NCBI GenBank assembly: GCA_965216465.1
Contig: CBDCFW010000006.1
Span: forward strand, 853,244-917,243
Direction of reading: 5' to 3'
DNA: 64,000 bases
From: Bacteroidia bacterium
Lineage (GTDB): Bacteria > Bacteroidota > Bacteroidia > NS11-12g > UBA9320
This document shows positions 1 through 64,000 of the stretch, piece by piece. The position numbers were made by a program, and so were the translations under genes. How positions within the stretch are numbered: the first letter of the stretch is position 1; every line of letters begins with the position of its first letter. Below the pieces are notes generated by a model that worked only from the letters and a program-made list of their open reading frames with translations, was not told the origin of the DNA and made no database searches.

Positions 1-3000
1 AAAAACTGATACCAATCCCGAAAACATTCTTTGTTTAACCTTCACAGAAGCAGCAGCTACTTCATTGCGCAATAGACTATATCAGTTTATCGGTTCTGCT
101 TCTCACCGGGTAAATATTTTAACTTATCACGGTTTTTGTAATCAGGTGATACAAGAGAACAAAGATTTGTTTGGGGTTCAGAATTTAAATCCGGTATCCG
201 AGCTTGAAGTAATTGAATTGCTCAAAGAAATTATTGATGAACTTCCCAACTCAAGCGTCCTTAAAAGATTTAGAGGCGACGTTTATTATGACTCCAATAA
301 TCTTAAAAAATTATTCTCACTTCTAAAGAAAGACGACATCAGCCCGCAAGATATACAACAAAGAGTGGCCGAGTATCTAGAAGAATTAAAAAATGATGAA
401 AGCTTCTATTACAAAAGAAAGTCGGGGAACTTTCAAAAGGGCGACTTTAAAATTGACCATTTTAACAAGGAGAAAGAAGCACTTGACAAACTCATTGAAG
501 CAAGCAGATTGCTCCATGTATACGAGCAAAAACTAGCCCGTATTCAATGTTACGATTTTGATGATATGCTGAAATGGGTTTTGAACATGTTTAACAAAAA
601 CCCAGACCTTCTTTTAAATTATCAAGAGCAGTTTCACTATTTCTTAGTCGATGAGTACCAAGACACGAATGGAGTTCAAAACAAACTTTTATATGATCTA
701 ATATCATACTGGGACAATCCAAATGTATTTGTCGTTGGAGACGATGACCAATCAATTTATAAATTTCAGGGAGCGAATGTCGAGAATATATATCAGTTCT
801 ATAAACGTTATGAGCAGTATGCTCAACTCATAGTCTTGGATGAAAACTATCGCTCAAGTCAAAATATACTGGATGGGAGTAACAGCATTATTTCTAAAAA
901 CGAAGAACGGTTGGTAGGCAAAGTACCTGGCCTAACCAAAAACATCAAAGCATCAAATCCAGAAGTAAGCTCAATAACTCAAGCCGTAAAAGTCGTAGAA
1001 TATCCAAATGCTTTTCAAGAAATTGTGAGTATTACTTCGAAGATTAAAAAACTGAAAACAGAAGGAGTCAGTTATAAAGATGTGGCTGTGCTGTATCGAA
1101 ACCATGCCCAGAGCGATGAACTAATCCGTTTTTTGGAAGCAGAGCGAATCGACTTTAACGTTACACGAACACAAGATGTCCTCGAAGTGATAATTGTTAA
1201 ACAGCTCAATGACTTTTTAAACTACCTCAAGCTAGAAGACAAGAAGTTAGACTCAGGTCAACACTTGTTATTTTCAATCCTGAATTTTAATCATTTCAAA
1301 CATCTTTCAGCATTCGACATTGCCCGCATCAGTCGTTACTGCTACACTTATAAAAAAGAAGGAGGATGGAGAACGGTTCTGAACCAACTTCCAGGTGAGC
1401 TCAATATTTCAGACGCAGCAACCAAAGAGCTAAATCAATTTGTATCGGATACTGAGTATTGGTTAAAAGAAATGCACAATTTAACCTTACAAGTTCTGGT
1501 TGAAAAGGTAATGTCTAAGATGGGATTTGTTTCTCGCGCACTTGCAGGAAGCGATGCCACCTTTGAGATGCAGTGTCTTAAAACGTATTTCAATTTCTTG
1601 AAAGAAGAAACCTCACGTAATCCTTACCTAAGCTTGTCTGAGTTTTTGGTGAAGGTTGATTTATTGATGAACAACGGAATCGGGTTAAAATTAAATCGAG
1701 TTGTGCATGGATTGAATGGCGTTAATCTCATGACTGTACATGGATCTAAAGGATTGGAATTTGACCATGTGTTCTTATTGGGTTGCACAGAAAAGAAATG
1801 GGAAAAAGATCGAACCAGTCTTCCTTTCGGTTTAAATAAAATTTGGGCAGGTGAGCCAAAGTCGGCTACAGAAGAAGAAGCCCGTCGATTATTTTATGTT
1901 GCCTTAACCCGAGCTAGAAAAGGAATTGAAGTTAGCTATGCTTTGAAAAATGAGAAAGACAAAGACATGGCTAAAAGCGTTTATGTTGTTGAGCTCGAGG
2001 AAAGCAATGCTGCAGTAATTTCAAAGGAGATGGCCAAAGAAGATGATATGCTACACTTCTTCGATTTTATGCTAAGTTACAATGATGAATCTTATGTTGA
2101 TTTGGTCAATCAAGATTTTGTTAAGGCAATTCTTGAAGACTTTAGATTGAATGCAACTAATCTGAACAATTACCTCAAGTGTCCGGTAACATTCTTTTAT
2201 CAAAACATTATAAAGGTTCCATCTGCGAAAGGTGAAAACATGGCCTTTGGGTCTGCAGTTCATTATGCCTTAGAAGGATTATTTAAGCCAGATATAGAGC
2301 TTAACAATCCAACCGCTATGAAAGAAATGCTTACAACCCGTTTCAAAAACTATGTGCACAATAACAAAGAGTCATTTACAACTGAAGCCTTAGAAAGAAG
2401 ATTGCATTATGGAGGAGAGATTTTAAGAGGATACTATGATCAGTATAGTGATGATTTGATAAGTAATAATCAAGTTGAAACGGAGGTGTATTTCAACACC
2501 AGCGAGGTTGATGGTGTACCTATAAGTGGGGTGATAGACAAAATGATAGTCAAAGACAAGGTAGTTCATGTTGTTGACTATAAAACGGGTAAGTATGAAA
2601 CCGGAAGGAAGAAAGTAAGCCCTCCATCGGTCTTAGATTTAGAAAGCCAAGAGGAGAATTATGAGAAGAAGCATGGTGGAGACTACTGGAGACAAGTGTT
2701 GTTTTATAAAGCACTAATTGAAAGCGATAAGCGTCTAAACTATGACGTGTTATCTGGAGAAATAGACTTCATTGAACCTCACAAAGAGGAATATCAAAAA
2801 GCTAAGATTATAATTCAAGATAATGAATACCAGTTTGTTAGAGCTCAAATCAAACAAGTGTATCAACGTATTATGAATATGGAATTTACCGAAGGCTGCA
2901 ACGAACACGACTGCCAATGGTGTAACTTCAACCGGTATTATCTAGGTAAAAAGCGTTACGAGCACGACGACCTTTTATCAACTCAATCCGTTGATATGGA

Positions 3001-3010
3001 AGAAAGATGA
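1..3010 (+). CDS. UvrD/PcrA-family DNA helicase fused to a C-terminal PD-(D/E)XK RecB-like nuclease with a Cys cluster. 5'-partial: the frame is open from window position 2.
   Basis: The upstream in-frame translation ...LCLTFTEAAATSLRNRL is UvrD motif Ia. DEYQDTN (motif II) and LDENYRS are present. The C-terminus carries VDYKTGK...EGCNEHDCQWCNF, an AddB/Cas4-style Cys cluster next to a nuclease motif. The ORF track starts it at a TTG at 65, but there is no stop upstream. Confidence 0.8.
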   Translation, partial: KTDTNPENILCLTFTEAAATSLRNRLYQFIGSASHRVNILTYHGFCNQVIQENKDLFGVQNLNPVSELEVIELLKEIIDELPNSSVLKRFRGDVYYDSNNLKKLFSLLKKDDISPQDIQQRVAEYLEELKNDESFYYKRKSGNFQKGDFKIDHFNKEKEALDKLIEASRLLHVYEQKLARIQCYDFDDMLKWVLNMFNKNPDLLLNYQEQFHYFLVDEYQDTNGVQNKLLYDLISYWDNPNVFVVGDDDQSIYKFQGANVENIYQFYKRYEQYAQLIVLDENYRSSQNILDGSNSIISKNEERLVGKVPGLTKNIKASNPEVSSITQAVKVVEYPNAFQEIVSITSKIKKLKTEGVSYKDVAVLYRNHAQSDELIRFLEAERIDFNVTRTQDVLEVIIVKQLNDFLNYLKLEDKKLDSGQHLLFSILNFNHFKHLSAFDIARISRYCYTYKKEGGWRTVLNQLPGELNISDAATKELNQFVSDTEYWLKEMHNLTLQVLVEKVMSKMGFVSRALAGSDATFEMQCLKTYFNFLKEETSRNPYLSLSEFLVKVDLLMNNGIGLKLNRVVHGLNGVNLMTVHGSKGLEFDHVFLLGCTEKKWEKDRTSLPFGLNKIWAGEPKSATEEEARRLFYVALTRARKGIEVSYALKNEKDKDMAKSVYVVELEESNAAVISKEMAKEDDMLHFFDFMLSYNDESYVDLVNQDFVKAILEDFRLNATNLNNYLKCPVTFFYQNIIKVPSAKGENMAFGSAVHYALEGLFKPDIELNNPTAMKEMLTTRFKNYVHNNKESFTTEALERRLHYGGEILRGYYDQYSDDLISNNQVETEVYFNTSEVDGVPISGVIDKMIVKDKVVHVVDYKTGKYETGRKKVSPPSVLDLESQEENYEKKHGGDYWRQVLFYKALIESDKRLNYDVLSGEIDFIEPHKEEYQKAKIIIQDNEYQFVRAQIKQVYQRIMNMEFTEGCNEHDCQWCNFNRYYLGKKRYEHDDLLSTQSVDMEER

Positions 3011-3068
3011 CCAAGTAGGGCCAAATTTCTTCAAAACAATACGTACTTTTGCCTTGTTTTTTACAAAC

Positions 3069-3632
3069 ATGGAATTAGCAGACGTAATAACCGTATATTC
3101 TGAAAAGACGCCGAATCCGGAGTCTATGAAGTTTGTGGCAAACAAGATGATTTTGCCAAATGATAGTGTTGACTTCAGAACAAAAGAAAATCTTGACGAA
3201 TGCCCAATGGCAAAAGAGTTGTTTGAATACGACTTTGTAAAAGGAGTGTTTATCATGAACAACTTTGTTTCGGTAACAAAAAAAGCTGACTACGAATGGT
3301 TCGACATTATTCCTCAGCTTAAGAAATTTGTTCAAGACTACCTTGAAGCCGAAAAGCCAATCATTGAGAAAAAAGAGGAGTTAACTGAAGAAGAAGAAAG
3401 TGAAGTAGTGATGAAAATCAAACAACTTTTGGAGGATCATGTTAAGCCAGCAGTTGAAATGGATGGTGGAGCGATTGATTTTAAAAGCTTCGATGAAGGA
3501 GTTGTAACAGTTACTATGAAAGGTTCTTGTAGCGGATGCCCTTCAAGTACCTTAACGCTTAAAGCTGGAATTGAAAACCTACTAAAAAGAATGATACCTG
3601 AGGTTGAAGCTGTTGAAGCTGAAGCCGGATAA
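3069..3632 (+). CDS. NifU/Nfu-type Fe-S cluster scaffold (Nfu_N domain + NifU C-terminal CxxC domain)
   Basis: YSEKTPNPESMKF matches the Nfu_N signature. GSCSGCPSSTLTLKAGIENLL is the NifU-like CxxC motif. ATG at 3069 is preferred over the 2991 start because it does not overlap the upstream gene. Confidence 0.75.
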   Translation: MELADVITVYSEKTPNPESMKFVANKMILPNDSVDFRTKENLDECPMAKELFEYDFVKGVFIMNNFVSVTKKADYEWFDIIPQLKKFVQDYLEAEKPIIEKKEELTEEEESEVVMKIKQLLEDHVKPAVEMDGGAIDFKSFDEGVVTVTMKGSCSGCPSSTLTLKAGIENLLKRMIPEVEAVEAEAG

Positions 3633-3643
3633 ACAATAAAATT

Positions 3644-4318
3644 ATGATTAGAAAAATTACCTTACTTTTATCATTAGCTCTTTTTGCAAGCTTTGGATTT
3701 GCTCAAGTTGAATTTAGCAAAGACTCAGCAGAACTTATTTATGTTGATATGACCAACTTTGAGTATGCAGAAGAGGTTGAGATTACAAATAACAGTACAG
3801 ATCCTGCAGATACTGTATTTACTTGGGAAAGAACTGTTGAAGCAATTCCTGATGAGTGGGGAACAGCGATATGTGACAAAGACCTTTGTTATCCAGAATC
3901 AACCAATACTGCTGGATTTATATTACCAATAGGTAAAACAATAAAGTTTAAGGTAAATTATTACCCATATAATGCGAGAGGTTGTGGTGATGTAACGATT
4001 ACTATTTTCTCAGATTTGAATCCGACTACGAACAATGACACGTTCTATACCGAGGTTTGTGCATTTAATCCAGCATCTGTGAAGGAAGTGCATCAATCAT
4101 TCAAAATTTATCCTAATCCTGCAAAAGATTATATTACCATTCAGACTCAAAATCAAGGTGCATTGAACTACGGTATTTATGACATCCTTGGAAACTTACA
4201 CCAAAGCGATGTGGTTTTATCAGGAGGTCAGATTGACATTCACAACTTGAAAAAAGGAGTTTATGTTCTTAGACTAGAGGGAGATCACTCAAGGTCACAA
4301 GTATTCCATAAGCTATAA
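3644..4318 (+). CDS. Small secreted protein with a T9SS (Por) C-terminal sorting domain
   Basis: N-terminal signal peptide MIRKITLLLSLALFASFGFAQ. The C-terminus KIYPNPAKDYITIQ...GVYVLRLEG is a typical Por_Secre_tail. Confidence 0.7.
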   Translation: MIRKITLLLSLALFASFGFAQVEFSKDSAELIYVDMTNFEYAEEVEITNNSTDPADTVFTWERTVEAIPDEWGTAICDKDLCYPESTNTAGFILPIGKTIKFKVNYYPYNARGCGDVTITIFSDLNPTTNNDTFYTEVCAFNPASVKEVHQSFKIYPNPAKDYITIQTQNQGALNYGIYDILGNLHQSDVVLSGGQIDIHNLKKGVYVLRLEGDHSRSQVFHKL

Positions 4319-4342
4319 AAAAGAAATAACACGATACAAAAA

Positions 4343-4368
4343 ATGGGGCCGAGAGCCCCATTTTTTTT
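4343..4368. terminator. Bidirectional rho-independent terminator between convergent genes
   Basis: The sequence aTGGGGCcgagaGCCCCAtttttttt is a GC-rich hairpin followed by a T8 run. Confidence 0.6.
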
Positions 4369-4386
4369 GTTTAATTTTTAAGTTTA

Positions 4387-5727
4387 TTATGCGTTGATGT
4401 CGAAGGTTTCCATAAACTTCGTAGTGAAGTTACCGTTTCTGAAATCTTCGTTCTGCATTAATTTGATATGCAAAGGAATGGTTGTTTTAACACCTTCAAT
4501 CACGAACTCAGAAAGAGCTCTTTCCATTTTAACAATACACTCTTCTCTTGTTTGAGCTGAAACAATCAGTTTCGCAATCATCGAGTCATAAAATGGTGGT
4601 ATAACATATCCAGCGTAGATGTGTGAATCAACTCTTATGCCGTGACCACCTGGTTTGTGCAGTACTTCAATTCTTCCTGGACTTGGTCTGAAATCGTGAA
4701 ATACATCTTCAGCATTGATACGACATTCCATTGAGTGCTTTTCAGGAAGGTAGTTCTTTCCAGACATCGGAATACCTGCAGCGATCTTGATTTGTTCTTT
4801 AATCAAATCGTGGTTGATTACTTCCTCAGTAACTGGGTGCTCTACTTGAATACGTGTATTCATTTCCATGAAATAGAAATTCTTGTGTTTGTCAACCAAG
4901 AACTCTACAGTACCAACACCTTCATATTGAATAGCTTCACCTGCAGCAATTGCAGCTTCACCCATTTTTTGTCTAAGCTCTTCATCAGCAAACGGAGAAG
5001 GAGCCTCTTCAATTAGTTTTTGATGTCTTCTTTGAATCGAACAGTCACGCTCAGAAAGGTGACAAACTTTACCGTATTGGTCTCCAGCAATTTGAATCTC
5101 AATGTGGCGTGGTTCTTCAACGAATTTTTCAAGGTACATACCATCGTTTCCGAAGGCAGCCTTTGCTTCAGTTCGAGCACTTGCCCAAGCCTCAACAAAC
5201 TCTTCATCATCCCAGATTACACGCATACCTTTACCACCACCACCGGCAGTAGCTTTTAGCATTACAGGATATCCCATTTCATTTGAAAGTGCAATACCCT
5301 CTTTTTCATCTTTCAACAGACCTTCTGATCCAGGTACACAAGGAACTCCTGCAGCAATCATGGTTGCCTTTGCGTTCGACTTGTCACCCATACCATTAAT
5401 CATTTCAGGACTGGCACCAATGAATTTAATTCCATGGTCACGACACATTTCAGAAAATATGGCATTTTCAGAAAGGAATCCATAACCTGGGTGTATGGCA
5501 TCTGCATTTGTGATTTCAGCAGCAGAAATAATCTTAGGCATGCTCAAGTACGATTCTGTACTTGAAGGAGGCCCAATACATACTGCTTCGTCAGCAAATT
5601 TTACATGTAAACTGTCTTTATCTGCCGTAGAGTAAACTGCAACAGTTGGGATATTCATTTCTTTACAAGTACGAATAACCCTTAATGCAATTTCTCCACG
5701 ATTTGCAATTAAGATTTTCTTAAACAT
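4387..5727 (-). CDS. accC: Acetyl-CoA carboxylase biotin carboxylase subunit
   Basis: [27 protein letters not shown]... gives a full-length ATP-grasp biotin carboxylase. Confidence 0.95.
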
Positions 5728-5738
5728 AAGAAAGTATA

Positions 5739-6218
5739 TTAATTAGGTTCAACTAGGAATAACGGTTGGTCGTATTCAACAGGCTTAGAATCATCAACTA
5801 ATACCTTAACCACCTTACCGCTAACTTCAGCTTCAATCTCATTGAAAAGCTTCATTGCTTCAATGATACAAATTACTTGGCCTTTCTCGATTACATCGCC
5901 AACCTCAACAAATGCTGGTTTGTCAGGAGATGATTTTCTGTAGAAAGTTCCGATCATTGGAGACTTAAGCTCAACCGTGTTTGTTGCTGCTGGCTCAGCT
6001 GCTGGTGCAGCTGGAGTTGCTGGTGCCGCCGTTGGAGCTGCAGGAGCTGGAGCTTCAACCACAACTTGTTGAGGAGCTGGCATTGCAATAGGAGCCGGAG
6101 CTGCAACTGGTTGATTTCTTTTTATATTGATTTTAAAATCTTTTTTCTCAATTGATACTTCATCGACTTTAGATGATGAAATAAATTTGATTAAGGTTTG
6201 AATTTCTTTTAATTCCAT
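5739..6218 (-). CDS. accB: Biotin carboxyl carrier protein
   Basis: Pro/Ala-rich linker followed by a C-terminal biotinyl domain with [17 protein letters not shown]. Confidence 0.9.
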
Positions 6219-6257
6219 GATTTAATTTCTTTAACGAAAATAGTACAAATTGTTTAT

Positions 6258-7241
6258 TTATTGGTCGTATGCCCACTTGACATAAACAGATCCCCAAGTG
6301 AAACCTCCGCCAAATGCAGCAAGAACTAAATTGTCTCCTTTTTTGAATTTCTTTTCAAAGTCTGTAAGCAACAACGGAATGGTTCCTGCTGTTGTGTTTC
6401 CGTATTTGTTAATATTAATTAACACCTTGTCTTTGCTTAAATCCATTCGATTTGCTGTCGCATCAATAATTCTCAAATTGGCTTGATGTGCAACAAGGTA
6501 ATCTACTGAATCTCCCGTCAGATTGTTACGATCCATAATATCGCGGCTTACTTGTGCCATATTAGTCACCGCAAACTTGAACACCGTTTTACCTTCTTGG
6601 TAAACGTAATGCATGCGCTTATCGATAGTTTCGTGTGTTGGAGGCATTAAAGAACCACCTGCTTTTTGATGAAGGAATTCTTTTCCAACGCCATCAGATT
6701 TAAGGATACTGTCCATAACCCCTACATTCTCTTCTGTAGGTTCAAGAAGTACAGCACCACCACCGTCACCGAAAATCACACATGTGTTTCTATCTTGATA
6801 ATCGACTATAGCCGACATTTTATCCGCACCACATACAATTACTTTTTTATGTTGCCCGGATTGGATGAATTTAGAACCCGTATCTAAAGCGTATAGGAAA
6901 CCAGAGCAAGCTGCACTAATATCATAACCAAATGCATTAGTAGCACCAATTTTGTGTGATACAATATTTGCAGTCGCAGGGAAAACATGATCAGGAGTAA
7001 CGGTTGCTACTATAATCATGTCAATTTCTTCAGCACTGATCTTTCTTTTTTCAAGAATCTGTTTAATTGCTTCAACGCACATATCAGAAGTTGCTTTTCC
7101 ATCTTCTAATATTCGTCTTTCGCTAATTCCAGTTCTTGTTCTTATCCATTCGTCATTGGTGTCAACCAATTTTTCGAGGTCAAAATTGGTCAGTACTTTT
7201 TCTGGCACGTACCCCCCAACGGCTGTAATAGCTGCTCTCAT
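6258..7241 (-). CDS. fabH: 3-oxoacyl-ACP synthase III
   Basis: MRAAITAVGGYVPEKVLTNFDLEKLVDTNDEWIRTRTGI plus an active-site ACSGF segment. Confidence 0.9.
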   Translation of the reverse strand: MRAAITAVGGYVPEKVLTNFDLEKLVDTNDEWIRTRTGISERRILEDGKATSDMCVEAIKQILEKRKISAEEIDMIIVATVTPDHVFPATANIVSHKIGATNAFGYDISAACSGFLYALDTGSKFIQSGQHKKVIVCGADKMSAIVDYQDRNTCVIFGDGGGAVLLEPTEENVGVMDSILKSDGVGKEFLHQKAGGSLMPPTHETIDKRMHYVYQEGKTVFKFAVTNMAQVSRDIMDRNNLTGDSVDYLVAHQANLRIIDATANRMDLSKDKVLININKYGNTTAGTIPLLLTDFEKKFKKGDNLVLAAFGGGFTWGSVYVKWAYDQ

Positions 7242-7247
7242 ATAATA

Positions 7248-8195
7248 TTATATACTTGTTTGTTCAGAAAACGATAGTTCAATTTTAGAAATTAAGTTTG
7301 AATCTACCACATTTTTAGAGAGTTTTATCATATTGCTAAAAGTTTTCGCTTTCGAAATGCCATGACCAACGATAACCGGTTTTTTAACACCTAGGATAGG
7401 AGTTCCGCCATAGTTTTCGAAGTTGAAACGGCTTAAAAATTCATCTTTTACACCTCTTTTTACAAGGTTATAGAAGAATCCTTCGCAAGTTTTAACCACA
7501 ATATTTCCTGTGAAACCATCACAGACCACAACATCGGCAACATCGTTAAAGATATCTCTTCCTTCAACATTACCAGTAAAGTGAATTCCTTTTTGATTTT
7601 CAAGAAGTGGAAAAGCTGCTTTGGTCAGCAGATTTCCTTTTTCTTTTTCTTCACCAATGCTTAGCAAAGCCACTCTTGGATCAGAAATGTTGTAAACCGC
7701 TTTTGCAAACTCACTTCCTAATACAGCAAATTTGGCAAGCGTTTCTGGCTTTACATCTGAATTCAAGCCAACGTCAAGTAATACTCCTGTTGTTCCGCTT
7801 CTCTGGGGAAGAACTGTTGATAGAGCTGGACGTTCAATGCCGTGAATTGTTTTTACGTTGTAAAGCGACGAAACCATCATGGCTCCGGTATTCCCAGCAC
7901 TTAAGAAAGCATCGATTTTTCCTTCAGCTAAGCTGTGTAAACCAACATTTATACTGGAAGTTTTTTTAGACGCAACGGCTTTAGTGGCATGCTCGCTCAT
8001 GCCAATACTTTCACCGGTGTGAACTATAGTAATGTTGGGGTGATCTAACTCTGAAGAATAGGGTGCCAAGGCTTCCGGTTCTCCAAAAATTACAAAATGA
8101 GAATCGCAATTCTCAGCTCGTGCTTCAAAAGAAACAGCCTTTACACATTCTTCGGGTGCAAAGTCACCACCCATGGCATCAATGCCTATCCTCAT
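7248..8195 (-). CDS. plsX: Phosphate acyltransferase PlsX
   Basis: MRIGIDAMGGDFAPEE N-terminus. The gene sits in the conserved yceD-rpmF-plsX-fabH order. Confidence 0.9.
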   Translation of the reverse strand: MRIGIDAMGGDFAPEECVKAVSFEARAENCDSHFVIFGEPEALAPYSSELDHPNITIVHTGESIGMSEHATKAVASKKTSSINVGLHSLAEGKIDAFLSAGNTGAMMVSSLYNVKTIHGIERPALSTVLPQRSGTTGVLLDVGLNSDVKPETLAKFAVLGSEFAKAVYNISDPRVALLSIGEEKEKGNLLTKAAFPLLENQKGIHFTGNVEGRDIFNDVADVVVCDGFTGNIVVKTCEGFFYNLVKRGVKDEFLSRFNFENYGGTPILGVKKPVIVGHGISKAKTFSNMIKLSKNVVDSNLISKIELSFSEQTSI

Positions 8196-8203
8196 ACTAC
8201 TAA

Positions 8204-8389
8204 TTATTCGCCTACTTTAGGTTCTAATACCTGAACACCGCGGTACATTCCGGTTTCAAGGTTTAGCCTATGGTAAAGGTGAACTTCTCCAGTAGATGGA
8301 TCTCTGTGAAGCTGTCTGTTGCCTAATTTGTAATGAGTTCTTCTCTTGTCTCTTCTCGTTTTCGAGATTTTACGTTTAGGATGTGCCAT
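8204..8389 (-). CDS. rpmF: 50S ribosomal protein L32
   Basis: [22 protein letters not shown]. Confidence 0.9.
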
Positions 8390-8392
8390 TTT

Positions 8393-8887
8393 CTATTCTA
8401 TTAGTTTTTTTAATACGTCCCACCGATCATCCGTTGGCTTCTCAACTTCAGGAGATTGATAGTTTAATTCACATTGGTCTTTGGTTTGTGAAACTTCACA
8501 TAGTTTTCGTACGGGCATGTTCAAGCAAATGAGCTCGTAAATGCTATCATACGTAGAGTATACTTGATGATTTACTGCAAGGTAGTTTTCTTCTTGTAAT
8601 AACTCTTCATTTCCGGTTAATTTAAGCACCACTTTGTTGGTTGCATCTATGTCGATTTTAATCGGTTTCAAGCAACGCTCGCAATTGGTGTTTATATATC
8701 CAACTATATGATAGTCAATACTAACCGTGGCATCTTTCTTTTCACACTGCAGTGTTACAGTGAGGTCACCAGATTGGTACAAACTATTTTCTTTTAAACC
8801 AAAGAACGCATCTTCTATTTTCAAAGATATACTATCCTTTTCGTTTTTGAATTTAATAAAATCAATATCAAAATCGGACAGCTTCAC
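8393..8887 (-). CDS. yceD: DUF177 / YceD-like protein (large-subunit rRNA accumulation)
   Basis: 164 aa with a C-terminal Cys-containing segment. It lies immediately upstream of rpmF, the usual context for YceD. Confidence 0.75.
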   Translation of the reverse strand: MKLSDFDIDFIKFKNEKDSISLKIEDAFFGLKENSLYQSGDLTVTLQCEKKDATVSIDYHIVGYINTNCERCLKPIKIDIDATNKVVLKLTGNEELLQEENYLAVNHQVYSTYDSIYELICLNMPVRKLCEVSQTKDQCELNYQSPEVEKPTDDRWDVLKKLIE

Positions 8888-8937
8888 TTCAAAAAGGGTG
8901 CAAATTTAATAAATTTACACTTATTATTAACAAGAAA

Positions 8938-10014
8938 TCAATTTAAATCAGGCACACCAATACTAAACTTCTCTCTTCTATGCTCTTTGTACCTAAGCGG
9001 GGTTACAGATTTGTCGTAGAAGCTTAGCCTGTTTCGGTGAATTTTATTGATTAGAAACAGTGCGTTTACAAATGAAGAAGGGTCAGCTAAACCTTTACCA
9101 GCAATGTCGTATGCCGTTCCGTGATCAGGCGATGTTCTTATGAATGGAAGTCCTGCAGTATAGTTTACTCCTGATGAGAAGGCTTGTTGTTTGAAAGGAA
9201 TTAAAACCTGGTCGTGATACATGCCCAATACTCCATCAAAATTTTTAACATTATCAGATCCAAAAAATCCGTCAGGGGCATATGGGCCGATAGCCATTAT
9301 TTCATTTTCTTGAGCTGTTTTGATCGCAGGTGCAATAAGATCAATTTCTTCAGTACCCATCAAACCGTTATCACCAGAGTGTGGATTTATTCCTAACACC
9401 GCAATTTTTGGTTTCGAAATGGCAAAATCTGATTTTAAATGTTCGTGAAGTTCGGTAATAGCATCTACTATTTTTTCAGAGCTCAAATTGGCGCTTACAG
9501 CATTCAAAGGAGTGTGTCCGGTAACCATGGCTACGCGCAAATCGTCATCGAGCAAAATCATTTGAACGTTTGATTCAAATTTCTCTGCAAAATATTGCGT
9601 ATGCCCATTGAATGCTAAGCCCGCATCTACGGTGCTTTTTTTATCAATCGGAGCAGTAAGTATGTTATGAATAATGCCATCTTTTATATCTTCAACGGCT
9701 AATTCTAATGCGTCTAATGCAAATTTCCCGGCCTCAGTACTTGGTTCACCTGGGGTGATGTTTATTCGATCGCGGTTGCAAATTCGAATATTTACAGCAT
9801 CCTCTTTAATATCACTCTTTTTACGAACAATATTGAAGTTTATCGGAGCGATATCCAGTAAGGAGGCATAGTGCTTAAACAGATAGGGCGTGCCATACAC
9901 TACTGGCGTGCAGTAGTTGAGTACCAAGCTAGTGCTCAGAGTTCTCAAGATAAGCTCCGGACCTATACCATTAAAATCGCCAACGGTTATGCCTACGCTA
10001 AGTTTTTCGCTCAT
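8938..10014 (-). CDS. pdxA: 4-hydroxythreonine-4-phosphate dehydrogenase
   Basis: VGITVGDFNGIGPEL..., HSGDNGLMGTEEID and GPYAPDG are PdxA-family motifs. Confidence 0.85.
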   Translation of the reverse strand: MSEKLSVGITVGDFNGIGPELILRTLSTSLVLNYCTPVVYGTPYLFKHYASLLDIAPINFNIVRKKSDIKEDAVNIRICNRDRINITPGEPSTEAGKFALDALELAVEDIKDGIIHNILTAPIDKKSTVDAGLAFNGHTQYFAEKFESNVQMILLDDDLRVAMVTGHTPLNAVSANLSSEKIVDAITELHEHLKSDFAISKPKIAVLGINPHSGDNGLMGTEEIDLIAPAIKTAQENEIMAIGPYAPDGFFGSDNVKNFDGVLGMYHDQVLIPFKQQAFSSGVNYTAGLPFIRTSPDHGTAYDIAGKGLADPSSFVNALFLINKIHRNRLSFYDKSVTPLRYKEHRREKFSIGVPDLN

Positions 10015-10043
10015 AGGTAGGCAAAGGTAGGTTTTCTTACCGA

Positions 10044-10520
10044 TTAAGAAATAAGTTTTTGCCTGAGCATGAATTCAAGCTGTTGGTTGGTTTCAACCAG
10101 TCTTGATTTCATAAGGTGGTCTTGTTTCTTTTCTTGGTTTGCGTAAAAGGATGCTTCAATAGTTTGTGTTAAATCGTCTTTAACCCAAGGCTTGGTTAAA
10201 AATCTAAACACTTCACATCGATTTATAGCCTCAATCACAATATTAATGTCGTTACATCCTGTAATTAAGATCCTTCCAATATGTGGATGCTCAGTCTTTA
10301 ATCGCTCTAAAAGATCGACTCCAGAAATGTCTGGCATCATGTGGTCGGTAATTACAACATCAATCTCATTAGCCTCAATAATTTCAAGGGCTTTAGCAGC
10401 ACCATCGGCTAAGTGTACATTGAAAATTTTACGAAAATTTGCTCTGAAAGCTGTAAGATTTTGTGCTTCATCGTCAACGTAAAGCACGGAAATGATTTTG
10501 TTTAAATCCATGGTTATCAA
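10044..10520 (-). CDS. Stand-alone response-regulator receiver (REC-only, CheY-like)
   Basis: LYVDDE...DVVITDHMMPDISG...LTKP contains the phospho-acceptor Asp and Lys. There is no output domain. Confidence 0.8.
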   Translation of the reverse strand: MITMDLNKIISVLYVDDEAQNLTAFRANFRKIFNVHLADGAAKALEIIEANEIDVVITDHMMPDISGVDLLERLKTEHPHIGRILITGCNDINIVIEAINRCEVFRFLTKPWVKDDLTQTIEASFYANQEKKQDHLMKSRLVETNQQLEFMLRQKLIS

Positions 10521-10603
10521 TAAATAGTAGTACTACAAATATACATTAAATGTTGATAACTGCAAAACTTGGATGTATTTATATAGATGTTTGTATGATT
10601 ACA

Positions 10604-12847
10604 ATGACATATAAACCGCATTTCTATAGATTAACTAATTATGATGAAAGCTCCGCTTTTGAGCAACTAATTCGCGATAAATCTCCAAGGAAAATTGACA
10701 CAATTGCCTCACAGTTAAGGGAATTGGTGCTTTGTCAAAATCCGAGCATTGCTAAATCTGACCCTAAAGTCAACGAACTTATTAGCGAAAAATTGAATTC
10801 CGTTGATGGAAAATCTGACCATTATGGCGTGTGGGTTTACTATTCTTGGAGCAACACACTTATTCACATTCTTGATGAGAAAGAATTTATTGAAGTTCGA
10901 ACGAATCGAAACAACTATAAAATTACACCTGAAGAACAAGAGAAGCTCAGATCTAAAGTTATAGGCATCGCTGGATTGTCAGTTGGCCGATCTGCTGCAG
11001 TCACTCTTGCTCTTGAACGTGTGGGCGGTGAAATACGTTTGGCTGACTTTGACGAATTAGAATTGTCGAATCTCAACAGAATTAAAGCACCCTTGGCATG
11101 CATAGGATTGAATAAAGCCATTTCTACGGCACGTGAGATTGCTGAAATGGACCCATTTATTAATGTTGTGTGCTTTGACCAAGGATTGAATGAAGCAAAC
11201 CTCCACGAGTTTTTTACCCAGGGAAGTAAGCTTGATCTTTTTGTAGAAGAATGCGATGACATCAAAATCAAAATTCTATCGAGACAGAAAGCCAAAGAAT
11301 TACAGGTTCCTGTAATTATGGAAACAAGTGATAATTGCATTATCGATATTGAGCGATTTGATCTAGAACCAGAACGTCCGATAATTCATGGTCAGCTAGA
11401 AGGCTTGAGTCTAGAACAAGTAAAAGAACTCAAAACTCAAGAAGAAAAGCTGCCTTTTATTACTCGATTTTCAGGAGTTGATACTTTATCGCCACGAATG
11501 AAAAGTTCAATGATCGAAATTGAACGCACTATTCGTACTTGGCCTCAACTCGCATCGGATGTAACTTATGGAGCAGGCTTAGTAACTTATATGAGTCGAG
11601 AAATTTTGCTTGGACATCTATCCGAATCAGGTAGATATTCAGGTGATATCAAAGATATTTTCAAACAGAAAATGAATGCTCCAAAGCAAAGCAGCGGAGC
11701 AATTTTATCAACTAATGAGCAAGTTGGAGCAGTTATTAAGCGATTAAAGCCCATTGGCACAAGGAGTGAAGTTGAAATTCCAAAATCAATTCTAGAGAAA
11801 ATGGTTAAGGACTCGCTACGTGCTACTACTTTAGGTAACTTACAAATGCTGAATTATGCCTATATCAATAATGTACTTTACCTTCTTTACGATAAAGAAA
11901 GAGGATACTCCTTCTCAGATATGTATGGTATCGGCTCGAAAATTAGTCTTGGTGCAATTTTAGAAGGATTGAACGTGAGTGCGGCTTATCATGGATATGC
12001 ATTGGACATCAATTACCACCCTCATGCAGAAATAGAAGAGGTGGCTGCAGAAATTGTATTTGAACCAAAAACCAAAAACGGTTATCCAACTGAATCGGAA
12101 TACCTATCACTGCACGAACGCTATACGGACCGAAGCAGATCTAACAATGGCAAAGTTTTAGGCAGCAAAATTGATCAACTAAATGTGTCGTTAGCCGATA
12201 CAAACACCAGACTTCAGTATATTGATGATAGCAACAAAGTAGAGGCACTTTCGTCTATACTGGCTGAAATTGATCGCATTCGAATTCAGTATAAAAACAC
12301 ACACGCAGACTTATTTAATGAGCTGAAATTCCCGAAAGAAGGACAAGAGCTTAAGGAGGGGATTAATATCGACGAAGTTGATTTGAAACCATCAGAAAAG
12401 GTGGGCTTCCAAATGACTAAGGACTATAGAGCTATTGAATTACTTAATGATTTAGATTTAGGATCTAGGTTAGGAGAATTAACGTCGCAATTCATATCAA
12501 CTTCCAGCGGTGTAGGATTGCTTACAATTAATAAGCAGTTGGCGAATCAATTTTATGAGGGTGGAAGAGTTGTACAACGATTTTGGATGAAGTGTAGTGA
12601 ATTGGGTGTGGCATTACATCCTTTTACGGCATTAATGTTCTTCCATGAGCATATTAAGCGAGGAAATATTGAAAGCCCTTACAAAGAGAGGCTAGAAAAT
12701 AAAATCAACGAGTTTTATTCATATTTCGAGCTTGAAGATGAAATGTCTGAGCTGTTTATTTTCAGGTTGCTCAATCCTGATAAATCAAGTACGAAGAAAG
12801 TTACTACTAAAAGAAGAGATATAGATGAAATATTATTCACCGAATAA
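10604..12847 (+). CDS. E1-like (ThiF/MoeB-family) adenylyltransferase domain fused to a ~450-aa C-terminal region with two nitroreductase-fold-like halves. Alternative starts exist at 10550 and 10595.
   Basis: GIAGLSVGRSAAVTLALERVGGEIRLADFDELELSNLNR matches the GxGxxG and DxDxVexSNLNRQ motifs, and ...LDLFVEECDDIKIKILSRQKAKELQVPVIMET follows. The C-terminal segments LGNLQMLNYAYINNVLYLL and GRVVQRFWMKCSELGVALHPF resemble the nitroreductase FMN-pocket region. No CxxC, rhodanese or JAB domain is present. Confidence 0.6.
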   Translation: MTYKPHFYRLTNYDESSAFEQLIRDKSPRKIDTIASQLRELVLCQNPSIAKSDPKVNELISEKLNSVDGKSDHYGVWVYYSWSNTLIHILDEKEFIEVRTNRNNYKITPEEQEKLRSKVIGIAGLSVGRSAAVTLALERVGGEIRLADFDELELSNLNRIKAPLACIGLNKAISTAREIAEMDPFINVVCFDQGLNEANLHEFFTQGSKLDLFVEECDDIKIKILSRQKAKELQVPVIMETSDNCIIDIERFDLEPERPIIHGQLEGLSLEQVKELKTQEEKLPFITRFSGVDTLSPRMKSSMIEIERTIRTWPQLASDVTYGAGLVTYMSREILLGHLSESGRYSGDIKDIFKQKMNAPKQSSGAILSTNEQVGAVIKRLKPIGTRSEVEIPKSILEKMVKDSLRATTLGNLQMLNYAYINNVLYLLYDKERGYSFSDMYGIGSKISLGAILEGLNVSAAYHGYALDINYHPHAEIEEVAAEIVFEPKTKNGYPTESEYLSLHERYTDRSRSNNGKVLGSKIDQLNVSLADTNTRLQYIDDSNKVEALSSILAEIDRIRIQYKNTHADLFNELKFPKEGQELKEGINIDEVDLKPSEKVGFQMTKDYRAIELLNDLDLGSRLGELTSQFISTSSGVGLLTINKQLANQFYEGGRVVQRFWMKCSELGVALHPFTALMFFHEHIKRGNIESPYKERLENKINEFYSYFELEDEMSELFIFRLLNPDKSSTKKVTTKRRDIDEILFTE

Positions 12848-13535
12848 AGTGCTGACGGCGGCTCGAAAGATTAAAATCTTTGGTTTTTGGGCAAAAGACA
12901 ACCCTGACTATTGCAATATTTTTGAATATGGTCATAGAAAGGTACTCACAGACCATGGGTTGAACCTGACCTCAAATAACAACGATTGGAAAACGCAAGA
13001 GAATGTGTTTGTATTCTTGGCATTTGAAGGAAACACACCGGTTGGAGGTATTCGGTTTGAAAAATATGACCCGCGTTACAAACTTTCAGTTGAACGAGCA
13101 CTACACATGCATGACAAGAACATCATGGAATCAATCAAGGAGAATAACCTTGGTGAATTTGGAGAGGCCTGCGGCTTATGGAATGACAAAATCGTGTCTG
13201 GTGAAGGACTATCCGTAGTGCTATCTCATCTGTGCTTTATTTACGCACCCATGCTGGCTTGTGATCACATGATAGCCTTCAATGGAATCTATACTTACAA
13301 GATTTCACGAAGTATGGGAGGCCAAATTGTCGATAACATCGGTGATGAAGGCATTTTCAAATATCCAAACGAACGATTCAAGTCGGCGGTCTGGAAATTT
13401 GATCTACAGAACTTCCAAGGAACAACCAAAGAATTTGAACAGCGTGTGTTGCAATTGAGAAAGAATATAGAACCCGAGTTTATTGTAAATAATACCAAGA
13501 ATGGACTACATATTAAGTTGTCAAACAAAATTTAA
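12825..13535 (+). CDS. Hypothetical 236-aa protein, translationally coupled between the E1-like gene and the histidine kinase
   Basis: Its ATG overlaps the last 23 nt of the upstream CDS, and its 3' end overlaps the downstream HK start by 35 nt. No recognisable family, though there is a possible acyltransferase-like beta strand VFVFLAFEGNTPVGGIRF. Confidence 0.45.
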   Translation: MKYYSPNKVLTAARKIKIFGFWAKDNPDYCNIFEYGHRKVLTDHGLNLTSNNNDWKTQENVFVFLAFEGNTPVGGIRFEKYDPRYKLSVERALHMHDKNIMESIKENNLGEFGEACGLWNDKIVSGEGLSVVLSHLCFIYAPMLACDHMIAFNGIYTYKISRSMGGQIVDNIGDEGIFKYPNERFKSAVWKFDLQNFQGTTKEFEQRVLQLRKNIEPEFIVNNTKNGLHIKLSNKI

Positions 13536-15672
13536 ATCACTAATAAAGAAGGGGTTAATTGTTCTATTTGCCTTTCTTTCTTTACAATCTTTTTCACAAG
13601 AGGTAGTAACCATTCAGGCTGCTGATACTTCATTTCAAGTAGAAGGCGAGAAGGTATACCATGGTCTTTTAGCAAATGCTGACATGCTTAAAGACTCTAT
13701 TGCAACGATGGAGTGGGTGACATTCAACGCAACCAAGACTTTCAACTTAACTGAGGCACATACTGACCACGTTCTCCGTGTAACATTAAACAACGAATCT
13801 GCTGAAGAAAATTGGCATATAACCATTCCTGCCCCTCATTTAGACTCTGTAACCTTGGTTTATAACCTCGAAACCGAAAGTCCAGTTAAGCTATTGTCAG
13901 GAGACATGGTCTGTAGATCTGAACGACAAATTGATGATGCAAGTCACTCATTCGCAGTGCAAATCCCAAAGGGTGAAACGAAAACATTTTATGTGATTGT
14001 AAGAAGCGACGGTGCCAAAGTAATGCCGATAGTGATTGAATCACAACAAGCATTTTACGCTGGAGTGTCTACTCGAAACATATTCTTCGGGATTTTCTCG
14101 GGTATCATGGTTATCATGTTTGTATACAACCTAATTGTATTCTCATATACACGTGATAAGAACTATTTGTACTACATTTTTTATGTACTATTTATTTTCT
14201 TGGCTCAGTCTAACCTACTTGGAATCAGTTATTACTTTGCTGGATATTCGCCAACCATTAATAACTTATTGATGTATGTTGGGAGTGCTGTGTCAGGGGT
14301 GTTTGGAGGACTATTTCTACGACACTTCTTAAAAACCTATATCACGGTTCCTAAGTTGAATTTTATGCTATCTGTGGTAATTGCAGTGTACATTGTTCAA
14401 CTCTTGTTGGCCCTTCTCGGTTTCTTTGAATTTAGCTTTATCCTTATACAACTTGCTGGCTTCTTGGTCGTGATCACATTTGCGTCAATCTCAATTAAGC
14501 TTTCTATAGCAGGAGAGCGGTTTGCTAAGATATATCTTGTTGCGTGGACGCCAATTTTTGTAGGATTAGTATTCTTAATTCTCAGAGATAGCGGCGTGTT
14601 GCCTTTCACAGATTTGATCAATAATATGTTCCCTGTTGGTGTGATTTTAGAAACGGTAATGCTGTCTCTAGCATTGGCTAATCAGATTACTGTGCTTAAA
14701 CGCGATAAGGAAACAGCAAATCAGCGAGTAATTGAAGAAGTGAAAAAGAATGAAGAGCTGGTTAGAAATCAAAACATTGTACTTGAAGAGAAAGTGGCAC
14801 TTAGAACCCAAGAGTTAGAAAGTGCCCTTAATAATCTTAAATCGACTCAATCTCAACTGGTGCAATCTGAAAAGATGGCATCTCTGGGTGTGCTCACCGC
14901 TGGAATTGCACACGAGATTAATAATCCGATAAATTTTGTAACGGCAAATGTTATCCCGTTAAGAGAAAATATCGAGTCTTTGAGCGACCTCCTTTCAGAG
15001 TATAAAAATATTGATAGAAGCAATTTTGAAGACGAGCTTGCTCGAATCGAAAAGAAGGAAGAAGAAGTTGAGCTTGATTACATCTTAAAGGAGACTGACG
15101 AGTTAATTAATGGTATTGAAGAAGGAGCAAAACGTACCCATACCATTGTTGATGGACTAAAAACCTTCAGTAGGGGAGATGCTGGTTCAAATAGTCTTGC
15201 AGACCTTAATGTTGGTATTAACAGTACGCTATCGGTACTTAAAAGTCGTTTAAATGGAGTCAAAGTAACTAAACAGCTTGCTTCTGATCTTCCAAGAATT
15301 AATTGTCAAATTGGTAAAATAAACCAAGTATTTTTAAATCTGGTAAACAATGCACTCGACGCATTGGAAATTGTAAATGGTCCAAATTCTAATCAATCTA
15401 ATATCGTAATTAAGTCTTATTCAAAAGAGGATAAGATATACGTTGAAATTCAAGATGATGGTAATGGAATCAGTGAAAATGACCAAAAGAAAATATTTGA
15501 GCCATTTTTTACCACCAAGCCAATTGGAAAAGGAACAGGTTTAGGGCTATCTATTTCGTACGGAATAATTGAAGAACATCATGGTGAAATGAAGCTGGAA
15601 TCTGAAGTGGGCAAAGGCACCACATTTACCGTTATTATTCCTGTAACTGATGACGAGAGCGAGCCTCTTTAA
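13501..15672 (+). CDS. 7TMR-DISM (extracellular DISMED2 + 7TM) sensor histidine kinase
   Basis: Signal peptide, then a periplasmic domain and a 7-TM block. The H-box is ASLGVLTAGIAHEINNPINF. The HATPase N/G boxes are LNLVNNALDA...DDGNGI...GTGLGLS. Confidence 0.85.
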   Translation: MDYILSCQTKFKSLIKKGLIVLFAFLSLQSFSQEVVTIQAADTSFQVEGEKVYHGLLANADMLKDSIATMEWVTFNATKTFNLTEAHTDHVLRVTLNNESAEENWHITIPAPHLDSVTLVYNLETESPVKLLSGDMVCRSERQIDDASHSFAVQIPKGETKTFYVIVRSDGAKVMPIVIESQQAFYAGVSTRNIFFGIFSGIMVIMFVYNLIVFSYTRDKNYLYYIFYVLFIFLAQSNLLGISYYFAGYSPTINNLLMYVGSAVSGVFGGLFLRHFLKTYITVPKLNFMLSVVIAVYIVQLLLALLGFFEFSFILIQLAGFLVVITFASISIKLSIAGERFAKIYLVAWTPIFVGLVFLILRDSGVLPFTDLINNMFPVGVILETVMLSLALANQITVLKRDKETANQRVIEEVKKNEELVRNQNIVLEEKVALRTQELESALNNLKSTQSQLVQSEKMASLGVLTAGIAHEINNPINFVTANVIPLRENIESLSDLLSEYKNIDRSNFEDELARIEKKEEEVELDYILKETDELINGIEEGAKRTHTIVDGLKTFSRGDAGSNSLADLNVGINSTLSVLKSRLNGVKVTKQLASDLPRINCQIGKINQVFLNLVNNALDALEIVNGPNSNQSNIVIKSYSKEDKIYVEIQDDGNGISENDQKKIFEPFFTTKPIGKGTGLGLSISYGIIEEHHGEMKLESEVGKGTTFTVIIPVTDDESEPL

Positions 15673-16702
15673 TAATTCCTCGAATCCAAATAGGAAATAC
15701 AATAATTCCCAAGAATAAATACGGGAAGTAACTAATTAATCGCCACAAAACGGAGGTACTGTTTGCCAACTGTGGGTTGCTGAAGTATTCCCCCAAAAAT
15801 GCAGGAAAAAGCAACTCCGCGAGACCACTTGCACCTGGAGTTACAGGCAACATTAAGGCTCCCCACATGATTAATTGACGAGCAAATATCTCAAGCACTT
15901 CTGTTCCGTGACCAAATGCTAAAATCAAGAAGTTTACTAAGGCAAAGCGAGCAGTCCAAGAAAATAGGGTCGCTCCAAATGCTTTAAACCAAAAAGGTCT
16001 TCTTTTTAGTCTAAATTCTTCTGACGCTACCAATAACTCATCACCCCAAACCTTAGCATTTTCTTTCCATCTTCTTAGTAATGGAAGTCTAAAAATCCCT
16101 TTTAGAATACCACTTACAACTTGGGGACGTATGAAAATCCCGACATAAACAACAACAGCCCAAACGATGAGAATAACGTAAGATGCGATGAAGTATCCTT
16201 TCATCAACGAGCCACTGAAAACCCCAATCTGACCCGGAATTTGACTATTAAGTCCAGTAAAAATTAGAAGAAGTGGAACAGCTAGAACATAGAACAATAC
16301 GTCTAAATAAGATGTAGCGAGAACAATAGCTGTAGATTTTCCTGTTCCAAGTTTTTTCTCTTGTGCCAGTAAGATAAAGGCTGCAGCGGTGCCTCCAACT
16401 ATTCCCGGTGAAATTGCCGAAGAGAATTCCCAGAGCACAACAAGGTGAAAGCACTTTCTCCAACTCAATTTTTCATCACTTAAAATCCGAAGGCGGTATA
16501 CGTATCCCAAGAAACGGAATCCGACCATGATTAAAGCAAGGATAAACCAAAAAAGTACATTAACTCCCCAGTCTATGTCTTTGTAGGCATTTGGATCAAA
16601 ATCTCGATAGAAAAAATAGAACACAACAGCGACCCCTATAACGATAGGAATTATGAGGTTACGTCCCTCAAAATATTTTCGCAGTTGTCGTACTGAACTC
16701 AA
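15635..16702 (-). CDS. UPF0104 / lysylphosphatidylglycerol-synthase-TM-like (flippase-like) integral membrane protein
   Basis: Eight or more TM helices and a GTGKSTAIVLATSYLD segment. It overlaps the IDH stop by 4 nt. Confidence 0.7.
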   Translation of the reverse strand: MSSVRQLRKYFEGRNLIIPIVIGVAVVFYFFYRDFDPNAYKDIDWGVNVLFWFILALIMVGFRFLGYVYRLRILSDEKLSWRKCFHLVVLWEFSSAISPGIVGGTAAAFILLAQEKKLGTGKSTAIVLATSYLDVLFYVLAVPLLLIFTGLNSQIPGQIGVFSGSLMKGYFIASYVILIVWAVVVYVGIFIRPQVVSGILKGIFRLPLLRRWKENAKVWGDELLVASEEFRLKRRPFWFKAFGATLFSWTARFALVNFLILAFGHGTEVLEIFARQLIMWGALMLPVTPGASGLAELLFPAFLGEYFSNPQLANSTSVLWRLISYFPYLFLGIIVFPIWIRGIIKEARSRHQLQE

Positions 16703-18159
16703 GTCAATGCGTTTACTTTTTGTCCTTGTGCTAATGAATATTTACGCTCACCGTTGATGGTAATCAACATTTCAATAGAGCCTATAGTAAGGAAGTCGTA
16801 CATACGAATAGCTTGCTCCATGAAGCGTTTTTTCTTTACTTCCTTGGTTGTGTTCTTTTCAATTCTAACTACATATGTATTTACAAGGTCAGTGAACACA
16901 GACCCTTCAGGCCATACTTGTGTACCACGGTTTGTAATAGTTGTAACTTCCATGTCTTCATCCAAGTTGGCTTGAGCAATTGCAGCAATTCTTTCGGGTT
17001 GCTCTTCAGACTCAATAAATAAATCGATACCTACCGTTTCAATCACATCGTCACTGGCAACAAGCATTCTATTGCTGTCTAACATTTGTGGTTTGTGATG
17101 CTTTTCGGCATCGTGGTCGGTAATGTTTGAAATATCAAGTTCATTTATTACGGCTTGTGCAAATTCTTTGGTACCTAAAGCGTTTGCTCTATCGGCTCCA
17201 AAATCTCCAGTATGAATTCCTTTGTCAATGGCGTCTAAAAGTGCTTTACGAATTGCGTAGCCGTACTCTTCTAATCCCATTTGGTTAAGCATCATCGTTC
17301 CGCTAAGCAATAACGAAGTAGGATTAGCTAAATTTTTTCCTGCAATGTCAGGGGCGGTTCCGTGAACAGCCTCAAATATTTTAATATGGTCTCCAAGGTT
17401 TGCAGATGGCGCAAATCCTAAACCACCAACAAGCCCGGCACAAAGATCTGAAACAATGTCTCCTTGTAGGTTGGTTAAAACAACACACTGAAATTTATCA
17501 GGCTCGTAAACCAACTTCATGCAAAGTGCATCTACAATTACATCATCAGCTTCAATTTGAGGATAGTCTTTAGCAATCTCATAAAATGTATCGAGGAACA
17601 TTCCATCTGTTAACTTCATGATGTTTGCTTTGTGCCCACAAGTTACACGTGTATATCCCTCTTTGATAGCAGTTTCAAAAGCAGAACGAATCACTTGCTG
17701 AGATCCAGGGCGTGATATAATTCTACGGCTAACAGCAACATCTTTTGTCATATAGTGCTCAATTCCTCCGTATGTATCTTCGATGTTTTCCCTAACAATT
17801 GTAATATCAATAGGAATTCCAGCCTTGCTAAATACCGTGTCAACGCCTTTAATCGATTTGAACTTTCTGATGTTCGAATGGGTATTCCAAGTTTTACGGG
17901 CGGTAACATTGATACTTTTTACCCCACCGCCTTTTGGTGTTTCCATCGGACCTTTGAATAAAACTCCAGTGTTCTCAACACTAACCTTTGCTTCATCTGT
18001 CATTCCCGTAGTGAAACCTTGGTCGTAAACACCTTTTCCCATAGCTACAAAATCGTAATCTAAAGGAACATTTGCGGCGTTGAAGATGTCGAGAACGGCG
18101 TCCATAATTTCAGGACCGATTCCGTCCCCTTTTGCTACTGATATTTTTACTTTATCCAT
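16699..18159 (-). CDS. NAD-dependent isocitrate dehydrogenase (isocitrate/isopropylmalate DH family) with a C-terminal extension
   Basis: KISVAKGDGIGPEIMDAVL and NLQGDIVSDLCAGLVGGLG are family signatures. Start is taken at MDKVKISV. The longer ORF start at 18204 runs into the promoter region. Confidence 0.8.
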   Translation of the reverse strand: MDKVKISVAKGDGIGPEIMDAVLDIFNAANVPLDYDFVAMGKGVYDQGFTTGMTDEAKVSVENTGVLFKGPMETPKGGGVKSINVTARKTWNTHSNIRKFKSIKGVDTVFSKAGIPIDITIVRENIEDTYGGIEHYMTKDVAVSRRIISRPGSQQVIRSAFETAIKEGYTRVTCGHKANIMKLTDGMFLDTFYEIAKDYPQIEADDVIVDALCMKLVYEPDKFQCVVLTNLQGDIVSDLCAGLVGGLGFAPSANLGDHIKIFEAVHGTAPDIAGKNLANPTSLLLSGTMMLNQMGLEEYGYAIRKALLDAIDKGIHTGDFGADRANALGTKEFAQAVINELDISNITDHDAEKHHKPQMLDSNRMLVASDDVIETVGIDLFIESEEQPERIAAIAQANLDEDMEVTTITNRGTQVWPEGSVFTDLVNTYVVRIEKNTTKEVKKKRFMEQAIRMYDFLTIGSIEMLITINGERKYSLAQGQKVNALT

Positions 18160-18288
18160 ATGTCTTTTTTGAAAGAGCTGCAAAGGTAGCAAAGTTATAG
18201 CCAAGTTCTAGCGATTTGGGCACACTTTTTGTGCGTTTGGAAATGCGTTAAAATGCTGATTTATATTAGTGTTTATGGTAGAATATGC

Positions 18289-18296
18289 TACTTTTG
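18289..18296 (+). promoter_or_regulatory. Candidate Bacteroidetes sigma-A -7 element (TAnnTTTG) for rpoD
   Basis: tacttttg lies 36 nt upstream of the rpoD ATG. Confidence 0.35.
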
Positions 18297-18331
18297 CAGG
18301 TTCTTAATATAAGCGAGAAAGATTTTATTAA

Positions 18332-19195
18332 ATGAGACAACTTAAAATTTCAAAACAGTTTACCAATAGGGAAAACAAGTCATTAGACAAATACCTTAAT
18401 GAAATTTCTAAAGTGCCGATGATCGATGCTCAAGAAGAAGTGGAATTAGCACGTCGTATTCGAGAGGGTGATCAAGCAGCTTTAGAGAAGTTGGTAAATG
18501 CCAATCTTCGTTTCGTTGTTTCCGTATCTAAACAGTACCAGAATCAAGGGTTAACCTTAGGAGATTTAATCAACGAGGGAAATCTTGGTTTGATAAAAGC
18601 GGCTAAACGTTTTGATGAAACAAGAGGTTTTAAGTTTATTTCTTATGCTGTTTGGTGGATTCGTCAATCTATTCTTCAGGCACTTGCAGATCAAAGTAGA
18701 ATTGTTCGTCTTCCTTTGAACAAGGTTGGATCAATAGGGCGTATCAGTGCAGCAGCTGCTCGTTTAGAGCAATTGCAAGAGCGTGAGCCTACTGCTGAAG
18801 AAATTGCTAAAGAGCTTGAAATTAATGTGACTGAGGTTGAGAATGCATTCAAGTCTTCTGGTCGTCACTTGTCAATCGATGCTCCATTGATTGAAGGAGA
18901 GGATAACAGTTTATTAGGAGTTCTTGATAACAACGATGAGCCTAATCCTGATCAGCCTTTAATGGATGAGTCGCTTAGAAAAGAAATTAATCGTGTAATC
19001 TCGACTCTTTCAGAAAAGGAGCGCGACGTTTTGAAATATTACTACGGCTTAGATGGAGGTCCGGCACATACCTTAGAAGATATTAGCGATAAGGTTGGAC
19101 TTACTCGAGAGCGCGTACGTCAGATTAAAGAAAAAGCGCTTAGACGACTAAGAAAGTCATCAAAAAGCAAAATCCTAAAATCATACTTAGGGTAA
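18332..19195 (+). CDS. rpoD: Primary RNA polymerase sigma factor (Bacteroidetes-type 287-aa sigma-A)
   Basis: Regions 2 to 4 are present: [28 protein letters not shown] and [18 protein letters not shown]. The 287-aa length is typical of Bacteroidetes SigA. Confidence 0.9.
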
Positions 19196-19202
19196 GATAT
19201 TA

Positions 19203-19225
19203 AGGGCCGAAAGGCCCTTTTTTTA
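19203..19225 (+). terminator. rho-independent terminator after rpoD
   Basis: aGGGCCgaaaGGCCCttttttt. Confidence 0.6.
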
Positions 19226-19329
19226 TGGAACAAATTTGGCTTTAAACTTCAAGGCTTTCGAAAATTATTTTTTTATTCGATTGAAATAATACTACACTTG
19301 CAGTCGAATTAAGTTCTTTAACGAAATTT

Positions 19330-19430
19330 TCTTATCAAGAAAAGCCGAGGGAATTGGCCCGATGACGCTTTAGCAACCTACCTCCGGTAAGGTGCTAACT
19401 CCAATCTCACATATGTGGGAACAGATAAGT
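19330..19430 (+). promoter_or_regulatory. SAM-I (S-box) riboswitch aptamer
   Basis: CTTATCAAGAAAAGCCGAGGGAATTGGCCCGATGACGC...GCAACC...GGTGCTAACTCC...CAGATAAG matches the SAM-I consensus. This covers the P1 CUUAUC/GAUAAG closure, the GAGGGA-UGGCCCGAUGA core and GGUGCUAAxUCC. Confidence 0.75.
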
Positions 19431-19471
19431 AGTGAATTGTAACAAATCGTGAGAACACGTTAAGATATACA

Positions 19472-19506
19472 AGGCTCTTCTGCTTATCAGGAGAGCCTTT
19501 TTTTTT
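19472..19506 (+). terminator. Riboswitch expression-platform terminator
   Basis: AGGCTCTtctgCTTATCaggAGAGCCT followed by T9. The left arm contains CTTATC, which can alternatively pair with the P1 3' strand. Confidence 0.65.
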
Positions 19507-19559
19507 GGCTCTTCCTGAGGCTCTTTTTGATAGTTTTTTAACCTAATAATTATTTAAAA

Positions 19560-20729
19560 ATGAGCAGAATTACAGAAATTATTCATTCCGTACCAGTAGA
19601 CGAATTAACAGGATCTATCAGCGTACCCGTTTATCAAACTTCAACATTCGTACAACGTGCACCTGGTGTAAACAAGGGGTACGACTATGCCCGTTCTGGG
19701 AATCCAACTCGTTCAGCCCTCGAAAGTGTGCTTTGCAAACTAGAAAATGGTGCAGGAGTAAGTGTGTTCTCCACCGGGCTAGCAGCTATTGATGCCGTAA
19801 TCAAACTATTTAATGCTGGTGATGAGATTATCGCTGTCGATGACATTTATGGAGGTGCTTACCGCCTCTTTGAACATGTGTTTTCACGATTAGGAATCAA
19901 AGTGCACTATGTTGACACTACCGAGACAGCTAATCTAGTTAATTACATTAGTGACAGAACAAAATGCATTTGGCTAGAAACTCCAACCAATCCTACATTA
20001 AAAGTGAGTGACATTAATGCCGCAGCCAAGTTGGCCCAATCTATTGATGCATTATTGGTTGTAGACAACACATTTGCCAGTCCGATTGCTCAACAGCCGA
20101 TTCAATTGGGAGCAGACGTTGTTATTCACAGTGCAACAAAGTATTTAGGAGGACATTCTGATTTGGTAGCTGGAGCAGTTATTTGTAAATCAGAAAAATT
20201 AGCTGAACGTATTCAGTTTATTCAAAACGCATCGGGGGCTATTCTGGGACCTTGGGATTGTTTTCTAGTGTTGAGAGGAATAGAAACCTTAGACCTAAGA
20301 TTCAGAAGGCAATGTGAAACAGCATTGCAAATAGCTCAATATTTGGACTCGCATCCTGATATTGACCAAGTGCATTACCCCGGATTAGTCTCACATCAAA
20401 ATCATCATATTGCCAAGAAACAACAACGTGGCTTGTACGGCGGAGTTGTATCGTTCTCACTAAAGGAAGATAAAACTTCTGTAGCGTCAAAGTTTGTTTC
20501 GAACACCAAATACTTTAAACTGGCAGAGAGTTTGGGTGGAGTAAAAAGTCTTATTTGTCAACCGGCCCTTATGACACATGCTTCGGTACCCAGAGAGAAA
20601 CGCTTGGCATCAGGAGTTCAAGACTCGCTTATCAGATTGTCTTGCGGTATAGAAGACGTCGAGGATTTAATCATTGATTTAGAAACAACATTTGAATTGA
20701 TCAAACGAAAGGAGGTGGAAGTATTATGA
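19560..20729 (+). CDS. PLP-dependent trans-sulfuration enzyme (cystathionine gamma-synthase / beta-lyase family)
   Basis: Cys/Met-metabolism PLP fold with a candidate PLP-lysine segment (HSATKYLGGHSD). It sits under the SAM riboswitch. Confidence 0.8.
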   Translation: MSRITEIIHSVPVDELTGSISVPVYQTSTFVQRAPGVNKGYDYARSGNPTRSALESVLCKLENGAGVSVFSTGLAAIDAVIKLFNAGDEIIAVDDIYGGAYRLFEHVFSRLGIKVHYVDTTETANLVNYISDRTKCIWLETPTNPTLKVSDINAAAKLAQSIDALLVVDNTFASPIAQQPIQLGADVVIHSATKYLGGHSDLVAGAVICKSEKLAERIQFIQNASGAILGPWDCFLVLRGIETLDLRFRRQCETALQIAQYLDSHPDIDQVHYPGLVSHQNHHIAKKQQRGLYGGVVSFSLKEDKTSVASKFVSNTKYFKLAESLGGVKSLICQPALMTHASVPREKRLASGVQDSLIRLSCGIEDVEDLIIDLETTFELIKRKEVEVL

Positions 20730-21898
20730 GTAAATTTAATATAGGGTTATTTGGTTTTGGAGTTGTTGGGGAAGGAATTTACAATGTTATTTCTCAGCAG
20801 AATCAGCTAGATGCTGAGATTGTTAAGATCGTGGTCAAGCAAGAATCAAAATCGAGAAATGCACCTTCAGAGCTATTTTCTCTTAATCAAGATGAAATTT
20901 TTAATAATTCAGAAATCAACTTAATTGTAGAGTTAATAGACGACGCCGATGCGGCCTATCAAATTGTAAAGCGAGCACTGCTATTGGGTAAATCGGTGGT
21001 GAGTGCAAACAAGAAAATGATAGCCAACCACCATCAAGAATTAATTGCATTGAGCAAAAAGCGAAAGGTGTCTTTTCTTTATGAAGCTGCGGTGTGTGGA
21101 AGTGTGCCTATTATTCGAAATCTTGAAGAATACTTTGATCATGATGAGTTGTCATCGGTACAAGGCATTGTGAACGGATCAACCAACTTCATATTAAGTC
21201 AAATGAGCAAAAATGGAGTCAGTTTTAACGAAGCATTAACCACTGCTCAAGAAAAAGGATTTGCAGAATCAGATCCCACTCTTGATGTTGAAGGGGTAGA
21301 TGCAGCCTATAAACTTAGCCTTATTTGCTTGCATGGCTTTGGAAGCAGTGTACCAAGCAATCATGTTATACGAAAGGGAATCACGTCGGTCAATGCCTTC
21401 GATATTCAATTTGGCAAAAAACACAATCTTGCTATCAAGCTAATAGCTCAATGCCATACATCGAAAGGAAACGTTCAAGCACTATCTGTATTTCCAACAT
21501 TTGTTCAAGAAGATTCAAATTTTGGGCGAACTGACAACGAGTATAATTCAGTAAAGTTGAATAGTGCGTTCGCAGATGAGCAATACTTTTATGGTAAAGG
21601 GGCAGGAAGATATCCAACTTCAGCAGCCGTTCTCAGTGATATTTCTGCCCTATCGTACGGCTATGCGTATGCTTACAAGAAAGGAGTAGAAAGATGCAAA
21701 CCAAGTAATCAGTTACGGGCAAAGTTTTTTGTAAGCTTTGATGCCAAGTGTAGTCTCGACAGATCAATCTTTGATAAAATTGATGAAGAGTATAATGGGC
21801 ATACACGGAGCTATGTAGTTGGAGCGATATCGTTGAAGAAACTGAATGCTAGTGGCATACTTAATGATGATACAATCTCAGTAGTTTGCTACAATTAG
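20726..21898 (+). CDS. hom: Homoserine dehydrogenase
   Basis: GLFGFGVVGEG NAD-binding loop and LYEAAVCGSVPII. It overlaps the upstream stop by 4 nt (ATGA). Confidence 0.8.
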   Translation: MSKFNIGLFGFGVVGEGIYNVISQQNQLDAEIVKIVVKQESKSRNAPSELFSLNQDEIFNNSEINLIVELIDDADAAYQIVKRALLLGKSVVSANKKMIANHHQELIALSKKRKVSFLYEAAVCGSVPIIRNLEEYFDHDELSSVQGIVNGSTNFILSQMSKNGVSFNEALTTAQEKGFAESDPTLDVEGVDAAYKLSLICLHGFGSSVPSNHVIRKGITSVNAFDIQFGKKHNLAIKLIAQCHTSKGNVQALSVFPTFVQEDSNFGRTDNEYNSVKLNSAFADEQYFYGKGAGRYPTSAAVLSDISALSYGYAYAYKKGVERCKPSNQLRAKFFVSFDAKCSLDRSIFDKIDEEYNGHTRSYVVGAISLKKLNASGILNDDTISVVCYN

Positions 21899-22026
21899 TT
21901 GGCGATAAATTGATCTGGAGCAGTTCAGATGGACCGTTTAGTATGTGACTTTGTTTTACCCACCAACACCTTTGCATCTTTCAGTTTACGTGCAAAGCGG
22001 TCCATTTCTCCTGAAGTGAGAAATGA

Positions 22027-22914
22027 TTACTTGCTTAAGATTTTTTTAAGATCGTCAATACCAGATAAAAGCATAAGATTATTGCATTCTGGCATCGTAC
22101 ACTGACTATTTTGAACGCCGCCTCCACCAATAAGCAATTTTGTTTCCAGAAGCTTGTTTGAGATTTTATCAAGGTATGCAGAAAGTTTATTATCAGGCCT
22201 TGACGTTATAAATAGTGTCAAAATATGCGTTGGGTTGGTTAGCTCTGCACATTCCATTACTCCGTCAAAAGGCACACTTGAACCCAAGTAAATGCATTCA
22301 TATCCAGCCTTGCGAATGAGGTAGTAGCCATAAAGAAGGCCAATTTCATGGTTTTCGTCGTCGGGTAAGTAAAGTAAAAACTTTTTGCTACCCTTTCTTT
22401 GAGGAAGACTGTTTATAGCACTGTACAACTTCTGTCTTAACAATTGACTTGCAAAATGTTCCTGAGCAGGATAAAGCTTATTAACTGACCATAGCATGCC
22501 TATCTTTCCTAAGAGAGGATATACGATTTCTTCAATGGTCTCTTCCAGTCCGAACATTTTTATACATTCAGCATAAGTGTCTTCAAACGCATAAATGTCA
22601 CATTTTAGCGTAGCTACGATAAGCTTGTTCGTCAAGAAAGCGTTGTTGTGGTCTTCATCAAAAGAAATAAGCGATTCAATCTCAGAATGGAGCTGGTCGT
22701 TATTAAGCGAGCTTGCTCTGCTAATCTTCATACCACTATCTAACAATGTGGTTATGTTCAACAGTTTTTTCAGATCTTGATGGCTATACGTCCGAATATT
22801 GGTTGGTGTTCGATCGGGCTCAAAAATGCTATAGCGCTTCTCCCACATCCTAATGGTATGGGCCTTAATTCCGCTCAGATTCTCAAGATCTCGTATGCTA
22901 AGTCTGCTTATCAC
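22027..22914 (-). CDS. CarH/LitR-type transcription factor: MerR HTH + Wx9EH four-helix bundle + B12-binding domain
   Basis: The N-terminal LSIRDLENLSGIKAHTIRMWEKRY is a MerR HTH. MLWSVNKLYPAQEHF is the Wx9EH motif. DENHEIG...LGSSVP...LLIGGGG are the ExHxxG, S/GxL and GG B12-binding motifs. Confidence 0.7.
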   Translation of the reverse strand: MISRLSIRDLENLSGIKAHTIRMWEKRYSIFEPDRTPTNIRTYSHQDLKKLLNITTLLDSGMKISRASSLNNDQLHSEIESLISFDEDHNNAFLTNKLIVATLKCDIYAFEDTYAECIKMFGLEETIEEIVYPLLGKIGMLWSVNKLYPAQEHFASQLLRQKLYSAINSLPQRKGSKKFLLYLPDDENHEIGLLYGYYLIRKAGYECIYLGSSVPFDGVMECAELTNPTHILTLFITSRPDNKLSAYLDKISNKLLETKLLIGGGGVQNSQCTMPECNNLMLLSGIDDLKKILSK

Positions 22915-23009
22915 TTACTTTCTAAAAGGAATAACAGTGCAATAATGTTTGTTTTGGGGCATAAAAAAAAGGCTGCTACAGCAACCTTTTCTTCATTTTG
23001 TATACGCTA

Positions 23010-23747
23010 TTACTTCGAAAGCAAGAAGCGATAGAGTCGTTTCTTTTCTGCTTTTTGTGATTTCTTATGCGTTTTTCGAGGTTTAACGTTTTGCTCAGAT
23101 GCAATTTCTTGTCTTTGCTTTTCGGCTTCATCAAAAACAGGTTTTAGATCTACCATAATTGCATCTAATTCTGTTTGATGAGCTGAAATAATGGGGTCAA
23201 GCATTTGATTAATTTCCTGACGCTTTGCTTTGAGTTCTTCCCTTTCTTGCTCTGTAAGTGTCTTACGCTCGCCTTTCTTATGCTTTGGCTTTAAAGCTCT
23301 TGCTTCTTCTATGATCTGCTTTTCATCTTCGGTGAGCAACTTGTCAAATTCAACTCTTTTGGCTTGTACTTGAGGCTTAACATGCTCTTTGTGGTACTGT
23401 TTAATCTGCTGATGAGCTTCTTTTCTCTCCGTTTTCATTTGTTTATGAACTTCTTTCAGGGCTATTATTTGATCCTCATCAAGAACTTCATGAATGGCAG
23501 TTCGTTGGTCTTTTTTAATGGCTTTGAAGGCTTCTTTATTTTTCTCCCCACTTAATTTTAGGGCTTTAATTTCTTCAGCACTTTTCAGCATAATTTGGTA
23601 CACATCAGTTTTTTGATCTTCACTTAATTGAACTTTTTGATCAAGTAGTTCTACGTGTTTTTTCGCTCTCTCTTCTGGAGATACTTTTTGAGCTATTACC
23701 GCCTGGCAGAATAACATCAGTACTAGTGTTAATTTAATTACCTTCAT
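23010..23747 (-). CDS. Periplasmic coiled-coil protein with LTXXQ-like repeats (Spy/CpxP-like)
   Basis: Signal peptide, Lys/Glu-rich sequence, and LSEDQKTDV and LTEDEKQII motifs. Confidence 0.5.
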   Translation of the reverse strand: MKVIKLTLVLMLFCQAVIAQKVSPEERAKKHVELLDQKVQLSEDQKTDVYQIMLKSAEEIKALKLSGEKNKEAFKAIKKDQRTAIHEVLDEDQIIALKEVHKQMKTERKEAHQQIKQYHKEHVKPQVQAKRVEFDKLLTEDEKQIIEEARALKPKHKKGERKTLTEQEREELKAKRQEINQMLDPIISAHQTELDAIMVDLKPVFDEAEKQRQEIASEQNVKPRKTHKKSQKAEKKRLYRFLLSK

Positions 23748-23812
23748 ATCTTATCGTTTATTTCTTTGACATGAATAACACAAGTTTTATTCCATTTAGT
23801 GCCAGAGTCGGC

Positions 23813-24223
23813 CTATTTATGCTCAGAATGGCGAGATCTTTGGCGGTCATGACGTGGTCCGTGAGGAGGTCTCGAAGCCCTATGTTCCTTAATTCTTTCT
23901 AGTTTTTGAATCTGATTATCTTTCAGGTGTGGAGTTATTTTTTGAAACATTTCATTTCGCAGCGAATCCATCTCTGCACGATGTTTTTGCCGTACTTCTT
24001 TGTGTACAGGTAACATAGAATCTAGAATAGGTTTTATCTCTGATTCTTGTTCTTCAGTTAAATCAAGGCGTTTCATCCAATGTCTTCCTTCTGCTTTTGG
24101 ATTGTGGGTCATTTCATGGATGTGCTTGATTCTTTTTTTGGCCATTCTCCCAGAAATGAAAAAACCAAGTACAAACCCCATCAGTAGGGTTAAGGTTAGT
24201 GTAAGTATCAATTTTTTACTCAT
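23813..24223 (-). CDS. Periplasmic LTXXQ-motif protein (Spy/CpxP-like), membrane-anchored
   Basis: N-terminal TM or signal sequence, LDLTEEQESEI motif and a basic C-terminal tail. Confidence 0.5.
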   Translation of the reverse strand: MSKKLILTLTLTLLMGFVLGFFISGRMAKKRIKHIHEMTHNPKAEGRHWMKRLDLTEEQESEIKPILDSMLPVHKEVRQKHRAEMDSLRNEMFQKITPHLKDNQIQKLERIKEHRASRPPHGPRHDRQRSRHSEHK

Positions 24224-24225
24224 GA

Positions 24226-24486
24226 TTATAGATATTCAAAAATGTCTGTTGATGATGAAAAGCTAAGTTGATCAACGCCCAATAGCGTGTCGTAGTTTAT
24301 TGAGCCATCTTGAAAGTAGATGAGCCCAAGACAAACGGCAATCGATGCGGCAATACCACTAACCAGCCATTTGTAGCTTGGTAAATGTATAACTTTGGCA
24401 GGTTCAATACTCTCCATAACAAGTTCTTCGAAGCTTGCATCAAAGCTGTATTGCATCTTTTTTAATTGTTCGTCTGTGTTATTCAT
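24226..24486 (-). CDS. Small single-pass membrane protein, likely the anti-sigma factor for the adjacent ECF sigma
   Basis: 86 aa with one TM helix (GIAASIAVCLGLIYF). Its start overlaps the ECF sigma stop. Confidence 0.45.
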   Translation of the reverse strand: MNNTDEQLKKMQYSFDASFEELVMESIEPAKVIHLPSYKWLVSGIAASIAVCLGLIYFQDGSINYDTLLGVDQLSFSSSTDIFEYL

Positions 24487-25036
24487 GCTGATAGTTTAAA
24501 TCTTTTTCGAGGATTAATTTTAATTTTTCCATTCCGCGTTTTAATCGAGAAAGGACGGTTCCTTTTGGAACTTCTAGAATATCTGCTGTTTCTTGCGTGC
24601 TAAAGCCTTGTATCATTCGAATAACAACAACACTGCGGTGCTTATCGTCGAGTCGCTTTAAAGCTTGAGCAATTATTTCTTTGCTTTCGAAATCATCTGA
24701 ACCTGTTGTTATCCGGTGGCTTGCTTTGGATAAGTCTAAACTTCTCTTGGCAAAGTTTTGTCTCCTTTTAAGCACGTTAATGCTCAAATTCATTGTGATA
24801 CGGGTTAAGTAAGTTGCAAGTTTTGCATCTTTTCTAAACTGGGGTAAAGAACGGTGAAGCCGAATGAATACCTCTTGACCAACTTCAGTGGCATCGTGGT
24901 AATCTCCAACCATATTCATTGCAACAGTTGCAACCATACTTTTATGTCTGGTTATAATCTCTTTGAACGCAGCCTGATTGCCCGATTTAGACAAATCGAC
25001 AAGTTCAAAATCAGATAGTTTGGTTACAGATTGCAA
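24479..25036 (-). CDS. ECF-type RNA polymerase sigma-70 factor
   Basis: Region 2 (HDATEVGQEVFIRLHRSL) and region 4 (FSTQETADILEVPKGTVLSRLKRG). Confidence 0.85.
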   Translation of the reverse strand: MQSVTKLSDFELVDLSKSGNQAAFKEIITRHKSMVATVAMNMVGDYHDATEVGQEVFIRLHRSLPQFRKDAKLATYLTRITMNLSINVLKRRQNFAKRSLDLSKASHRITTGSDDFESKEIIAQALKRLDDKHRSVVVIRMIQGFSTQETADILEVPKGTVLSRLKRGMEKLKLILEKDLNYQHE

Positions 25037-25274
25037 TTGCTTTTACCTTATTGACAATGTAAAGCATTAAAAGATTCCAAGAAAATTAGTGAATTTTACA
25101 TCCAGCCCATTTCGACTTTGGTCTTATTTCTCGTGTTGCATTTATTTCTTGAGGCACAAGAACTCAACACGGTAGCGAGACCGAAAAGTGCTAGAAAAAA
25201 GATAGCTTTTTGCTTAGAAGACATATGCAAGTATAACGTTCTTGAAACAATATGTATTATTCAGATATGCCATT

Positions 25275-26426
25275 TTAGTGCAAGAGCTGTATAGCGTCTA
25301 GGTATCGGTCCGGCAAATCGCCACTTGTAGCCTGCTGATAATCAGAGTATAAGCAAGGAATAATCAAGTTTTTATCGCGGTTGTTTAGACTTCTGGGATG
25401 TGGAATCTCCATCCACCATCTATTCGTTCTTTTGCTTTTATGAAAGATGATGTCCTGGTGATTGTTTTCAAACCCACATCTATAACGTAAAAACTCGTCG
25501 TGCAAACTGGGGTGATCTTGTCTTCTATTAGCGTATCCATCAATGAAGTACCAAATAATTTGGGCTGCAAGTTGAGAAGTTAAGTTTCGGTTATCTAATC
25601 GAGGGTTTACTTCAAATAAGCCAAAGCATTGAGAAGTATCACTTACTCCAGCATACCATGCTAATTGACAAGCCATGTCACCTTCTAGTCCCAATTGGAT
25701 TTCCATTTTCATTACCAGGAGCATCAGAACTCTTAATAGCACTGATATCCATCAAGGTAAGATGGTTGTTTCTCAAAAGCAGTTCGGCCTCCTCAACATT
25801 TTTCTTTAAAGCACCTAAGCGGAGATGTCCCAAAATTCAAATTCTGAAGTACATCGAGCATTTTGGGAGGCACTGTAGTGCCCTTGAAATGCTAAGGCAT
25901 TTAAGCGTAGCAAGTGGTTTGGCTCGTTTCGAATTATACCATCGAGTAATTGTCCTTCCAATATTGGAATACGCGACGAGATGTACGAGATTTCAATGCT
26001 TTGATTGTGGTTGGCAAAACTTTCATAAAGGGCTTGACCAAGCTGATAGCTTCCTCCAATAACAATGCTGACAATGTTTTGCTCATGAAGTTGCTCAACA
26101 ATATCTTTTAATCCAACAAGCGTATCATCGAAAGTTTCACCGCTTTTTAGGTTTCCAAGATCAACTACAGATTTTTCAATGTAGGTGTTAGAAACCAATT
26201 TATACAGTTCCTTTCTAATTTGGTTAGGAGCTTCAATGGTTCCTTCGTTTTGCAATTCGAGATTTTCGGGTACCCCAATTATTGCAAGATTAATTTGCTC
26301 TAGAGATGGGAATTTTTCATCGTACTTAGCAAGCGAAGCACCGAGCTCGAATGGCTGATATTCATTAGATATTTTTAATCGTTTCGAAGTATTCCTGAAA
26401 CATTGAATATATTCGTGATTCAACAA
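25275..26426 (-). pseudogene. Arginase/formiminoglutamase-fold gene disrupted by two frameshifts. TTG start, no ATG anywhere in the N-terminal ORF, and metal-ligand motifs substituted.
   Basis: The N-terminal ORF (25815..26426) and C-terminal ORF (25275..25742) are in the same frame but separated by TAG, TAA, TGA and TGA stops. A second frame across 25716..25816 reads ...LTLMDISAIKSSDAPGNENGNPIG, the SxDxDxxDP...APGTG region. The C-terminal ORF has the GLFEVNP signature. GGDHS has become GGSYQ and DAHAD has become FQGHY. Confidence 0.45.
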
Positions 26427-26444
26427 AAGTAATCATAGAATAAC

Positions 26445-27455
26445 GTGACTTTTGCCGTAACCGGAGCGAATGGATTTTTAGGTGTATATATTTTACATCA
26501 CTTGGTTAAAAAAGGACATCATGTGAAAGCTTTAGTGCGGCCTTCCTCCTCTCTTAATTTGTTTAATCAGATCAGCGATTATTACCAACTAACAGATAAT
26601 CAGAAAGAATTAATTGAATGGGTTCATGTTTCTTTATATGACACTTATGCACTCAATGAAGTTTTTGAAAATGTAGATTATGTAATCCATCTAGCAGGTA
26701 AAATTTCTTACTTAAAAAGAGAGCTTCCAGACTTAATTCATGTTAATCGAGATTTTACTGCCGCAGTTGTTGATGCATGCTTGTCAGCCAACGTAAAGCG
26801 ATTGATTTATTGCAGTAGCACCTCGGCAATTTCTAAGAACAATACAAACGCGGTTGTAGTTGAGTCAAAAGAATGGGACGATAAGTTAGAGCATAGCAAT
26901 TATGGTTATACGAAGCACCTTGGCGAAATGGAAGTGTGGCGAGGAATAGAAGAAGGCTTAGCAGCTAATATTATCAACCCAGGGGTTATTTTAGGTTATG
27001 CCAATTGGAATGACGGTTCGAATAAGCTTTTTCGAAATGCATTTCAATCTTTCCCTTTTTTCAGTGAGGGTATTACCGGTTTTGTTGGAGTTTCAGATGT
27101 AGCCGATATCGTATATAGATTATGCAACTCTGAAGTGGTAGGAGAGCAGTTTCTAGTTATCTCTGAGAATAAGTCGTACGGTGATATTGCTCGCATGATG
27201 GCCAAACACTTTGATAAAAAACCACCTCGATTTGAAGTTAAAGGATTGCTGTATCGTTTGATTTATGGCTTTATAAGCCTAAAAGAAAGATTAGGTTTAG
27301 GTGGTTTACTTTCAAAAGAGACCGTAAAGGCTAGTATTGCTAAAAATCAATTTTCAAACCAGAAGATTAAAGACGCTTTAAACTATGAGTTTGAATCGAT
27401 GGAAGAAGTAATTTCAGCAGCAACGGAGGCATATAAAAAAAGCCCACCGAAGTGA
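26445..27455 (+). CDS. NAD-dependent epimerase/dehydratase family protein (extended SDR)
   Basis: GTG start. VTGANGFLGVYILHHL is the Rossmann GxxGxxG loop, and a catalytic YxxxK region is present. Confidence 0.8.
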   Translation: MTFAVTGANGFLGVYILHHLVKKGHHVKALVRPSSSLNLFNQISDYYQLTDNQKELIEWVHVSLYDTYALNEVFENVDYVIHLAGKISYLKRELPDLIHVNRDFTAAVVDACLSANVKRLIYCSSTSAISKNNTNAVVVESKEWDDKLEHSNYGYTKHLGEMEVWRGIEEGLAANIINPGVILGYANWNDGSNKLFRNAFQSFPFFSEGITGFVGVSDVADIVYRLCNSEVVGEQFLVISENKSYGDIARMMAKHFDKKPPRFEVKGLLYRLIYGFISLKERLGLGGLLSKETVKASIAKNQFSNQKIKDALNYEFESMEEVISAATEAYKKSPPK

Positions 27456-27482
27456 GCTTTTTCATTGTATTTAAATTCTAGA

Positions 27483-28109
27483 TTATTCTTCTGAATTTCC
27501 TTCTTCGCCTTCAGCTCCTTCTTCTCCTTCTTCTTCTTCATCAAGACCATCAGCAGCACTTTTAGCGGCTCTCGTCACAACACAAGAAACGATTGAATTT
27601 GAATCAGAATCAAGCAAATCAAGCTTATCAACTGAGATATCCTTAACTTTAACACTCTTACCAATTTCAAGATCGTTAATATCAACTTCTATAAATTCAG
27701 GTAAGTCAGAAACAAGTCCTGAAACTAATAACTTTTTGATCTTCAATTGTAGCTTACCACCGGCTCTTACACCTGGAGAGTTTCCTACGATTTTTACAGG
27801 AACGTGGATGCTAACTGGTTGAGCAGTATCGATTTCGTAAAAATCTGCGTGAATAATATCTTCAGAAACAGGGTGGAATTGAAGCTCTTGAATTTTAGCA
27901 AGCTTCATGTCGTTACCTACTTCAATTTTAACCAAGTATGTATTTGGTGTATATACCAAGTTTTTGAAGTCTGCTTGGTATACAGCAAAATGCTTGTTTT
28001 CTCCACTTCCGTAGATTACGCAAGGCACTTTACCTTCTTTTCTTAATTGTTTGGTGCTTGACTTTCCTAGTCCAGCTCTTTCAGCACCTTTTAATGCAAT
28101 TACTTTCAT
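27483..28109 (-). CDS. rplY: 50S ribosomal protein L25 / general stress protein Ctc, with an acidic C-terminal tail
   Basis: MKVIALKGAERAGLGKSSTKQLRKEGKVPCVIYG. Confidence 0.85.
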   Translation of the reverse strand: MKVIALKGAERAGLGKSSTKQLRKEGKVPCVIYGSGENKHFAVYQADFKNLVYTPNTYLVKIEVGNDMKLAKIQELQFHPVSEDIIHADFYEIDTAQPVSIHVPVKIVGNSPGVRAGGKLQLKIKKLLVSGLVSDLPEFIEVDINDLEIGKSVKVKDISVDKLDLLDSDSNSIVSCVVTRAAKSAADGLDEEEEGEEGAEGEEGNSEE

Positions 28110-28135
28110 TGTTAATTATTAAAAATCTTTGTTAA

Positions 28136-29107
28136 TTAAATTAAGTTCTTCTGATACGAATCGTTGACGTTGAATAGCGAGCTGATTGACCCAAACTCAC
28201 TTACATTTCTAATGGCGTTTGCAAACAAACTGTCTACGCTCAACATCTTAATTTTCTTATAGTTTCCTGCTTGAATAGGAATAGTATTACATAATGCTAT
28301 TTCTTCAAGTACAGAATTTTCTAAATTTTCGTATGCTTTGCCGCTCAATACAGGGTGGGTACATACGGCTCTTACAGAATTTGCTCCTTCTTCTTTGATT
28401 AACGCAGCAGCTTTGCAAAGTGTATTAGCAGTGTCGCAGATATCATCAATTAAAACAACATCTTTACCTTTTACATCACCAATAACAGTCATTGAAGCAA
28501 TTTCATTTGCTCTTTTTCTTGCTTTGTCGCATATTACCATTTCAGCACCTAAGTACTTAGCAAACTCTCTAACTCTTTTAGTCGCTCCAACGTCTGGGGC
28601 TGCAAGAAGAAGGTTGTCAAGTTTTAGACTCTTAATGTAAGGGATAAAAATTACAGTAGAATCAAGGTGGTCAACTGGGATGTCAAAGAATCCTTGAATT
28701 TGTGGAGCGTGTAAGTCCATAGTCATAACACGATCAGCACCAGCAGCAGTCAAAATATTAGCTACCATTTTTGAACTGATTGGTACACGAGGCTTGTCTT
28801 TTCTATCTTGTCTTGCTAATCCGAAGTAAGGAATTACGGCAACAACTTTATGAGCAGATGCACGCTTAGCAGCGTCAATTAGCATCAATAACTCCATTAA
28901 GTTGTCGGCAGGAGGGAAGGTAGATTGAACAATAAACACATCACAACCTCTAACAGATTCGTCTAATGACGGTTGGAACTCGCCATCACTAAATTTACTT
29001 AGTGTAACAGTTCCGCAAGCTTGTCCGTAAGAATTTGCAATTTTTTCTGCGAGATAGCTCGAAGCCGAGCCAGAAAAGATCTTTACTTTATTTATAAATG
29101 ATGGCAT
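28136..29107 (-). CDS. prs: Ribose-phosphate pyrophosphokinase
   Basis: KIFSGSASSYLAEKIA..., the PRPP-binding loop VLIDDICDTANTL and the RQDRK flexible loop. Confidence 0.9.
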   Translation of the reverse strand: MPSFINKVKIFSGSASSYLAEKIANSYGQACGTVTLSKFSDGEFQPSLDESVRGCDVFIVQSTFPPADNLMELLMLIDAAKRASAHKVVAVIPYFGLARQDRKDKPRVPISSKMVANILTAAGADRVMTMDLHAPQIQGFFDIPVDHLDSTVIFIPYIKSLKLDNLLLAAPDVGATKRVREFAKYLGAEMVICDKARKRANEIASMTVIGDVKGKDVVLIDDICDTANTLCKAAALIKEEGANSVRAVCTHPVLSGKAYENLENSVLEEIALCNTIPIQAGNYKKIKMLSVDSLFANAIRNVSEFGSISSLFNVNDSYQKNLI

Positions 29108-29155
29108 ATCGTTTTACTTTCACCCTACCAAGAGGATTATCATAAACTTTAATTG

Positions 29156-29228
29156 TTGACCGACCAGGGCTCGAACCTGGACTCTTCTGGACCAAAACCA
29201 GACGTGTTGCCAGTTACACCATCGGTCA
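29156..29228 (-). tRNA. tRNA-Gln (anticodon UUG)
   Basis: Cloverleaf with a U1-A72 acceptor, D stem GTGT/ACAC, anticodon stem TCTGG/CCAGA, loop TTTTGGT (anticodon TTG) and T loop TTCGAGC. No encoded CCA. Confidence 0.85.
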
Positions 29229-29258
29229 ATTTTGGCCTGCAAAAGTAATATTCATTTT

Positions 29259-31451
29259 TTAATTTGCAACATCACTCATGAATTGAATTTGAAAAACTTT
29301 CATTTCCTCATGAGAGAACTCGCCTCCAAACTCATTTACAGCCTCATCTATGTTGTTTGTTTCGGTAGATTTAAAGTAATCAAAAATCTCATCTCTACCT
29401 TCTTCGTCAATTATATCGTCTATGTAATAATGAAGATCTACTTGAGTTCCGGAGTATACAATTGCTTCGAGTTCGTCGACCAATTCATCGTATTCCATTC
29501 CTTGTCCTTTAGCAATATCTTCTAGGGGTACTTTCTTGTCAATGTTCTGAATGATATGAATTTTTTTCGCACTTCTGTTCACTATCGACTTAAGTACGAG
29601 ATCATCTGGACGTTCGATGTTGTTTTCTTCAACATATTGCCCTATCAATTCAACAAATGGCTTGCCGAACTTTTTAGCTTTATTTTTTCCAACACCCTGA
29701 ATGTTTTCCATTTCTGCAATAGTCATTGGAAACTTAAAAGCCATATCCTCTAATGAAGGTTCCTGGAAAATTACATAGGGTGGAAGTCCCATGCTTTTGG
29801 CTACCGTTTTTTGGAGCTCTTTTAGCTTACCAAATAACACTTTATCGTACACAGCTTCAAGCTGAATTTTTTCAAAATCTTCATCGCTAACTGCATCAAA
29901 TTCTCGGTCTTGAGCCAATTCTACTGGAGTGGGTTGAGCAAGGTATGCACGACCTTCATCACTGATTGATAGTAAGCCATATTGTTCAATGTTTTTAATG
30001 ATGAGGTTATTTACTTGGGCGAATCGAATAAGCGTTTTCCAAAAATTTGGTCCTTGATCTTTGCCTCGTCCATACAACTCATAGGTGTCGTGCTTATATG
30101 CTTTTACTTCAGGGGAAGATTTGCCGACGAGAATATCGACGACATGTTTAATATTCACCTTGCCGTCGGTAAATTGAATGGTTTTCAATGCATCAACCAA
30201 CTCGCTTGTTACATCTTGCTTTTCTCGAGGGTTACGACAATTGTCACACATCTTGTTGCAGTCGTCGGCATCAAAATTCTCCCCAAAATAATGTAAGAGT
30301 GATTTTCTTCTGCACTGTGAAGATTCTGCGAAGTAGGCCATTTCGGAAATTAACTGGGTGCCAATCTCACGTTCAGCTACCGGCTTATCTTTCAAGAATT
30401 TTTCAAGCTTTTCAGTGTCTTTAGGATTGTAAAATAACAAGCAATCGCCGTCTAAACCGTCTCTACCTGATCTTCCTGTTTCTTGGTAGTAGCCTTCTAA
30501 CGATTTGGGAACGTCATAATGCACCACAAAACGAACATCAGGCTTGTCGATTCCCATTCCGAATGCAATCGTTGCACAGATAACGTCAACATCTTCCATT
30601 AAGAACTTATCTTGATTTTGTGCTCGCGTTTTGGCGTCTAAACCTGCATGATAAGGAAGAGCATTTACGCCGTTAGCTATTAATATATCTGCAACTTCTT
30701 CAGTCTTTTTTCTACTTAAACAGTAAACGATTCCGCTTTTGCCTTTTCGTTTATTGATAAAAGAAATAAGGTCTTTCATGGTTTGAGCCTTACTTCCTTT
30801 GGGCATTACTTCGTAATAGAGGTTTGTTCTGTTAAACGACGATTTGAAAACTTGAGCATCAACCATATTCAAGCTCTTTTGAATGTCGAGTTGAACTTTA
30901 GGTGTAGCCGTAGCCGTTAGAGCTACCATTGGAACGTCGTCAATTTCTTTAACAATCTGTTTGATTCGGCGATATTCTGGACGAAAATCATGTCCCCACT
31001 CAGAAATGCAGTGTGCCTCATCTACTGCCACAAAGCTCACACGAACAGATCGAAGAAATTCAATAGTTTCATCCTTCTTTAACGTTTCGGGAGCTACATA
31101 AAGCATTTTGGTATTACCTTGAGCAACATCAGATTTAACTTTTTCTGATTGCGATTTGGTAAGTGAAGAATTGAGAAAATGAGCAATTGAATCACTTTCT
31201 CCAAACCCTCTAATAGAGTCCACTTGGTTTTTCATTAAAGCAATCAAAGGAGAAATGATTATTGCTGTACCATCGCTAATTAAAGCAGGTAACTGATAAC
31301 ACAGTGATTTACCAGCTCCGGTAGGCATAATCACAAAACAATCTTTCCCTTCTATTATGGTTCTAATAACCTCCTCTTGCATCCCTTTAAAGGAATCAAA
31401 CCCAAAAAATTCCTTTAAACTAGCTTTTAAATCTAATGCGTCAGTCGCCAT
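29259..31451 (-). CDS. recQ: ATP-dependent DNA helicase RecQ (helicase + RQC + HRDC)
   Basis: FGFDSFKGMQEEVI..., PTGAGKSLCYQLPAL, the DEAH box VAVDEAHCISEWGHDFRP and a zinc-binding CxxC...C cluster. Confidence 0.9.
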   Translation of the reverse strand: MATDALDLKASLKEFFGFDSFKGMQEEVIRTIIEGKDCFVIMPTGAGKSLCYQLPALISDGTAIIISPLIALMKNQVDSIRGFGESDSIAHFLNSSLTKSQSEKVKSDVAQGNTKMLYVAPETLKKDETIEFLRSVRVSFVAVDEAHCISEWGHDFRPEYRRIKQIVKEIDDVPMVALTATATPKVQLDIQKSLNMVDAQVFKSSFNRTNLYYEVMPKGSKAQTMKDLISFINKRKGKSGIVYCLSRKKTEEVADILIANGVNALPYHAGLDAKTRAQNQDKFLMEDVDVICATIAFGMGIDKPDVRFVVHYDVPKSLEGYYQETGRSGRDGLDGDCLLFYNPKDTEKLEKFLKDKPVAEREIGTQLISEMAYFAESSQCRRKSLLHYFGENFDADDCNKMCDNCRNPREKQDVTSELVDALKTIQFTDGKVNIKHVVDILVGKSSPEVKAYKHDTYELYGRGKDQGPNFWKTLIRFAQVNNLIIKNIEQYGLLSISDEGRAYLAQPTPVELAQDREFDAVSDEDFEKIQLEAVYDKVLFGKLKELQKTVAKSMGLPPYVIFQEPSLEDMAFKFPMTIAEMENIQGVGKNKAKKFGKPFVELIGQYVEENNIERPDDLVLKSIVNRSAKKIHIIQNIDKKVPLEDIAKGQGMEYDELVDELEAIVYSGTQVDLHYYIDDIIDEEGRDEIFDYFKSTETNNIDEAVNEFGGEFSHEEMKVFQIQFMSDVAN

Positions 31452-31533
31452 TTATCTGCCTCTCTAAATATTTTTAATAATTGCAGGTCTAATATACTAC
31501 TTCTTTCCTGATATGCTAAAATAATTTTTTAAT

Positions 31534-32514
31534 TTGCAGTCGATTATCTTGCTTACCGAAAAAGAAATACTTCAGATTGCTTCAGACACCATTCAACTTG
31601 AAAGCAAAAGCCTATCAGAACTGTGCAACAAATTGACCTCGAGCTTTGTTCAGGTCGTTAATTTAATTGACAAATCAAACGGTCGTGTTGTAGTTACTGG
31701 AATAGGAAAAAGTGCAATTGTGGGCCAAAAAATTGTGGCAACATTAAACAGCACTGGAACACCAGCTTTGTTCATGCACGCAGCAGATGCAATTCATGGT
31801 GATTTAGGCATGATTCAAAAAGACGATGTAGTTATTTGCATCTCAAAAAGTGGTGAAAGTCCTGAAATAAAAGCACTAGTACCATTATTAAAATCAGGAG
31901 GCAATAAGCTTGTTGGGATGGTAGGAAATCTAAATTCCTATTTAAGTACCAACAGCGATTATGTGTTAGATACAACTGTCGATAAAGAAGCTTGCCCTAA
32001 CAATCTTGCTCCGACCACAAGTACCACTGCTCAAATGGCTATGGGAGATGCCTTGGCAGTAGTGCTTATCAGCTCTAAAAATTTTAAATCTGAAGATTTT
32101 GCACGTTATCATCCAGGAGGTGCATTAGGTAAAAAACTGTACTTAAAACTGGCTGATTTAGCTCGAGAAAATAGCAAACCAAGCGTTTCACTTACAGCTG
32201 AACTCTCTGATTGCATTTTAGCTATTAGCAAGTCGCGACTAGGTGTAACCGTTGTAGAAGATCAAAATGAAGTCGTTGGTATTATTACCGATGGTGATTT
32301 AAGAAGAATGCTTACCAATCAGAAAGATTGGGGCAATCTTGTAGCAAAAGACATTATGACCAAAAATCCAAAAACGTTGTCAGAAAATACGATGGCAGTC
32401 GATGGAGTGTCATTTATTAAAGAACATAAGATTAATCATATCATATTAACAGATGAAGGTGCGTTAAAAGGCATTGTTCACATTCAAGATTTGATTAGAG
32501 AGGGACTTATATGA
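31534..32514 (+). CDS. kpsF: KpsF/GutQ-family arabinose-5-phosphate isomerase (SIS + tandem CBS)
   Basis: VVVTGIGKSAIVGQKIVATLNSTGTPALFMHAAD is the SIS domain, followed by CBS pairs. The track start is a TTG, so the exact start is uncertain. Confidence 0.8.
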   Translation: MQSIILLTEKEILQIASDTIQLESKSLSELCNKLTSSFVQVVNLIDKSNGRVVVTGIGKSAIVGQKIVATLNSTGTPALFMHAADAIHGDLGMIQKDDVVICISKSGESPEIKALVPLLKSGGNKLVGMVGNLNSYLSTNSDYVLDTTVDKEACPNNLAPTTSTTAQMAMGDALAVVLISSKNFKSEDFARYHPGGALGKKLYLKLADLARENSKPSVSLTAELSDCILAISKSRLGVTVVEDQNEVVGIITDGDLRRMLTNQKDWGNLVAKDIMTKNPKTLSENTMAVDGVSFIKEHKINHIILTDEGALKGIVHIQDLIREGLI

Positions 32515-33596
32515 AGAAAATGAAGCATACGTACGTACTGATTCTAGCGGGTGGAATTGGAAGCCGGTTTTGGCCTATTAGCCGAGAAAAAAAACCAAAA
32601 CAATTTCTCGATATTCTGGGTACAGGACGAACACTAATTCAAGAAGCATTTACCCGATATAGCAAGCTGGCTGACAAGGAAAATATTTATGTAATTACTA
32701 ATGAACGCTATGTTTCACTAGTGGCGGAGCAACTTCCAGAACTTGCAAAAGATCAAATACTGGGAGAGCCTTATGGGAAAAATACAGCGGCTTGCGTAGC
32801 CTACGCAGCTCATAAAATATCTGAACTATCCGATGAAGGAATTTTAATTGTTGCACCAAGTGACCATTTAATATTGGATGAAACCACCTTCATCAATCAA
32901 ATGCACAGGGCTCAAAACTTTGCAAAAGAGAATGATGCCCTAATTACCTTAGGTATTAAACCGCATCGCCCTGACACTGGCTACGGTTACATTCAGTTTA
33001 AAGAGAAGGAGATTAAAGATGGGGTTAATAAGGTAGTTACCTTTACAGAAAAACCACCTTTAGACCTCGCAAAGAAGTTTTTGGAAAGCGGTGACTTCCT
33101 GTGGAACTCAGGAATGTTTATTTGGAGCATTTCAAGTATTATGAAAGCCTTAAATGAGCACTTGCCCGAAATGAGCTTGGTTTTTGCAGAAGGCAAAGGA
33201 GCATACAACACTTCAATAGAAGCCCAACACGTAGAGCGAATCTACAGCCAAATAAATAGCATCTCAATAGATAATGGGGTTCTTGAAAAGGCAGAAAACG
33301 TGTATGTACTCCCATCTGACTTTGGTTGGAGTGATTTAGGAACTTGGAAAAGCGTTAATGAACAAATAGAACCCAAAGAAAATAACTCATCACTAAATGC
33401 AATCTTGCATGCAACCAATGCTAAGGATAATTTGGTGGTAACTCAGCAAGAGAAATTAGTTGTACTTAAAGATTTAGATGGCTACTTTGTAATTGACACA
33501 GACGATGCTTTACTTATTTGTAAATCTGATCAAGAGCAAGAAATAAAGAAAATAGCGTCTGAGATTAAGAAAAAGTACAACAAACGCTTTGGTTAA
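32511..33596 (+). CDS. Mannose-1-phosphate guanylyltransferase (GDP-mannose pyrophosphorylase)
   Basis: VLILAGGIGSRFWPISREKKPKQF nucleotidyltransferase N-terminus. It overlaps the kpsF stop by 4 nt. Confidence 0.8.
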   Translation: MKKMKHTYVLILAGGIGSRFWPISREKKPKQFLDILGTGRTLIQEAFTRYSKLADKENIYVITNERYVSLVAEQLPELAKDQILGEPYGKNTAACVAYAAHKISELSDEGILIVAPSDHLILDETTFINQMHRAQNFAKENDALITLGIKPHRPDTGYGYIQFKEKEIKDGVNKVVTFTEKPPLDLAKKFLESGDFLWNSGMFIWSISSIMKALNEHLPEMSLVFAEGKGAYNTSIEAQHVERIYSQINSISIDNGVLEKAENVYVLPSDFGWSDLGTWKSVNEQIEPKENNSSLNAILHATNAKDNLVVTQQEKLVVLKDLDGYFVIDTDDALLICKSDQEQEIKKIASEIKKKYNKRFG

Positions 33597-34752
33597 AAAA
33601 TCGAGATTAGCATACTTATGGGTTTTTCTTCTTGCACTCTTTTCGTTTAAAGAGTCAAATCTGAATATTGATTCTGATCAGAATCAATTGATCAACCATG
33701 AAATCTTGAACTCTTTTTACAATCAACTTGATTCGTTAGTTGAACACGCTGATCGTAAAGTTTCTATAGTTCATATTGGAGATTCGCACATTCAAGCAGA
33801 TTATCTAACAGGTACAGCAAGAAAGAACTTCCAACAGCATTTTGGAAATGGGGGCCGTGGATTTGTGTTTCCATATCGAATTGCTCGTAGTGGAGGAGCC
33901 ATAGATGTTAAATTTAGCCATACGGGATCTTGGGAATACTGTGAGGTCATGCGGAAGTATGCCTATTGCGATTTAGGAGTCTCTGGTTATGCTGTTTCTC
34001 CAATTGATAATTGCTCTGTGCACATAGATGTAATTTCTAAGGCAGTTTCGAATGCTTCATTCAATAAGATAACGGTTTTGGATAATGAAGACATTTATGT
34101 TCCAACAGCTGCAAATGGATCATATCAGATCGATACAACTGGTGAAAGTACAGTGATTGTATTCGATAAATTTCAAGATACTATAGACTTGGCTCCTTTA
34201 CAATCGAACCAGCACGCACAACTAGAAGGGTTAATATTGGAGAATGGGCAACCAGGAGTGCTTTATCACGCTATGGGTGTTAATGGATCGAGCACATTGC
34301 AATATTTACGGAGCAAAACATTTGAGCATGACATAGCTGAGTTAAATGCCAATCTGGTTATTATCTCATTCGGAACGAATGATTGCTACCTGCCGAGATC
34401 TCGATTTTGTCAACATTGCATCAAAGACCGGTACAAGACCATGATTTCTCGAATCAGGTCTCAGAATCCCAATGTTGCAATTTTAATCACTACTCCCCCT
34501 GATCATTATTACTACCGACGATATCCGAATAAGAATATTAAACTTTTAAGAGATGCCTTAGTAGAAATGGCAAATGAAGAAAATGTTGCGGTTTGGGACC
34601 TTTATGGGGTAATGGGAGGAGAGAACTCAATTCGCAGTTGGTACAACGAAAGTTTGGCAAGAAGAGACCTCATTCATTTCACCAAAGAGGGATATTACAA
34701 GCAAGGGGATTTATTGTTTGAAGCTATAATGCACCATTATCAAGAACGCTAA
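33589..34752 (+). CDS. SGNH/GDSL-family hydrolase, probable O-acyltransferase partner of the downstream MBOAT
   Basis: Signal peptide. VHIGDSHIQAD is block I and FGTNDC is block III. The stop overlaps the MBOAT start. Confidence 0.65.
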   Translation: MVKKSRLAYLWVFLLALFSFKESNLNIDSDQNQLINHEILNSFYNQLDSLVEHADRKVSIVHIGDSHIQADYLTGTARKNFQQHFGNGGRGFVFPYRIARSGGAIDVKFSHTGSWEYCEVMRKYAYCDLGVSGYAVSPIDNCSVHIDVISKAVSNASFNKITVLDNEDIYVPTAANGSYQIDTTGESTVIVFDKFQDTIDLAPLQSNQHAQLEGLILENGQPGVLYHAMGVNGSSTLQYLRSKTFEHDIAELNANLVIISFGTNDCYLPRSRFCQHCIKDRYKTMISRIRSQNPNVAILITTPPDHYYYRRYPNKNIKLLRDALVEMANEENVAVWDLYGVMGGENSIRSWYNESLARRDLIHFTKEGYYKQGDLLFEAIMHHYQER

Positions 34753-36260
34753 TGTTGAGTTTAGATCAAATATTCAACTATTCTGAAAAGCACCCGTTGC
34801 TGTTCAACCAATACCTCTTCCTTTTGCTATTTACAGTAATGTTCGCAGGCTATACTCTGGTTCATAAAAGGGTAAGGCTACGTAACTTCTATTTGCTCAT
34901 TTTTAGCTTATTCTTTTACTATAAAAGCAGCGGCTTATACTTCTTCCTGTTGCTGTTCAGTACTGTTGTTGATTATGGATGTGGATATGGCATATTCTTA
35001 TCAAAAAATCAGCTTGGTAAGCGGTTATATTTATTGCTCAGTGTGTTTGTAAACCTAGGAATGCTTGCCTTCTTTAAGTATTCTTACTTTTTCGTGGATA
35101 TTATAAACTCCTCGTTCGATACAAGCTTTAAAGCCGTAAATTTCTTGGCGGTTTTTGCTAATGAATCACTCGGTGCTAGCTTCAATATAAATGAGATATT
35201 TTTACCCGTTGGTATATCGTTCTACACGTTTCAAACCCTAAGCTACAGCATTGATATTTATCGCGAGAAGATTAAACCGTGTGGCAACATATTTGACTTT
35301 GCCTTCTTCGTTTCTTTCTTTCCGCAACTTGTGGCAGGGCCAATTGTAAGAGCTTCCGAATTTTTACCCCAAATCAAAAGGCCCTATTACTTAAGTAAGA
35401 GTGGTTTTGGAATCGCTGTCTTTCTCATAATGACAGGTTTAATCAAGAAGGTTGTAATTAGTGATTACATCAGTGTAAATTTTGTTGATCGTGTATTTGA
35501 TACTCCAGATTTATATAGTGGATTCATGAATCTGATGGCGGTGTATGGATACTCTATACAAATCTATTGTGACTTTTCAGGCTATTCTGATATGGCCATC
35601 GGACTGGCTGCATTACTAGGCTTTAAATTGCCCATAAACTTTAACAGTCCGTACAAAGCCAGAAACATTACAGACTTTTGGAGAAGATGGCACATTTCAC
35701 TGTCTACATGGCTGCGAGATTATCTTTACATTTCGTTAGGAGGAAATCGAAAAGGAAAGATTAGAACATATTTTAACTTGTTCATTACCATGTTGCTGGG
35801 AGGACTTTGGCACGGGGCTGCCCTGAAGTTTATTATATGGGGCGGATTGCACGGTGTAGCATTGGCCATTCACAAACTTTGGATGCGTTTCTCAAACTTT
35901 TCGTTGGGTCGACCTGGCAGGGTTCTGAGCGTGATTTTTACATTCCATTTTGTGGCTTTTTGTTGGCTTTATTTTAGAGCCTCAGATGTTCCTACCGTTA
36001 AAGCTATGTTGAACAACATATTTTTTGATTTTGATTGGTTCGGGGTAACAGAGCGCGTAGTGGCCTACTGGAAAGTATTTGCTTTAATTGTACTAGGATT
36101 TGTTCTTCACCTCTTGCCTAACAATTTGAAAAACAGAGTTCAATGGTGGTTTACAGAGTCGCCAATGTATGTTAAGGTAATGGTGTTTGTTATTGTTGTG
36201 TTTGCAACATTTCAAGCAACTGTTGCTGGCATACAACCATTTATTTACTTCCAGTTTTAA
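34752..36260 (+). CDS. MBOAT-family membrane-bound O-acyltransferase (AlgI/DltB/PatA-like)
   Basis: Multi-TM protein with FWRRWHISLSTWLRDYLYISLGG, which contains the conserved MBOAT His. Confidence 0.85.
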   Translation: MLSLDQIFNYSEKHPLLFNQYLFLLLFTVMFAGYTLVHKRVRLRNFYLLIFSLFFYYKSSGLYFFLLLFSTVVDYGCGYGIFLSKNQLGKRLYLLLSVFVNLGMLAFFKYSYFFVDIINSSFDTSFKAVNFLAVFANESLGASFNINEIFLPVGISFYTFQTLSYSIDIYREKIKPCGNIFDFAFFVSFFPQLVAGPIVRASEFLPQIKRPYYLSKSGFGIAVFLIMTGLIKKVVISDYISVNFVDRVFDTPDLYSGFMNLMAVYGYSIQIYCDFSGYSDMAIGLAALLGFKLPINFNSPYKARNITDFWRRWHISLSTWLRDYLYISLGGNRKGKIRTYFNLFITMLLGGLWHGAALKFIIWGGLHGVALAIHKLWMRFSNFSLGRPGRVLSVIFTFHFVAFCWLYFRASDVPTVKAMLNNIFFDFDWFGVTERVVAYWKVFALIVLGFVLHLLPNNLKNRVQWWFTESPMYVKVMVFVIVVFATFQATVAGIQPFIYFQF

Positions 36261-36573
36261 GCTTTTTCCTGAGCCATACTTTCTGAAAAACGCGATTCCA
36301 ACAAAGCTTCGATAAGTCTTCAAAATAGTTTGCAGTAGTACCTAGTTTCGACTCGTCAATATCGATGCGATAAATCAGGTTTGTTAGAAGCCCCATTTGA
36401 TCAATGTTTTGCAATTCTCGTTTTAGTTCAGCAATTAATCCTAGAGCACTGTTTGATTGAAAGTCGTAAGATGTTCCTGCCATTAGAATGTCTTTTTGCA
36501 TTTGGTCAACCACATCTTGTAAATCTAAGGGATTGATGGATTGAAATTCTATGTCGTTATTTGTCTCAAGCAA
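36241..36573 (-). CDS. Hypothetical 110-aa protein
   Basis: Protein-like composition with no family match. It is convergent with, and overlaps, the MBOAT 3' end. Confidence 0.3.
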   Translation of the reverse strand: MLETNNDIEFQSINPLDLQDVVDQMQKDILMAGTSYDFQSNSALGLIAELKRELQNIDQMGLLTNLIYRIDIDESKLGTTANYFEDLSKLCWNRVFQKVWLRKKLKTGSK

Positions 36574-36579
36574 AACGTT

Positions 36580-37161
36580 ATGGTAAAAGTAGTGTATAGC
36601 CCAAATGATGGCAAGAAAAGATGCGAATGGTGTTTAAAAGATGACCTCTATGTTCGGTACCACGATGAAGAATGGGGTGAAGTGTCTCATAACGATCATC
36701 ATCTTTTCGAACACCTCATTCTAGAAACCTTTCAAGCAGGGTTGAGCTGGTATACTATTCTTAAGAAAAGAGAAAACTTTAGAGCAGCTTTTGATCAATT
36801 TGATGCTCAAAAAATGGCAGCCTACGGAGAAGACAAGATTCAAGAGCTACTCCAAAATGCAGGAATCATTCGAAGTAGGGCTAAAATTGAAGCAGCCATA
36901 AACAATGCAAAGGTTTACCTACAACTACAAGAAGAATTTGGAAGTTTCGACAAGTACATCTGGCAATTCACAAATTATAAAACCTTAAAATTTACCATAA
37001 AATCATGGGCCGATGTACGCACCACTACCCCCGAAAGCCATGCTATGAGCAAAGACATGAAGAAAAGGGGATTCAAATTTGTTGGAAGCACAACTTGCAT
37101 GGCCTATATGGAGGCTGTTGGTATGGTTAGTGACCATTTTCACGACTGCTGGAAAGCTTAA
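36580..37161 (+). CDS. tag: DNA-3-methyladenine glycosylase I
   Basis: KRCEWCLKDDLYVRYHDEEWG...FEHLILETFQAGLSWYTILKKRENFRAAFDQFD aligns with E. coli Tag. Start is taken at MVKVVYS. Confidence 0.85.
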   Translation: MVKVVYSPNDGKKRCEWCLKDDLYVRYHDEEWGEVSHNDHHLFEHLILETFQAGLSWYTILKKRENFRAAFDQFDAQKMAAYGEDKIQELLQNAGIIRSRAKIEAAINNAKVYLQLQEEFGSFDKYIWQFTNYKTLKFTIKSWADVRTTTPESHAMSKDMKKRGFKFVGSTTCMAYMEAVGMVSDHFHDCWKA

Positions 37162-37220
37162 AATCAGAAATCTTTATTCTCGGCATTTACCTTTTTTGGA
37201 CATGAGGTATTGACTAGTAA

Positions 37221-38066
37221 GTGAACAAAAACTTAGTGTCAAATTTTTCAACAGAACTAAATGATCCGAGGTATTTCCAGATATTTTACCTCGGGTCGTT
37301 TTTATGCTATGGAATTCTCTTTCTTGATTGGAGTCTAGCCATAACTAACTATGCTACTATTTTTTTGGCCGCTACAGCTACGCAGCTCTTTTTCGCTCAT
37401 TTCACCACGAAAAAATATTCGTCTATTAAAAGTGGATTGATAACCGCATTGGGTCTATGCCTTTTACTAAAAATGCAAAGCCCTTGGGTCGGAGGATTAG
37501 CCGCGGTTATTGCCATAGCAAGCAAGTTTCTAATTAGAAAGAAAAACAAACATATTTTCAATCCAGCTAACATTGGCATTGTTGCTGCTATTGTGCTTAC
37601 AGGACAAGCCTGGGTTAGCCCAGGGCAATGGGGTAGCAATGTTGTATTGTGGTTTTTTATTGGTTCGGCTGGATTGATGATGATCTTAAAAGTTGGGAGA
37701 TTGGATACTGCTATTTCGTTTCTCCTAACTTTTGGGACATTACTCTTCTTACGTCAAGTAGTTTATTTGGGATGGGAACCTTCTGTTTGGCTTCATAAAA
37801 TGAGCAACGGAACATTGCTTTTGTTCGCATTTTTTATGATTACAGACCCCATGACAACACCAAATCACCCTAAAGCTCGAATCATTTGGGCAAGTATAAT
37901 CGGTATTGCACTTTTCATTGTCTCGAACTTTTTGTATATGCAAAGTGCTGCAATCTGGATTCTCTTCATTATTAGTCCTTTTACAGTCTTATTCGACCGA
38001 ATTTTTAAAGGGGTGAAATATGAATGGACTCAAAATCAATCGAAGCAAAGTTTACCCTCAAATTAA
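37221..38066 (+). CDS. NqrB/RnfD-family-like polytopic membrane protein (short form, no flavinylation motif)
   Basis: HIFNPANIGIVAAIVL and FFMITDPMTTP resemble the NqrB segments RNFLNPALAGRAF and FFMATDPVSAS. No S/TGAT FMN-attachment motif is present. Confidence 0.4.
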   Translation: MNKNLVSNFSTELNDPRYFQIFYLGSFLCYGILFLDWSLAITNYATIFLAATATQLFFAHFTTKKYSSIKSGLITALGLCLLLKMQSPWVGGLAAVIAIASKFLIRKKNKHIFNPANIGIVAAIVLTGQAWVSPGQWGSNVVLWFFIGSAGLMMILKVGRLDTAISFLLTFGTLLFLRQVVYLGWEPSVWLHKMSNGTLLLFAFFMITDPMTTPNHPKARIIWASIIGIALFIVSNFLYMQSAAIWILFIISPFTVLFDRIFKGVKYEWTQNQSKQSLPSN

Positions 38067-38077
38067 AAAATAGTATT

Positions 38078-39544
38078 ATGAAAAAAACAACTTTAATCGT
38101 CTTTGCAATTCTGGCTACACTTGGAGCCAATGCATTTTGTGGCTTCTATGTCGCTAAGGCAGGATCAAACCTGTACAACAACAAATCTGAAGTTATTCTG
38201 GTCCGCGATGGAGACCGCACAACAATTACAATGAGTAACGATTTTCAAGGCAATGTGAAAGATTTTGCCATGGTCGTTCCTGTACCTAATGTTATATCAA
38301 GAAGAGATATTAAGGTGGCAGATAGAGGAATCTTTGAATTTTTAGATGCCTATTCAGCTCCAAGATTGGTAGAATACTTTGATCATAACCCCTGTGCAGT
38401 TCCACCACCTCCAGTCTTAGAAATTGTCGAAGATGACTTGGAAGTGGATGAAGTCGATGTATCATATTTTACGAAACGTGATGTTCGAACAGGAGTTAAA
38501 ATTGAAGCCAAATACGATGTAGAAGAGTACGAGATCTTGATTTTAAGTGCGACAAAGTCTGAGGGTTTAGAAGAATGGCTAATTACCAACGGCTATAAAA
38601 TACCTACAAAAGCAAAGAAGGTATTAGAGCCTTATATCAAGAATAAACTTAAATTTTTTGTGGTTAAGGTAAATTTGAATAAGTATAATCCTCAAGCACA
38701 TGGAGGGTACCTAAGGCCTTTGCAAGTAAGTGTGACCTCAAATAAATTTATGCTTCCAATTCGATTAGGGATGGCCAATTCGAAAGGAGCTCAAGACATG
38801 ATCGTTTATACCTTTTCAAAAAAGGGAAGAGTTGAGTGCACCAACTACAGAACAGTAGACGTGCCATCAAATCGAAACGTTCCAACTTTTGTTAAGGCTA
38901 AATTTGGGAACTTCTATAAAGACTTGTTCGAAACCTCATATCGTCGTCAAGGTAAAGATGCAGTTTTCTTGGAGTATGCTTGGAATGTTACTCCACGTTT
39001 TACCGGAATGAAATGCGATCCATGTGTTGGAAATCCTCCTTACGTAAATGAGTTGTCTAAAGCGGGAGTTCATTGGTCTGGAAGTGGCCAGAATGTTTTT
39101 TTTACAAGAATGCATGTACGGTACGCTCTCGACAAATTTCCTGAAGACTTGTTCTTTCAAGAAACACCAAACAACCAAAACTTTCAAGCGAGATATATTA
39201 TTACACATCCGGCTGGGGGAGACTTAACCTGTGATGAAGGCCAGCAATATTTGGCCAAATTAAAAACCCGCAGGAAAAAGGAATTGTCTGAAATGTCGGC
39301 ATTAACACAATGGGATGCATTGAAGTATCCGGATTATGTATCTACTGGATCTGCCCAAGAGCGGGTGGAAGTGAAGGAGGTGGATGAAATAGAGACCGAC
39401 CCAATTAAAAATGATGTTTTTCCAATAGGCAATATGAACAACGACAAACCAAAGGGCCCGATGCTTTTTTTAGTCCTTTTTGTCACCATGTTTATAGCCT
39501 ATATGGTCAACAATTTAGCGTTGCAGCGTCGCTTGCAACGATAA
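38078..39544 (+). CDS. Secreted conserved hypothetical protein with a C-terminal TM anchor (possibly DUF2330-like)
   Basis: Signal peptide MKKTTLIVFAILATLGANAFC, then a large extracytoplasmic domain and a C-terminal hydrophobic helix GPMLFLVLFVTMFIAYMV. It overlaps the upstream gene's 3' end. Confidence 0.4.
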   Translation: MKKTTLIVFAILATLGANAFCGFYVAKAGSNLYNNKSEVILVRDGDRTTITMSNDFQGNVKDFAMVVPVPNVISRRDIKVADRGIFEFLDAYSAPRLVEYFDHNPCAVPPPPVLEIVEDDLEVDEVDVSYFTKRDVRTGVKIEAKYDVEEYEILILSATKSEGLEEWLITNGYKIPTKAKKVLEPYIKNKLKFFVVKVNLNKYNPQAHGGYLRPLQVSVTSNKFMLPIRLGMANSKGAQDMIVYTFSKKGRVECTNYRTVDVPSNRNVPTFVKAKFGNFYKDLFETSYRRQGKDAVFLEYAWNVTPRFTGMKCDPCVGNPPYVNELSKAGVHWSGSGQNVFFTRMHVRYALDKFPEDLFFQETPNNQNFQARYIITHPAGGDLTCDEGQQYLAKLKTRRKKELSEMSALTQWDALKYPDYVSTGSAQERVEVKEVDEIETDPIKNDVFPIGNMNNDKPKGPMLFLVLFVTMFIAYMVNNLALQRRLQR

Positions 39545-39565
39545 GACTATGTAAATTCGAAAAAA

Positions 39566-39589
39566 GGCCCCTAACCTAGGGGTCTTTTT
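39566..39589 (+). terminator. rho-independent terminator
   Basis: ggCCCCTAaccTAGGGGtcttttt. Confidence 0.55.
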
Positions 39590-39607
39590 CTTTTATTTGC
39601 ATTTGAA

Positions 39608-40099
39608 TTGAAGAACCAACTACCAACTTATCTTAAAGTTTTTTGTGTACTTAGCATTATTGGATTTAGCTACTTAACTGCTATGAATTATGTGATGTAT
39701 TCAACGCCTGAACAGATATCCACAATGCGACAAGATATACTTGTTCAACTTGAACATAGTATAGAAGACATGGAGAACGACTCTAATACCGAAGAATTGG
39801 ATGGCTTTTTTGATAAGGTTACTGAAGATGTAGAAACCCATTTAACCGAATCAAGATACAAACAACATAGCCTATACAGGATGTTGGGAAACTTCTTGAC
39901 ACTCATAGGAGCAATGTTCATGTTCAGAGCGAGAAAGCTTGGATTTCATCTTTACATAGGAGGCTCCATTCTATCAATCGTATTTGGTTTTGTAGCATTT
40001 GGATTCGGTATGATAGGTTGGGCGTTTAACATCCTCTACATTTTCGCGGCTCTCCTATTCGGCTTTATATATTTCAAATCCTTAAAGTACTTAAATTAA
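39608..40099 (+). CDS. Hypothetical polytopic membrane protein
   Basis: One N-terminal TM helix, an acidic soluble segment and C-terminal TM helices. Its stop TAA is immediately followed by the GTG start of the radical SAM gene. Confidence 0.5.
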   Translation: MKNQLPTYLKVFCVLSIIGFSYLTAMNYVMYSTPEQISTMRQDILVQLEHSIEDMENDSNTEELDGFFDKVTEDVETHLTESRYKQHSLYRMLGNFLTLIGAMFMFRARKLGFHLYIGGSILSIVFGFVAFGFGMIGWAFNILYIFAALLFGFIYFKSLKYLN

Positions 40100-41125
40100 G
40101 TGTTTAGCAAGGCTCAAGTAATAGATGGAATTCAGTACGCAAAATCGTTGAATATCAACAGGTTGTTCAATGCGGCTAAGATTTATTTAAGCTACTTTGC
40201 GAGTAAGGCAACGAAGAAAAACTATCACTCCGGCAATCCAATTGCGATCTCAATAGAACCAACAACTTCATGTAATCTTCGATGTCCTGAATGTCCATCA
40301 GGATTGCGATCTTTTTCAAGACCTATTGGAATGTTAGATCCCGAATTGAACAAGACTATAATTGACCAATTAAAAGGGGAGTTAACCTATATCACGTACT
40401 ACTTTCAAGGAGAGCCATACCTCAACACTAATTTTACGGATATGGTTCGGTATGCAAGCGACCACAAAATTTATACAGCCACCTCTACAAATGCACACTA
40501 CCTAACCGACGACAATTGTAAGAAAACGATTGAAAGTGGATTGAGCCGTATGATTATTTCAATCGACGGAGTAACACAAGATAGCTATGGGAAATATAGA
40601 ATTGGAGGAGACCTCAAAAAGGTGATAGAAGGAACCAAAAATATGGTTCGGTGGAAGAAGGAAATGAAGAGTAAGACTCCGTTTATTTTGTGGCAGTTTA
40701 TTGTATTTGGTCATAACGAGCACGAAATAGATGAGATTCGATCGCTAGCTAAGGAAGTTGGTGTCGACCACTTAGCATTAAAAACAGCCCAGATTTATGA
40801 CTTTGAAACAGGAAGTGATTTACTTCCAAAAAACCCCAAATATTCGAGGTATAAAAAGAAGAATGGCAGGTACCAAATTCAGCACAAATTACTGAACCAT
40901 TGCTGGAGAATGTGGCATGCCTGTGTCGCTACCTGGGACGGCAAACTTGTTCCCTGCTGTTTTGATAAAGACGCCGAGTATCAGCTCGGAAGTCTAAACA
41001 ATTTGACGTTCAAGCAAATATGGAAATCGGAAGAATACAATCGATTTAGAAGACTCATCTTGAAATCGAGAAGCAATATTGACATCTGCAAGAACTGTAC
41101 TGAGGGCACTAGTGTCTGGAAGTAA
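40100..41125 (+). CDS. Radical SAM enzyme with a C-terminal SPASM/twitch-like Cys-rich domain
   Basis: SIEPTTSCNLRCPECPS has the CxxxCxxC motif. The C-terminus CWRMWHAC...PCCFDKD...DICKNC is an auxiliary-cluster Cys pattern. Confidence 0.8.
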   Translation: MFSKAQVIDGIQYAKSLNINRLFNAAKIYLSYFASKATKKNYHSGNPIAISIEPTTSCNLRCPECPSGLRSFSRPIGMLDPELNKTIIDQLKGELTYITYYFQGEPYLNTNFTDMVRYASDHKIYTATSTNAHYLTDDNCKKTIESGLSRMIISIDGVTQDSYGKYRIGGDLKKVIEGTKNMVRWKKEMKSKTPFILWQFIVFGHNEHEIDEIRSLAKEVGVDHLALKTAQIYDFETGSDLLPKNPKYSRYKKKNGRYQIQHKLLNHCWRMWHACVATWDGKLVPCCFDKDAEYQLGSLNNLTFKQIWKSEEYNRFRRLILKSRSNIDICKNCTEGTSVWK

Positions 41126-41201
41126 AAAAGTGAAAATTATTTTTGTGATTACCCAAATTGCATTAATATTGCTTGAATCAAAAATAAAGGCTTTTGATAT
41201 T

Positions 41202-42704
41202 ATGAATAGACACTTACTAACTTTATTAGTTGCACTAATACTTTTTACCCCCACCTTAGAAGCACAGAATAACGGAAACAAATTTGGCTTTGAAATCAAT
41301 GGTGGCTTGCGCGAATATCACGGTGATTTGGGTAGTGCACTATATCTACAAAGAAGACCTGATTATCAATTTGTAGGAGGAGCATTTGGAATGTCTCTTA
41401 ATCCTTCATTTGATGTAAACATCTACGGTTCTTCTGGTGATTTAGGGTTTTATAAGAATACATACGACGTTCGTACTACAAGATCATACCGACAAGGTTT
41501 TAGATCTAGAATTACCAACGTAATGCTAGGGGTTACATACAAGTTTAATAATGGTTACATTATGGACGAAGACGCGACCTTTAAGCCGTATTTAAGAGGA
41601 GGTTGGGGTGTAAGCCAATCGATTACCCGTTTGTCACACAATAAAACAGGATACTCAGAAAGTAGAAACTGGTTAGCATCACACTGGAATGCAGGTGTTG
41701 GTGTTAAAATCAGATTAACTCCTTCTATCGATCTTGCTTTAAGCGAAATGTTTAACTACAGTTTCGATGATAACTACGACGGTGAGCCATTCACGCTGAC
41801 AGGTGCGAAACTGAACGATGCAATGGAGGGCAATAAGCCACTTCACGATGCATTCTTAGCTCACTCTATTGGATTTGTATTTAACTTCGGTGGCGGAGGA
41901 AGCGGATACACGATCAAAGACTCTGACGAAGATGGTGTTGCTGATGCGTTTGATATCTGTCCTAATACTCCAGACGGATATGAAGTTGATAGCGTTGGTT
42001 GTGCATTAGACGATGATAAAGATGGTGTACCTAACGAAATTGATAAGTGCCCAACTGTTCCTGGTGAGAAAGACAGAGACGGTTGCCCAATTTTAGATAA
42101 GGATAGAGATGGTATCGAAGATGCTGATGATAAGTGCCCAGAAACTCCAGGTTTAAAAGAGTTCGATGGCTGCCCAGATTCAGATAAAGACGGTATTATC
42201 GATTCTGAAGATAAATGTCCACTACTTGCCGGTACAGCAGAAGGCGAAGGTTGTCCTGATTCTGACGGCGATGGTGTTTATGACCATAAAGATGTTTGTC
42301 CTACAACTCCAGGGGTTGTTGAGAACAAAGGTTGTCCAGAAATTAAAGAGGAAGTTAAGGAAGCTATTAGACTGGCTGCAAAAGGAATTTACTTCGAAAG
42401 TGGTAAAGACGTAATAAAAGCAGAGTCATTCGCTAACCTTGACAAACTAGTAGAGATACTAAACGAATATCCAGAAGCAAAGGTTGCTATTGATGGTCAC
42501 ACTGATAGCCAAGGTGAAGATGCCGACAATTTGCAGCTTTCGCAGGATAGAGCAAGTGCGGTTAAAAGATATTTAGCGTCTAAAGGCGTTGAAGAAACTA
42601 GAATGACTGCCACAGGATATGGAGAGACTCAGCCAGTTGCTGATAATGGTTCAGCCGCTGGGCGAGCACTAAATAGAAGAGTAGACTTTAAACTCTCTTA
42701 TTAA
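41202..42704 (+). CDS. OmpA-family protein with thrombospondin type-3 (Ca-binding DxDxDG) repeats
   Basis: Signal peptide and N-terminal beta-barrel-like region. DSDEDGVADAFD, DDDKDGVPNEID, DKDRDGIEDADD and DSDKDGIIDSED are type-3 repeats. The C-terminal OmpA_C domain is ...DGHTDSQGEDADNLQLSQDRASAV... Confidence 0.85.
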   Translation: MNRHLLTLLVALILFTPTLEAQNNGNKFGFEINGGLREYHGDLGSALYLQRRPDYQFVGGAFGMSLNPSFDVNIYGSSGDLGFYKNTYDVRTTRSYRQGFRSRITNVMLGVTYKFNNGYIMDEDATFKPYLRGGWGVSQSITRLSHNKTGYSESRNWLASHWNAGVGVKIRLTPSIDLALSEMFNYSFDDNYDGEPFTLTGAKLNDAMEGNKPLHDAFLAHSIGFVFNFGGGGSGYTIKDSDEDGVADAFDICPNTPDGYEVDSVGCALDDDKDGVPNEIDKCPTVPGEKDRDGCPILDKDRDGIEDADDKCPETPGLKEFDGCPDSDKDGIIDSEDKCPLLAGTAEGEGCPDSDGDGVYDHKDVCPTTPGVVENKGCPEIKEEVKEAIRLAAKGIYFESGKDVIKAESFANLDKLVEILNEYPEAKVAIDGHTDSQGEDADNLQLSQDRASAVKRYLASKGVEETRMTATGYGETQPVADNGSAAGRALNRRVDFKLSY

Positions 42705-42730
42705 ATCTCAAACTAAAAGCTAAGATTAAA

Positions 42731-42756
42731 GGGGCACGCATTGCGTGCCCCTTTTT
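42731..42756. terminator. Bidirectional rho-independent terminator between convergent genes
   Basis: aaaGGGGCACGCattGCGTGCCCCttttt is a near-perfect palindrome with A-rich and T-rich runs on both sides. Confidence 0.6.
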
Positions 42757-42815
42757 ATTTAATACTTATCCTAGGTCGTGCTTGTTACCCGACCTAAAAA
42801 TCCCGAAAATTCGTC

Positions 42816-43103
42816 TTATTTCTTTTCGTCTTGATCGCCCTCAATTTCTTCAATTTCTGCATCGGGCTTAGACTCTTCAACACTGCCTTCTTTGGCATGA
42901 AATTTCTGATAGTACGACTCATCATCCATTTTAATTAAATAAAGACAATCGTTGAGTTGAAGTTCGAGTGCTTTTAAAAATCCTCCGCCAGAAGTAGGGA
43001 AGTTTACAAATTCAGCGTCGTCTACTCCATTAGGAAATTCCTTCAACAAGAAATTCATAACATCCTTGTTGACGTTCTTCAGTGATGTGATAATCCGTTT
43101 CAT
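42816..43103 (-). CDS. Hypothetical 95-aa acidic protein
   Basis: ORF with protein-like composition and an acidic C-terminal tail. No family recognised. Confidence 0.4.
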   Translation of the reverse strand: MKRIITSLKNVNKDVMNFLLKEFPNGVDDAEFVNFPTSGGGFLKALELQLNDCLYLIKMDDESYYQKFHAKEGSVEESKPDAEIEEIEGDQDEKK

Positions 43104-43169
43104 TGCATACGTCTTGTGTAGTTCTACACAAATATCAAAAGCAATAAAAAGGAGATGTAAACATTGGTT

Positions 43170-43829
43170 TTAGGAGATGTTTGGTTTTGTGAGCAATTCT
43201 TCTTTCCCTATGCGTTGTGCAGCAAAGTACGCAACTACATGGCCAAGGTTCTTTAAATTCTTCTTCATCCACTGTGCTTGCTCAGGACAAGTAAGATCGC
43301 CAAGCTCCAATACCAGTTCGGCATCTTTAGTTATGGTATACTTAAAGTTGTAGTAATTGCTCAAATTTTTAGTGAAATTATCATCATGCCATTTGTACTT
43401 GAAGTAAGAGCTATAAAACTCCTTCCAAGCATCAGCAGCAGGCTTATCTGTCGGGTCGTCGTAACCTATTGAAGCCCCTGAACCGCACACCGTAGCACAA
43501 CCATCGAAGTGAATCGATAATGCTAGATCAACTACGCTATATTTTCTTCTGTCAGCCTTGCTACGAATTACAGATATACCGGCTTCTCTTAGTATTCTGG
43601 TTGCTTCGTCAGCAACTATCGGAGTCCAATCTATTTCTCGACCATAAGAACTTGATGTGCCTGTTGCTCCTCGTGTTCTTCCTTCGTGACCAGCTTGTAT
43701 ATATATTTCTGCTTTGTCATATTTTAAAATACCTTTTCGCGACAACTTGTAATGAGAAGTAAAGTATTGATAGCCGAGTGTTGAAGCACTTAAAAAAGCT
43801 AAAATAAGAATGATTTTTAAACGAGTCAT
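43170..43829 (-). CDS. N-acetylmuramoyl-L-alanine amidase family (Amidase_3-like) secreted protein
   Basis: Signal peptide. IQAGHEGRTRGATG...REIDWTPIVADEATRILREAGISV...DLALSIHFDG follows the Amidase_3 pattern (AGHGG...GA.G...E....i.....L...G..V...R....DlfiSiHaNa). Confidence 0.5.
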   Translation of the reverse strand: MTRLKIILILAFLSASTLGYQYFTSHYKLSRKGILKYDKAEIYIQAGHEGRTRGATGTSSSYGREIDWTPIVADEATRILREAGISVIRSKADRRKYSVVDLALSIHFDGCATVCGSGASIGYDDPTDKPAADAWKEFYSSYFKYKWHDDNFTKNLSNYYNFKYTITKDAELVLELGDLTCPEQAQWMKKNLKNLGHVVAYFAAQRIGKEELLTKPNIS

Positions 43830-43907
43830 AGTTAGATTGAGGTTTCAGTTTATAACGAATGAAGAAAAACTATATTGTTTTTGAGGGGTTGACTAATAAG
43901 TGCATCT

Positions 43908-44249
43908 TTGCACCCCGCTATGCTAAAAATGTGGAACAGTCTTAAATTGAAGTGGAATGTTGATTCTGACTTAAGATTAGGGTGGATATTTATCATTTTC
44001 GCAATTACAGGTAGTTCGATTGTTTTTGTGCGACAGCCCATTCAGGTTTATCTTTATGATGAAGCAAATTTCTGGGATTTAATCTGGTATCAAAAGCTCG
44101 TAATAACACTCGTGGTTTATTTTGTATACCAAATACATCTTTTTGTAATAGGAAGCATACTTGGAGAACACAAGTTTGTAAAGTGGTTTATTCTCAAAAT
44201 GAACAAAAGAATGTTTGGCCGACTTATTAAAAAGCAAGGTAATGAATAA
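43908..44249 (+). CDS. Small membrane protein, hypothetical
   Basis: Two or three predicted TM helices. Co-oriented with, and abutting, apbC. The antisense ORF 44079..44321 is judged spurious. Confidence 0.4.
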   Translation: MHPAMLKMWNSLKLKWNVDSDLRLGWIFIIFAITGSSIVFVRQPIQVYLYDEANFWDLIWYQKLVITLVVYFVYQIHLFVIGSILGEHKFVKWFILKMNKRMFGRLIKKQGNE

Positions 44250-45249
44250 AGAAGATATTTTAAAAGCATTGGGATATGTTGAAGATCCAGACCTAAAAAA
44301 GGATTTGGTAACCTTGAACATGATTCAAAATCTAGAAATTTCAGGGAGTAATGTGAAGTTTGATTTAGTGCTTACCACGCCAGCATGCCCGCTCAAAGAG
44401 ACTATTGCAAATGCATGTAGAAATGCGATAATAACAATGGTCAATGCAGAGGCTGATATCGATATTAATATTACTTCGAATGTTGAGCGAAGCAGAACTG
44501 AAAACGAGGTGCTGAAAACGGTGAAGAATATTATTGCTATTGCATCTGGTAAAGGTGGAGTAGGGAAGAGCACGGTTGCCATCAACATAGCGAAAACTTT
44601 GCAGCAAGCTGGAGCAAAAGTTGGCCTGTTGGATGCAGATATACATGGCCCGTCTATCCCAGTATTGTTAAATACAGAAGAAGAGAAACCTGCACTAGAA
44701 GATAACCTTATGTTGCCAATTGAATCGGATGGTCTTAAAACTATGAGCATCGGATATTTGGTTGACAGACAACAGGCACTTGTTTGGAGGGGTCCGATGT
44801 TGGCGAAAGCAATTTCACAGTTTTGCACCGACGTGAAATGGGGAGAGCTTGATTATTTGATTATTGATTTGCCTCCAGGAACAGGGGATGCACATCTGAG
44901 CATCATTCAGCAAATTCCATTAAGCGGAGTCGTAATCGTAACAACTCCTGAAGATGTGGCAATATCTGACACAGTTAAGGCTGTAGATATGTTTACAAAT
45001 CCACAGATTAAGCAAAATATTTTAGGTGTAGTTGAGAACATGAGCTACTTCCAACCTGAGGGCTCTGATAAAAAACACTACATCTTTGGGAAAGAAGGAG
45101 GAGCAGTATTGTGCAAAGAGAGCAACCTCGATTTATTGGGAGAACTTCCTATTTTAGAAGATAAGTCTTTTCCAAACCAAATTTCACACTACACGCCAGT
45201 AGTAGGAAGCATAGTTCAAAAACTATCAATTTTAGCAGCTAACGGATAA
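44242..45249 (+). CDS. apbC: Mrp/NBP35/ApbC-family Fe-S cluster carrier ATPase with an N-terminal DUF59/MIP18 domain
   Basis: IAIASGKGGVGKSTVAINIA is the Walker A/P-loop, with a CxxC pattern downstream. The N-terminal DUF59 is DPDLKKDLVTLNMIQNLEI. Confidence 0.85.
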   Translation: MNKEDILKALGYVEDPDLKKDLVTLNMIQNLEISGSNVKFDLVLTTPACPLKETIANACRNAIITMVNAEADIDINITSNVERSRTENEVLKTVKNIIAIASGKGGVGKSTVAINIAKTLQQAGAKVGLLDADIHGPSIPVLLNTEEEKPALEDNLMLPIESDGLKTMSIGYLVDRQQALVWRGPMLAKAISQFCTDVKWGELDYLIIDLPPGTGDAHLSIIQQIPLSGVVIVTTPEDVAISDTVKAVDMFTNPQIKQNILGVVENMSYFQPEGSDKKHYIFGKEGGAVLCKESNLDLLGELPILEDKSFPNQISHYTPVVGSIVQKLSILAANG

Positions 45250-45260
45250 AAACAATATCT

Positions 45261-45503
45261 TTGAACCATCAAATGTCGGAATCACAAACTAAAATAGAAG
45301 AAGCACTTGATACCATTAGACCTTTTCTGAAGAAGGATGGTGGTGACGTGGAATTTGTTTCGTACGAAGACAACACCGTAAAAATAAAATTGCTGGGAGC
45401 GTGCAAAACGTGTAGCATTAGTCACATAACAATGAAGGCTGGCGTCGAAGAAAGCATTAAGAAGGTGTTACCTAACGTTTCGTCTGTAGTTGCAGTTAAT
45501 TAA
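45261..45503 (+). CDS. NifU-like domain protein (Nfu-type, 80 aa)
   Basis: IRPFLKKDGGDVEFVSYEDNTVKIKLLGACKTCSIS is a NifU C-terminal domain with a CxxC motif. Confidence 0.7.
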   Translation: MNHQMSESQTKIEEALDTIRPFLKKDGGDVEFVSYEDNTVKIKLLGACKTCSISHITMKAGVEESIKKVLPNVSSVVAVN

Positions 45504-45515
45504 TTTCGTTTCAAT

Positions 45516-46373
45516 ATGAAACGAAGCGATAACTTTCCCAACCTCTTTGATTTCATAAATACTTTTAGCATTTGGGTCGTTCTAGGCTCATTTACTACCT
45601 ACAGCTATTTTGCCTTGGTGTATGGATTTCAGCCGGACTTTCAAGCAGGAGTAATCTTGGCACTCAGTATTTGGGTAATTTATACAGTAGACCATCTTTT
45701 AGATGGTTACAAGCTTAAAGGCAAAGCCATGGCAAAACGACATCAGCAACATTATCAGCTGAGAGGTTGGCTTATGGTATTGGTGGCCTTATCATCACTG
45801 GCCGCAATAATTTTGGTTTTTACCCACCTAGACCGTAACTATTTTACCTTTGGCTTTTTGTTATTAGGATTGACCGTCATGCATTTTTTGATTAATGCGA
45901 CAATATCAAACAAGACAAAGAATCGCATTTTTTTGAAAGAAGTGTTTATTGCATTGGTGGTTACCTTAGGTTTTGCAGGATTACCTTTAGCTATTAATCC
46001 AAGCCAAATAGATTCGAGCCTAATTCCAATAATTGCTTCTTTCTTTTTTATCAATCTAGCAAATCTTTTGTTGTTTTCTTACTTTGATTATGAATCAGAT
46101 GAGCGAAGCAATTTTTTATCGGCTGCACATATTTATGGCAAAGATGTTTCTCGAAATGTAGCAATGGTTCTTCTAATACTTTCTATTGGTATTCAGATTT
46201 ATTTAGGAGCTATACAAGGGTTGTCGCTTGCGGTTTGGCTCACCCCAATCTCAATGGCCGGAACTTTGTTACTGTTGGTTTTTGTACCAAGCTTTTTTCA
46301 GGTGAATGATCGCTATCGTTTTTTTGGCGATCTGATTTACTTGTATCCAGCAGTCGTTATTCCATTGCTTTAA
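45516..46373 (+). CDS. Polytopic membrane protein, possibly UbiA-like prenyltransferase fold
   Basis: Eight or so TM helices. YTVDHLLDG and YFDYESDER resemble the two Asp-rich motifs. The family assignment is weak. Confidence 0.35.
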   Translation: MKRSDNFPNLFDFINTFSIWVVLGSFTTYSYFALVYGFQPDFQAGVILALSIWVIYTVDHLLDGYKLKGKAMAKRHQQHYQLRGWLMVLVALSSLAAIILVFTHLDRNYFTFGFLLLGLTVMHFLINATISNKTKNRIFLKEVFIALVVTLGFAGLPLAINPSQIDSSLIPIIASFFFINLANLLLFSYFDYESDERSNFLSAAHIYGKDVSRNVAMVLLILSIGIQIYLGAIQGLSLAVWLTPISMAGTLLLLVFVPSFFQVNDRYRFFGDLIYLYPAVVIPLL

Positions 46374-46920
46374 AATAGCAACTTCTACATCTGGCCTCGT
46401 AAAGATCCTTCTCACCCAATTCAATTTGAGCCGTGCTTTCTGATTTGCGATAGGTGTATTGAGCTAAAGACCCACATTGATTACAGATTGCATGAACCTT
46501 AGTTACATACTCTGCATCGGCCAGCAATCGAGGCATGGGGCCAAAAGGTTGTGCTTTAAAGTCTAGGTCTAAACCGGCAACAATTATTCGCTTACCGCTA
46601 TTGGCAAGTTCACGACAAACGTAGGCAATTGAGTCGTCAAAGAATTGTGCTTCGTCTATACCTATAACCTCTGATTCTTTTGCAAGGGTTTTTAGTTGTG
46701 ATGAATCAGAAACAGGAGTTGCTTCAATGCCGGTGTTATTATGTGACACCACATTTTTATGGTGGTAACGCGTTTCAATTTCAGGCTTAAAGACGGCATA
46801 ACTTTGATTTGCTATAGCTACTCGTTTAAGTCTACGTATCAATTCTTCTGTTTTTCCACTGAACATAGATCCGCAGATTACTTCAATCCATCCTTTATTG
46901 TTTTTTGGCTCAATAAACAT
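46357..46920 (-). CDS. tdk: Thymidine kinase
   Basis: The P-loop CGSMFSGKTEELIRR and the C-terminal zinc ribbon CNQCGS...CRSC. Confidence 0.9.
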   Translation of the reverse strand: MFIEPKNNKGWIEVICGSMFSGKTEELIRRLKRVAIANQSYAVFKPEIETRYHHKNVVSHNNTGIEATPVSDSSQLKTLAKESEVIGIDEAQFFDDSIAYVCRELANSGKRIIVAGLDLDFKAQPFGPMPRLLADAEYVTKVHAICNQCGSLAQYTYRKSESTAQIELGEKDLYEARCRSCYFKAME

Positions 46921-46978
46921 TTGAAATTAATAACACCAACCGAAAGTAATAATAATTAGCTTTATTCGTACCATAATT

Positions 46979-47626
46979 ATGAGCAGAGATCAGATCCACG
47001 ACAAAATTGATGAACTCCTAGGACTAATAAGTATTAATAACAATCGTCTAAGCTTACATTCAGAGAAACTTTCTCAGTTAGATATTGATGTACTCAGAAA
47101 ACAATGCATTGAATTGTACGACGAGATTAATCGCTTAGCTTTAATGGGACGATCTGCTCAAACTCCAATAAAGAGCAAGCCGGTTAAGAAAGAGGTGGTT
47201 GAAGTACCTCCTGTAAAGGAAGAACCTGTTCAAGTGAAGCAAGTGGTTAAAGAACCGGTTGTAGAAGAAGCACCAGCTGAAGAAAAACCTAAACCAGCTC
47301 CTGTTCTAAAAGAAGAACCTAAAAAGTCAAAGCCAAAATCAAATAAGCAGGTCGAAGAAGAAATGCTATCGCTGTTTGAAAAGTTCAATAGTAAACCAAT
47401 TGATAGTATTGCGAAAGCAATTTCAGTAGCCAAGCGATTCGAATTTCAAAGTAACTTTTTTGATGGTGAGGCAAAAGACTACAAAGATTTTATGGCCAAG
47501 CTTGAGGCTGCTGGTGATCGTGAATCAGCATTTGAAATTTACCACGATTACAAAGACCGTCTAAAGTGGGATAATGAAGAGCTGAAAGATGAGCTTAAAG
47601 CCTTAATGTACCGAAAATATCATTAG
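46979..47626 (+). CDS. Hypothetical protein with a Lys/Pro/Glu/Val-rich low-complexity linker
   Basis: ORF with a KPVKKEVVEVPPVKEEPVQVKQVVKEPVVEE repeat-like segment and no recognised family. Confidence 0.45.
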   Translation: MSRDQIHDKIDELLGLISINNNRLSLHSEKLSQLDIDVLRKQCIELYDEINRLALMGRSAQTPIKSKPVKKEVVEVPPVKEEPVQVKQVVKEPVVEEAPAEEKPKPAPVLKEEPKKSKPKSNKQVEEEMLSLFEKFNSKPIDSIAKAISVAKRFEFQSNFFDGEAKDYKDFMAKLEAAGDRESAFEIYHDYKDRLKWDNEELKDELKALMYRKYH

Positions 47627-47633
47627 TAAGTAG

Positions 47634-49694
47634 ATGTATGTGCTAAGCCACGTACCCCTACTCAAATTTCTTCCTTTTTTTATTCTAGGCATACTTGCTG
47701 GAAACGCCGTTTCTTGTCTATGGCTGTTTTTAATTGTATTGTTGATTGGGGTTGGTGTCCTCGTTATTAGTGATTATTATCTCAGGTCAAATCTTTCCAG
47801 AAAAGGGTTGGTAGCATCAACCGTTCTTGTACAATTTATTTTGATTGTAGCAGGGGCATTATTGGTGAATCTGCATAATCAAATTAATTCACCATACCAC
47901 TTTTCAAAATATCAAAATCCTCAAGCATATGTTGGAGTGGTTTCAAGTGCAGCGAAATATGGTAAAACGGTGTCGTTTGAATTTCAAGTTGATTATGTTG
48001 TTTTAGGAAACAATTTACAAAAGAGTATTGGTAAGGTAAATGTGAATCTTAATATGGATTCTAATAGCGAATTGGTCATTTATGGAGATGAGTTGGTGTT
48101 GAACAAGCAAGTTCAGGAGATTGCGAGACCCAAAAATCCAGGGAGTTTCAATTTCAAAGCTTTCTATCAAATTAAGAATGTAAATCACTCTGTTTGGTTA
48201 AAAAGTTCTGAATGGAGAAAAACGGGAAGACAAAAGAGGAATAAAGTTAAGGCGTGGTCTTATTGCACTCGAAATAAGTTGATCGCTCATTTTGATAAAC
48301 ACCTCGATGAGGATGTTGTAGAATTTGCTAAGGCATTGGTGTTAGGATATAAACAGCACCTCCCAACAGAAGTTAAACAGGATTTTTCTCGTACAGGTAC
48401 AATACATGTTCTTGCAGTTTCAGGACTGCATGTAGGATTAATTTATGGATTGCTTTCAATTATTCTTGCCATGAAGAAAGGCAAACTATGGGTCAGAGTA
48501 ATTAAAGCTTTGATTTTGGTGGGAGGACTATTTGCCTATGAATTAATTACTGGGCTTTCAATTTCTGTTCTTCGTTCGGTAATAATGTTTAGTCTGTTTG
48601 TTATGGCTGAATTGAGTGGGAGAAAATCATCTTCTCCAAATACGGTGTTGTTAGCTGGTTTTGTTCTGCTTTGTTTGGACCCATTGGCGTTATACAATCT
48701 CGGTTTTCAGTTTTCATTTCTTGCGGTTCTTGGAATTGTGTTGTTTGCGAAGACGTTGTCAAAAAAATGGAAGCATCAATGGTGGATTACAGGTAAGTTA
48801 AAAGAGTTGATTGCCGTAAGTCTTTGTGCACAGATTTTTGTGCTGCCATTAAGCCTATATTATTTCCATGCTTTTCCTGTTTATTTTTTGGTAGCCAATC
48901 TACTCGTGGTGCCGTTAGTTACAGTGGGTTTGTATCTAGGAGTTGGGTTTGCAACGCTTGGACTTCTATCATCAGCAGTTTCCAAAATCTTGGCTGATTT
49001 AATGGAGGCCTATTTGAGGTTTTCAATTGGCTTAAATCATATGATTGGATCGTGGCCAAATGCAATAGTGTCTACTCCAGAAATTTCTGTTTTGTGCACA
49101 TGGATGGTTTTAGGATTTATCGCTTCGCTAAGTTTTGGCCTGTTCTATCGTCAGAAGTTATCATTGAACTTGAGCGTTTGGTGCTTTGCGGCGATATTGT
49201 TTGTATATGAATTGGACCGTAAAACTATTCCAGACAGTGAGGTTATAGTGTTTCACCACAATCGTTCATCCCTGATTGGTTTTAGGTCAAATCAGAAGTT
49301 GGTAGTTCTTGCCAGCAAAGAGGCTTACACAGATGATAAGGTGTTTGAATATTTGGTTGAGCCATATAGTGAGATGCACAACGTGAAGTCGATAGTTTAC
49401 CATCCAATTTCAAGAGTTGATGCAACAGGAAGAATTGGAGATTTGGTCTTTTTAGGAAATGGTTGTTTGGGGTTCAAAAATGAGCTGTTTTTTGTAGATC
49501 AGCTAGGGTTGAATTTGGATCTTAAAAACACTAAATTTCGAGGGGTATTTGTGGATGGAAAATGGAGTTCTAATCGGGCAAAATTAATTGATGAAAAACT
49601 GCATTTTGATACGGGCATTTTGATGGGCAGAAACGTAGATTTTGAAGGGAGGAAATGGAAGGCTAACAAACAGAGTTATGTCATAATACGGTAG
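47634..49694 (+). CDS. comEC: ComEC/Rec2-family DNA internalisation competence protein
   Basis: N-terminal DUF4131-like TM region, the competence domain ...RTGTIHVLAVSGLHVGLIYGLLS... and multiple TM helices. Confidence 0.8.
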   Translation: MYVLSHVPLLKFLPFFILGILAGNAVSCLWLFLIVLLIGVGVLVISDYYLRSNLSRKGLVASTVLVQFILIVAGALLVNLHNQINSPYHFSKYQNPQAYVGVVSSAAKYGKTVSFEFQVDYVVLGNNLQKSIGKVNVNLNMDSNSELVIYGDELVLNKQVQEIARPKNPGSFNFKAFYQIKNVNHSVWLKSSEWRKTGRQKRNKVKAWSYCTRNKLIAHFDKHLDEDVVEFAKALVLGYKQHLPTEVKQDFSRTGTIHVLAVSGLHVGLIYGLLSIILAMKKGKLWVRVIKALILVGGLFAYELITGLSISVLRSVIMFSLFVMAELSGRKSSSPNTVLLAGFVLLCLDPLALYNLGFQFSFLAVLGIVLFAKTLSKKWKHQWWITGKLKELIAVSLCAQIFVLPLSLYYFHAFPVYFLVANLLVVPLVTVGLYLGVGFATLGLLSSAVSKILADLMEAYLRFSIGLNHMIGSWPNAIVSTPEISVLCTWMVLGFIASLSFGLFYRQKLSLNLSVWCFAAILFVYELDRKTIPDSEVIVFHHNRSSLIGFRSNQKLVVLASKEAYTDDKVFEYLVEPYSEMHNVKSIVYHPISRVDATGRIGDLVFLGNGCLGFKNELFFVDQLGLNLDLKNTKFRGVFVDGKWSSNRAKLIDEKLHFDTGILMGRNVDFEGRKWKANKQSYVIIR

Positions 49695-49744
49695 CATTCT
49701 TTGTCATTTTTTCGAAGTAAAGTTTTGTTTTTGAAATAAATGTA

Positions 49745-49752
49745 TAAATTTG
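49745..49752 (+). promoter_or_regulatory. Candidate TAnnTTTG -7 promoter element for the giant T9SS cargo gene
   Basis: TAAATTTG lies 45 nt upstream of the ATG at 49797. Confidence 0.3.
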
Positions 49753-49796
49753 ATGCTTTACAATTTAAAAATAAACGTAATTTATCAATCAAGCGT

Positions 49797-52700
49797 ATGA
49801 AAAAAATTTACAATTCGAATTGGCTTTTCAAATTAACAATGATGGCCGCAGCTTGCTTGCTTTTTGCAGGTACAGCAACGGCTCAGCTTAGTGGTAGTTA
49901 TACCATCGACGCAGGTGGTACCGGTGATTTCTTGTCTTTCACCGAACTTGAAGACACCCTAAAAAGTGACGGGGTTTCTGGAGCAGTTACAGTTGATGTA
50001 CTTGCAGGATCAGGACCTTACACTGAAGATTTCAAATTAACTGAAATTACTGGGGCTTCTTCATCTAACACAATTACTATCAACGGTAATGATGAAAAGA
50101 TCACTTTTAACGGTCAAACGTTAGGCTTTAACGGAACTGACTACATTACTTTCAATGACCTTATCATTGAGTCAACATCTACTAGTGCAGCAAGAATTAT
50201 TCGTGCTCATTCTGGTATTAACAACATGACTTTCGATGGATGTGAGGTTATTGCTAACGGTGCTAACTCTTATGGAGGATGGCCAGCTTACTACCAAAGT
50301 GCTTACTTCTGGTTCGGTAACTCTAACTACTATTACAACGATGCTAGTGACGAAGTTTATGACATCACTATCAACGATTGTAAATTATGGAAAGGGAGTT
50401 CCTCAGTAAATAACCAAGGTAAAACTTATGGTATCTACTTTGCAACTGCTTACACTTCTGAAGTTAACTTGACAATTACTAACAATGACATTCAGGACAT
50501 TGGTCAGTTTGCAATGTACTTGAGAAAAGTAAACGGTGGTCTTGTTGAAAACAACCACATTCACAACGAAAACAATAGTGCAAATACTTACATTTACGCT
50601 ATCTATGTTTACAACTACTTCCTTTCAGGATCTGAAGTTGTAACTATTTCTCACAACAACATTCACGACATTTTCACTTCTAACAGAAGCTATGCTTACG
50701 CAAGTGTTTATGGAATTTATGCATATGGATACTATGCGGGTACTAACTGGGAAATTCACAATAACGTAATTGCGTTATGGGGTCCTTACTACCAATATGG
50801 TATTTACAACTACGGTTATAACAGTTCTGGAGACATGAACGTATCTTATAACACGATTAGAATGGATGGTAATGTATCTTATGCATATACTAGACATTAT
50901 GGTATGTATTTCTACTACATCTCAGGTGGAGACGTTGTAAACAATATTATTGTTGATGAAACTGCTAACTGGGGTGCTGGTAATGGTGGATCTTGGTTGA
51001 TTTACATTTACCAAAGTGGACAAACATTTGATCACAACAGTTTAGATAATGAAAGCATGATGGGATCAGCTGTTCCAGGTAATGTATACTATGCATACAA
51101 CGGAGGTAACAGAAAAGAATTTACTGATTGGACAAACGACCAAGGTGGTTCTAACTCTGTAAATCACAATCCAAACTTTACTGACGTAGCTGGTGCGGAC
51201 TTTACTCCTCAGAGTATTGCAATGGCTAACGCTGGTACTCCTACTACAATTACTGAAGATTTAACGTATTCAACTAGAAGTGGAACTACTCCAGATGTTG
51301 GAGCTATTGAGTACTTCGTTGATATCGAAGTTGTAAGTGTTGATATGACTGGTGGTAACGAGTGTGCTCCATATACTGAAGATGTAGTTGTTACTCTTCA
51401 AAATAATGGACCAAACGATATCTCTGGTGTTCCAATGCAATACACTATTAATGGTGGAGCTCCAGTAATGGAAATTGTTACTACTTCAATTACTGCGGGT
51501 GGTACAATGCAGTTTACTTTTGCTCAACCTGCTAACCTTTACGGTTCTCAAACTCACGACATTGATGTTTCTGTTGTAGGTGCTGATGATGTTCCTGCTA
51601 ACAGTGATGGATCTCATACAATTACGACAACTGCTTCTCCATGGGGTGGTGACCTTGCACAAGGTGCTACTTGGAATGGATACTTCAATAATGGTTCAAT
51701 GGGCGATCCTGATGTAACTGTTAAAGATCACGTAATTGAGTACGACATTACTCGTCCAGATGCTTATATGGGTTCTGCTCCTGGTACTTCAACTAGTGGA
51801 GATTACTACTACACTATTCAAGCAACTACTATGAGTGGTGTTGATGTAACTGGTTTTGGATTTAGCTTAACTAACAACGATGAGACTTTAACTGTTGATC
51901 CAGATCAAGCTCTTGCAGATTCTACGATCTTCATGAACATCATTGTTATGGATAACAACACGGGTTGTGATACTTCTTTCGGAAGATACTTATATGTACC
52001 ACATACTCCAGAAGTTGACTTTACTGAAATGGACATCTGCCTAGGCGATGTTGCTCAGTTCAAAAACACTTCTACTTTAGATGGTGACGATTATATGTTG
52101 AACACTTGGGATTTTGATGATCCAGATCCTGCTGTAACTGATGATAACTCTGATATCCTTGACGGATTCTGGAGCTACACTACTTACGGTTCTGCTGATG
52201 TAACTTTAACAGTAGTAAACGGACAGTACCCATTATTTGAGTACTCTATAACTAAATCAATTACTGTTACTCCTAAGCCAGAAGTTGATTACAAAGTATT
52301 GAACGCTTGTGAAGGTTCAGACATTGTTTTCGATAACAACACTGCATTACCTGCAGGTATTACAGGTACAATTACTTACGATTGGGACTTCAACGGTGAA
52401 GGTTCTTCTACTGATGAAGATCCAACATTCATGTTCTCAACTCCAGGTCAAAGAGTTGTAACTCTTACTGCATCTGCAAACGGATGTGACGCTACATTAA
52501 GTAAAAATGCATACCAATTCGAAAACCCAGTTGCTGACTGGAGCTCAGTTGGAGAGTGTAACTTCGTTGATGTTGAATTCGTTAACGAAACTGCAATTCC
52601 AAATGACGCTAACTACGGTTTAGCTTGGGACTTCGGTGACGGAGGAATCTCTAGATTAGAGAACCCATCTCACGCTTTCGCTACTCCAGGTACTAAGACT

Positions 52701-53774
52701 GTTACTTTAACAGCTACTTCTGAGTTTGGTTGTGTGAGCATGCATACTTCAACTGTTGAACTTAAAGAGTCTCCTGAGGCAGACTTCGATTGGGATGCAG
52801 CTTGTAACCTTACTCCAATTAACTTTACAAGAACTGGTTCTGTACCTAACGGTGGAACTGGAAGCTCTTACGCTTGGGATTTCAACGGTGAGTCAGTGTC
52901 TGGAATGGAAAATCCATCACACTTATTCTCTAATGTAGGTCCTAAAACTGTAAGCTTAACTATCTCTGACCTTAACGGATGTTCAAGCAGCATTACTAAA
53001 GAAGTAAACGTTGTATTACAAGCAGTTGCTGATTTCGAAGTTGCTGACGTTTGTGAAGGTGACGAGGCTGTATTTACTAACAAATCATCTGTTGCTGCTG
53101 GTGACCTTGAGTACATGTGGAGCTTCGGAGAAAACAACGCTACTTCTGAAGACCTTTCTCCAAGACACGCATACGATGTTACTGGTAACACTAGACTTGT
53201 TAGTGTAACTCTACAAGCTATCGTTCCTGGTGGATGTTCTGATGAGATTACTTTACCTCTTACTGTAAACGCTGCTCCAGATGCATCATTTACTGCTGAG
53301 ACTCAAGGTAGAACTGTAATCTTTGATGGTCCTTCTGGAAACAGCATTTACCAATGGAGATTCGGTAACGGAGCTTCTGCAACTAGCGAAGATGTTAACT
53401 ATACTTACACTAACGTAGACGAAGGTACTTTCGAAGTTTGCTTAGCAACTAAGAATGCAGAGTGCTGGAGTGAAGAGTGTAACCTAGTTACTATCAACCT
53501 TGCTGGTATCGAAGATCTTACTGAGAACAATGATATGATTAGCGTATACCCTAACCCAACTACTGGATCATTCAACTTAGAAGTTGAAAATGCATCTGAT
53601 GACATGGTTGTTAAGGTTGCTGACATATTAGGAAACGAATTGAACGTTGAAGTAATCAACAACCTTAACGGTAAGTTCATCGTAAACATGTCTGCTGTAG
53701 CTGACGGAGTTTACTTTGTACAAGTTAAGAACGGTGATTTCTATGCAACGAAAAGAATTACAGTTTCTAAATAA
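49797..53774 (+). CDS. Giant secreted protein: right-handed parallel beta-helix repeats + about 6 PKD-like domains + T9SS C-terminal sorting domain
   Basis: Signal peptide MKKIYNSNWLFKLTMMAAACLLFAGTATAQ. Tyr/Asn/Gly-rich beta-helix repeats (NNHIHNENNSANTYIYAIYVYNY). Repeated xVDFT...C.GD.V.F.N.S PKD modules. The C-terminus ISVYPNPTTGSFNLEV...GVYFVQVKNG... is a Por_Secre_tail. Confidence 0.8.
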   Translation: MKKIYNSNWLFKLTMMAAACLLFAGTATAQLSGSYTIDAGGTGDFLSFTELEDTLKSDGVSGAVTVDVLAGSGPYTEDFKLTEITGASSSNTITINGNDEKITFNGQTLGFNGTDYITFNDLIIESTSTSAARIIRAHSGINNMTFDGCEVIANGANSYGGWPAYYQSAYFWFGNSNYYYNDASDEVYDITINDCKLWKGSSSVNNQGKTYGIYFATAYTSEVNLTITNNDIQDIGQFAMYLRKVNGGLVENNHIHNENNSANTYIYAIYVYNYFLSGSEVVTISHNNIHDIFTSNRSYAYASVYGIYAYGYYAGTNWEIHNNVIALWGPYYQYGIYNYGYNSSGDMNVSYNTIRMDGNVSYAYTRHYGMYFYYISGGDVVNNIIVDETANWGAGNGGSWLIYIYQSGQTFDHNSLDNESMMGSAVPGNVYYAYNGGNRKEFTDWTNDQGGSNSVNHNPNFTDVAGADFTPQSIAMANAGTPTTITEDLTYSTRSGTTPDVGAIEYFVDIEVVSVDMTGGNECAPYTEDVVVTLQNNGPNDISGVPMQYTINGGAPVMEIVTTSITAGGTMQFTFAQPANLYGSQTHDIDVSVVGADDVPANSDGSHTITTTASPWGGDLAQGATWNGYFNNGSMGDPDVTVKDHVIEYDITRPDAYMGSAPGTSTSGDYYYTIQATTMSGVDVTGFGFSLTNNDETLTVDPDQALADSTIFMNIIVMDNNTGCDTSFGRYLYVPHTPEVDFTEMDICLGDVAQFKNTSTLDGDDYMLNTWDFDDPDPAVTDDNSDILDGFWSYTTYGSADVTLTVVNGQYPLFEYSITKSITVTPKPEVDYKVLNACEGSDIVFDNNTALPAGITGTITYDWDFNGEGSSTDEDPTFMFSTPGQRVVTLTASANGCDATLSKNAYQFENPVADWSSVGECNFVDVEFVNETAIPNDANYGLAWDFGDGGISRLENPSHAFATPGTKTVTLTATSEFGCVSMHTSTVELKESPEADFDWDAACNLTPINFTRTGSVPNGGTGSSYAWDFNGESVSGMENPSHLFSNVGPKTVSLTISDLNGCSSSITKEVNVVLQAVADFEVADVCEGDEAVFTNKSSVAAGDLEYMWSFGENNATSEDLSPRHAYDVTGNTRLVSVTLQAIVPGGCSDEITLPLTVNAAPDASFTAETQGRTVIFDGPSGNSIYQWRFGNGASATSEDVNYTYTNVDEGTFEVCLATKNAECWSEECNLVTINLAGIEDLTENNDMISVYPNPTTGSFNLEVENASDDMVVKVADILGNELNVEVINNLNGKFIVNMSAVADGVYFVQVKNGDFYATKRITVSK

Positions 53775-53796
53775 ATTGTAAAAAATAAAACTGAAA

Positions 53797-53830
53797 AGCC
53801 TTCTATCTTTCGATAGGAGGCTTTTTTTTT
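53797..53830 (+). terminator. rho-independent terminator
   Basis: aGCCTTCTATCtttcGATAGGAGGCttttttttt. Confidence 0.6.
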
Positions 53831-53836
53831 GTTCTT

Positions 53837-54604
53837 ATGTTAACATCTAGAATTAACAACAGAATAGGCATCATTACGCTAGATAGGCCCGAAAAGAGAA
53901 ATGCGTTTAATGCTGAGTTGGTTACACTACTGCACGAAACCATTGTTAAATTCAATAACGATGATAACGTACGTGCAATTCTTATTCAAGCCAACGGAAA
54001 AGCATTTAGTGCAGGTGCTGACTTGAAATACCTTCAACAACTTAGAGCAAATACACTCAATGAGAACGAAGAAGATAGTAAGCAGCTGGCAGAGATGTTC
54101 AAGGCCTTGTACAATTCTCCTAAGCTTACCATATCTGCAGTCAATGGACATGCTTTAGCAGGAGGATGTGGACTTGCGACAATTACAGATTTCTGCTGGG
54201 CAACTCCTAATTCTAACTTTGGCTATACTGAGGTGAAAATTGGTTTTATACCTGCAATTGTTCTTACCTTTCTTTTGAGAAAAGTAGATGGTCAAAACCT
54301 AAATGAATTATTGTTAACCGGAAAAATAGTTACTGCTCAAGAAGCAAAAGACTTGAGCCTAATTTCGGACGTAATAGACAGTGATTCTTTCGAACACACG
54401 GTAGAAGAGCGAATTCAGCAGTTAATTTCATCAACATCTGGACAAGCGATAGCTAAAACAAAAGAGCTAATTAGGGCTGTAGATGCAAAACAAATTAATG
54501 AGAGTTTAGATACCGCTTCGAAGTATAATGCTATTGCTCGCAGTTCTGACGATTGCATAAAAGGCGTCGATTCTTTTCTAAATAAGACTAAGATAAGCTG
54601 GTAA
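53837..54604 (+). CDS. Enoyl-CoA hydratase/isomerase (crotonase) family protein
   Basis: IGIITLDRPEKRNAFN...KAFSAGADLKYL is the oxyanion-hole motif. Confidence 0.85.
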   Translation: MLTSRINNRIGIITLDRPEKRNAFNAELVTLLHETIVKFNNDDNVRAILIQANGKAFSAGADLKYLQQLRANTLNENEEDSKQLAEMFKALYNSPKLTISAVNGHALAGGCGLATITDFCWATPNSNFGYTEVKIGFIPAIVLTFLLRKVDGQNLNELLLTGKIVTAQEAKDLSLISDVIDSDSFEHTVEERIQQLISSTSGQAIAKTKELIRAVDAKQINESLDTASKYNAIARSSDDCIKGVDSFLNKTKISW

Positions 54605-55365
54605 TGATTGATACACACTCACACCTGTACGCATCTCAATTTGAAGAAGATATTCAAGAAGTTGTTGAAAGAGCTAAAGCTGCTGGATTAACTAAAATTC
54701 TACTTCCGAACATCAATATAGAAAGTATAGAGCAATTAAATAAGTTAGTAGAGCAAGAACCACAGTTCTTTTATAGAATGATCGGACTTCATCCTTGCTC
54801 TGTCGAAGACAACTATAAAGATGTTTTAGCCACGATAAAGGAAGAGTTAAATGCCAAACCTTGTATTGCGGTAGGTGAAATTGGAGTTGATCTTTACTGG
54901 GATAAGTCAACACAAAAGATTCAAGAAGAAGCCTTTTTAATACAATGCGAATGGGCAATCGAGAGCAATTTACCCATTGTAATACATTCTAGAGAGTCTA
55001 TTGACCTCATCATTGATCTGATTAAGGAAAACCTACCAAATGGCATTAGAGGTGTGTTTCATTGCTTTACAGGCACCTTAGAGCAAGCTCAGACCATTAT
55101 AGATATGGGAATGTATTTAGGAATTGGAGGTGTTGTTACTTTCAAGAATTCAAATCTAAGGGATGTGTTAAAAGATGTTTCACTGGATAGAATCATAATC
55201 GAGACCGATTCACCCTACCTTGCTCCTGTTCCTTATCGCGGGAAGCGAAACGAGTCGTCATATATCACCGAAGTGGTAAAAGAGCTCTCAAAAATTTACG
55301 ATTTAAGTTCGGAGGAGATTGACAAGATAACCACCGAAAATGCTCAGAAGTTGTTCGATTTGTAA
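54604..55365 (+). CDS. tatD: TatD-family metal-dependent hydrolase (DNase)
   Basis: MIDTHSHLY (the HxH motif), PIVIHSRES and GVFHCFTG. Confidence 0.85.
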   Translation: MIDTHSHLYASQFEEDIQEVVERAKAAGLTKILLPNINIESIEQLNKLVEQEPQFFYRMIGLHPCSVEDNYKDVLATIKEELNAKPCIAVGEIGVDLYWDKSTQKIQEEAFLIQCEWAIESNLPIVIHSRESIDLIIDLIKENLPNGIRGVFHCFTGTLEQAQTIIDMGMYLGIGGVVTFKNSNLRDVLKDVSLDRIIIETDSPYLAPVPYRGKRNESSYITEVVKELSKIYDLSSEEIDKITTENAQKLFDL

Positions 55366-55383
55366 TTACTTTTGCGGCCATTC

Positions 55384-55470
55384 GGAGAGATGCCAGAGCG
55401 GTCGATCGGGCTACCCTGGAAAGGTAGTGTACCCTTACGGGTACCGAGGGTTCGAATCCCTCTCTCTCCG
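55384..55470 (+). tRNA. tRNA-Ser (anticodon GGA), class II with a long variable arm
   Basis: GGAGAGA acceptor, anticodon stem CTACC/GGTAG with loop CTGGAAA (anticodon GGA), long extra arm, GTTCGAATC T loop and G discriminator. Confidence 0.85.
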
Positions 55471-55478
55471 CAAGTAAA

Positions 55479-55506
55479 GCCAATCCCTAAGAGGATTGGC
55501 TTTTTT
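55479..55506 (+). terminator. rho-independent terminator after tRNA-Ser
   Basis: aaGCCAATCCctaagaGGATTGGCtttttt. Confidence 0.6.
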
Positions 55507-55509
55507 ATT

Positions 55510-55845
55510 GAGCCTGTGCTAAGCTCGCTTAAGCACAGGCTCATAAAAAAGACATTGAGCACGCAGTGCTATGGCTTTACTTGTTAGGCCACCCCTTAGG
55601 GAAAAAGCGACTGCAAGGAGCTTAATCCCCATAAGCACAGGCTCATAAAAAAGACATTGAGCACGCAGTGCTATGGCTTTACTTGTTAGGCCACCCCTTA
55701 GGGAAAAAGCGACTGCAAGGAGCTTAATCCCCTTAATCACAGGCTCATAAAAAAGACATTGAGCACGCAGTGCTATGGCTTTACTTGTTAGGCCCTCCTT
55801 ACGGAAAAAGCAATGGGGGTTAATGAAGGAGGTTAATCCCATCTC
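55510..55845. repeat. Perfect 11-bp-stem hairpin followed by about 3 tandem copies of a 102-bp repeat. Copies 1 and 2 are near-identical and copy 3 diverges in its last third.
   Basis: The unit is cacaggctcataaaaaagacattgagcacgcagtgctatggctttacttgttaggccaccccttagggaaaaagcgactgcaaggagcttaatcccc(a/t)taa(g/t), starting at 55534, 55636 and 55738. The hairpin GAGCCTGTGCT-n11-AGCACAGGCTC at 55510..55542 contributes its right arm to the first unit. Confidence 0.85.
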
Positions 55846-55987
55846 GCTTCGAGTATGTGACTAATTAAAAGACAAAAGCACGTCCTGCTACACCTCCTAA
55901 ATTACCCCCTTTCCCTTCATTTCAATATATTTGAAGTTGTGCTGCAAAAGCACCTATAACCATTATTTAATCGACACCATTATTAAT

Positions 55988-56752
55988 ATGCTTTCAAGAG
56001 TAATACTTGTGTGCTTCATCTTTGTCCTTTGGTCTATAGGCTCAGGATATTACTATGTCTGCCACGTCAAGCAGGCATGTGCTAATCCCTTGCAAACCGA
56101 GATCGTTTTACAAGAACCAATCCAATTCACTATTTCAGAAGAAAAGCCAACTTTAGGCACTGACTTCGAAACTTGGAAGAATGAAATTCTAGCAAAACAA
56201 AACAACGATAACCAACTCCAAATTGTAGGTCTGTATTCTTCTGCAGAAGTGAATAATTCAATACATCGAGATTTGGGTATCGCACGAGCTGTTCAAGTAC
56301 AAGAAGCGTTAGGCATCAGCGTAGAAGAGGTAATTATAGAATCTCGACAAACTGAAATCGACTGGTCTAAAACTTATGCTGAAGCCATAGAGTTTGAATA
56401 TGTAATTAAAAATAAGAACGTAATTGAAAACGATTTTGGAGCGGTTCTTATATTAAGTCCATATGCCGTTCCTGAAGAAGTGCCTGTAGATATTATGAAC
56501 TATTTAAAAGAAATCTGTAAACATGCAGAAAACCAGGTGATTGATATTGTTGGATATAGCCCAGAATTAAACGATGTCGCAGAAAACTACAGTCAAGGGT
56601 ATCACTCTGCAAACTTGATTCGTGATATCTTCGCTGAGCAGGGATATCCATCAGAATTGTTAAACGTAGCTTCCGAAGGTTCAAGAAGAGATAATTTGTC
56701 CATAGATTTTATGCCAGATTCCGTTAACCTTGTTGAAGTAATAATTAGATAA
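55988..56752 (+). CDS. Membrane-anchored hypothetical protein with degenerate OmpA_C-like segments
   Basis: N-terminal TM helix (MLSRVILVCFIFVLWSIG). IVGYSPELNDVAENYSQGYHSANLIRDIFAEQGYP...ASEGSRRDN resembles the peptidoglycan-binding OmpA_C pattern. An alternative upstream start exists at 55931. Confidence 0.45.
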   Translation: MLSRVILVCFIFVLWSIGSGYYYVCHVKQACANPLQTEIVLQEPIQFTISEEKPTLGTDFETWKNEILAKQNNDNQLQIVGLYSSAEVNNSIHRDLGIARAVQVQEALGISVEEVIIESRQTEIDWSKTYAEAIEFEYVIKNKNVIENDFGAVLILSPYAVPEEVPVDIMNYLKEICKHAENQVIDIVGYSPELNDVAENYSQGYHSANLIRDIFAEQGYPSELLNVASEGSRRDNLSIDFMPDSVNLVEVIIR

Positions 56753-56755
56753 AAA

Positions 56756-57433
56756 ATGGAGGAAAGAATTATAGAAGGAGCCAACGGCCAAATGTATTAC
56801 ATAGAAATAGCCATTATTTTATTAGGAGCATTTATTCTAGGTTATGTGCTGAGATGGTTGCTTAACGATAAGTACAAGAAACAAATTAAAAAGCTTGAAC
56901 TCGATATTTCAATGTTGAAACTGAACTCAAAACCGGAGGAAAGTTTTAAAAAACTTGAAACCAATATTATTGCCCAACAAGCCGAAATCGATAAGCTAAA
57001 ATCTTTACTCAAGTTTGCTAAAACAGACAAAGAAGATGCACTTAGAAGTGCCGACCTGCTAAAAAAGGAGATTGAAGCCTTGCAAAAATCAAAATCAGTA
57101 GAAGAAGCAACAGAAACACCCGCATTTGAGCCGGAACAGGTACAGGAGCAAGAAGAAATTGTATTGTCTACTTCACAAAAAGATGACTTAACAAAGATTG
57201 AAGGGGTAGGGCCTAAAATTGAACAAATATTAAACGAAGCAGGAATAGCAACTTTTCGCGATATACTTTCAAAACCGCCATCAGAAATTAAATCGGTGCT
57301 GGTAGCTCAAAGCCCAACATATGCAGTACATGACCCTGCGACATGGGCTGAACAAGCAAAATTAGCTGTTGCAAATAAGTGGGAAGAATTAGCTAGCCTT
57401 CAATTGAAACTTAAAGGAGGAAAGCGTAAGTAA
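56756..57433 (+). CDS. Membrane-anchored coiled-coil protein with a C-terminal helix-hairpin-helix motif
   Basis: One TM helix, an extended coiled coil, and an HhH-like segment LTKIEGVGPKIEQILNEAGIATFRDI. Confidence 0.5.
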   Translation: MEERIIEGANGQMYYIEIAIILLGAFILGYVLRWLLNDKYKKQIKKLELDISMLKLNSKPEESFKKLETNIIAQQAEIDKLKSLLKFAKTDKEDALRSADLLKKEIEALQKSKSVEEATETPAFEPEQVQEQEEIVLSTSQKDDLTKIEGVGPKIEQILNEAGIATFRDILSKPPSEIKSVLVAQSPTYAVHDPATWAEQAKLAVANKWEELASLQLKLKGGKRK

Positions 57434-57928
57434 TTAGCCTTTTCTAATCTTTTCAATAATAGAAGTACTGCTGTGACCTTCTAAGAATGGAATCACTTCC
57501 ACCTTACCACCATCTTTAATGACCTCTGTAGCTCCTACAATGGTTTCAAATGTATAGTCGCCACCTTTTACCAAGATATCTGGCTTAACTGTTGTAATCA
57601 GCTCTAATGGGGTTTCTTCTCCAAAATAAACCACAGCATCCACAAAAGCCATTGCTGCCAATTTAGTTGCTCGAGTTTGTTCTTGAATTACGGGTCTATT
57701 TTCTCCTTTCAGTTTTGAAACCGATTGATCGGTGTTGATTCCAATCACTAATCGGTCACCGAGATCCGCTGCCTTACTTAGGTAATCTATATGACCAAGG
57801 TGTAATAAGTCGAAACATCCATTGGTAAATACAATTCGATCATTGAACGATTTCCATACTTCAACTTGCTCAGCCAATTCGGTGTAGCTTGTATAGATTT
57901 TTTCTTCAATGAGTTGTTTCCACTCCAT
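57434..57928 (-). CDS. D-glycero-beta-D-manno-heptose 1-phosphate adenylyltransferase (RfaE domain II, cytidylyltransferase-like)
   Basis: IVFTNGCFDLLHLGHIDYL carries the HxGH motif. The size (164 aa) is right for the stand-alone RfaE-II domain. Confidence 0.75.
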   Translation of the reverse strand: MEWKQLIEEKIYTSYTELAEQVEVWKSFNDRIVFTNGCFDLLHLGHIDYLSKAADLGDRLVIGINTDQSVSKLKGENRPVIQEQTRATKLAAMAFVDAVVYFGEETPLELITTVKPDILVKGGDYTFETIVGATEVIKDGGKVEVIPFLEGHSSTSIIEKIRKG

Positions 57929-58988
57929 TCTTCTTAATTTTTTGCGATTGAACGATGAACGATATTACAGAGAATATTCCTACTCCAATGATAACAATAA
58001 ATTGCACGGCATGCGTAATTAATGTATAAGAGCCTGCTATTAATGAATCAATTCCATAAAGTGCTAAAGCTGCTGGAACCAATATTTCAAAGGTACCAAC
58101 ACCGCCAGGAACAGGAACAATCATCGCAGCAGTTCCAAAAAGTAAAACGGTTAATCCAGCAGAAACGCCTAAATGTGCAGTTCCTTCCAGTGCAAATAGA
58201 GTAAAGTAAGGCATGCAGAAGTACATGGCCCATATAAAAAGACTATAAAAAATAAATAATCCCTTTTTCTCTAGTGCAAAAATGGTTTTGAAACCATCTA
58301 ATATCCCCTCGATAAAGTCTTTAAACTTATTAATAATAGGCAAGGTGTAAATCCACTTTCTCTTTTTGTATAGAATGCCAATAATGAGCAATCCAAATAA
58401 ACCTACTACAGCATAAATGATGAGCGAATTTGCGTTTATAGGGGAAAACAAGTCAGTTGCAAATTCATAGATGGTGTCAAACAAAAGAAAGAAGATCCCA
58501 ATCGCAATCAACACCGTAATTATTAAATCAATAACTCTCTCAACAACCACAGTTCCTACCAGTTTGTTGAAAGGAATATTCTCCAACTTCGAAAGTACCG
58601 CAGGCCGTGTAATTTCACCAACTCTTGGAAGTGCAAAATTGACCAGGTATCCAAGTATTACAGCATGAAAACTGTTTGTTGGCCTGGCATTATACCCCAT
58701 GGGTGTAAGCAACAGGTTCCATCGCAAAGCTCTAGCTAAATGGCTAAGCACGCCACAAAACATGGAAAGAGCAATCCACTTGTAATCGGCATTTCTGATT
58801 TCATGAACAAGGTCACCCAAGTCTTCCTTTCCCAAGGCCCAATAAAATAGTCCAACACCTAAGGTGAGGAATACAACTGTGTTGATGATGGTTTTAGTTT
58901 TCTTATTCAAGAATAGCTTTGTTTTGATGATCAGGGAATACGAGATGTGGAGTATAAGATTTGGCTTCGTTAAACTCCATGAGTGCAA
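57906..58988 (-). CDS. UPF0104 / flippase-like (LPG-synthase-TM-like) membrane protein, paralog of 15635..16702. The start is uncertain.
   Basis: Polytopic and glycine-rich, with VPGGVGTFE near the C-terminus. The ORF's 5' 85 nt overlap panD, so the true start is probably internal or non-ATG. Confidence 0.65.
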
Positions 58989-59256
58989 ATGATATGATGA
59001 TTACAACATCGCCTTTGGCAGCCTTACGTGCCGCAGCACCATTCAGACAAATCATTCCGCTTCCTCGTTTTCCAGCAATTGCATAAGTTTCAAGTCGTTC
59101 ACCATTGTTGTTATTTACAACCAATACTTTTTCGCCTTCAATTAAATTGGCTGCATCCATAAGATCCTCGTCTATGGTAATACTGCCCACATAATCAAGT
59201 TCAGTTTGAGTAACTTTAGCTCTGTGAATCTTTGATTTTAGTACTTCAATTAACAT
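58903..59256 (-). CDS. panD: Aspartate 1-decarboxylase
   Basis: [44 protein letters not shown]...[19 protein letters not shown] aligns with E. coli PanD, including the self-cleavage Gly-Ser. Start is taken at MLIEV, not the longer ORF. Confidence 0.85.
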
Positions 59257-59356
59257 CTCTTTAATTGGGTCTGGCAAAAGTAATTGATAAACTGAAATAC
59301 CTCTTATCAATTCTATTGACCATCTTATTAATCCGCTATAAGATAGTAACAAAGTT

Positions 59357-59866
59357 GTGCGTCAATTGATTATGCAACGAATATTTAAATCCACACCCGA
59401 GATCACAAGCGGTTCGATGGCAGACATTGCTTTCTTGCTGCTCATTTTTTTCCTGGTCACCACAACCATTGATGTTGATTACGGAATCTCTACTAACATT
59501 TCAAAACCCTTTGATGTGCCCGACAGCCTGAGTTTGGAGGTATCAACACTTGTTCTTAACCAACAAGGGGCAATGCTCTTAGACGATAAGGATGTTAAAT
59601 TCAATGACTTAAGCCAAAAAATTGCTGAAGACTTTAACAATCAGGCCTCAGTAAAAAACGTATTGCTTGTAAAGTCAGAGCGAAATGTCGACTACGAATT
59701 ATTTATCAGCGCCCTGAATGAAAGCAAAAAAGGGTTTAAGGTTTTCTACGACCGAATGGCACGAGAAAAATATAATTCAACATACGTTGAACTTTCAGAC
59801 AGTAACAAAGTTCAGCTTAAGTTGCTTCATCCGGTATCATTGGCTGAAGATGTTATTGAGCTTTAA
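59357..59866 (+). CDS. exbD: ExbD/TolR-family biopolymer transport protein
   Basis: [17 protein letters not shown] is a single N-terminal TM helix typical of ExbD. The remainder is periplasmic. Confidence 0.65.
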
Positions 59867-62304
59867 AACTTAATGAACTTCGCTCTGTATTGAAGATCGT
59901 CATCAGTTAAGTGCAAGTAGTACATTCCAGGAGTTAATTCACCAACAAACAGCTTTTGCTGATTGGTATTGCCGGCCATTACCTGTTTTCCTGAAGTATT
60001 AAGAATGCTATAATCGACACGCTGAACTCCATCCGGAAGTTCAAAGTGTATGTGATTCCAAGTTGGGTTAGGGTAGATGTCTACTTGGCTCTTTAAAGGA
60101 GATTGTGGTACAGAAACCAATTCATTGTCTACAATGGCATAAACCCAATTGGTCAATTCTGGATCGAAGTAATCAAATGTTACATTAGCTTGATTTGTAA
60201 GCACTATGCCTTCACTTATTTCATCTGTCAATCCAAGTTCGAAGGCCACATAGCCTCTGTTGTTAACAATTTCTGGGTTCTTGCTGGGGTTGGGTGGCAG
60301 ATTGATGTTGTTAAAGGTGTATACGATTATTCCAATGTTTGTTCCTGGTTGTCCTGAATAAATTTGAATAGAGTAAGGATGACTCGCTCCCAATTCTCTA
60401 ACATGCGTTAAACTGTGATTAAGTCCTATGGTGTCAACAACGTAAACATTTCGGATAGTGTCGGTGGTGTAATTCGCAAATGAAATTTGATATTGAATTT
60501 TGTCTGAAGTATCTGAAATGTAGGCCGTATCACCTCCAATACTAGGGAATACCTGTTTTTTAAATTCGAAATCACCTTCTTCCAGGTATTGAGTAAGTGA
60601 TGATGAGTTATCAAAGATTTCTTCTTCATTTTCTTGCAGCTCAATCGATGCCTCAAGTTCAACGGTGTTAGATGTGTTATCAGTCAGTTCAAATTCGCAG
60701 GCTATTTGACGTGATTCACCTGAATAAAAATCTGCAATAGTCCAAACGGCACTGTCGCCTGCTATCAAGTCCGGAGCGGGTTTAGCAGCAAGACCATCCA
60801 ACTTTTGGTCAAAGTGCAATACAACCTTGGTTTCGGCAACATCCGAAGAGCCTTTGTTTGTGATGTCAATTCGATAAGCATTATGTCTATTTTTCAAAGC
60901 TGCCAACCCTGATGTCGATGTTAAATTTACACTCAAGTCGTTCTTTCCTAAGTATTGCAGCATTGCAAAGCTTGCTGAATCGTGAACCTGACCTTTTCTA
61001 ACGTTAACTTTAATTTCATCACCGTTACACTCACTGGCATACCAGTATTTGCGGGTTAATATTTTAAATGAGTGATTTCCTTCTTCAAGTATCGCAAAGA
61101 ACCTTCCGTTATCATTTGGTCGGATAATTATGTTTTCGGGCAATACCTGAATCGCCATTATGTTGAGTTGTTCATCGCGATTGTTGAATATACAGTTCTT
61201 GTCTTTATCGAAAAACACACGGCCAGTTACTATTCCGGCGTTTGGAACATATTGGGCAATTCTCCTTAAATCAACAGATGAAAATCCAGTGAAATGACCC
61301 GTTGCAACAAGTGTGTTTTTATAATTTACAAGTCGTGTTAGTCCCAAAAGTGAACCATTTTTTAATGCGTGCCATTTACCTCCATCGAGTACAATCAATC
61401 TTGTTTCAGTTTGGTCATTATCGTCCATGGTAAATACGCCACTAGCATACAATACTCCATCAACTTGAATGAGGTCATAGATTTTTGAAATTTCAGCTAT
61501 TCCGTGTTCAATGGTGTCTATACCAGATCCTGAAACTTTATAAATGCCAGATTGAGAAGAGTTGAGTTTATTTCCAAAAAAGTAAATTAAGCTGTTGTGC
61601 ACCGCTATTTTTTGTGGAATGATTGGATTATTGGTTAAACGGGTCCAAAGACCATTCTTGAAATAAGCTAATTGTGCCGCGGCTTGACCACTTACCTTAC
61701 TGAATCTACCTCCAATTACAAGCATGTCATCTTGTTCAGCATTAATATATCCAATATTCCCTAGCACACCTGTTCCAAAATTTACAGGCATAGCAACAAG
61801 CTCATTCCCATTGTAAACAATTAAATCATCTCCGTTTATCGAAGCAGTATTTTTAAGTGGACCATAAATGAGTAATCGATTGCTATACGTAGTCATTCCA
61901 TCAACAAAAGTGAAACTGGTTAGCTTGCGTTGTATTACTGGAATAGAGGAGTACTTACGATCCTTCCAAACAACAAGATTTCTTGAAGAGTCTAGGTCAT
62001 TTACTTGCTTAAACTTACCTCCAATGTAAAGCTCGCCTTTAAATAATGCGAGCGAAGTAATCAGCCCCAACGAGTCGGTCTTAATTTGTGGCAGCATTTG
62101 CCAATAAATTCCATTCCATACACTTATTTGGTGAGTTCTTGTGCTTCCATCAGTAGAAACAATATGAGCTGTCAGCAACAAATGATTAAAAGTTGCAGTA
62201 GCAGTTGGAGCATTGGTCAAACCTGAGCCCAAAGGTCTCCAAACTTGTGCCTGACTGCCTATAACGGCTATCAATAAGCTATAAACTATTATTAATCTTC
62301 TCAT
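59863..62304 (-). CDS. Large secreted protein with a T9SS C-terminal sorting domain (beta-propeller/Ig-like repeats)
   Basis: Signal peptide MRRLIIVYSLLIAVIGSQAQV. The C-terminus VDIYPNPTWNHIHFELP...[21 protein letters not shown] is a Por_Secre_tail. Confidence 0.75.
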   Translation of the reverse strand: MRRLIIVYSLLIAVIGSQAQVWRPLGSGLTNAPTATATFNHLLLTAHIVSTDGSTRTHQISVWNGIYWQMLPQIKTDSLGLITSLALFKGELYIGGKFKQVNDLDSSRNLVVWKDRKYSSIPVIQRKLTSFTFVDGMTTYSNRLLIYGPLKNTASINGDDLIVYNGNELVAMPVNFGTGVLGNIGYINAEQDDMLVIGGRFSKVSGQAAAQLAYFKNGLWTRLTNNPIIPQKIAVHNSLIYFFGNKLNSSQSGIYKVSGSGIDTIEHGIAEISKIYDLIQVDGVLYASGVFTMDDNDQTETRLIVLDGGKWHALKNGSLLGLTRLVNYKNTLVATGHFTGFSSVDLRRIAQYVPNAGIVTGRVFFDKDKNCIFNNRDEQLNIMAIQVLPENIIIRPNDNGRFFAILEEGNHSFKILTRKYWYASECNGDEIKVNVRKGQVHDSASFAMLQYLGKNDLSVNLTSTSGLAALKNRHNAYRIDITNKGSSDVAETKVVLHFDQKLDGLAAKPAPDLIAGDSAVWTIADFYSGESRQIACEFELTDNTSNTVELEASIELQENEEEIFDNSSSLTQYLEEGDFEFKKQVFPSIGGDTAYISDTSDKIQYQISFANYTTDTIRNVYVVDTIGLNHSLTHVRELGASHPYSIQIYSGQPGTNIGIIVYTFNNINLPPNPSKNPEIVNNRGYVAFELGLTDEISEGIVLTNQANVTFDYFDPELTNWVYAIVDNELVSVPQSPLKSQVDIYPNPTWNHIHFELPDGVQRVDYSILNTSGKQVMAGNTNQQKLFVGELTPGMYYLHLTDDDLQYRAKFIKF

Positions 62305-62307
62305 ATT

Positions 62308-63699
62308 CTACTTGTTTAAATGGTAATACACACCAACTCCAAATCCATATCGAGTAAACTTTTGTTTGATCACTGTAGATGAAAGGGTATTGGTTAAATC
62401 CTGGCTAATGCTGGTGTTAAGTTGCAAGGTAAATTGCTGATTCATGCGATAATTAAGTCGAATAGATCCACCGGCATCTATTAATAGTTTGTTTAGGGGT
62501 AGGTCGTTTAATGAAGTTGGTTTAATTCCTGTAGAAAGTACATCTCCTTTGGCTCCAACTAACACACCAATGTTTGACTGCAGATTGGTTTCTACATTAA
62601 ATCTTGTACTGATATAGAATGTTTTTCCAAGTAGCACAGGAACAGAAATGTAACTATACGTTGGGCTCGAGAACTGACTATTCAGTGTTGTGTCTCTATA
62701 GTTAAAATAGAAGTAATCTACCGTATCTTGGCCAATAATGTGAGGTATGCTATCAAACAGTTGGTACGTCAACGCTTGTGTTGATTGCCCTTTTTGTAGG
62801 AATGAAATACCAGTTCCTAAGTTCAAAGATTTCATATTCATCTTGTACATAAGGTCGTATGACATCAATACGCGACTGGTCTCGTTTTGTGCTCTGTAAT
62901 TCTCATAATCTTGGTGCTCGGCTGCTCCAGCAATTGACTGTGAATTAATCATCGGATTGATGTTAAATCCGATTGTTGGATTTGTAAAGCGTGGTGGTTG
63001 TGGTAATGTACCTGCATTCACTTTGGTGTCTGGTTCCTTTGAAGCTTTAATGGCATTGCGGTCTAAAACGTAAGGTATTTCATCTAAACCAATGGATTTT
63101 ATAGAGAAGCTATGAATCTCAGCTAATGTGTACTCTTTTCGTATAGTAAGATCTGCTATTGAGGGAGTTGGTTTAGGTTCCATTGGTTTTGTTAATGGAG
63201 TTTCATCCGCTGGTACTTCATCTTCCGAACTTGGAGTTGAATTATTTGCTGGCTGCTCAATAACCGGACTTGCATCAACAACTTCAACTTCCTCTGAACT
63301 ACTCGCACTTACTTGTTCCGCTATTGGGTTACTTGGCTCTGAAACAGTCTCGCTTATCGTATTAGAAGTCTCAGAAATGGCTTCTTCAGCTGACAACTCT
63401 TCTTGAGATGTTCTCTCTTCAGTTGAAATTTCATTTAGCTCATCAAAGTTTGTCTCTGCAACAAGTTCCGTTTCGGCGTCATTGTTTTCAGTGGTACTAT
63501 CTGACTTTGAAGCCACAACATACCAAACCCCAGCAGAAAGAAGGAGGGCAGGCAATAACCAAATCCACCATCCAAAGCGTTTCTTCTTAGGATGCAATTC
63601 ATTGGCAATAGCATCCCACTCGTTACCGGTTAATGGTAACTCGCTGTCGTTCAAAAGGTCTTTGAACAAATCGTCGATATGCTTCTTTTGCTTAGCCAA
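62308..63699 (-). CDS. Putative anti-sigma factor: short cytoplasmic N-terminus, one TM helix, acidic Ser/Glu-rich linker and a C-terminal beta-rich (outer-membrane-barrel-like) domain
   Basis: TTG start overlapping the stop of the upstream ECF sigma gene. TM helix WWIWLLPALLLSAGVWYVVA. The C-terminus has alternating hydrophobic strands ending GFGVGVYYHLNK. Confidence 0.5.
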   Translation of the reverse strand: MAKQKKHIDDLFKDLLNDSELPLTGNEWDAIANELHPKKKRFGWWIWLLPALLLSAGVWYVVASKSDSTTENNDAETELVAETNFDELNEISTEERTSQEELSAEEAISETSNTISETVSEPSNPIAEQVSASSSEEVEVVDASPVIEQPANNSTPSSEDEVPADETPLTKPMEPKPTPSIADLTIRKEYTLAEIHSFSIKSIGLDEIPYVLDRNAIKASKEPDTKVNAGTLPQPPRFTNPTIGFNINPMINSQSIAGAAEHQDYENYRAQNETSRVLMSYDLMYKMNMKSLNLGTGISFLQKGQSTQALTYQLFDSIPHIIGQDTVDYFYFNYRDTTLNSQFSSPTYSYISVPVLLGKTFYISTRFNVETNLQSNIGVLVGAKGDVLSTGIKPTSLNDLPLNKLLIDAGGSIRLNYRMNQQFTLQLNTSISQDLTNTLSSTVIKQKFTRYGFGVGVYYHLNK

Positions 63700-64000
63700 T
63701 GTTAAATCTTTCTTTTACAATTGTTTTTAGCAACTTCCGAGCTCTAGCTAATTGAGACTTAGAAGTTCCTTCGCTAATATTTAGTTTCTCTGCAATCTGC
63801 TTATGGGTAAACCCATCTATGGCATACAAGTTAAAAACCATTTTATATCCATCGGGTAATTCGTTGATCGCTTTGTATAAGTCAGCTACTTTGATTTGAT
63901 CATCATCGTATTCAACTTCATCAACATAAGATTCGCCTGAAGCCTTGTAGATGTCTTCATCGCTATCGTAGTAGTTGAATTTAATACTCCCCTTAAAATG
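63692..64000 (-). CDS. ECF sigma-70 factor, 3' portion only (N-terminus lies beyond the window edge)
   Basis: The minus-strand translation ...LPDGYKMVFNLYAIDGFTHKQIAEKLNISEGTSKSQLARARKLLK is sigma-70 region 4.2. Its stop overlaps the anti-sigma start. Confidence 0.75.
   Translation of the reverse strand, partial: HFKGSIKFNYYDSDEDIYKASGESYVDEVEYDDDQIKVADLYKAINELPDGYKMVFNLYAIDGFTHKQIAEKLNISEGTSKSQLARARKLLKTIVKERFNIG

Follow-up and report, generated by a model that had tools for sequence, protein, structure and literature searches.

The window analysed here, a stretch of 64,000 nucleotides from a member of the Bacteroidia, contains a locus of four genes, in which a REC-only response regulator is transcribed divergently from an E1-like enzyme of 765 aa, a protein of 236 aa and a 7TMR-DISM sensor histidine kinase of 723 aa (Table 1). 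ORF calling and Pfam matches agreed with the initial annotation on the four ORFs, the divergent receiver gene, the wiring to a 7TMR-DISM kinase and the two overlaps, with 23 nt common to the 765-aa and 236-aa ORFs and 35 nt common to the 236-aa and 723-aa ORFs. The genes overlap or abut, which indicates one operon. The lengths of the orthologs (748 aa for the E1 protein and 155 aa for the regulator) suggest that the true start of the E1 gene is probably the ATG at 10595 or 10604, and that of the regulator probably the ATG at 10511, giving 155 aa. With these starts the divergent gap is about 83–92 bp, so that the earlier placement of the regulator at 30 to 85 bp upstream is right about the divergence but not about the 30 bp. 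Both promoters presumably lie in this gap; in a scan with the sigma-70 consensus, which does not model Bacteroidota promoters, sites were rarer there than in shuffles.

Table 1. Features of the E1/GNAT/kinase locus (positions in the window).
Feature	Position	Strand	Description
REC-only regulator	10044-10520	-	Single-domain response regulator
Divergent intergenic region	10521..10594		Separates the regulator gene from the E1-FDO/GNAT/kinase operon
765-aa ORF	10550-12847	+	Rv1355c-family (TrzS/OxzB-like) predicted bifunctional enzyme
N-terminal domain	10607..10918	+	Conserved; residues ~20-123, precedes the adenylation domain
Adenylation domain	10919..11644	+	ThiF/E1-like (cyclase) domain; Pfam ThiF
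Oxidase domain	11765..12847	+	Acg-type tandem nitroreductase-fold domain (flavin-dependent oxidase); NF047509 and 2ymv matches
236-aa ORF	12825-13535	+	Predicted GNAT-fold acyltransferase, FeeM/LuxI type
723-aa ORF	13501-15672	+	7TMR-DISM sensor histidine kinase

The 765-aa protein belongs to the NCBIfam 'Rv1355c family' (NF005901), with a score of 645.4 bits against a cutoff of 476, and its residues 20-760 cover profile positions 10-716 of 722. Over about 85% of its length it shares about 30% identity with actinobacterial Rv1355c-family proteins, and its AlphaFold (AF2) model has a pLDDT of 88.9. The architecture proposed earlier, an N-terminal domain, a ThiF/E1 core and tandem nitroreductase domains of the Rv1355c type, is borne out by Pfam, NF005901, NF047509 and structure matches. 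Conservation of the N-terminal domain is high across 87 homologs; the domain falls within the NF005901 profile, is kept in E1-only orthologs and, to judge from the N-terminal clamp of MccB or PaaA, may bind the substrate. Foldseek alignments to PaaA and MccB span more than 330 columns, with a high rmsd. The ThiF match covers residues 124-256 (E 1.6e-16), and the domain carries a Gly-rich loop (G139-G146), D166/D168, N174/N176/R177, K189 and E234-C235-D236. These residues show no variation across 87 Bacteroidota and four actinobacterial sequences. D236 (11255-11257) is the putative counterpart of the catalytic D217 of TrzS, an assignment made from the motif and not from an alignment with Rv1355c itself. 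The structural matches found by Foldseek include AclA (9egb), ThiF, MoeB, TcdA, PaaA and MccB.

Residues 422-695 match the Acg-family FMN oxidoreductase model NF047509 (E 3.7e-18). The nitroreductase fold of the C-terminal half, initially proposed from two short segments, holds in profile and structure searches alike, since the family profile matches the Acg nitroreductase structure PDB 2ymv (E 1.1e-17) and Foldseek aligns the AF2 model to the same structure (E 1.4e-13, target TM-score 0.75). The domain is predicted to be a Cα/Cβ desaturase. R524, R528, R578 and E591 are retained, and the spacing of R578 fits R540 of TrzS, which lies 323 residues after the ECD aspartate, against 325 in a Mycolicibacterium homolog. 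The two halves of the protein differ in the substitution of near-invariant positions, with 7 of 30 replaced in the oxidase (including P426T, S427T, P433M and W434L) against 6 of 116 in the E1 half, and the near-invariant family motif 'APSGGNxQPW' survives as a degenerate copy, 'LGNLQMLNY'. Most cassettes have an intact oxidase. In three lineages (L001, L004 and L008), the GNAT, E1, kinase and REC genes are kept and the oxidase is lost, with no oxidase gene in the locus. This loss, together with the 7 of 30 substitutions, means that the relevant molecule may not be a desaturated oxazolone.

The characterized relatives of the enzyme act on small molecules. Rv1355c, now known as TrzS, and OxzB, which corresponds to it in proteobacteria, have both been shown experimentally to be oxazolone synthetases acting on N-acyl amino acids (PMC12856293; bioRxiv 10.1101/2020.06.11.147165). 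TrzA and TrzS lead from N-acyl amino acids to oxazolones (N-acyl tryptazolones), and the D217A and R540A variants of TrzS have been described (PMC12856293). TyzACB (Rv2336-Rv2338c) forms an N-acyl tyrazolone pathway (PMC10404671), and OxzAB of Pseudoalteromonas rubra, the first oxazolone synthetase, yields tyrazolones and phenazolones (bioRxiv 10.1101/2020.06.11.147165). The substrates of the Trz, Oxz and Tyz enzymes are thus small molecules, not peptides (PMC12856293; PMC10404671; bioRxiv 10.1101/2020.06.11.147165). The authors of these papers suspect a signalling role, and cyclic-di-GMP genes adjoin trzAS (PMC12856293); the addition of oxazolones gave no phenotype in the work of De Rond et al. 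(bioRxiv 10.1101/2020.06.11.147165). The link of the family to peptide modification made in the initial annotation is therefore superseded (PMC12856293). Since the Rv1355c and OxzB relatives act on N-acyl amino acids, the substrate of the window enzyme, formerly given as unknown, can be predicted by homology as to its class, an N-acyl amino acid, but not as to the particular amino acid and acyl chain. The 765-aa enzyme is thus a predicted N-acyl-amino-acid cyclase/desaturase (oxazolone synthetase).

The 236-aa protein, initially called unclassifiable, can be classified as a FeeM/LuxI-like GNAT acyltransferase in the TrzA/OxzA position. Its model has a GNAT alpha/beta/alpha fold (pLDDT 93.7), and of the solved structures FeeM and AHL synthases come closest to it. 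The family shows no variation at G75 and E114, inside the motifs 'GGIR' and 'EACGLW'. Neither Pfam nor NCBIfam gave a match to the window protein at E ≤1, the FeeM (PF21926) and autoinducer-synthase models included, and across the family FeeM is matched weakly in 4 of 105 proteins and Acetyltransf_1 in 29 of 105. It belongs to a separate, so far unnamed GNAT family of 486 cluster representatives. In hhalign, the family profile remotely matches hypothetical genes of 252-260 aa that lie next to Rv1355c-family genes in Rhodococcus (E 4.7e-6 and 1.7e-6). The probability is 86-90% over about 170 columns, and the GG.R, E...W and YP motifs align, the orthology of the Rhodococcus genes to TrzA being assumed. 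The neighbours of Mycolicibacterium and Streptomyces Rv1355c-family genes gave no match to this profile. By fold, homology and position, the 236-aa protein is predicted to be an N-acyl amino acid synthase and a counterpart of TrzA, OxzA and TyzA as these are described.

The kinase matches 7TMR-DISM_7TM (PF07695, E 2e-37), DISMED2 (PF07696, E 5e-11) and HATPase_c (PF02518, E 8e-25), all above the cutoffs, and scores 25.2 against a cutoff of 26.9 for HisKA. A periplasmic DISMED2 domain (residues ~78-179) precedes seven transmembrane helices (193-394), the H-box histidine is His471 (14911-14913), and with its N, G1, F and G2 boxes the HisKA/HATPase core is catalytically complete. The regulator consists of a receiver domain (Response_reg at residues 12-121, E 1e-21) and a C-terminal helix of about 35 aa. 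Motif location gave Asp59 as the phospho-acceptor, with the acidic pair D16/D17, T87 and K110 present. The last 14 residues, 'QLEF.LRQKL[IL]S', are its most conserved part. No regulator of the cassette has a DNA-binding domain, so that a relay fits better than direct autoregulation. The 7TMR-DISM kinases with known inputs answer other cues, as LadS does with calcium.

Gene linkage was examined in 80 GTDB Bacteroidota species loci (36-39% identity), the best-scoring of at least 584 matches. The GNAT gene is adjacent in 79 loci and the 7TMR-DISM kinase gene in 77, all misses falling at contig ends. Wherever the contig extends far enough, the E1 gene thus lies together with the genes of the 236-aa protein and of the kinase, and the linkage is not accidental. 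An ortholog of the REC-only regulator lies beside the cassette in 71 of 80 loci, and a REC-kinase hybrid, absent from the window, occurs in 60 of 80. Two kinds of gene order are found, with the E1 gene first in 56 loci and the GNAT gene first in 23. The flanking genes are unrelated among the cassette loci, and those of the window (pdxA and LPG_synthase) are common to only one of the 80; the GNAT, kinase and REC proteins are the only conserved partners. In Sphingobacterium, the module is kept in a different context, with an E1 without oxidase. Taken together, the four genes are very probably functionally linked. The arrangement was initially regarded as undescribed, and a literature search indeed found no paper describing an E1/GNAT/7TMR-DISM kinase cassette; the enzymes belong to a known kind, and it is the cassette for which no published description was found.

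Several known systems resemble parts of this cassette. TrzA/TrzS (Rv1356c/Rv1355c) of M. tuberculosis, M. smegmatis and Rhodococcus jostii (PMC12856293) shares the order of the fused domains (N-terminal, ThiF-like cyclase, Acg-type flavin oxidase), the NCBIfam family above cutoff, the ECD aspartate and the DRIR arginine. It also has a neighbouring GNAT-fold acyltransferase, the window family being remotely matched by the Rhodococcus neighbour gene, and signalling genes nearby, which are cyclic-di-GMP enzymes there and a two-component system in the window. In contrast to TrzAS, the window enzyme is from Bacteroidota instead of Actinomycetota and only about 30% identical, its oxidase motif is partly degenerate, and the acyltransferase gene lies downstream of the E1 gene and overlaps it; furthermore, unlike the six actinobacterial plasmid loci examined, the window encodes its own dedicated 7TMR-DISM kinase along with a REC protein. 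OxzA/OxzB, compared here by description, likewise combines an N-acyltransferase and a ThiF-nitroreductase di-domain enzyme with a small-molecule substrate in one operon, but it was described from 56 alpha-, beta- and gammaproteobacteria as an operon of two genes that in some cases clusters with genes for a glycosyltransferase, a PKS or an NRPS, and the paper names no kinase (bioRxiv 10.1101/2020.06.11.147165). TyzA/TyzB/TyzC has the same three activities, and FeeM and AHL synthase are the closest structures of both TyzA and the 236-aa protein (PMC10404671). The E1-only cassettes of the three lineages resemble TyzB, a stand-alone ThiF homolog; however, the cyclase and oxidase of the Tyz system are separate proteins and both present, whereas these cassettes have no oxidase gene in the locus.

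In Vibrio, LuxM/LuxN and CqsA/CqsS are pairs of an autoinducer synthase and a membrane histidine-kinase receptor. As in these pairs, the gene of a synthase predicted to make an acylated molecule adjoins that of a polytopic membrane histidine kinase, and the output would run through a phosphorelay and not through a DNA-binding partner of the same operon. The adjacency of synthase and kinase in 77 of 80 loci, with two gene orders and unrelated flanks, follows the same pattern, whereas neither the chemistry of the synthase nor the receptor family (7TMR-DISM) is related to that of the Vibrio pairs. Proteobacterial loci also associate a FeeM-like N-acyl amino acid synthase with a two-component system, but the ThiF cyclase/oxidase is absent there, and the kinase family, the regulator (sigma-54 type) and the wider locus context differ.

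In the pathway proposed for the cassette, the 236-aa GNAT protein would N-acylate an amino acid from acyl-CoA or acyl-ACP, as its fold and its homology and position relative to TrzA, OxzA and TyzA suggest. Attack of the amide oxygen would then close a 5(4H)-oxazolone ring, a step to which the Rv1355c/TrzS membership and the retained catalytic residues point. The fused flavin oxidase would desaturate Cα/Cβ to give a conjugated oxazolone, a step made uncertain in the window lineage by the degenerate flavin-pocket motif and by the loss of the domain from sister lineages. N-acyl-amino-acid/oxazolone chemistry is likely on this sequence evidence. The co-transcribed 7TMR-DISM kinase would perceive the product or the N-acyl amino acid intermediate and signal to the REC-only regulator; in the majority of other species the signal would also pass through the additional REC-kinase hybrid. 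The two observations that point to this synthase/receptor step are the strictly conserved gene linkage and the missing DNA-binding output; that the kinase is the receptor of the pathway product is a tentative assignment, to which we give slightly less than an even chance. For the favoured reading as a whole, in which a synthase of oxazolones or N-acyl amino acids is hard-wired to its own dedicated phosphorelay, most likely as signal and receptor, the chances appear evenly balanced.

Gene linkage by itself cannot separate a kinase that senses the product from a kinase pathway that controls the enzymes. The latter, which we consider rather unlikely, would have the kinase sense a cue from outside or from the envelope, such as antibiotic, oxidative or surface stress, and the REC-only protein control the activity or level of the GNAT and E1-FDO proteins, the product being a protective or membrane-active lipid instead of a signal. 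The linkage data fit it equally well, and the REC-only protein could bind the enzymes; moreover, sub-inhibitory antibiotics induce oxazolone production in proteobacteria, the tyz genes of M. tuberculosis are tied to oxidative-stress resistance and tryptazolones are mostly intracellular in actinobacteria. However, no DNA-binding or enzyme-regulating output domain joins the relay to the operon, whereas biosynthetic operons under two-component control usually encode a DNA-binding regulator, and the REC-kinase hybrid in 60 of 80 loci suggests an outward relay and not a simple on/off switch.

The E1 product, especially a saturated azlactone where the oxidase is missing or decayed, might instead be a reactive acyl donor that covalently acylates a nucleophile on a cassette protein or on an envelope component monitored by the kinase, so that modification and sensing are combined in place of a diffusible signal. 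We regard this as improbable: the literature on TrzS, OxzB and TyzB holds no precedent and the oxidase is intact in most cassettes, even if 5(4H)-oxazolones are activated esters hydrolysed within hours, oxidase-less E1 cassettes are maintained in three lineages and the oxidase motif of the window enzyme is degenerate. The unusual conservation of the extreme C-terminus of the regulator would also suit an acylation target, but it is better explained as a His-less remnant of the H-box helix of a kinase. Modification of a ribosomal peptide or small protein at its C-terminus by the E1 and a SagB-like dehydrogenase has very little to recommend it. The presence of an N-terminal domain ahead of the ThiF core and the structural likeness to the peptide-modifying PaaA and MccB speak for it, but N-acyl amino acids are the substrates of the characterized members of precisely this family (PMC12856293; bioRxiv 10.1101/2020.06.11.147165), and the obligate partner is a FeeM-like acyltransferase, not a precursor or YcaO. 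Neither the ORFs at 7-19 kb nor the short ones around the intergenic region include a precursor peptide, YcaO or carrier-protein partner, a small-ORF scan of 10521..10594 gave no ORF of at least 20 aa with peptide-precursor features, and the regulator tail ends L-[LI]-S, without Gly-Gly. The absence of YcaO, ThiS/MoaD and a precursor, noted in the initial annotation, therefore stands among the 7-19 kb ORFs, but it is expected, not puzzling, for an enzyme acting on N-acyl amino acids as the Trz, Oxz and Tyz work indicates.

If the reading of the cassette as a synthase wired to its own phosphorelay is true, the 7TMR-DISM kinase would be a concrete candidate receptor for oxazolones.

The cassette in the window consists of a REC-only regulator and, on the opposite strand, three overlapping genes that encode a 765-aa E1-FDO enzyme (a ThiF-like adenylation, or E1, domain fused to an Acg-type tandem nitroreductase, the flavin oxidase FDO), a 236-aa GNAT protein and a 723-aa 7TMR-DISM histidine kinase. 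The ORF calls reproduce the four reading frames, both overlaps and the divergent regulator of the initial annotation. The divergent gap, put there at 30 to 85 bp, is probably ~83-92 bp, since ortholog lengths (748 aa for the enzyme and 155 aa for the regulator) suggest ATG 10595 or 10604 as the true start of the enzyme and ATG 10511 as that of the regulator. Base composition is flat throughout the window and housekeeping functions are encoded on both sides (pdxA, rpmF, plsX and fabH upstream, icd and rpoD downstream), which indicates that the cassette is part of the core chromosome. The 3' end of the kinase gene runs convergently into an LPG_synthase_TM gene. A sigma-70 promoter scan, which does not model Bacteroidota promoters, gave 11 sites vs 18.7 expected, and a terminator scan stayed at background level. 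A reading of the cassette as a defence system was rejected; PADLOC returned weak generic E1 matches only, and none for the GNAT, kinase or REC protein.

Positions of the cassette genes in the window and of features in related loci (L numbers)
Feature	Locus	Position	Strand	Remark
REC-only regulator gene	window	10044-10520	-	ORF call
Regulator C-terminal tail	window	10044-10085	-	
765-aa E1-FDO ORF	window	10550-12847	+	ORF call
Oxidase motif 'APSGGNxQPW'	window	11822-11854		residues 425-435
236-aa GNAT ORF	window	12825-13535	+	23-nt overlap with 765-aa ORF
723-aa kinase ORF	window	13501-15672	+	35-nt overlap with 236-aa ORF
LPG_synthase_TM gene	window	15635-16702	-	38-nt overlap with kinase ORF
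E1-only ORF	L001	8936-9991		
E1-only ORF	L004	5700-6800		
E1-only ORF	L008	8834-9922		likewise in L009
E1-FDO in two ORFs	L073	7950-10262		probably a frameshift
REC-kinase hybrid	L006	10805-11917		
REC-kinase hybrid	L008	12205-13290		
Two tandem GNAT genes	L035	10427-11895		
Second kinase and REC-kinase pair	L049	13552-16824	-	opposite strand
Rhodococcus qingshengii plasmid locus	L092	3626-5536		
Rhodococcus qingshengii plasmid locus	L093	2865-4543		
E1-only homolog with 201-aa protein	L091	5929-7703		Streptomyces sp. NBC_01426 plasmid

The 765-aa protein belongs to the Rv1355c family (NCBIfam NF005901, residues 20-760, 645 bits vs a cutoff of 476), with a Pfam ThiF domain at residues 124-256 and a match to the NCBIfam model of Acg-family FMN oxidoreductases at residues 422-695. 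A nitroreductase fold in the C-terminal half, which had been read from the sequence alone, is borne out by the match of a 22-homolog profile to the Acg nitroreductase structure 2ymv (E 1e-17) and by the AlphaFold model (87 homologs, pLDDT 88.9), to which 2ymv aligns with a target TM-score of 0.75. The profile further matches ThiF, MoeB, TcdA and UBA5, and the adenylation domain of the model resembles AclA (9egb), ThiF, MoeB, PaaA, MccB and TcdA. By both structure and sequence, the best solved match of this domain (residues ~110-260) is PDB 9egb/9egc, released in 2025 as 'AclA from Tenacibaculum discolor in complex with substrate'. AclA is a ThiF-like protein from a different Bacteroidota species, and nothing on its function was found in open-access papers and bioRxiv.

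The characterised member of the family is TrzS (Rv1355c), which together with the acyltransferase TrzA (Rv1356c) forms N-acyl tryptazolones; its D217A variant has lost cyclisation and its R540A variant desaturation (PMC12856293). The first oxazolone synthetase to be described was the proteobacterial OxzA/OxzB (bioRxiv 10.1101/2020.06.11.147165), and TyzACB is a split version from M. tuberculosis (PMC10404671). When the window enzyme is aligned to four actinobacterial proteins of the Rv1355c family (~30% identity), its Gly-rich loop, D166, R177, K189 and E234-C235-D236 are invariant, as are R524, R528, R578 and E591. Judged from motifs and spacing in close actinobacterial homologs of Rv1355c, D236 and R578 are likely the equivalents of TrzS D217 and R540, since the ECD aspartate and the DRIR arginine are 325 residues apart in the Mycolicibacterium homolog vs 323 in TrzS. 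Within this known pathway, the cassette enzymes are new and distant members.

The 236-aa protein had been called unclassifiable, and it has indeed no sequence match in Pfam, NCBIfam or PDB; it is nevertheless a member of a so far unnamed GNAT family. Its AlphaFold model is very confident (pLDDT 93.7). Only six relatives were found by word-indexed search, but 486 cluster representatives by exhaustive profile search, and among 105 family members 29 have a weak Acetyltransf_1 match and 4 a FeeM match. The family profile also reaches hypothetical genes (252-260 aa) that adjoin Rv1355c-family genes in Rhodococcus, with E values of ~2e-6 to 5e-6 over ~170 columns. On the Rhodococcus qingshengii plasmids, the Rv1355c-family gene is flanked by this divergent GNAT-like gene and by a GGDEF-domain gene, much as cyclic-di-GMP genes adjoin trzAS in M. 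tuberculosis. Signalling genes therefore stand beside the oxazolone pathway in two phyla, and they are of different kinds in each.

Two other candidate counterparts, a downstream hypothetical gene of Mycolicibacterium and a Streptomyces 'GNAT family protein' beside an E1-only homolog, did not match the GNAT profile and were rejected. In the Streptomyces plasmid locus, the E1-only homolog is 40% identical to window residues 20-378, the N-terminal domain included, and its gene overlaps that of the 201-aa 'GNAT family protein', which is not related to the GNAT family of Bacteroidota; a kinase is missing. Similar hits occur in Kitasatospora and on other Streptomyces plasmids, and pairing with an acyltransferase seems to be a general trait of this ThiF-like clade. 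Within the GNAT family itself, fusions to an N-terminal TIR domain (P0127, 570 aa) and to leucine-rich repeats (P0095, 662 aa) were observed, one protein has two stretches matching the family (P0015, 479 aa), and one locus carries two tandem GNAT genes.

Every relative of the GNAT gene at close or middle distance lies in the order REC (divergent), E1, GNAT and 7TMR-DISM kinase, which alone proves little because these loci share a wider neighbourhood. A stronger case is Sphingobacterium yanglingense, where the module occurs in a wholly different genomic context and in the order GNAT, E1, kinase and REC-kinase hybrid (a REC-HisKA-HATPase protein), the REC-only gene lying on the other strand. When one genome per GTDB species was scanned with the E1-FDO alignment as anchor, at least 584 homologous enzymes were obtained, and HMMs of the cassette proteins were run on six-frame ORFs of the best 80 of these. 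The Bacteroidota-type cassette was found in all 80, among them loci of Pedobacter, Mucilaginibacter, Daejeonella, Arcticibacter, Cytophaga, Chitinophagaceae and Cryomorphaceae; three records titled as other phyla are probably mis-binned contigs. The GNAT gene is adjacent in 79 of the 80 loci and the 7TMR-DISM kinase gene in 77, and the one miss and the three misses, respectively, are all contig ends. The linkage of the E1, 236-aa and kinase genes, which might have been accidental, is therefore a real one. The REC-only regulator is present in 71/80 loci and an additional REC-kinase hybrid (about 365 aa) in 60/80, while the order is E1 first in 56 and GNAT first in 23. Since the window flanks (pdxA and the LPG_synthase_TM gene) stand beside the cassette in only 1/80, the four or five genes travel as a unit. 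No 7TMR-DISM kinase was present in the six actinobacterial plasmid loci examined, and none is mentioned in the description of the proteobacterial oxzAB.

The hybrid gene lies directly 3' of the kinase gene, and in many cases a further small REC gene comes after it. It is genuinely absent from at least five loci and from the window, whose lineage has lost it. One locus has a second kinase and REC-kinase pair, and eight loci (including L015, L021, L048, L052, L064 and L067) carry two copies of the REC-only gene.

Of 30 near-invariant oxidase positions, 7 are changed in the window enzyme and the proteins nearest to it (P426T, S427T, P433M, W434L, N473G, N527D and W594F in the window enzyme, four of these in the 'APSGGNxQPW' motif), against 6/116 in the E1 half and 0-2/30 oxidase positions in typical family members. 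Desaturation in this clade may therefore be weaker or different, and the oxidase function may be relaxed or altered. In three lineages (L001, L004 and L008/L009), the E1 protein lacks the oxidase half altogether; these proteins of 351-366 aa share 42-48% identity with the N-terminal half of the window enzyme, N-terminal domain included, and no nitroreductase-type ORF was detectable in the locus sequences examined. Cassettes are thus retained with an E1-only enzyme, so that the oxidase is dispensable for retention, and the functionally essential core appears to be GNAT, E1, kinase and REC protein.

Both signalling proteins look active from their residues, namely H471 together with the N, G1, F and G2 boxes in the kinase and D16/D17, D59, T87 and K110 in the regulator. 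No DNA-binding domain was found in any cassette regulator examined. Among 74 distinct orthologs (L001-L089), conservation of the regulator is highest in its last 14 residues, 'NxQLEF[MLY]LRQKL[IL]S', where the commonest residue has a mean frequency of 0.84 vs 0.68 in the REC core; 73/84 end in [LI]S. Aligned to the REC-kinase hybrids, this tail falls on their H-box helix, but a gap of 7 residues takes out the phospho-accepting histidine. The regulator thus resembles a shortened paralog of the hybrid that is His-less, and it may bind to a kinase dimerisation domain. The tail had also been considered as a substrate of the E1 enzyme, which was rejected given its alignment as a His-less H-box remnant.

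Gene content, family assignment, folds and the conservation of the linkage are established by the data. By analogy with the characterised homologs, the GNAT protein would form an N-acyl amino acid, the E1 domain would adenylate it and cyclise it to an oxazolone, and the oxidase would desaturate the product. Genomic logic suggests that the 7TMR-DISM kinase would be the receptor of the product or of an intermediate and would pass the signal into the relay. LuxM/LuxN and CqsA/CqsS are synthase/receptor pairs, and the proposed arrangement would be in the same style. Taken together, we tentatively read the cassette as a phylum-wide Bacteroidota signalling system, possible rather than probable, for cell-cell or self signalling: the GNAT protein, as a FeeM/LuxI-like acyltransferase, and the ThiF-type cyclase, with or without the oxidase, would make an autoinducer (N-acyl amino acid or oxazolone), the 7TMR-DISM kinase would detect it as a dedicated receptor, and the REC-kinase hybrid and the REC protein, with its His-less kinase-helix stub as tail, would relay it.

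As the main alternative, the relay would respond to a different cue and control the GNAT and E1 enzymes, and the linkage data agree with this as well as with the kinase as receptor. A reactive-acyl-donor model is much less likely, and so is the original idea of peptide modification. YcaO, ThiS/MoaD and a precursor peptide are absent from the locus as first recorded, but this is not puzzling: TrzAS, OxzAB and TyzACB use N-acyl amino acids, not peptides (PMC12856293; bioRxiv 10.1101/2020.06.11.147165; PMC10404671), so that their absence is expected.

In open-access papers and bioRxiv, no description was found of oxazolone-pathway enzymes in Bacteroidota, of the unnamed GNAT family, or of a strictly conserved coupling of oxazolone enzymes to a 7TMR-DISM phosphorelay. 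The same sources gave nothing relevant that links 7TMR-DISM with ThiF or Bacteroidetes, or a histidine kinase with an enzyme that makes oxazolones or N-acyl amino acids, and no earlier case of an E1-like enzyme in a two-component operon, in agreement with the initial annotation. N-acyl tyrosine producers in a 2025 survey were confined to Pseudomonadota, Actinomycetota and Planctomycetota. The discoverers of the oxazolones explicitly left their physiological role unresolved, speculating on signalling and naming no receptor (PMC12856293; de Rond et al.).

With the present cassette, the oxazolone pathway would be predicted for a fourth phylum. At least 77 sequenced species of Bacteroidota have the two biosynthetic genes in a single operon with specific membrane kinase and receiver partners. 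Furthermore, the unnamed GNAT family gains a probable function, and a ligand class is suggested for one subfamily of 7TMR-DISM receptors. The kinase is a specific candidate receptor for oxazolones, and the synthase/receptor hypothesis can be tested in culturable bacteria, since carriers include cultured strains of Pedobacter, Daejeonella, Cryomorpha and Arcticibacter. Bacteroidota are not known to use acyl-homoserine-lactone signalling of the LuxI/LuxR type. If the signalling reading is true, the cassette would provide the first physiological role and the first receptor for oxazolones, and would be a native acyl-signal system of Bacteroidota.

Follow-up and report, generated by a model that had tools for sequence, protein, structure and literature searches.

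The window, that is the whole 64,000-nucleotide stretch of DNA analysed here, carries a gene for an ordinary added member of the CarH/LitR family of B12 photoreceptors, in an orphaned state. The explanation that best accounts for all observations, to which we give a probability of about 0.65, is that the gene is a CarH/LitR orthologue that has lost its crt operon, that it is left with unlinked targets and that the ECF sigma module beside it is a separate unit. The window would thus add one CarH homologue in a neighbourhood produced by gene loss, and not a new light circuit.

In the clade to which the locus belongs, made up of marine Bacteroidia metagenome lineages, the ancestral order would have been an arginase-like gene, a block encoding a small lipoprotein, an ECF sigma factor, its putative anti-sigma factor, an LTXXQ protein and a 245-aa protein, then a terminator, carH, an operator and crtI-crtB-crtZ-crtY, with rpoD facing the last of these. 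If CarH here works like its Thermus and Bacillus counterparts, an AdoCbl-bound CarH oligomer would bind an operator of TnnACA half-sites in the dark, and light would photolyse the AdoCbl and release the repression. The predicted clade operator and the sigma-A-type -7 box in the crtI promoter overlap. Operator and crtIBZY would then have been deleted here and in locus L001, with a SAM-riboswitch methionine operon taking their place here, which would leave carH an orphan: an intact gene with a promoter of its own, still under purifying selection. It would most likely regulate unlinked targets elsewhere in the genome, these distal targets being assumed from a view of only 64 kb.

The carH-type regulator

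22027..22914, minus strand: carH/litR-type gene, 295 aa, GTG start; MerR winged HTH, four-helix bundle with Wx9EH and B12-binding Rossmann domain
22915..22960, minus strand: carH promoter and leader, from the alignment with L001, L082, L084 and L168; promoter putative, from consensus

The first-pass annotation had called 22027..22914 a CarH/LitR-type regulator, and this was borne out, as the MerR HTH, the Wx9EH motif and the ExHxxG motif all aligned to Thermus CarH. The Pfam families MerR_1 (residues 6-67, E 1.6e-13) and B12-binding_2 (E 6.4e-10) matched above their cut-offs, and the N-terminal region aligned to the DNA-binding domain structures of CarH and CarA. Like Thermus thermophilus CarH (TtCarH/LitR; PDB 5C8D/5C8E/3WHP), the protein has the three-part architecture over its full length; residues 6-265 aligned to 5c8d/3whp with an E value of 1e-22, and the Trp, the Glu-His pair and the lower axial His were in register. 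Wx9EH corresponds to W142..E152 H153 and ExHxxG to E187-N-H189-E-I-G192, and W142, E152, H153 and H189 are invariant across 24 homologues (39-70% identity). The GTG start is also kept in L001. Judged by these domains and motifs, 22027..22914 is a genuine full-length homologue of the CarH/LitR-type AdoB12 photoreceptor-repressors.

The annotation had also claimed the complete set of motifs. Wx9EH, ExHxxG and GG were present, and the middle element deviates. The B12-binding motif of class I CarH/LitR proteins is ExHx2G-x41-SxV/T-x22-27-GG (PMC8156234); the window protein has x40, then T233-L-F235, then x27 and GG263-264, so that the departure is slight (x40 versus x41 and T233-L-F235 versus S-x-V/T). 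The Rossmann part scored 16 bits (E 0.011) against Pfam B12-binding, under the cut-off of 32.1. AdoCbl binding is predicted with these two points in mind, the Thr in place of the SxV/T Ser and the score under threshold, and light- and AdoCbl-dependent oligomerisation and DNA release are predicted by analogy. The NCBIfam CarH model NF052513 matched at E 1.7e-32 and was covered from position 8 to 216 of its 274, its 112.8 bits lying far under the equivalog cut-off of 400 bits; on these scores the protein is a CarH family member outside the curated equivalog set. It differs from TtCarH in being only about 25-30% identical, in having Ser143 at the position of the His beside the Trp, which in TtCarH forms the bis-His photoproduct, and in having Thr233 for the SxV/T Ser.

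Gene order in relatives and the missing crt genes

The clade order is ECF module, carH, operator, crtIBZY and rpoD. In relatives with a 50-63% identical CarH, crtI-crtB-crtZ-crtY directly follows carH (L082, L084, L086, L093-L098, L166 and L168), with the operator in the carH-crtI gap. This is also a likeness to TtCarH, as the gene adjoins crt genes in the relatives. In the window and in L001, operator and crtIBZY are missing and carH is kept. Where relatives hold operator and crtIBZY, the slot between carH and rpoD is filled in the window by a methionine operon with a SAM riboswitch:

19329..21898, plus strand: SAM riboswitch (Rfam RF00162, 83.9 bits), Cys/Met PLP enzyme and homoserine dehydrogenase, from Pfam and synteny

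No crt homologue was detected in the 64-kb window by phmmer or by tblastn at E<=1, which confirms the earlier statement that the window lacks carotenoid genes. Since the relatives carry crtIBZY and the operator right after carH, the locus is, on comparative grounds, ancestrally a pigment module whose pigment genes were lost here, and with operator and crtIBZY deleted carH is therefore an orphan.

The crt genes could instead have been relocated, with CarH still controlling pigment genes elsewhere in the genome and the adjacency being irrelevant. We consider this possible but doubtful. In bacteria, crt loci are often unlinked, and the retention of CarH under selection would fit. Against it, there is no crt gene and no operator in the 64 kb. 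A weak further argument is that, among the 120 best CrtI relatives, a list reaching down to 59% identity, no member was on a contig of 1,299,333 bp, which is how long the contig with this carH is.

All 40 family-invariant residues are kept in the window CarH. Compared with L001 it has a dN of 0.24 and a saturated dS. It is as distant from outgroups as crt-linked orthologues are, with no rate acceleration. These comparisons argue that carH is still under purifying selection and therefore that it probably controls unlinked targets. Within the carH leader, a conserved AAAACAAACAWTWTTG holds CAnnTTTG, which resembles the Bacteroidetes -7 box, and a single isolated CAAACA half-site; no complete operator was found in 22915..22960, where scores of the operator position weight matrix (PWM) were below -20. 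A conserved AAACAAACA before carH was considered as an autoregulatory site and left without assignment, being a single half-site-like element with an inconsistent arrangement across loci.

The same data bear on whether carH is a functionless relic heading for loss, the deletion having removed the one operator and operon it acted on. The sole target that could be recognised is indeed gone, L165 could be the next step, with carH lost too, and an arginase-like gene next to the module shows three apparent frame changes around 25700..25860. However, the reading frame is intact at all 40 family-invariant positions, relatives with crt genes share the conserved promoter motif, and the outgroup distances match those of crt-linked orthologues. 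Moreover, the window and L001 are both crt-less and yet separated by a dN of 0.24 and a saturated dS, which points to long survival under constraint. A relic is therefore unlikely. An orphan regulator that is still in use agrees better with these data, and such natural orphan CarH genomes (the window and L001) are a place to seek non-pigment targets of a B12 photoreceptor.

A candidate CarH operator in Bacteroidota

In 1.72 Mb of loci, GTTTA and TAAAC were found at an offset of 23 in 119 cases and of 24 in 29 cases, versus about 4 for each other offset. This inverted repeat, GTTTA-N18-TAAAC, occurs across Bacteroidota, where in other genomes it stands before carH, before crtI and before genes of a different ECF family; 168 distinct sites were collected, among them 26 before carH, 62 before the ECF gene right after carH and 10 before crtI. 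The TAAACA half-site agrees with TnnACA, the core of the CarH repeat nAnnTnnACAn described in PMC8156234, which is a likeness to TtCarH, and from comparative genomics we take GTTTA-N18-TAAAC as the CarH operator. TtCarH differs in using three tandem 11-bp direct repeats, where the predicted Bacteroidota site is an inverted pair 23-24 bp apart, and in that its target operon has no counterpart in the window.

In the clade, sites lie in the carH-crtI gap, with a perfect one in L168. They consist of the inverted pair TTGTTTAA-N16-TTAAACAA and a third half-site 11 bp downstream, and they overlap the crtI -7 box. The extra 11-bp-spaced half-site was seen only in the window's clade; over all Bacteroidota sites no general peak was found at this spacing. 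No experimentally characterised CarH from Bacteroidota was found in the literature searched, and the inverted pair overlapping the -7 promoter box gives a concrete operator prediction for this group.

Direct repeats of the CarH operator type had been proposed as a check in 22915..23010 and 25037..25275, and none were found there or elsewhere in the window. Tandem 11-bp direct repeats (TnnACA three times, at most 1 mismatch) gave 0 matches in the window versus 0.8 expected. The inverted-repeat operator (at most 2 mismatches) gave 10 versus 9.45 expected, none of them at the carH or ECF promoters. The best PWM score over the window was 4.8, inside recQ, versus a training median of 29, and scores in 25000..25320 were below -23, so that no CarH-type operator was detected at the ECF sigma promoter. 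A generic repeat search of the two intervals returned only a terminator stem and an 8-nt repeat inside a small ORF.

In 61 of 123 loci of other Bacteroidota, CarH lies immediately before an ECF sigma gene that has the operator in front of it. Around half of these regulators thus precede a dedicated ECF sigma factor, including Bacteroidales loci without crt genes beside carH, and on this gene order CarH-to-ECF cascades clearly exist in Bacteroidota. The carH-linked ECFs score 227-274 bits among themselves with their HMM and 32-48 bits for the window-type sigma, and by these scores they are a different family from the window sigma.

The ECF sigma/LTXXQ operon and its relation to carH

25096..25224, minus strand: lipoprotein-like 42-aa ORF (MSSKQKAIFFLALFGLATVLSSC..., C-terminal KVEMGWM); co-occurs with the ECF module; no Pfam match
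25053..25078, minus strand: GGAATC-N16-TGTC, resembling an ECF-type promoter, 17 nt before the sigma gene; putatively autoregulatory
24479..25036, minus strand: ECF sigma factor, 185 aa, TTG start; start position conserved in clade loci
24226..24486, minus strand: putative anti-sigma factor, 86-aa single-TM protein, by position and translational coupling only
23813..24223, minus strand: membrane-anchored LTXXQ-family protein, 136 aa; LTEEQ at 55; His/Arg-rich C-terminal tail
23768..23793, minus strand: GGAATA-N16-ATGTC, a second motif resembling an ECF-type promoter, 21 nt before the 245-aa gene
23010..23747, minus strand: secreted, highly charged 245-aa protein with three L[ST]E[DEQ][QE] motifs (LSEDQ 41, LTEDE 138, LTEQE 164)
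22961..22996, minus strand: intrinsic terminator of the ECF operon, 16-bp stem, then U8, from the repeat search

The five ORFs reported by the first-pass annotation between 22027 and 25036 were all present on the minus strand. Its description of an ECF sigma, a one-TM anti-sigma and two LTXXQ proteins stood for the sigma factor, the single-TM protein and the 136-aa LTXXQ protein. The sigma factor matched Sigma70_r2 (1e-14), r4 (1.4e-10) and TIGR02937 (95 bits, cut-off 42.9), and the best NCBIfam models, SigM and SigW, were all under their own cut-offs. The 136-aa protein scored 26.1 bits against Pfam LTXXQ (PF07813; cut-off 24.3) and did not match PF13801.

The other two assignments stood only in part. 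The 86-aa ORF overlaps the end (stop codon) of the sigma gene by 8 nt and encodes one hydrophobic helix; no family or anti-sigma domain was matched among Pfam and NCBIfam profiles, and it is weakly similar to a 134-aa protein after the ECF gene in L167 (E 8e-7). It is a putative cognate anti-sigma factor by position and translational coupling. The 245-aa protein had no Pfam match; its first domain matches the profile of the 136-aa family (hhalign E 2.1e-5) and has a weak match to E. coli CpxP (E 0.05). Profiles of the two families gave nothing significant against solved structures, CpxP appearing at E 0.05 only. By profile-profile comparison the 245-aa protein would be a distant LTXXQ/CpxP-like protein.

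The motif before the sigma gene is kept as GGAATC/CGAAATC-N16-TGTC(TA) in 12 of 12 clade loci with the module, and the one before the 245-aa gene is conserved in position in L001, L086 and L165. GGAAT-N16-GTC was absent before carH or crtI in 11 clade loci and in the window. A sigma-70 consensus scan was uninformative here, as Bacteroidota promoters differ from that consensus. The terminator between the ECF operon and carH folds with -18.9 kcal/mol (z -5.55), and an equivalent hairpin and T-run is found in L001, L082, L084 and L168; a simple terminator scan missed it owing to its loop-size rule. With ECF-type promoters of its own and a strong terminator before carH, the ECF operon is, as predicted from these elements, a transcription unit separate from carH.

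The module and carH also occur apart. Loci L083, L087, L089 and L091 have carH and crt without the module, L165 has the module without carH or crt, and L167 has ECF, anti-sigma and LTXXQ genes at a site without carH; both crt-less genomes that retain carH (the window and L001) retain the module. With all combinations occurring, the comparison indicates that the two are gained and lost independently. As part of the preferred reading, the adjacency would be inherited gene order and no regulatory circuit.

The first-pass annotation had taken the neighbourhood for an ECF/envelope module coupled to light, comparable to CarQ/CarR-CarH, and not for a pigment module. In such a circuit either CarH would act as a dark repressor of the ECF operon or the ECF sigma would drive carH, and light would induce an envelope or photo-oxidative stress response instead of pigments. 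Most clade members keep the two side by side, the presence of the module in both crt-less genomes with carH is compatible with an undetected link, and CarH stands right upstream of operator-preceded ECF genes in half of the loci surveyed above. Those ECFs belong to another family, however; neither ECF-type promoter has an operator, no clade locus has an ECF-type promoter before carH, a strong terminator separates the units, and module and carH each occur without the other. Together with crtIBZY in the relatives, this leaves the claim unsupported, and we regard one circuit as highly improbable. We give equally little credence to a rewiring in which the photoreceptor was kept for non-pigment targets after pigment loss, possibly the ECF/LTXXQ operon through a non-canonical site; were it true, the envelope stress response of a non-pigmented marine bacterium would be gated by light.

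In Streptomyces LitR-LitS, the AdoB12-dependent LitR controls a partner ECF sigma (PMC11519972). A CarH-family regulator beside an ECF sigma is shared, and many other Bacteroidota loci have the order carH, operator, ECF, crtI. In the window, by contrast, the ECF gene is upstream of carH, has an ECF-type promoter without operator and is of another ECF family; a putative anti-sigma and LTXXQ proteins accompany it, and a terminator follows. The likeness to CarQ/CarR/CarS with CarA/CarH of Myxococcus xanthus, an ECF sigma and membrane anti-sigma with a CarH crt repressor in one organism, is nominal: the window has no CarS-like antirepressor gene, its putative anti-sigma is an 86-aa single-TM protein, and the clade loci have no ECF-type promoter before carH or crtI.

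Another counterpart is CnrH-CnrY-CnrX and the ECF281/ECF290 type, with an ECF sigma, an anti-sigma and a periplasmic 'heavy-metal resistance'/LTXXQ protein at +2 (PMC7826278). The window has the same order of sigma, small membrane protein and membrane-anchored LTXXQ protein at +2, a putative ECF-type autoregulatory promoter and, in its 245-aa protein, a weak similarity to CpxP of the E. coli CpxP/Spy proteins. It differs in that the putative anti-sigma lacks a zinc finger and matched none of the known anti-sigma domains, and in the additional 245-aa LTXXQ-like protein with its own putative promoter and the 42-aa lipoprotein ORF. Under the preferred reading, the cluster would be a self-regulated envelope- or metal-stress module of CnrH/ECF281-290-like architecture. 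The arginase-like gene beside the module has three apparent frame changes in the window.

Identity of the CarH homologue

The carH gene and its neighbors lie in a locus without compositional break (G+C ~38% across the whole window), with the following features.

25224..25096 (-): 42-aa lipoprotein-like ORF ending KVEMGWM, upstream of the sigma gene, just before the ECF promoter
25078..25053 (-): ECF-type promoter-like motif before the sigma gene, GGAATC-N16-TGTC form
25036..24479 (-): ECF sigma gene, TTG start, first in transcription order
24486..24226 (-): 86-aa ORF, 8-nt overlap with the end of the sigma gene
24223..23813 (-): 136-aa ORF, third in transcription order
23793..23768 (-): second copy of the promoter-like motif, before the 245-aa gene; conserved in L001, L086, and L165
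23747..23010 (-): 245-aa ORF, fourth in transcription order
22914..22027 (-): 295-aa ORF (carH), GTG start, 95-bp gap after the 245-aa ORF
19329..19431 (+): SAM riboswitch (RF00162, 83.9 bits)

The Pfam domains MerR_1 (1.6e-13) and B12-binding_2 (6.4e-10) were above threshold in the 295-aa protein, and the Rossmann B12-binding domain was matched weakly (E 0.011). The NCBIfam CarH model matched with E 1.7e-32, at 112.8 bits far under its 400-bit equivalog cut-off. The top solved structures were those of Thermus thermophilus CarH (3WHP, 5C8D; E 1e-22, residues 6-265), with the lower axial His, the Glu-His pair, and the Trp in register. CarH homologues are required to harbor both Wx9EH and ExHx2Gx41SxV/Tx22-27GG (PMC8156234). 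The first motif is exactly present (W142-x9-E152-H153), and the second (E187-x-H189-x-x-G192, then x40, T233-L-F235, x27, GG) deviates only by Ser to Thr and a spacer one residue shorter. Across 24 aligned homologues (39-70% identity), W142, E152, H153, H189, and the DNA-binding residues were invariant, and the recognition helix (KAHTIR.WE.R, TNIR.Y) was mostly so. The first-pass annotation of a CarH/LitR-type ORF with a MerR HTH, Wx9EH, and a B12 motif is borne out by Pfam, the structure match, and this alignment. Judged by its sequence, the protein belongs to the CarH/LitR family and is predicted to work like its members. The family is large (5549 clusters at E<=1e-5), its named members are Bacteroidota, and no experimental work on a Bacteroidota CarH was found in the literature searched. 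The window CarH is an ordinary further member of a known photoreceptor family, and its interest lies in its orphaned state.

A candidate operator and the loss of the pigment operon

CarH-homologue loci (L001-L168) were collected from reference genomes (80, ~40% identity), from metagenomes (80), and by exact look-up (several). The clade to which the window belongs (mostly marine metagenomes; 50-70% CarH identity) conserves the macro-synteny recQ, prs, L25, epimerase, arginase-like, ..., rpoD, icd, LPG-synthase. Its full order is arginase-like > small lipoprotein > ECF > anti-sigma > LTXXQ > 245-aa > carH > crtI > crtB > crtZ > crtY > < rpoD. This arrangement with crtIBZY was found in L082, L084, L086, L093-L098, L166, and L168. 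Of the crt-bearing relatives, L168 is the closest (63% CarH identity) and has exactly this order. Among carH-bearing clade loci, crtIBZY is absent only from the window and L001 (CarH 69-70% identical). In L001, rpoD directly follows carH; in the window, the slot is filled by the SAM riboswitch, a Cys/Met PLP enzyme, and homoserine dehydrogenase. As first annotated, there are no carotenoid genes in the window: no crt homologue or fragment was detected anywhere in the 64 kb. The reading as a stress module "rather than a pigment module" was not supported, since the clade relatives carry crtIBZY after carH.

In the pooled loci, GTTTA...TAAAC pairs were offset by exactly 23 nt 119 times and by 24 nt 29 times, other offsets averaging ~4; the inverted repeat at this offset is ~30-fold over background. 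The pooled sites gave the consensus TTTTGTTTAA-N16-TTAAACAAAA. The repeat TTGTTTAA-N16-TTAAACAA is found Bacteroidota-wide in L002-L164, just 5' of carH, crtI, and a dedicated ECF sigma family (e.g., L003 9970-9997, L018 10976-11003, L012 10904-10931, and L168 2687-2714). Among the 168 distinct sites, 26 precede carH by 3-80 nt, 62 precede an ECF sigma gene located directly after carH, and 10 precede crtI. Intragenic matches numbered 30, ~20 of them one conserved coding palindrome. The palindrome GTTTACCAGNTCNCNNATNCTGGTAAAC, located inside the gene that precedes carH and part of its coding sequence, recurs in many loci from soda lakes and sediments (L099, e.g., 3346-3373, L101, L107-L114, L118, L119, L121, L132, L137, and L138); it fits the operator pattern at its ends only and was treated as conserved coding sequence.

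The left arm of the repeat overlaps a TAnnTTTG element, which matches the -7 box consensus of Bacteroidetes promoters; a protein occupying this position would block access of RNA polymerase. TAAACA fits the TnnACA core of nAnnTnnACAn, the CarH repeat described previously (PMC8156234). Because of the site positions, the -7-box overlap, the TnnACA fit, and the invariant DNA-binding residues, we infer by comparison that CarH of Bacteroidota uses the inverted repeat as its operator. The architecture of this candidate operator differs from the tandem direct repeats of Thermus and Bacillus CarH. Clade relatives of the window carry the site between carH and crtI, in a gap of 40-52 bp (PWM scores 12-23; perfect in L168), with a third half-site 11 bp further on.

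No such site was detected in the window, where the PWM score peaked over the whole length at 4.8, within recQ (training median, 29), and stayed below -20 at 21850..23050 and 25000..25320. The inverted repeat with <=2 mismatches gave 10 matches against 9.45 expected, none at promoters of interest. The CarH operator-like direct repeats that the first reading suggested looking for were absent from 22915..23010 and 25037..25275, and triple 11-bp direct repeats gave 0 matches window-wide (0.8 expected). L001 likewise has no operator site by PWM. The operator and pigment operon adjoining carH are deleted in the window, leaving carH orphaned.

No sign of carH decay was found. The gene keeps every family-invariant position of the 24-homologue alignment, dN against L001 is 0.24 (dS saturated), and its identities to outgroup CarH are on a par with those of crt-linked orthologues (39-42% vs 36-41%). 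The parsimonious reading is that the crt loss is common to the window and L001, and carH has therefore long been maintained without adjacent targets; if the loss is indeed shared, this points to unlinked targets. As weak evidence against relocated crt genes, none of the 120 top-ranked CrtI relatives (identity down to 59%) lies on a contig with the length of the one carrying this carH (1,299,333 bp).

The neighboring ECF operon

Sigma-2 and sigma-4 domains are clear in the sigma factor, which passed the ECF superfamily model. The 136-aa protein, with an N-terminal membrane anchor and a His/Arg-rich tail at its end, passed Pfam LTXXQ (26.1 vs 24.3 bits). The 86-aa protein has a single hydrophobic helix and no family match, and is a putative anti-sigma by position and translational coupling. 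A signal peptide and three LTXXQ-like motifs are present in the 245-aa protein, which had no Pfam match; its first domain matched the 136-aa family profile (hhalign, 77% probability, E 2.1e-5) and showed weak similarity to E. coli CpxP (E 0.05). Of the sigma, one-TM anti-sigma, and two LTXXQ proteins first annotated, the sigma and the 136-aa protein thus stand as described, the anti-sigma by position and coupling and the 245-aa protein by profile. The lipoprotein-like ORF (42-47 aa; signal peptide, Cys, basic tail with invariant KVEMGWM-stop; no family match) is conserved in L001, L082, L084-L086, and L092-L098, only where the module or a remnant occurs.

The motif GGAATC (or CGAAATC)-N16-TGTC(TA), presumably an ECF-type promoter by its form, lies ~17-25 nt 5' of the sigma start in 12 of 12 clade loci with the module; it is absent before carH or crtI in every locus examined. 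The 245-aa gene is followed by a hairpin (-18.9 kcal/mol, z -5.55) and eight U, with hairpin counterparts in L001, L082, L084, and L168. A short promoter region of its own therefore precedes carH, and the motif AAAACAAACAWTWTTG in it is common to the window, L001, L082, and L168.

Most clade loci have the ECF module, carH, and crt. The module is missing from L083, L087, L089, and L091, which keep carH and crt, and is reduced to the lipoprotein and 245-aa genes in L092. The window and L001 have the module and carH without crt, and L165 has the module alone. In the more distant L167 (sigma 46% identical), sigma > anti-sigma > membrane-anchored LTXXQ occurs in an unrelated neighborhood without carH. 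The module and carH are therefore gained and lost independently, a pattern of gene content that argues against an obligatory circuit.

The likeness of the arrangement to Myxococcus CarQ/CarR-CarH and Streptomyces LitR-LitS is superficial only: a search of the window for the link that defines those systems (an operator 5' of the sigma gene, or an ECF promoter 5' of carH/crt) found neither. A LitR-LitS-like order, carH > operator > ECF (> crtI...), is common in other Bacteroidota (61 of 123 loci with enough sequence downstream of carH). The sigma family there is distinct, anti-sigma-less, ~167 aa long, and behind the inverted repeat (e.g., L018, L027, L099, and L122); its HMM gave 227-274 bits for members vs 32-48 bits for the window-type sigma. 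crtI follows in 21 of the 61; the other 40, many of them Bacteroidales or Lentimicrobium MAGs, have no crtI within 2.5 kb. These loci suggest a light cascade of the LitR/LitS type whose outputs are not pigments. The window module is similar in gene layout to the ECF281/ECF290/CnrH type, in which a "heavy-metal resistance" or LTXXQ protein is encoded at +2 (PMC7826278).

The ECF operon is an independent stress module, a separate unit from carH. The first-pass observation was confirmed and its interpretation partly supported; the light-coupled, CarQ/CarR-CarH-like circuit was not supported, in view of the operon's own ECF promoters, the terminator, the lack of an operator, and the independent presence and absence.

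Minor observations on the locus

L165 (5639..9824) lacks both carH and crtIBZY; it retains intact ECF sigma, anti-sigma, and LTXXQ genes, and its 245-aa gene is in two parts and its epimerase gene in three. In the window, the SAM riboswitch heads a methionine operon (19329..21898, +) of the PLP enzyme then homoserine dehydrogenase genes (4-nt overlap), absent from the otherwise syntenic L001. Two tRNA genes, one between prs and recQ, lie at 29156..29228 (-) and 55384..55470 (+), and a second ECF sigma ORF (63692..64000, -) is truncated by the window edge. The arginase/formimidoylglutamase-like gene (25275..26426, -) matches the intact 374-aa L001 protein end to end (62% identity), with three frame changes within ~25700..25860. 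These produce four in-frame stop codons, pointing either to a pseudogene or to assembly errors in the form of single-base indels.

Follow-up and report, generated by a model that had tools for sequence, protein, structure and literature searches.

A short RnfD/NqrB-like membrane protein without the FMN-threonine loop is paired with an exported DUF2330 protein across Bacteroidota

We analyzed a window of 64,000 nt from the genome of a Bacteroidia bacterium (contig CBDCFW010000006.1) and found that it encodes a true, though shortened, member of the NqrB/RnfD superfamily beside an exported, membrane-anchored protein of the DUF2330 family. The membrane protein lacks the loop that carries the covalent FMN of its larger relatives and, judging from the alignments, keeps the residues of the non-covalent riboflavin pocket. 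The same two genes lie side by side in nearly all informative loci of related Bacteroidota and are sometimes fused into one. A tentative reading of these data, which we favor without regarding it as established, is that the pair forms the two subunits of an inner-membrane complex for electron transfer between a periplasmic cysteine redox center and the membrane or the cytoplasmic side. The features of the gene pair are listed in Table 1.

Table 1. Features of the RnfD-like/DUF2330 gene pair (positions in the window)
Feature	Position	Strand	Basis
Gene of the short RnfD/NqrB-like membrane protein	37221..38066	+	ORF; PF03116; AF2 model; Foldseek
HIFNPAN (H111-N117), first half of the retained putative riboflavin pocket, equivalent to NqrB N200-F-L-N203-P-A205	37551..37571	+	Conservation, alignment
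AWVSPGQWG (A130-G138), short Trp-rich periplasmic loop replacing the ~78-aa FMN-threonine loop of RnfD	37608..37634	+	Profile alignment
FFMITDP (F204-P210), second half of the putative riboflavin pocket, equivalent to NqrB F341-F342-M-A-T-D346-P	37830..37850	+	Conservation, alignment
Gene of the 488-aa DUF2330 protein, with signal peptide, periplasmic domain, and C-terminal membrane anchor	38078..39544	+	PF10092; AF2 model
Signal peptide of the Sec type (residues 1-19; last residues A-N-A), without twin-arginine motif	38078..38134	+	Hydropathy, AxA-type site
FCGFYVA (residues 20-26), predicted mature N-terminus with Cys21, first core beta strand	38135..38155	+	Conservation, model
Variable loop (residues 107-139), predicted disordered, directly after the invariant NPC106	38396..38494	+	pLDDT, entropy
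C313-D-P-C316, invariant CxxC motif of the periplasmic domain	39014..39025	+	Conservation
C-terminal transmembrane helix (residues 462-480), followed by the basic tail QRRLQR	39461..39517	+	Hydropathy peak, model

The RnfD-like ORF encodes 281 aa from a GTG codon at 37221 to a stop codon at 38064-38066, and the public gene model (P0001, 276 aa) starts 5 codons later, at 37236; looking up the exact sequence of P0001 gave no record. Its only Pfam hit is PF03116 (54.3 bits, for a gathering score of 27.7), and the sequence ends 20 residues past the last helix. The single sequence matched the RnfD of A. vinelandii in the PDB with an E-value of 3e-6 and the profile of the family matched RnfD (8ahx_D) with an E-value of 2.3e-16; the NCBIfam model rnfD gave 35 bits, below its cut-off of 207. 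The protein is nearer in sequence to RnfD than to NqrB. Its AF2 model (pLDDT 87.8) presents about 10 membrane helices, and all top 15 Foldseek matches were RnfD or NqrB, with TM-scores of 0.64-0.71 to RnfD (0.71 for 8rbq_D) and of about 0.6 to NqrB. We detected neither a NAD-binding domain nor Fe-S or heme motifs, the membrane subunit has no conserved cysteines, and no electron donor was evident. The quinone-site residues of NqrB could not be mapped onto the protein.

The two blocks that the initial annotation had recognized as NqrB/RnfD-like proved to be real: KHIFNPAN aligns with GQNPFNPA of RnfD, and FFMITDP aligns with FFIATDP. The short protein shares PF03116, the fold of about 10 helices, and the NPA and FFM(A/I)TDP blocks with RnfD and NqrB, but it is ~40-130 aa shorter and has lost both the periplasmic FMN loop and the quinone region at the N-terminus of NqrB. 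The profile alignment placed residues 28-124 of our sequence on residues 33-132 of RnfD and residues 134-268 on residues 211-343, so that RnfD residues 133-210 have no counterpart in the family. The motif [ST]GAT, which carries the covalent-FMN threonine, was already reported as missing from this one protein and was found in none of 120 family members. Five residues of the short loop found at this place (W131, G135, Q136, W137, and G138) are invariant.

The remaining part of the flavin site presents a different picture. The non-covalent riboflavin of NqrB is hydrogen-bonded by N200, N203, A205, F342, and D346 (PMC10643135, PMC9293633), and the corresponding residues described for RnfD are N124 and D248 (PMC9588780). 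The pocket equivalents in the short family (H111, N114, A116, F205, and D209) vary hardly or not at all, with an invariant histidine, H111, standing in for N200 of NqrB throughout. Across the 52 aligned sequences H111, N114, and P115 never vary; all seven residues of FFMITDP are likewise invariant in the family alignment, and T75 is nearly so. This pattern of conservation shows a family that appears to have lost only the covalent FMN site and to have kept the residues of the riboflavin pocket, and the initial description of the protein as flavin-less is not supported for this reason. We infer that the protein may bind a flavin.

The adjacency of the two genes is strongly conserved. The RnfD-like gene has a DUF2330 gene as its neighbor in 80 of the 81 informative loci, which span Flavobacteriales, Chitinophagales, Cytophagales, Sphingobacteriales, and Saprospirales, and the reverse direction of the test gave 3 of 3; the pair had been proposed as a unit from a single locus, and it is indeed a conserved one. 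The RnfD-like family was matched in at least 573 species-representative genomes. Genes flanking the pair are unrelated between loci, no third conserved gene was found in 83 related loci, and one RnfD-like gene can go with two to four DUF2330 genes. The secreted partner was correctly predicted, but not its length of 490 aa nor its overlap with the 3' end of the RnfD-like gene: homologues and an identical public protein (P0121, 488 aa) start at the MKK encoded at 38078, which leaves an 11-nt gap after the RnfD-like stop codon, and the genes would overlap in this window only if an upstream ATG at 38024 were used. Such overlaps, mostly of 4 nt, are present in 23 of about 70 scored loci. The two proteins can also be encoded by a single ORF, as in loci L063, L067, and L073, and fusions were identified in 10 of the best 150 cluster representatives; one natural fusion protein, P0245, has 791 aa. 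The fused proteins retain an internal signal-like segment, including the AxA-type site, which places the C-terminus of the RnfD-like part in the cytoplasm and DUF2330 in the periplasm; both termini of the RnfD-like protein are cytoplasmic.

Pfam scans of about 50 further ORFs of the window confirmed that they encode no other Nqr or Rnf subunit; nor did we detect ApbE or an FMN_bind protein among them. The co-occurrence with ApbE-type flavin transferases suggested at the outset found no support in the window or in the 83 related loci. Unlike RnfD and NqrB, the short protein has no genes for other subunits of Rnf (A, B, C, E, G) or Nqr (A, C-F) nearby, and the automatic names "RnfD" and "NqrB" wrongly suggest that hundreds of Bacteroidota genomes encode an incomplete Rnf or NQR complex. 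A radical SAM/SPASM gene and a gene for a 163-aa membrane protein lie downstream of the pair (39608-41125). We excluded them from the unit because, among related loci, the radical SAM gene adjoins the pair only in that of a close relative (L001); in L010 one is found ~3.4 kb upstream.

Both ORFs were located as first annotated, and the partner matched PF10092 with an E-value of 7.9e-70 (235.7 bits, cut-off 24.7) over profile positions 3-278 of 279, with no further Pfam hit at E-values up to 1. It presents one N-terminal (residues 5-23) and one C-terminal hydrophobic segment, in agreement with the signal peptide and anchor noted earlier, and its AF2 model (pLDDT 83.8) contains a strand at residues 23-27 and a helix at residues 462-487. 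In 58 sequences an AxA-type site precedes the invariant FCGF; F20, C21, G22, F23, Y24, and A26 are invariant, and the FCGFYVA motif is also present in a Myxococcota subfamily of DUF2330. We considered that the protein might be a lipoprotein and rejected this possibility because the phenylalanine at position -1 misfits a lipobox and an AxA signal-peptidase-I site fits all sequences. The CxxC motif was found in 120 of 120 members, and five cysteines (C21, C106, C313, C316, and C385) together with H346 are invariant in both the Bacteroidota and the Myxococcota alignments. An Fe-S or heme c cofactor is unlikely since the signal is of the Sec type and a CxxCH motif is absent; a flavinylation-type motif was found in at most one of the 120 members (0-1/120). 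A sequence search of the PDB returned no match to DUF2330, the family was not found in IMG/VR viral contigs, and neither protein of the pair matched a PADLOC defense model. The absence of an assigned function was borne out for the partner, as no paper on DUF2330, PF10092, COG4402, or IPR019283 was retrieved from the literature that could be searched.

The predicted DUF2330 core found its best structural match in P35, the caspase inhibitor of baculovirus (PDB 1I4E/1P35), whose fold (SCOP b.28.1) is listed as virus-specific (PMC5671483). The two proteins have analogous features, in that a cysteine at the mature N-terminus leads into a core strand (Cys21 being the predicted mature position 2 of DUF2330) and a long loop of roughly 30-40 residues projects from the core. 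In contrast to P35, the DUF2330 protein is ~130 residues larger, exported, and membrane-anchored, and its loop is predicted to be disordered and is variable, whereas that of P35 is a structured reactive-site loop. The DUF2330 loop has pLDDT values below 50 and the highest column entropy of the protein; its length is 31-35 aa across 58 sequences and its sequence is unconstrained. Tandem paralogues in one locus (L041) are 93-96% identical in the core and 22-39% identical in the loop. Because loop divergence at codon positions 1+2 (0.44-0.52) is about that of core synonymous sites (0.44), we set positive selection on the loop aside; the pattern is consistent with neutral drift.

The Myxococcota loci provide a second context for DUF2330. 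None of the 84 loci of this type contains an RnfD-like gene. We counted cytochromes in the 57 loci whose DUF2330 array is flanked on one side by 2.3 kb or more of sequence. In 14-17 of them the array ends in a same-strand gene for a pentaheme cytochrome of the Cytochrome_C554/MtrC-like kind that carries TPR repeats, and this gene often overlaps the DUF2330 gene before it. The association thus concerns only about a quarter to a third of the loci with room. With the RnfD-like partner in Bacteroidota and the cytochrome in Myxococcota, DUF2330 is linked to redox-cofactor proteins of two unrelated kinds.

Under the electron-transfer model, the membrane subunit would be an RnfD/NqrB-type protein of about 10 helices that lost its FMN loop and kept a buried riboflavin pocket. 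The DUF2330 protein would be exported by Sec and probably cleaved after A-N-A to leave FCGFYVA as its N-terminus, and its C-terminal helix would anchor it in the membrane. It would dock on the Trp-rich face of the membrane subunit on the periplasmic side, about where full complexes have their FMN loop and NqrC/RnfG, and Cys21, Cys106, the C313-x-x-C316 pair, and Cys385 would accept or donate the electrons. In effect, only the riboflavin half of the Rnf/Nqr wire would be used, in a manner resembling two-subunit NQR/RNF-like systems or quinone-linked periplasmic thiol oxidoreductases. The evidence that we count for this model comprises the RnfD homology and fold, the pocket conservation, the pairing, overlaps and fusions, the invariant cysteines with His346, and the cytochrome link. 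On the other side, the conserved pocket could serve another ligand or ion, N200 is replaced by a histidine, and no electron donor stands out. DUF2330 shows neither a known redox fold nor a flavinylation or CxxCH motif, its cysteines might do no more than form structural disulfides, and the cytochrome association extends to only part of the Myxococcota loci.

A precedent is offered by the NQR/RNF-like two-subunit systems, found mainly in Actinobacteria and the candidate phyla radiation, in which a PF03116 domain with a C-terminal cytosolic NAD-binding domain (PF00175) is partnered by an FMN_bind protein of the NqrC/RnfG-like type that ApbE flavinylates (Meheust et al. 2021, eLife, PMC8238504; mSystems 2024, PMC11334425). 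These are also two-gene units, in which an NqrB/RnfD-type domain without the flavinylated threonine, and with the non-covalent flavin site apparently kept, is closely paired with a single membrane-anchored extracytosolic subunit. The pair described here differs in lacking PF00175, FMN_bind, and ApbE, in having DUF2330 as partner, and in its Bacteroidota hosts. A hypothetical and purely functional likeness may be drawn with DsbB/VKOR- and DsbD-type systems, where a polytopic membrane protein links a membrane or cytoplasmic electron pool to cysteine pairs of a periplasmic protein; the folds are unrelated, and the membrane subunit of our pair, which has no conserved cysteines, would use a flavin.

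Alternatively, the RnfD-like protein, whose fold is related to that of urea and ammonium channels, might be a channel or transporter that passes an ion or some small molecule (perhaps a flavin) through its pocket, with DUF2330 binding or processing the solute in the periplasm and no electron transfer taking place. Urea transporters and Amt/Rh proteins were the next-best structural matches after RnfD and NqrB, the Asn/Asp pair of RnfD has also been proposed as a Na+ site (PMC9588780), NqrB holds two Na+ ions (PMC10643135), and the short protein has none of the additions specific to redox function in RnfD and NqrB, namely the FMN loop and the quinone region at the N-terminus. However, the TM-scores to these transporters are low (0.36-0.43), a fused partner, or one present at 1:1-4 stoichiometry, with five invariant cysteines would be unusual for a solute channel, and the Myxococcota cytochromes point to redox chemistry; we consider a channel unlikely. 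We consider it equally unlikely that DUF2330 acts, tethered to the membrane, as a binder or suicide-substrate trap in the manner of P35, with the loop as bait or recognition element, the N-terminal cysteine engaged in covalent chemistry like Cys2 of P35, and the RnfD-like protein only a membrane dock or signal transducer. The structural resemblance is not accompanied by sequence or profile similarity (hhalign of the DUF2330 alignment against AcMNPV P35, family PF02331, gave a probability of 0.1%), the loop divergence fits a neutral linker, and the invariant riboflavin pocket and the cytochrome partner would be left unexplained.

It is also conceivable, if quite improbable, that the RnfD-like protein is not a working partner of DUF2330 but is dedicated to its maturation, sorting, or anchoring, much as exosortase, rhombosortase, and myxosortase act on substrates with a C-terminal tag. 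A single RnfD-like gene serving several DUF2330 genes would fit this role, as would the transmembrane helix and basic tail at the DUF2330 C-terminus with a conserved proline ~15-25 residues upstream; the Myxococcota subfamily carries the recognized MYXO-CTERM sorting tag at the same place. The window protein, however, has the helix and basic tail without the MYXO-CTERM (TIGR03901) Gly-Cys motif and without any NCBIfam hit; RnfD and NqrB are not known to act as proteases or transpeptidases, a Cys/Ser/His triad of catalytic type is not apparent, and a stable enzyme-substrate fusion, as in the 10 cluster representatives, would be unusual for a sorting system. Finally, NQR is present in most aerobic Bacteroidota, and the database names would suit an alternative or accessory NqrB-type subunit of a canonical Na+-NQR encoded elsewhere in the genome. 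We regard this as very improbable: the two genes travel together as a unit of their own from one unrelated context to another and are sometimes fused, the protein has neither the FMN that electron flow through NQR requires nor the N-terminal quinone region, and the sequence is closer to RnfD than to NqrB.

If the electron-transfer model is correct, the riboflavin half of the Rnf/Nqr electron path would be able to work alone, and that half would become accessible in a tractable system of two proteins or, in places, of one. The model would also provide a first role for DUF2330, a family of several thousand clusters (about 5,900 at 50% identity). A broader and more doubtful extension is that DUF2330 constitutes a large, unrecognized family of extracytoplasmic cysteine-based redox proteins on a fold that P35 alone has represented until now, whose conduits to the electron pools of the cell differ by phylum: a riboflavin-only RnfD, sometimes fused, in Bacteroidota, which would be the smallest working unit of the Rnf/Nqr machinery, and a pentaheme cytochrome combined with MYXO-CTERM sorting in Myxococcota. 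Were the P35-like core confirmed by an experimental structure, it would represent a cellular counterpart of a fold listed as virus-specific. Plasmid searches yielded only two degraded DUF2330 remnants, both in Deinococcus and without an RnfD-like neighbor.

The RnfD-like protein, a short NqrB/RnfD relative, and the DUF2330 protein encoded after it constitute a real, widespread and conserved module, for which we found no description in the searchable literature. The RnfD-like scan matched at least 573 species-representative genomes. We listed 83 loci (80 from the scan of species-representative genomes and three from exact-protein look-ups), of which 81 were informative and two end too early. 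As the reading of the initial annotation required, the two genes are neighbors in nearly all of these 81 loci: DUF2330 follows on the same strand at a distance of up to 200 nt in 77, it follows at 542 nt in one, it lies directly upstream in two, and locus L035 presented no DUF2330 gene within 6 kb. Flanking genes vary between the loci listed, and clustering all of their ORFs revealed no third conserved gene. In the reverse direction, a PF03116 gene of 280–288 aa directly preceded DUF2330 for all three proteins examined. Stop/start overlaps, mostly of the 4-nt ATGA type, were observed in 23 of the loci listed, and the pair forms a single ORF of 745–764 aa in L063, L067 and L073. Among the 150 top-ranking representatives of clusters at 50% identity, 10 were also full-length fusions (710–791 aa), and fusions keep a hydrophobic signal-like segment and an AxA site before FCGF. 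Finally, one RnfD-like gene accompanies 2–4 tandem DUF2330 genes in L006, L022, L023, L031, L041 and L078. Taken together, the pairing, overlaps, fusions and tandem sets are strong genomic evidence that the two proteins form a physical two-subunit complex.

The hosts of the loci listed all belong to Bacteroidota (Flavobacteriales/Crocinitomicaceae, Chitinophagales/Ferruginibacter, Cytophagales, Sphingobacteriales and Saprospirales) except for one bin labelled Luminiphilus. This locus (L016, CAXPZW010000036.1, labelled Luminiphilus sp., a gammaproteobacterium) carries a typical Bacteroidota-type pair and more likely reflects misbinning than a true occurrence.

In the window, the observation of the initial annotation was confirmed and withstood both of the refuting conditions set for it (a missing profile hit and a pair not conserved as neighbors); its interpretation was right in outline, with two corrections. 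The first concerns the reported overlap of the genes. The longest downstream ORF (506 aa) begins at ATG 38024, but P0121, the public protein identical to the DUF2330 protein, and all homologues start at the MKK of position 38078, which yields a protein of 488 aa. Since the RnfD-like gene stops with TAA at 38064–38066, the two genes are separated by an 11-nt gap. The public protein identical to the RnfD-like protein (P0001, 276 aa) starts five codons downstream of our gene model.

The second correction concerns the description of the RnfD-like protein as flavin-less. The proposed relationship to NqrB/RnfD was recovered with PF03116 (NQR2_RnfD_RnfE; 54.3 bits, gathering score 27.7), and the protein scored far under the cut-off of the NCBIfam model of true RnfD (35 bits vs. 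207). A family profile of 52 sequences matched A. vinelandii RnfD (E = 2.3e-16) in two pieces, with query residues 28–124 aligned to RnfD 33–132 and residues 134–268 to RnfD 211–343. Therefore, ~9 residues stand in place of the ~78 that form the periplasmic loop bearing the FMN threonine of RnfD, and the [ST]GAT motif was found in 0 of 120 family members, in agreement with the suggested loss of the flavinylation site. The AF2 model (pLDDT 87.8, ~10 membrane helices) matched RnfD best (TM 0.64–0.71), then NqrB (~0.6), and urea and ammonium transporters far less well. According to the positive-inside rule and the architecture of natural fusions, both termini are cytoplasmic and the invariant AWVSPGQWG loop is periplasmic, at the site of the former FMN loop.

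The two sequence blocks recognized by the initial annotation correspond to the riboflavin pocket. V. cholerae NqrB also holds a non-covalent riboflavin, hydrogen-bonded by N200, N203, A205, F342, D346 and T162 (PMC10643135, Extended Data Fig. 6). This riboflavin is lost in N203A/D346A mutants, and mutagenesis primers situate N200 and N203 within R-N-F-L-N-P-A and D346 within F-M-A-T-D-P (PMC9293633). In C. tetanomorphum RnfD, the corresponding residues N124 and D248 lie on either side of the riboflavin (PMC9588780). Across 52 RnfD-like sequences with an overall identity of 50–77%, the equivalents H111, N114, A116, F205 and D209 were invariant or nearly so, and T75 was nearly invariant. Because these positions have been kept, sequence conservation indicates that the short family lost only the covalent FMN site, while its second-flavin pocket is strongly constrained. 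We infer that this pocket may still bind riboflavin.

The DUF2330 protein matched PF10092 (E = 7.9e-70) and no sequence relative was found in the PDB. It presents a Sec-type signal peptide and, at the C-terminus, a helix with a basic tail; in 58 of 58 aligned sequences, a signal-peptidase-I-type AxA site lies directly before the invariant F-C-G-F-Y-V-A. C21, C106, C313, C316, C385 and H346 are invariant, as are the equivalent positions of a distant Myxococcota subfamily, and both flavinylation and CxxCH motifs are absent.

When 1.84 billion cluster representatives were searched by profile, 5,942 DUF2330 clusters were identified at E ≤ 1e-3 (2,938 at ≤1e-10 and 1,010 at ≤1e-30). One subfamily, of high GC content, comes from Myxococcota (Polyangium, Kofleriaceae); its proteins share the A|FCGFYV start of Bacteroidota and end with a MYXO-CTERM tail (Gly-Cys, transmembrane helix, Arg-rich end). 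We sampled 84 Myxococcota-type loci from exact-protein look-ups and a metagenome scan. None of the 84 presented an RnfD-like gene. These loci contain 1–5 DUF2330 genes, frequently in arrays of 2–5 copies. ORFs with four or more CxxCH motifs were found in 19 of the 84 loci, and in 14 of those 19 a script placed the ORF within 400 nt of the array. Only 57 of the 84 loci extend 2.3 kb or more past the array on one side. In ~17 loci, with coordinates read by eye, a same-strand gene for a pentahaem protein of 720–780 aa closes the array at its 3' end and frequently overlaps the final DUF2330 copy. This uncharacterized protein matches Cytochrome_C554 (28–39 bits, cut-off 20.8) and contains an MtrC/MtrF-like domain and TPR repeats. 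The array and the pentahaem protein appear to constitute a separate conserved unit. Thus, each of the two phyla links DUF2330 to a different partner, the two being unrelated but both from redox-cofactor families.

Fragmented or frameshifted DUF2330 genes were also observed on Deinococcus megaplasmids (L084, Deinococcus sp. QL22 plasmid NZ_CP097154.1; L085, a D. taeanensis plasmid). They are 42–46% identical to the Bacteroidota protein, lack an RnfD-like neighbor and resemble copies that were acquired horizontally and are now decaying.

The best-supported model, which we favor only tentatively, is that the RnfD-like/DUF2330 pair forms a two-subunit extracytoplasmic redox module: the RnfD-type subunit, with riboflavin as its only flavin, would act as a wire across the membrane, with the cysteine-rich DUF2330 ectodomain as its redox partner in the periplasm. 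Among described systems, the nearest are NQR/RNF-like two-subunit complexes, in which a threonine-less NqrB/RnfD domain is likewise tightly paired with one extracytosolic subunit. In these, however, an NAD-binding domain is fused to the membrane domain, the partner is an FMN_bind protein and the hosts are from other phyla (PMC8238504, PMC11334425). Less probable alternatives are a channel with a periplasmic partner, a sorting or maturation factor and an accessory NQR subunit.

Another alternative is that DUF2330 is a protease trap resembling P35, the baculovirus caspase inhibitor, and that the RnfD-like protein is a passive dock. P35 is reportedly a suicide substrate: the caspase cuts its reactive-site loop, after which the N-terminal Cys2 of P35 helps trap the thioester. 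Similarly, an invariant Cys occupies position 2 of mature DUF2330, ahead of a core strand, and a long loop projects from the protein. We consider these parallels suggestive, as a lead only. This loop (107–139) shows pLDDT <50 and the top column entropy of the alignment, and its length is nearly fixed (31–35 aa). Between the three tandem paralogues of L041, core identity is 93–96% and loop identity only 22–39%. Loop divergence at codon positions 1 and 2 (0.44–0.52) is close to core third-position divergence (0.44), and the loop therefore appears free to drift; positive selection was not demonstrated by codon-position divergence in these paralogues. The P35 superfamily, SCOP b.28.1, is given as a virus-specific fold superfamily in PMC5671483. 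HtrA/DegP-type Trypsin+PDZ protease genes adjoin two Myxococcota arrays (L089 and L090), which could bear on the trap idea.

Genes discussed in the text (window positions, or positions at the related locus named)
Feature	Location	Coordinates	Strand	Remark
RnfD-like ORF	Window	37221-38066	+	GTG start, 281 aa
DUF2330 gene	Window	38078-39544	+	
Membrane protein and radical SAM/SPASM enzyme	Window	39608-41125		
OmpA-family protein	Window	41079-42704		
GDSL/MBOAT genes	Window	33589-36260		one-base overlap
Response regulator	Window	10044-10520		
ThiF-domain protein to histidine kinase	Window	10550-15672		
PF03706 paralogues	Window	15635-16702; 57906-58988	-; -	
T9SS cargo proteins	Window	3644-4318; 49740-53774; 59863-62304		
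Pentahaem gene (~730 aa, five CxxCH)	L089	7650-9836		
Pentahaem gene	L090	10952-13198		
Pentahaem gene	L095/L096	12467 onward		
Pentahaem gene	L105	11059-13311		
Pentahaem gene	L138	4973-7156		
Pentahaem gene	L155	1483-3729		
Pentahaem genes	others			
HtrA/DegP-type protease	L089	4392-5870		
HtrA/DegP-type protease	L090	3381-4553		

GC content is flat across the whole window (~38%) and the neighboring genes are ordinary for a Bacteroidota chromosome (Por_Secre_tail T9SS cargo, RecQ, PRPP synthetase, an MBOAT/GDSL pair). Pfam scans of ~50 ORFs identified no Nqr, Rnf, ApbE or FMN_bind genes in the 64 kb, in line with the initial annotation as to Nqr and Rnf subunits. Directly 3' of the pair lies a 163-aa membrane protein without family match, followed without a gap by a radical SAM/SPASM enzyme whose top match, a tungsten-cofactor oxidoreductase maturase-like model, scored far under the cut-off. 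The radical SAM gene occupies the same position in the close relative L001, lies ~3.4 kb upstream of the pair in L010 and is absent from the remaining loci. The OmpA-family gene, whose product has calcium-binding repeats of the thrombospondin type-3 kind and an N-terminal part that resembles a DUF6089 beta-barrel, is syntenic with the radical SAM gene in L001 and L010. Upstream of the RnfD-like gene, the GDSL-family acylhydrolase and MBOAT (AlgI-like) membrane O-acyltransferase genes look like a polysaccharide O-acetylation cassette and are preceded by KpsF-like (SIS+CBS) and mannose-1-phosphate guanylyltransferase genes. Farther away, a 765-aa protein matched nothing but a ThiF-family (E1-like) domain; its gene is followed by a 236-aa ORF that matched no family and by a gene for a 7TMR-DISM sensor histidine kinase, and a divergent lone response-regulator gene lies upstream. 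The window also contains a pair of paralogues that encode the lysyl-phosphatidylglycerol-synthase transmembrane domain (PF03706). Finally, three T9SS cargo proteins with a Por_Secre_tail C-terminal domain, including a 1344-aa PKD-repeat protein and one with DUF7619, are consistent with a Bacteroidota host.
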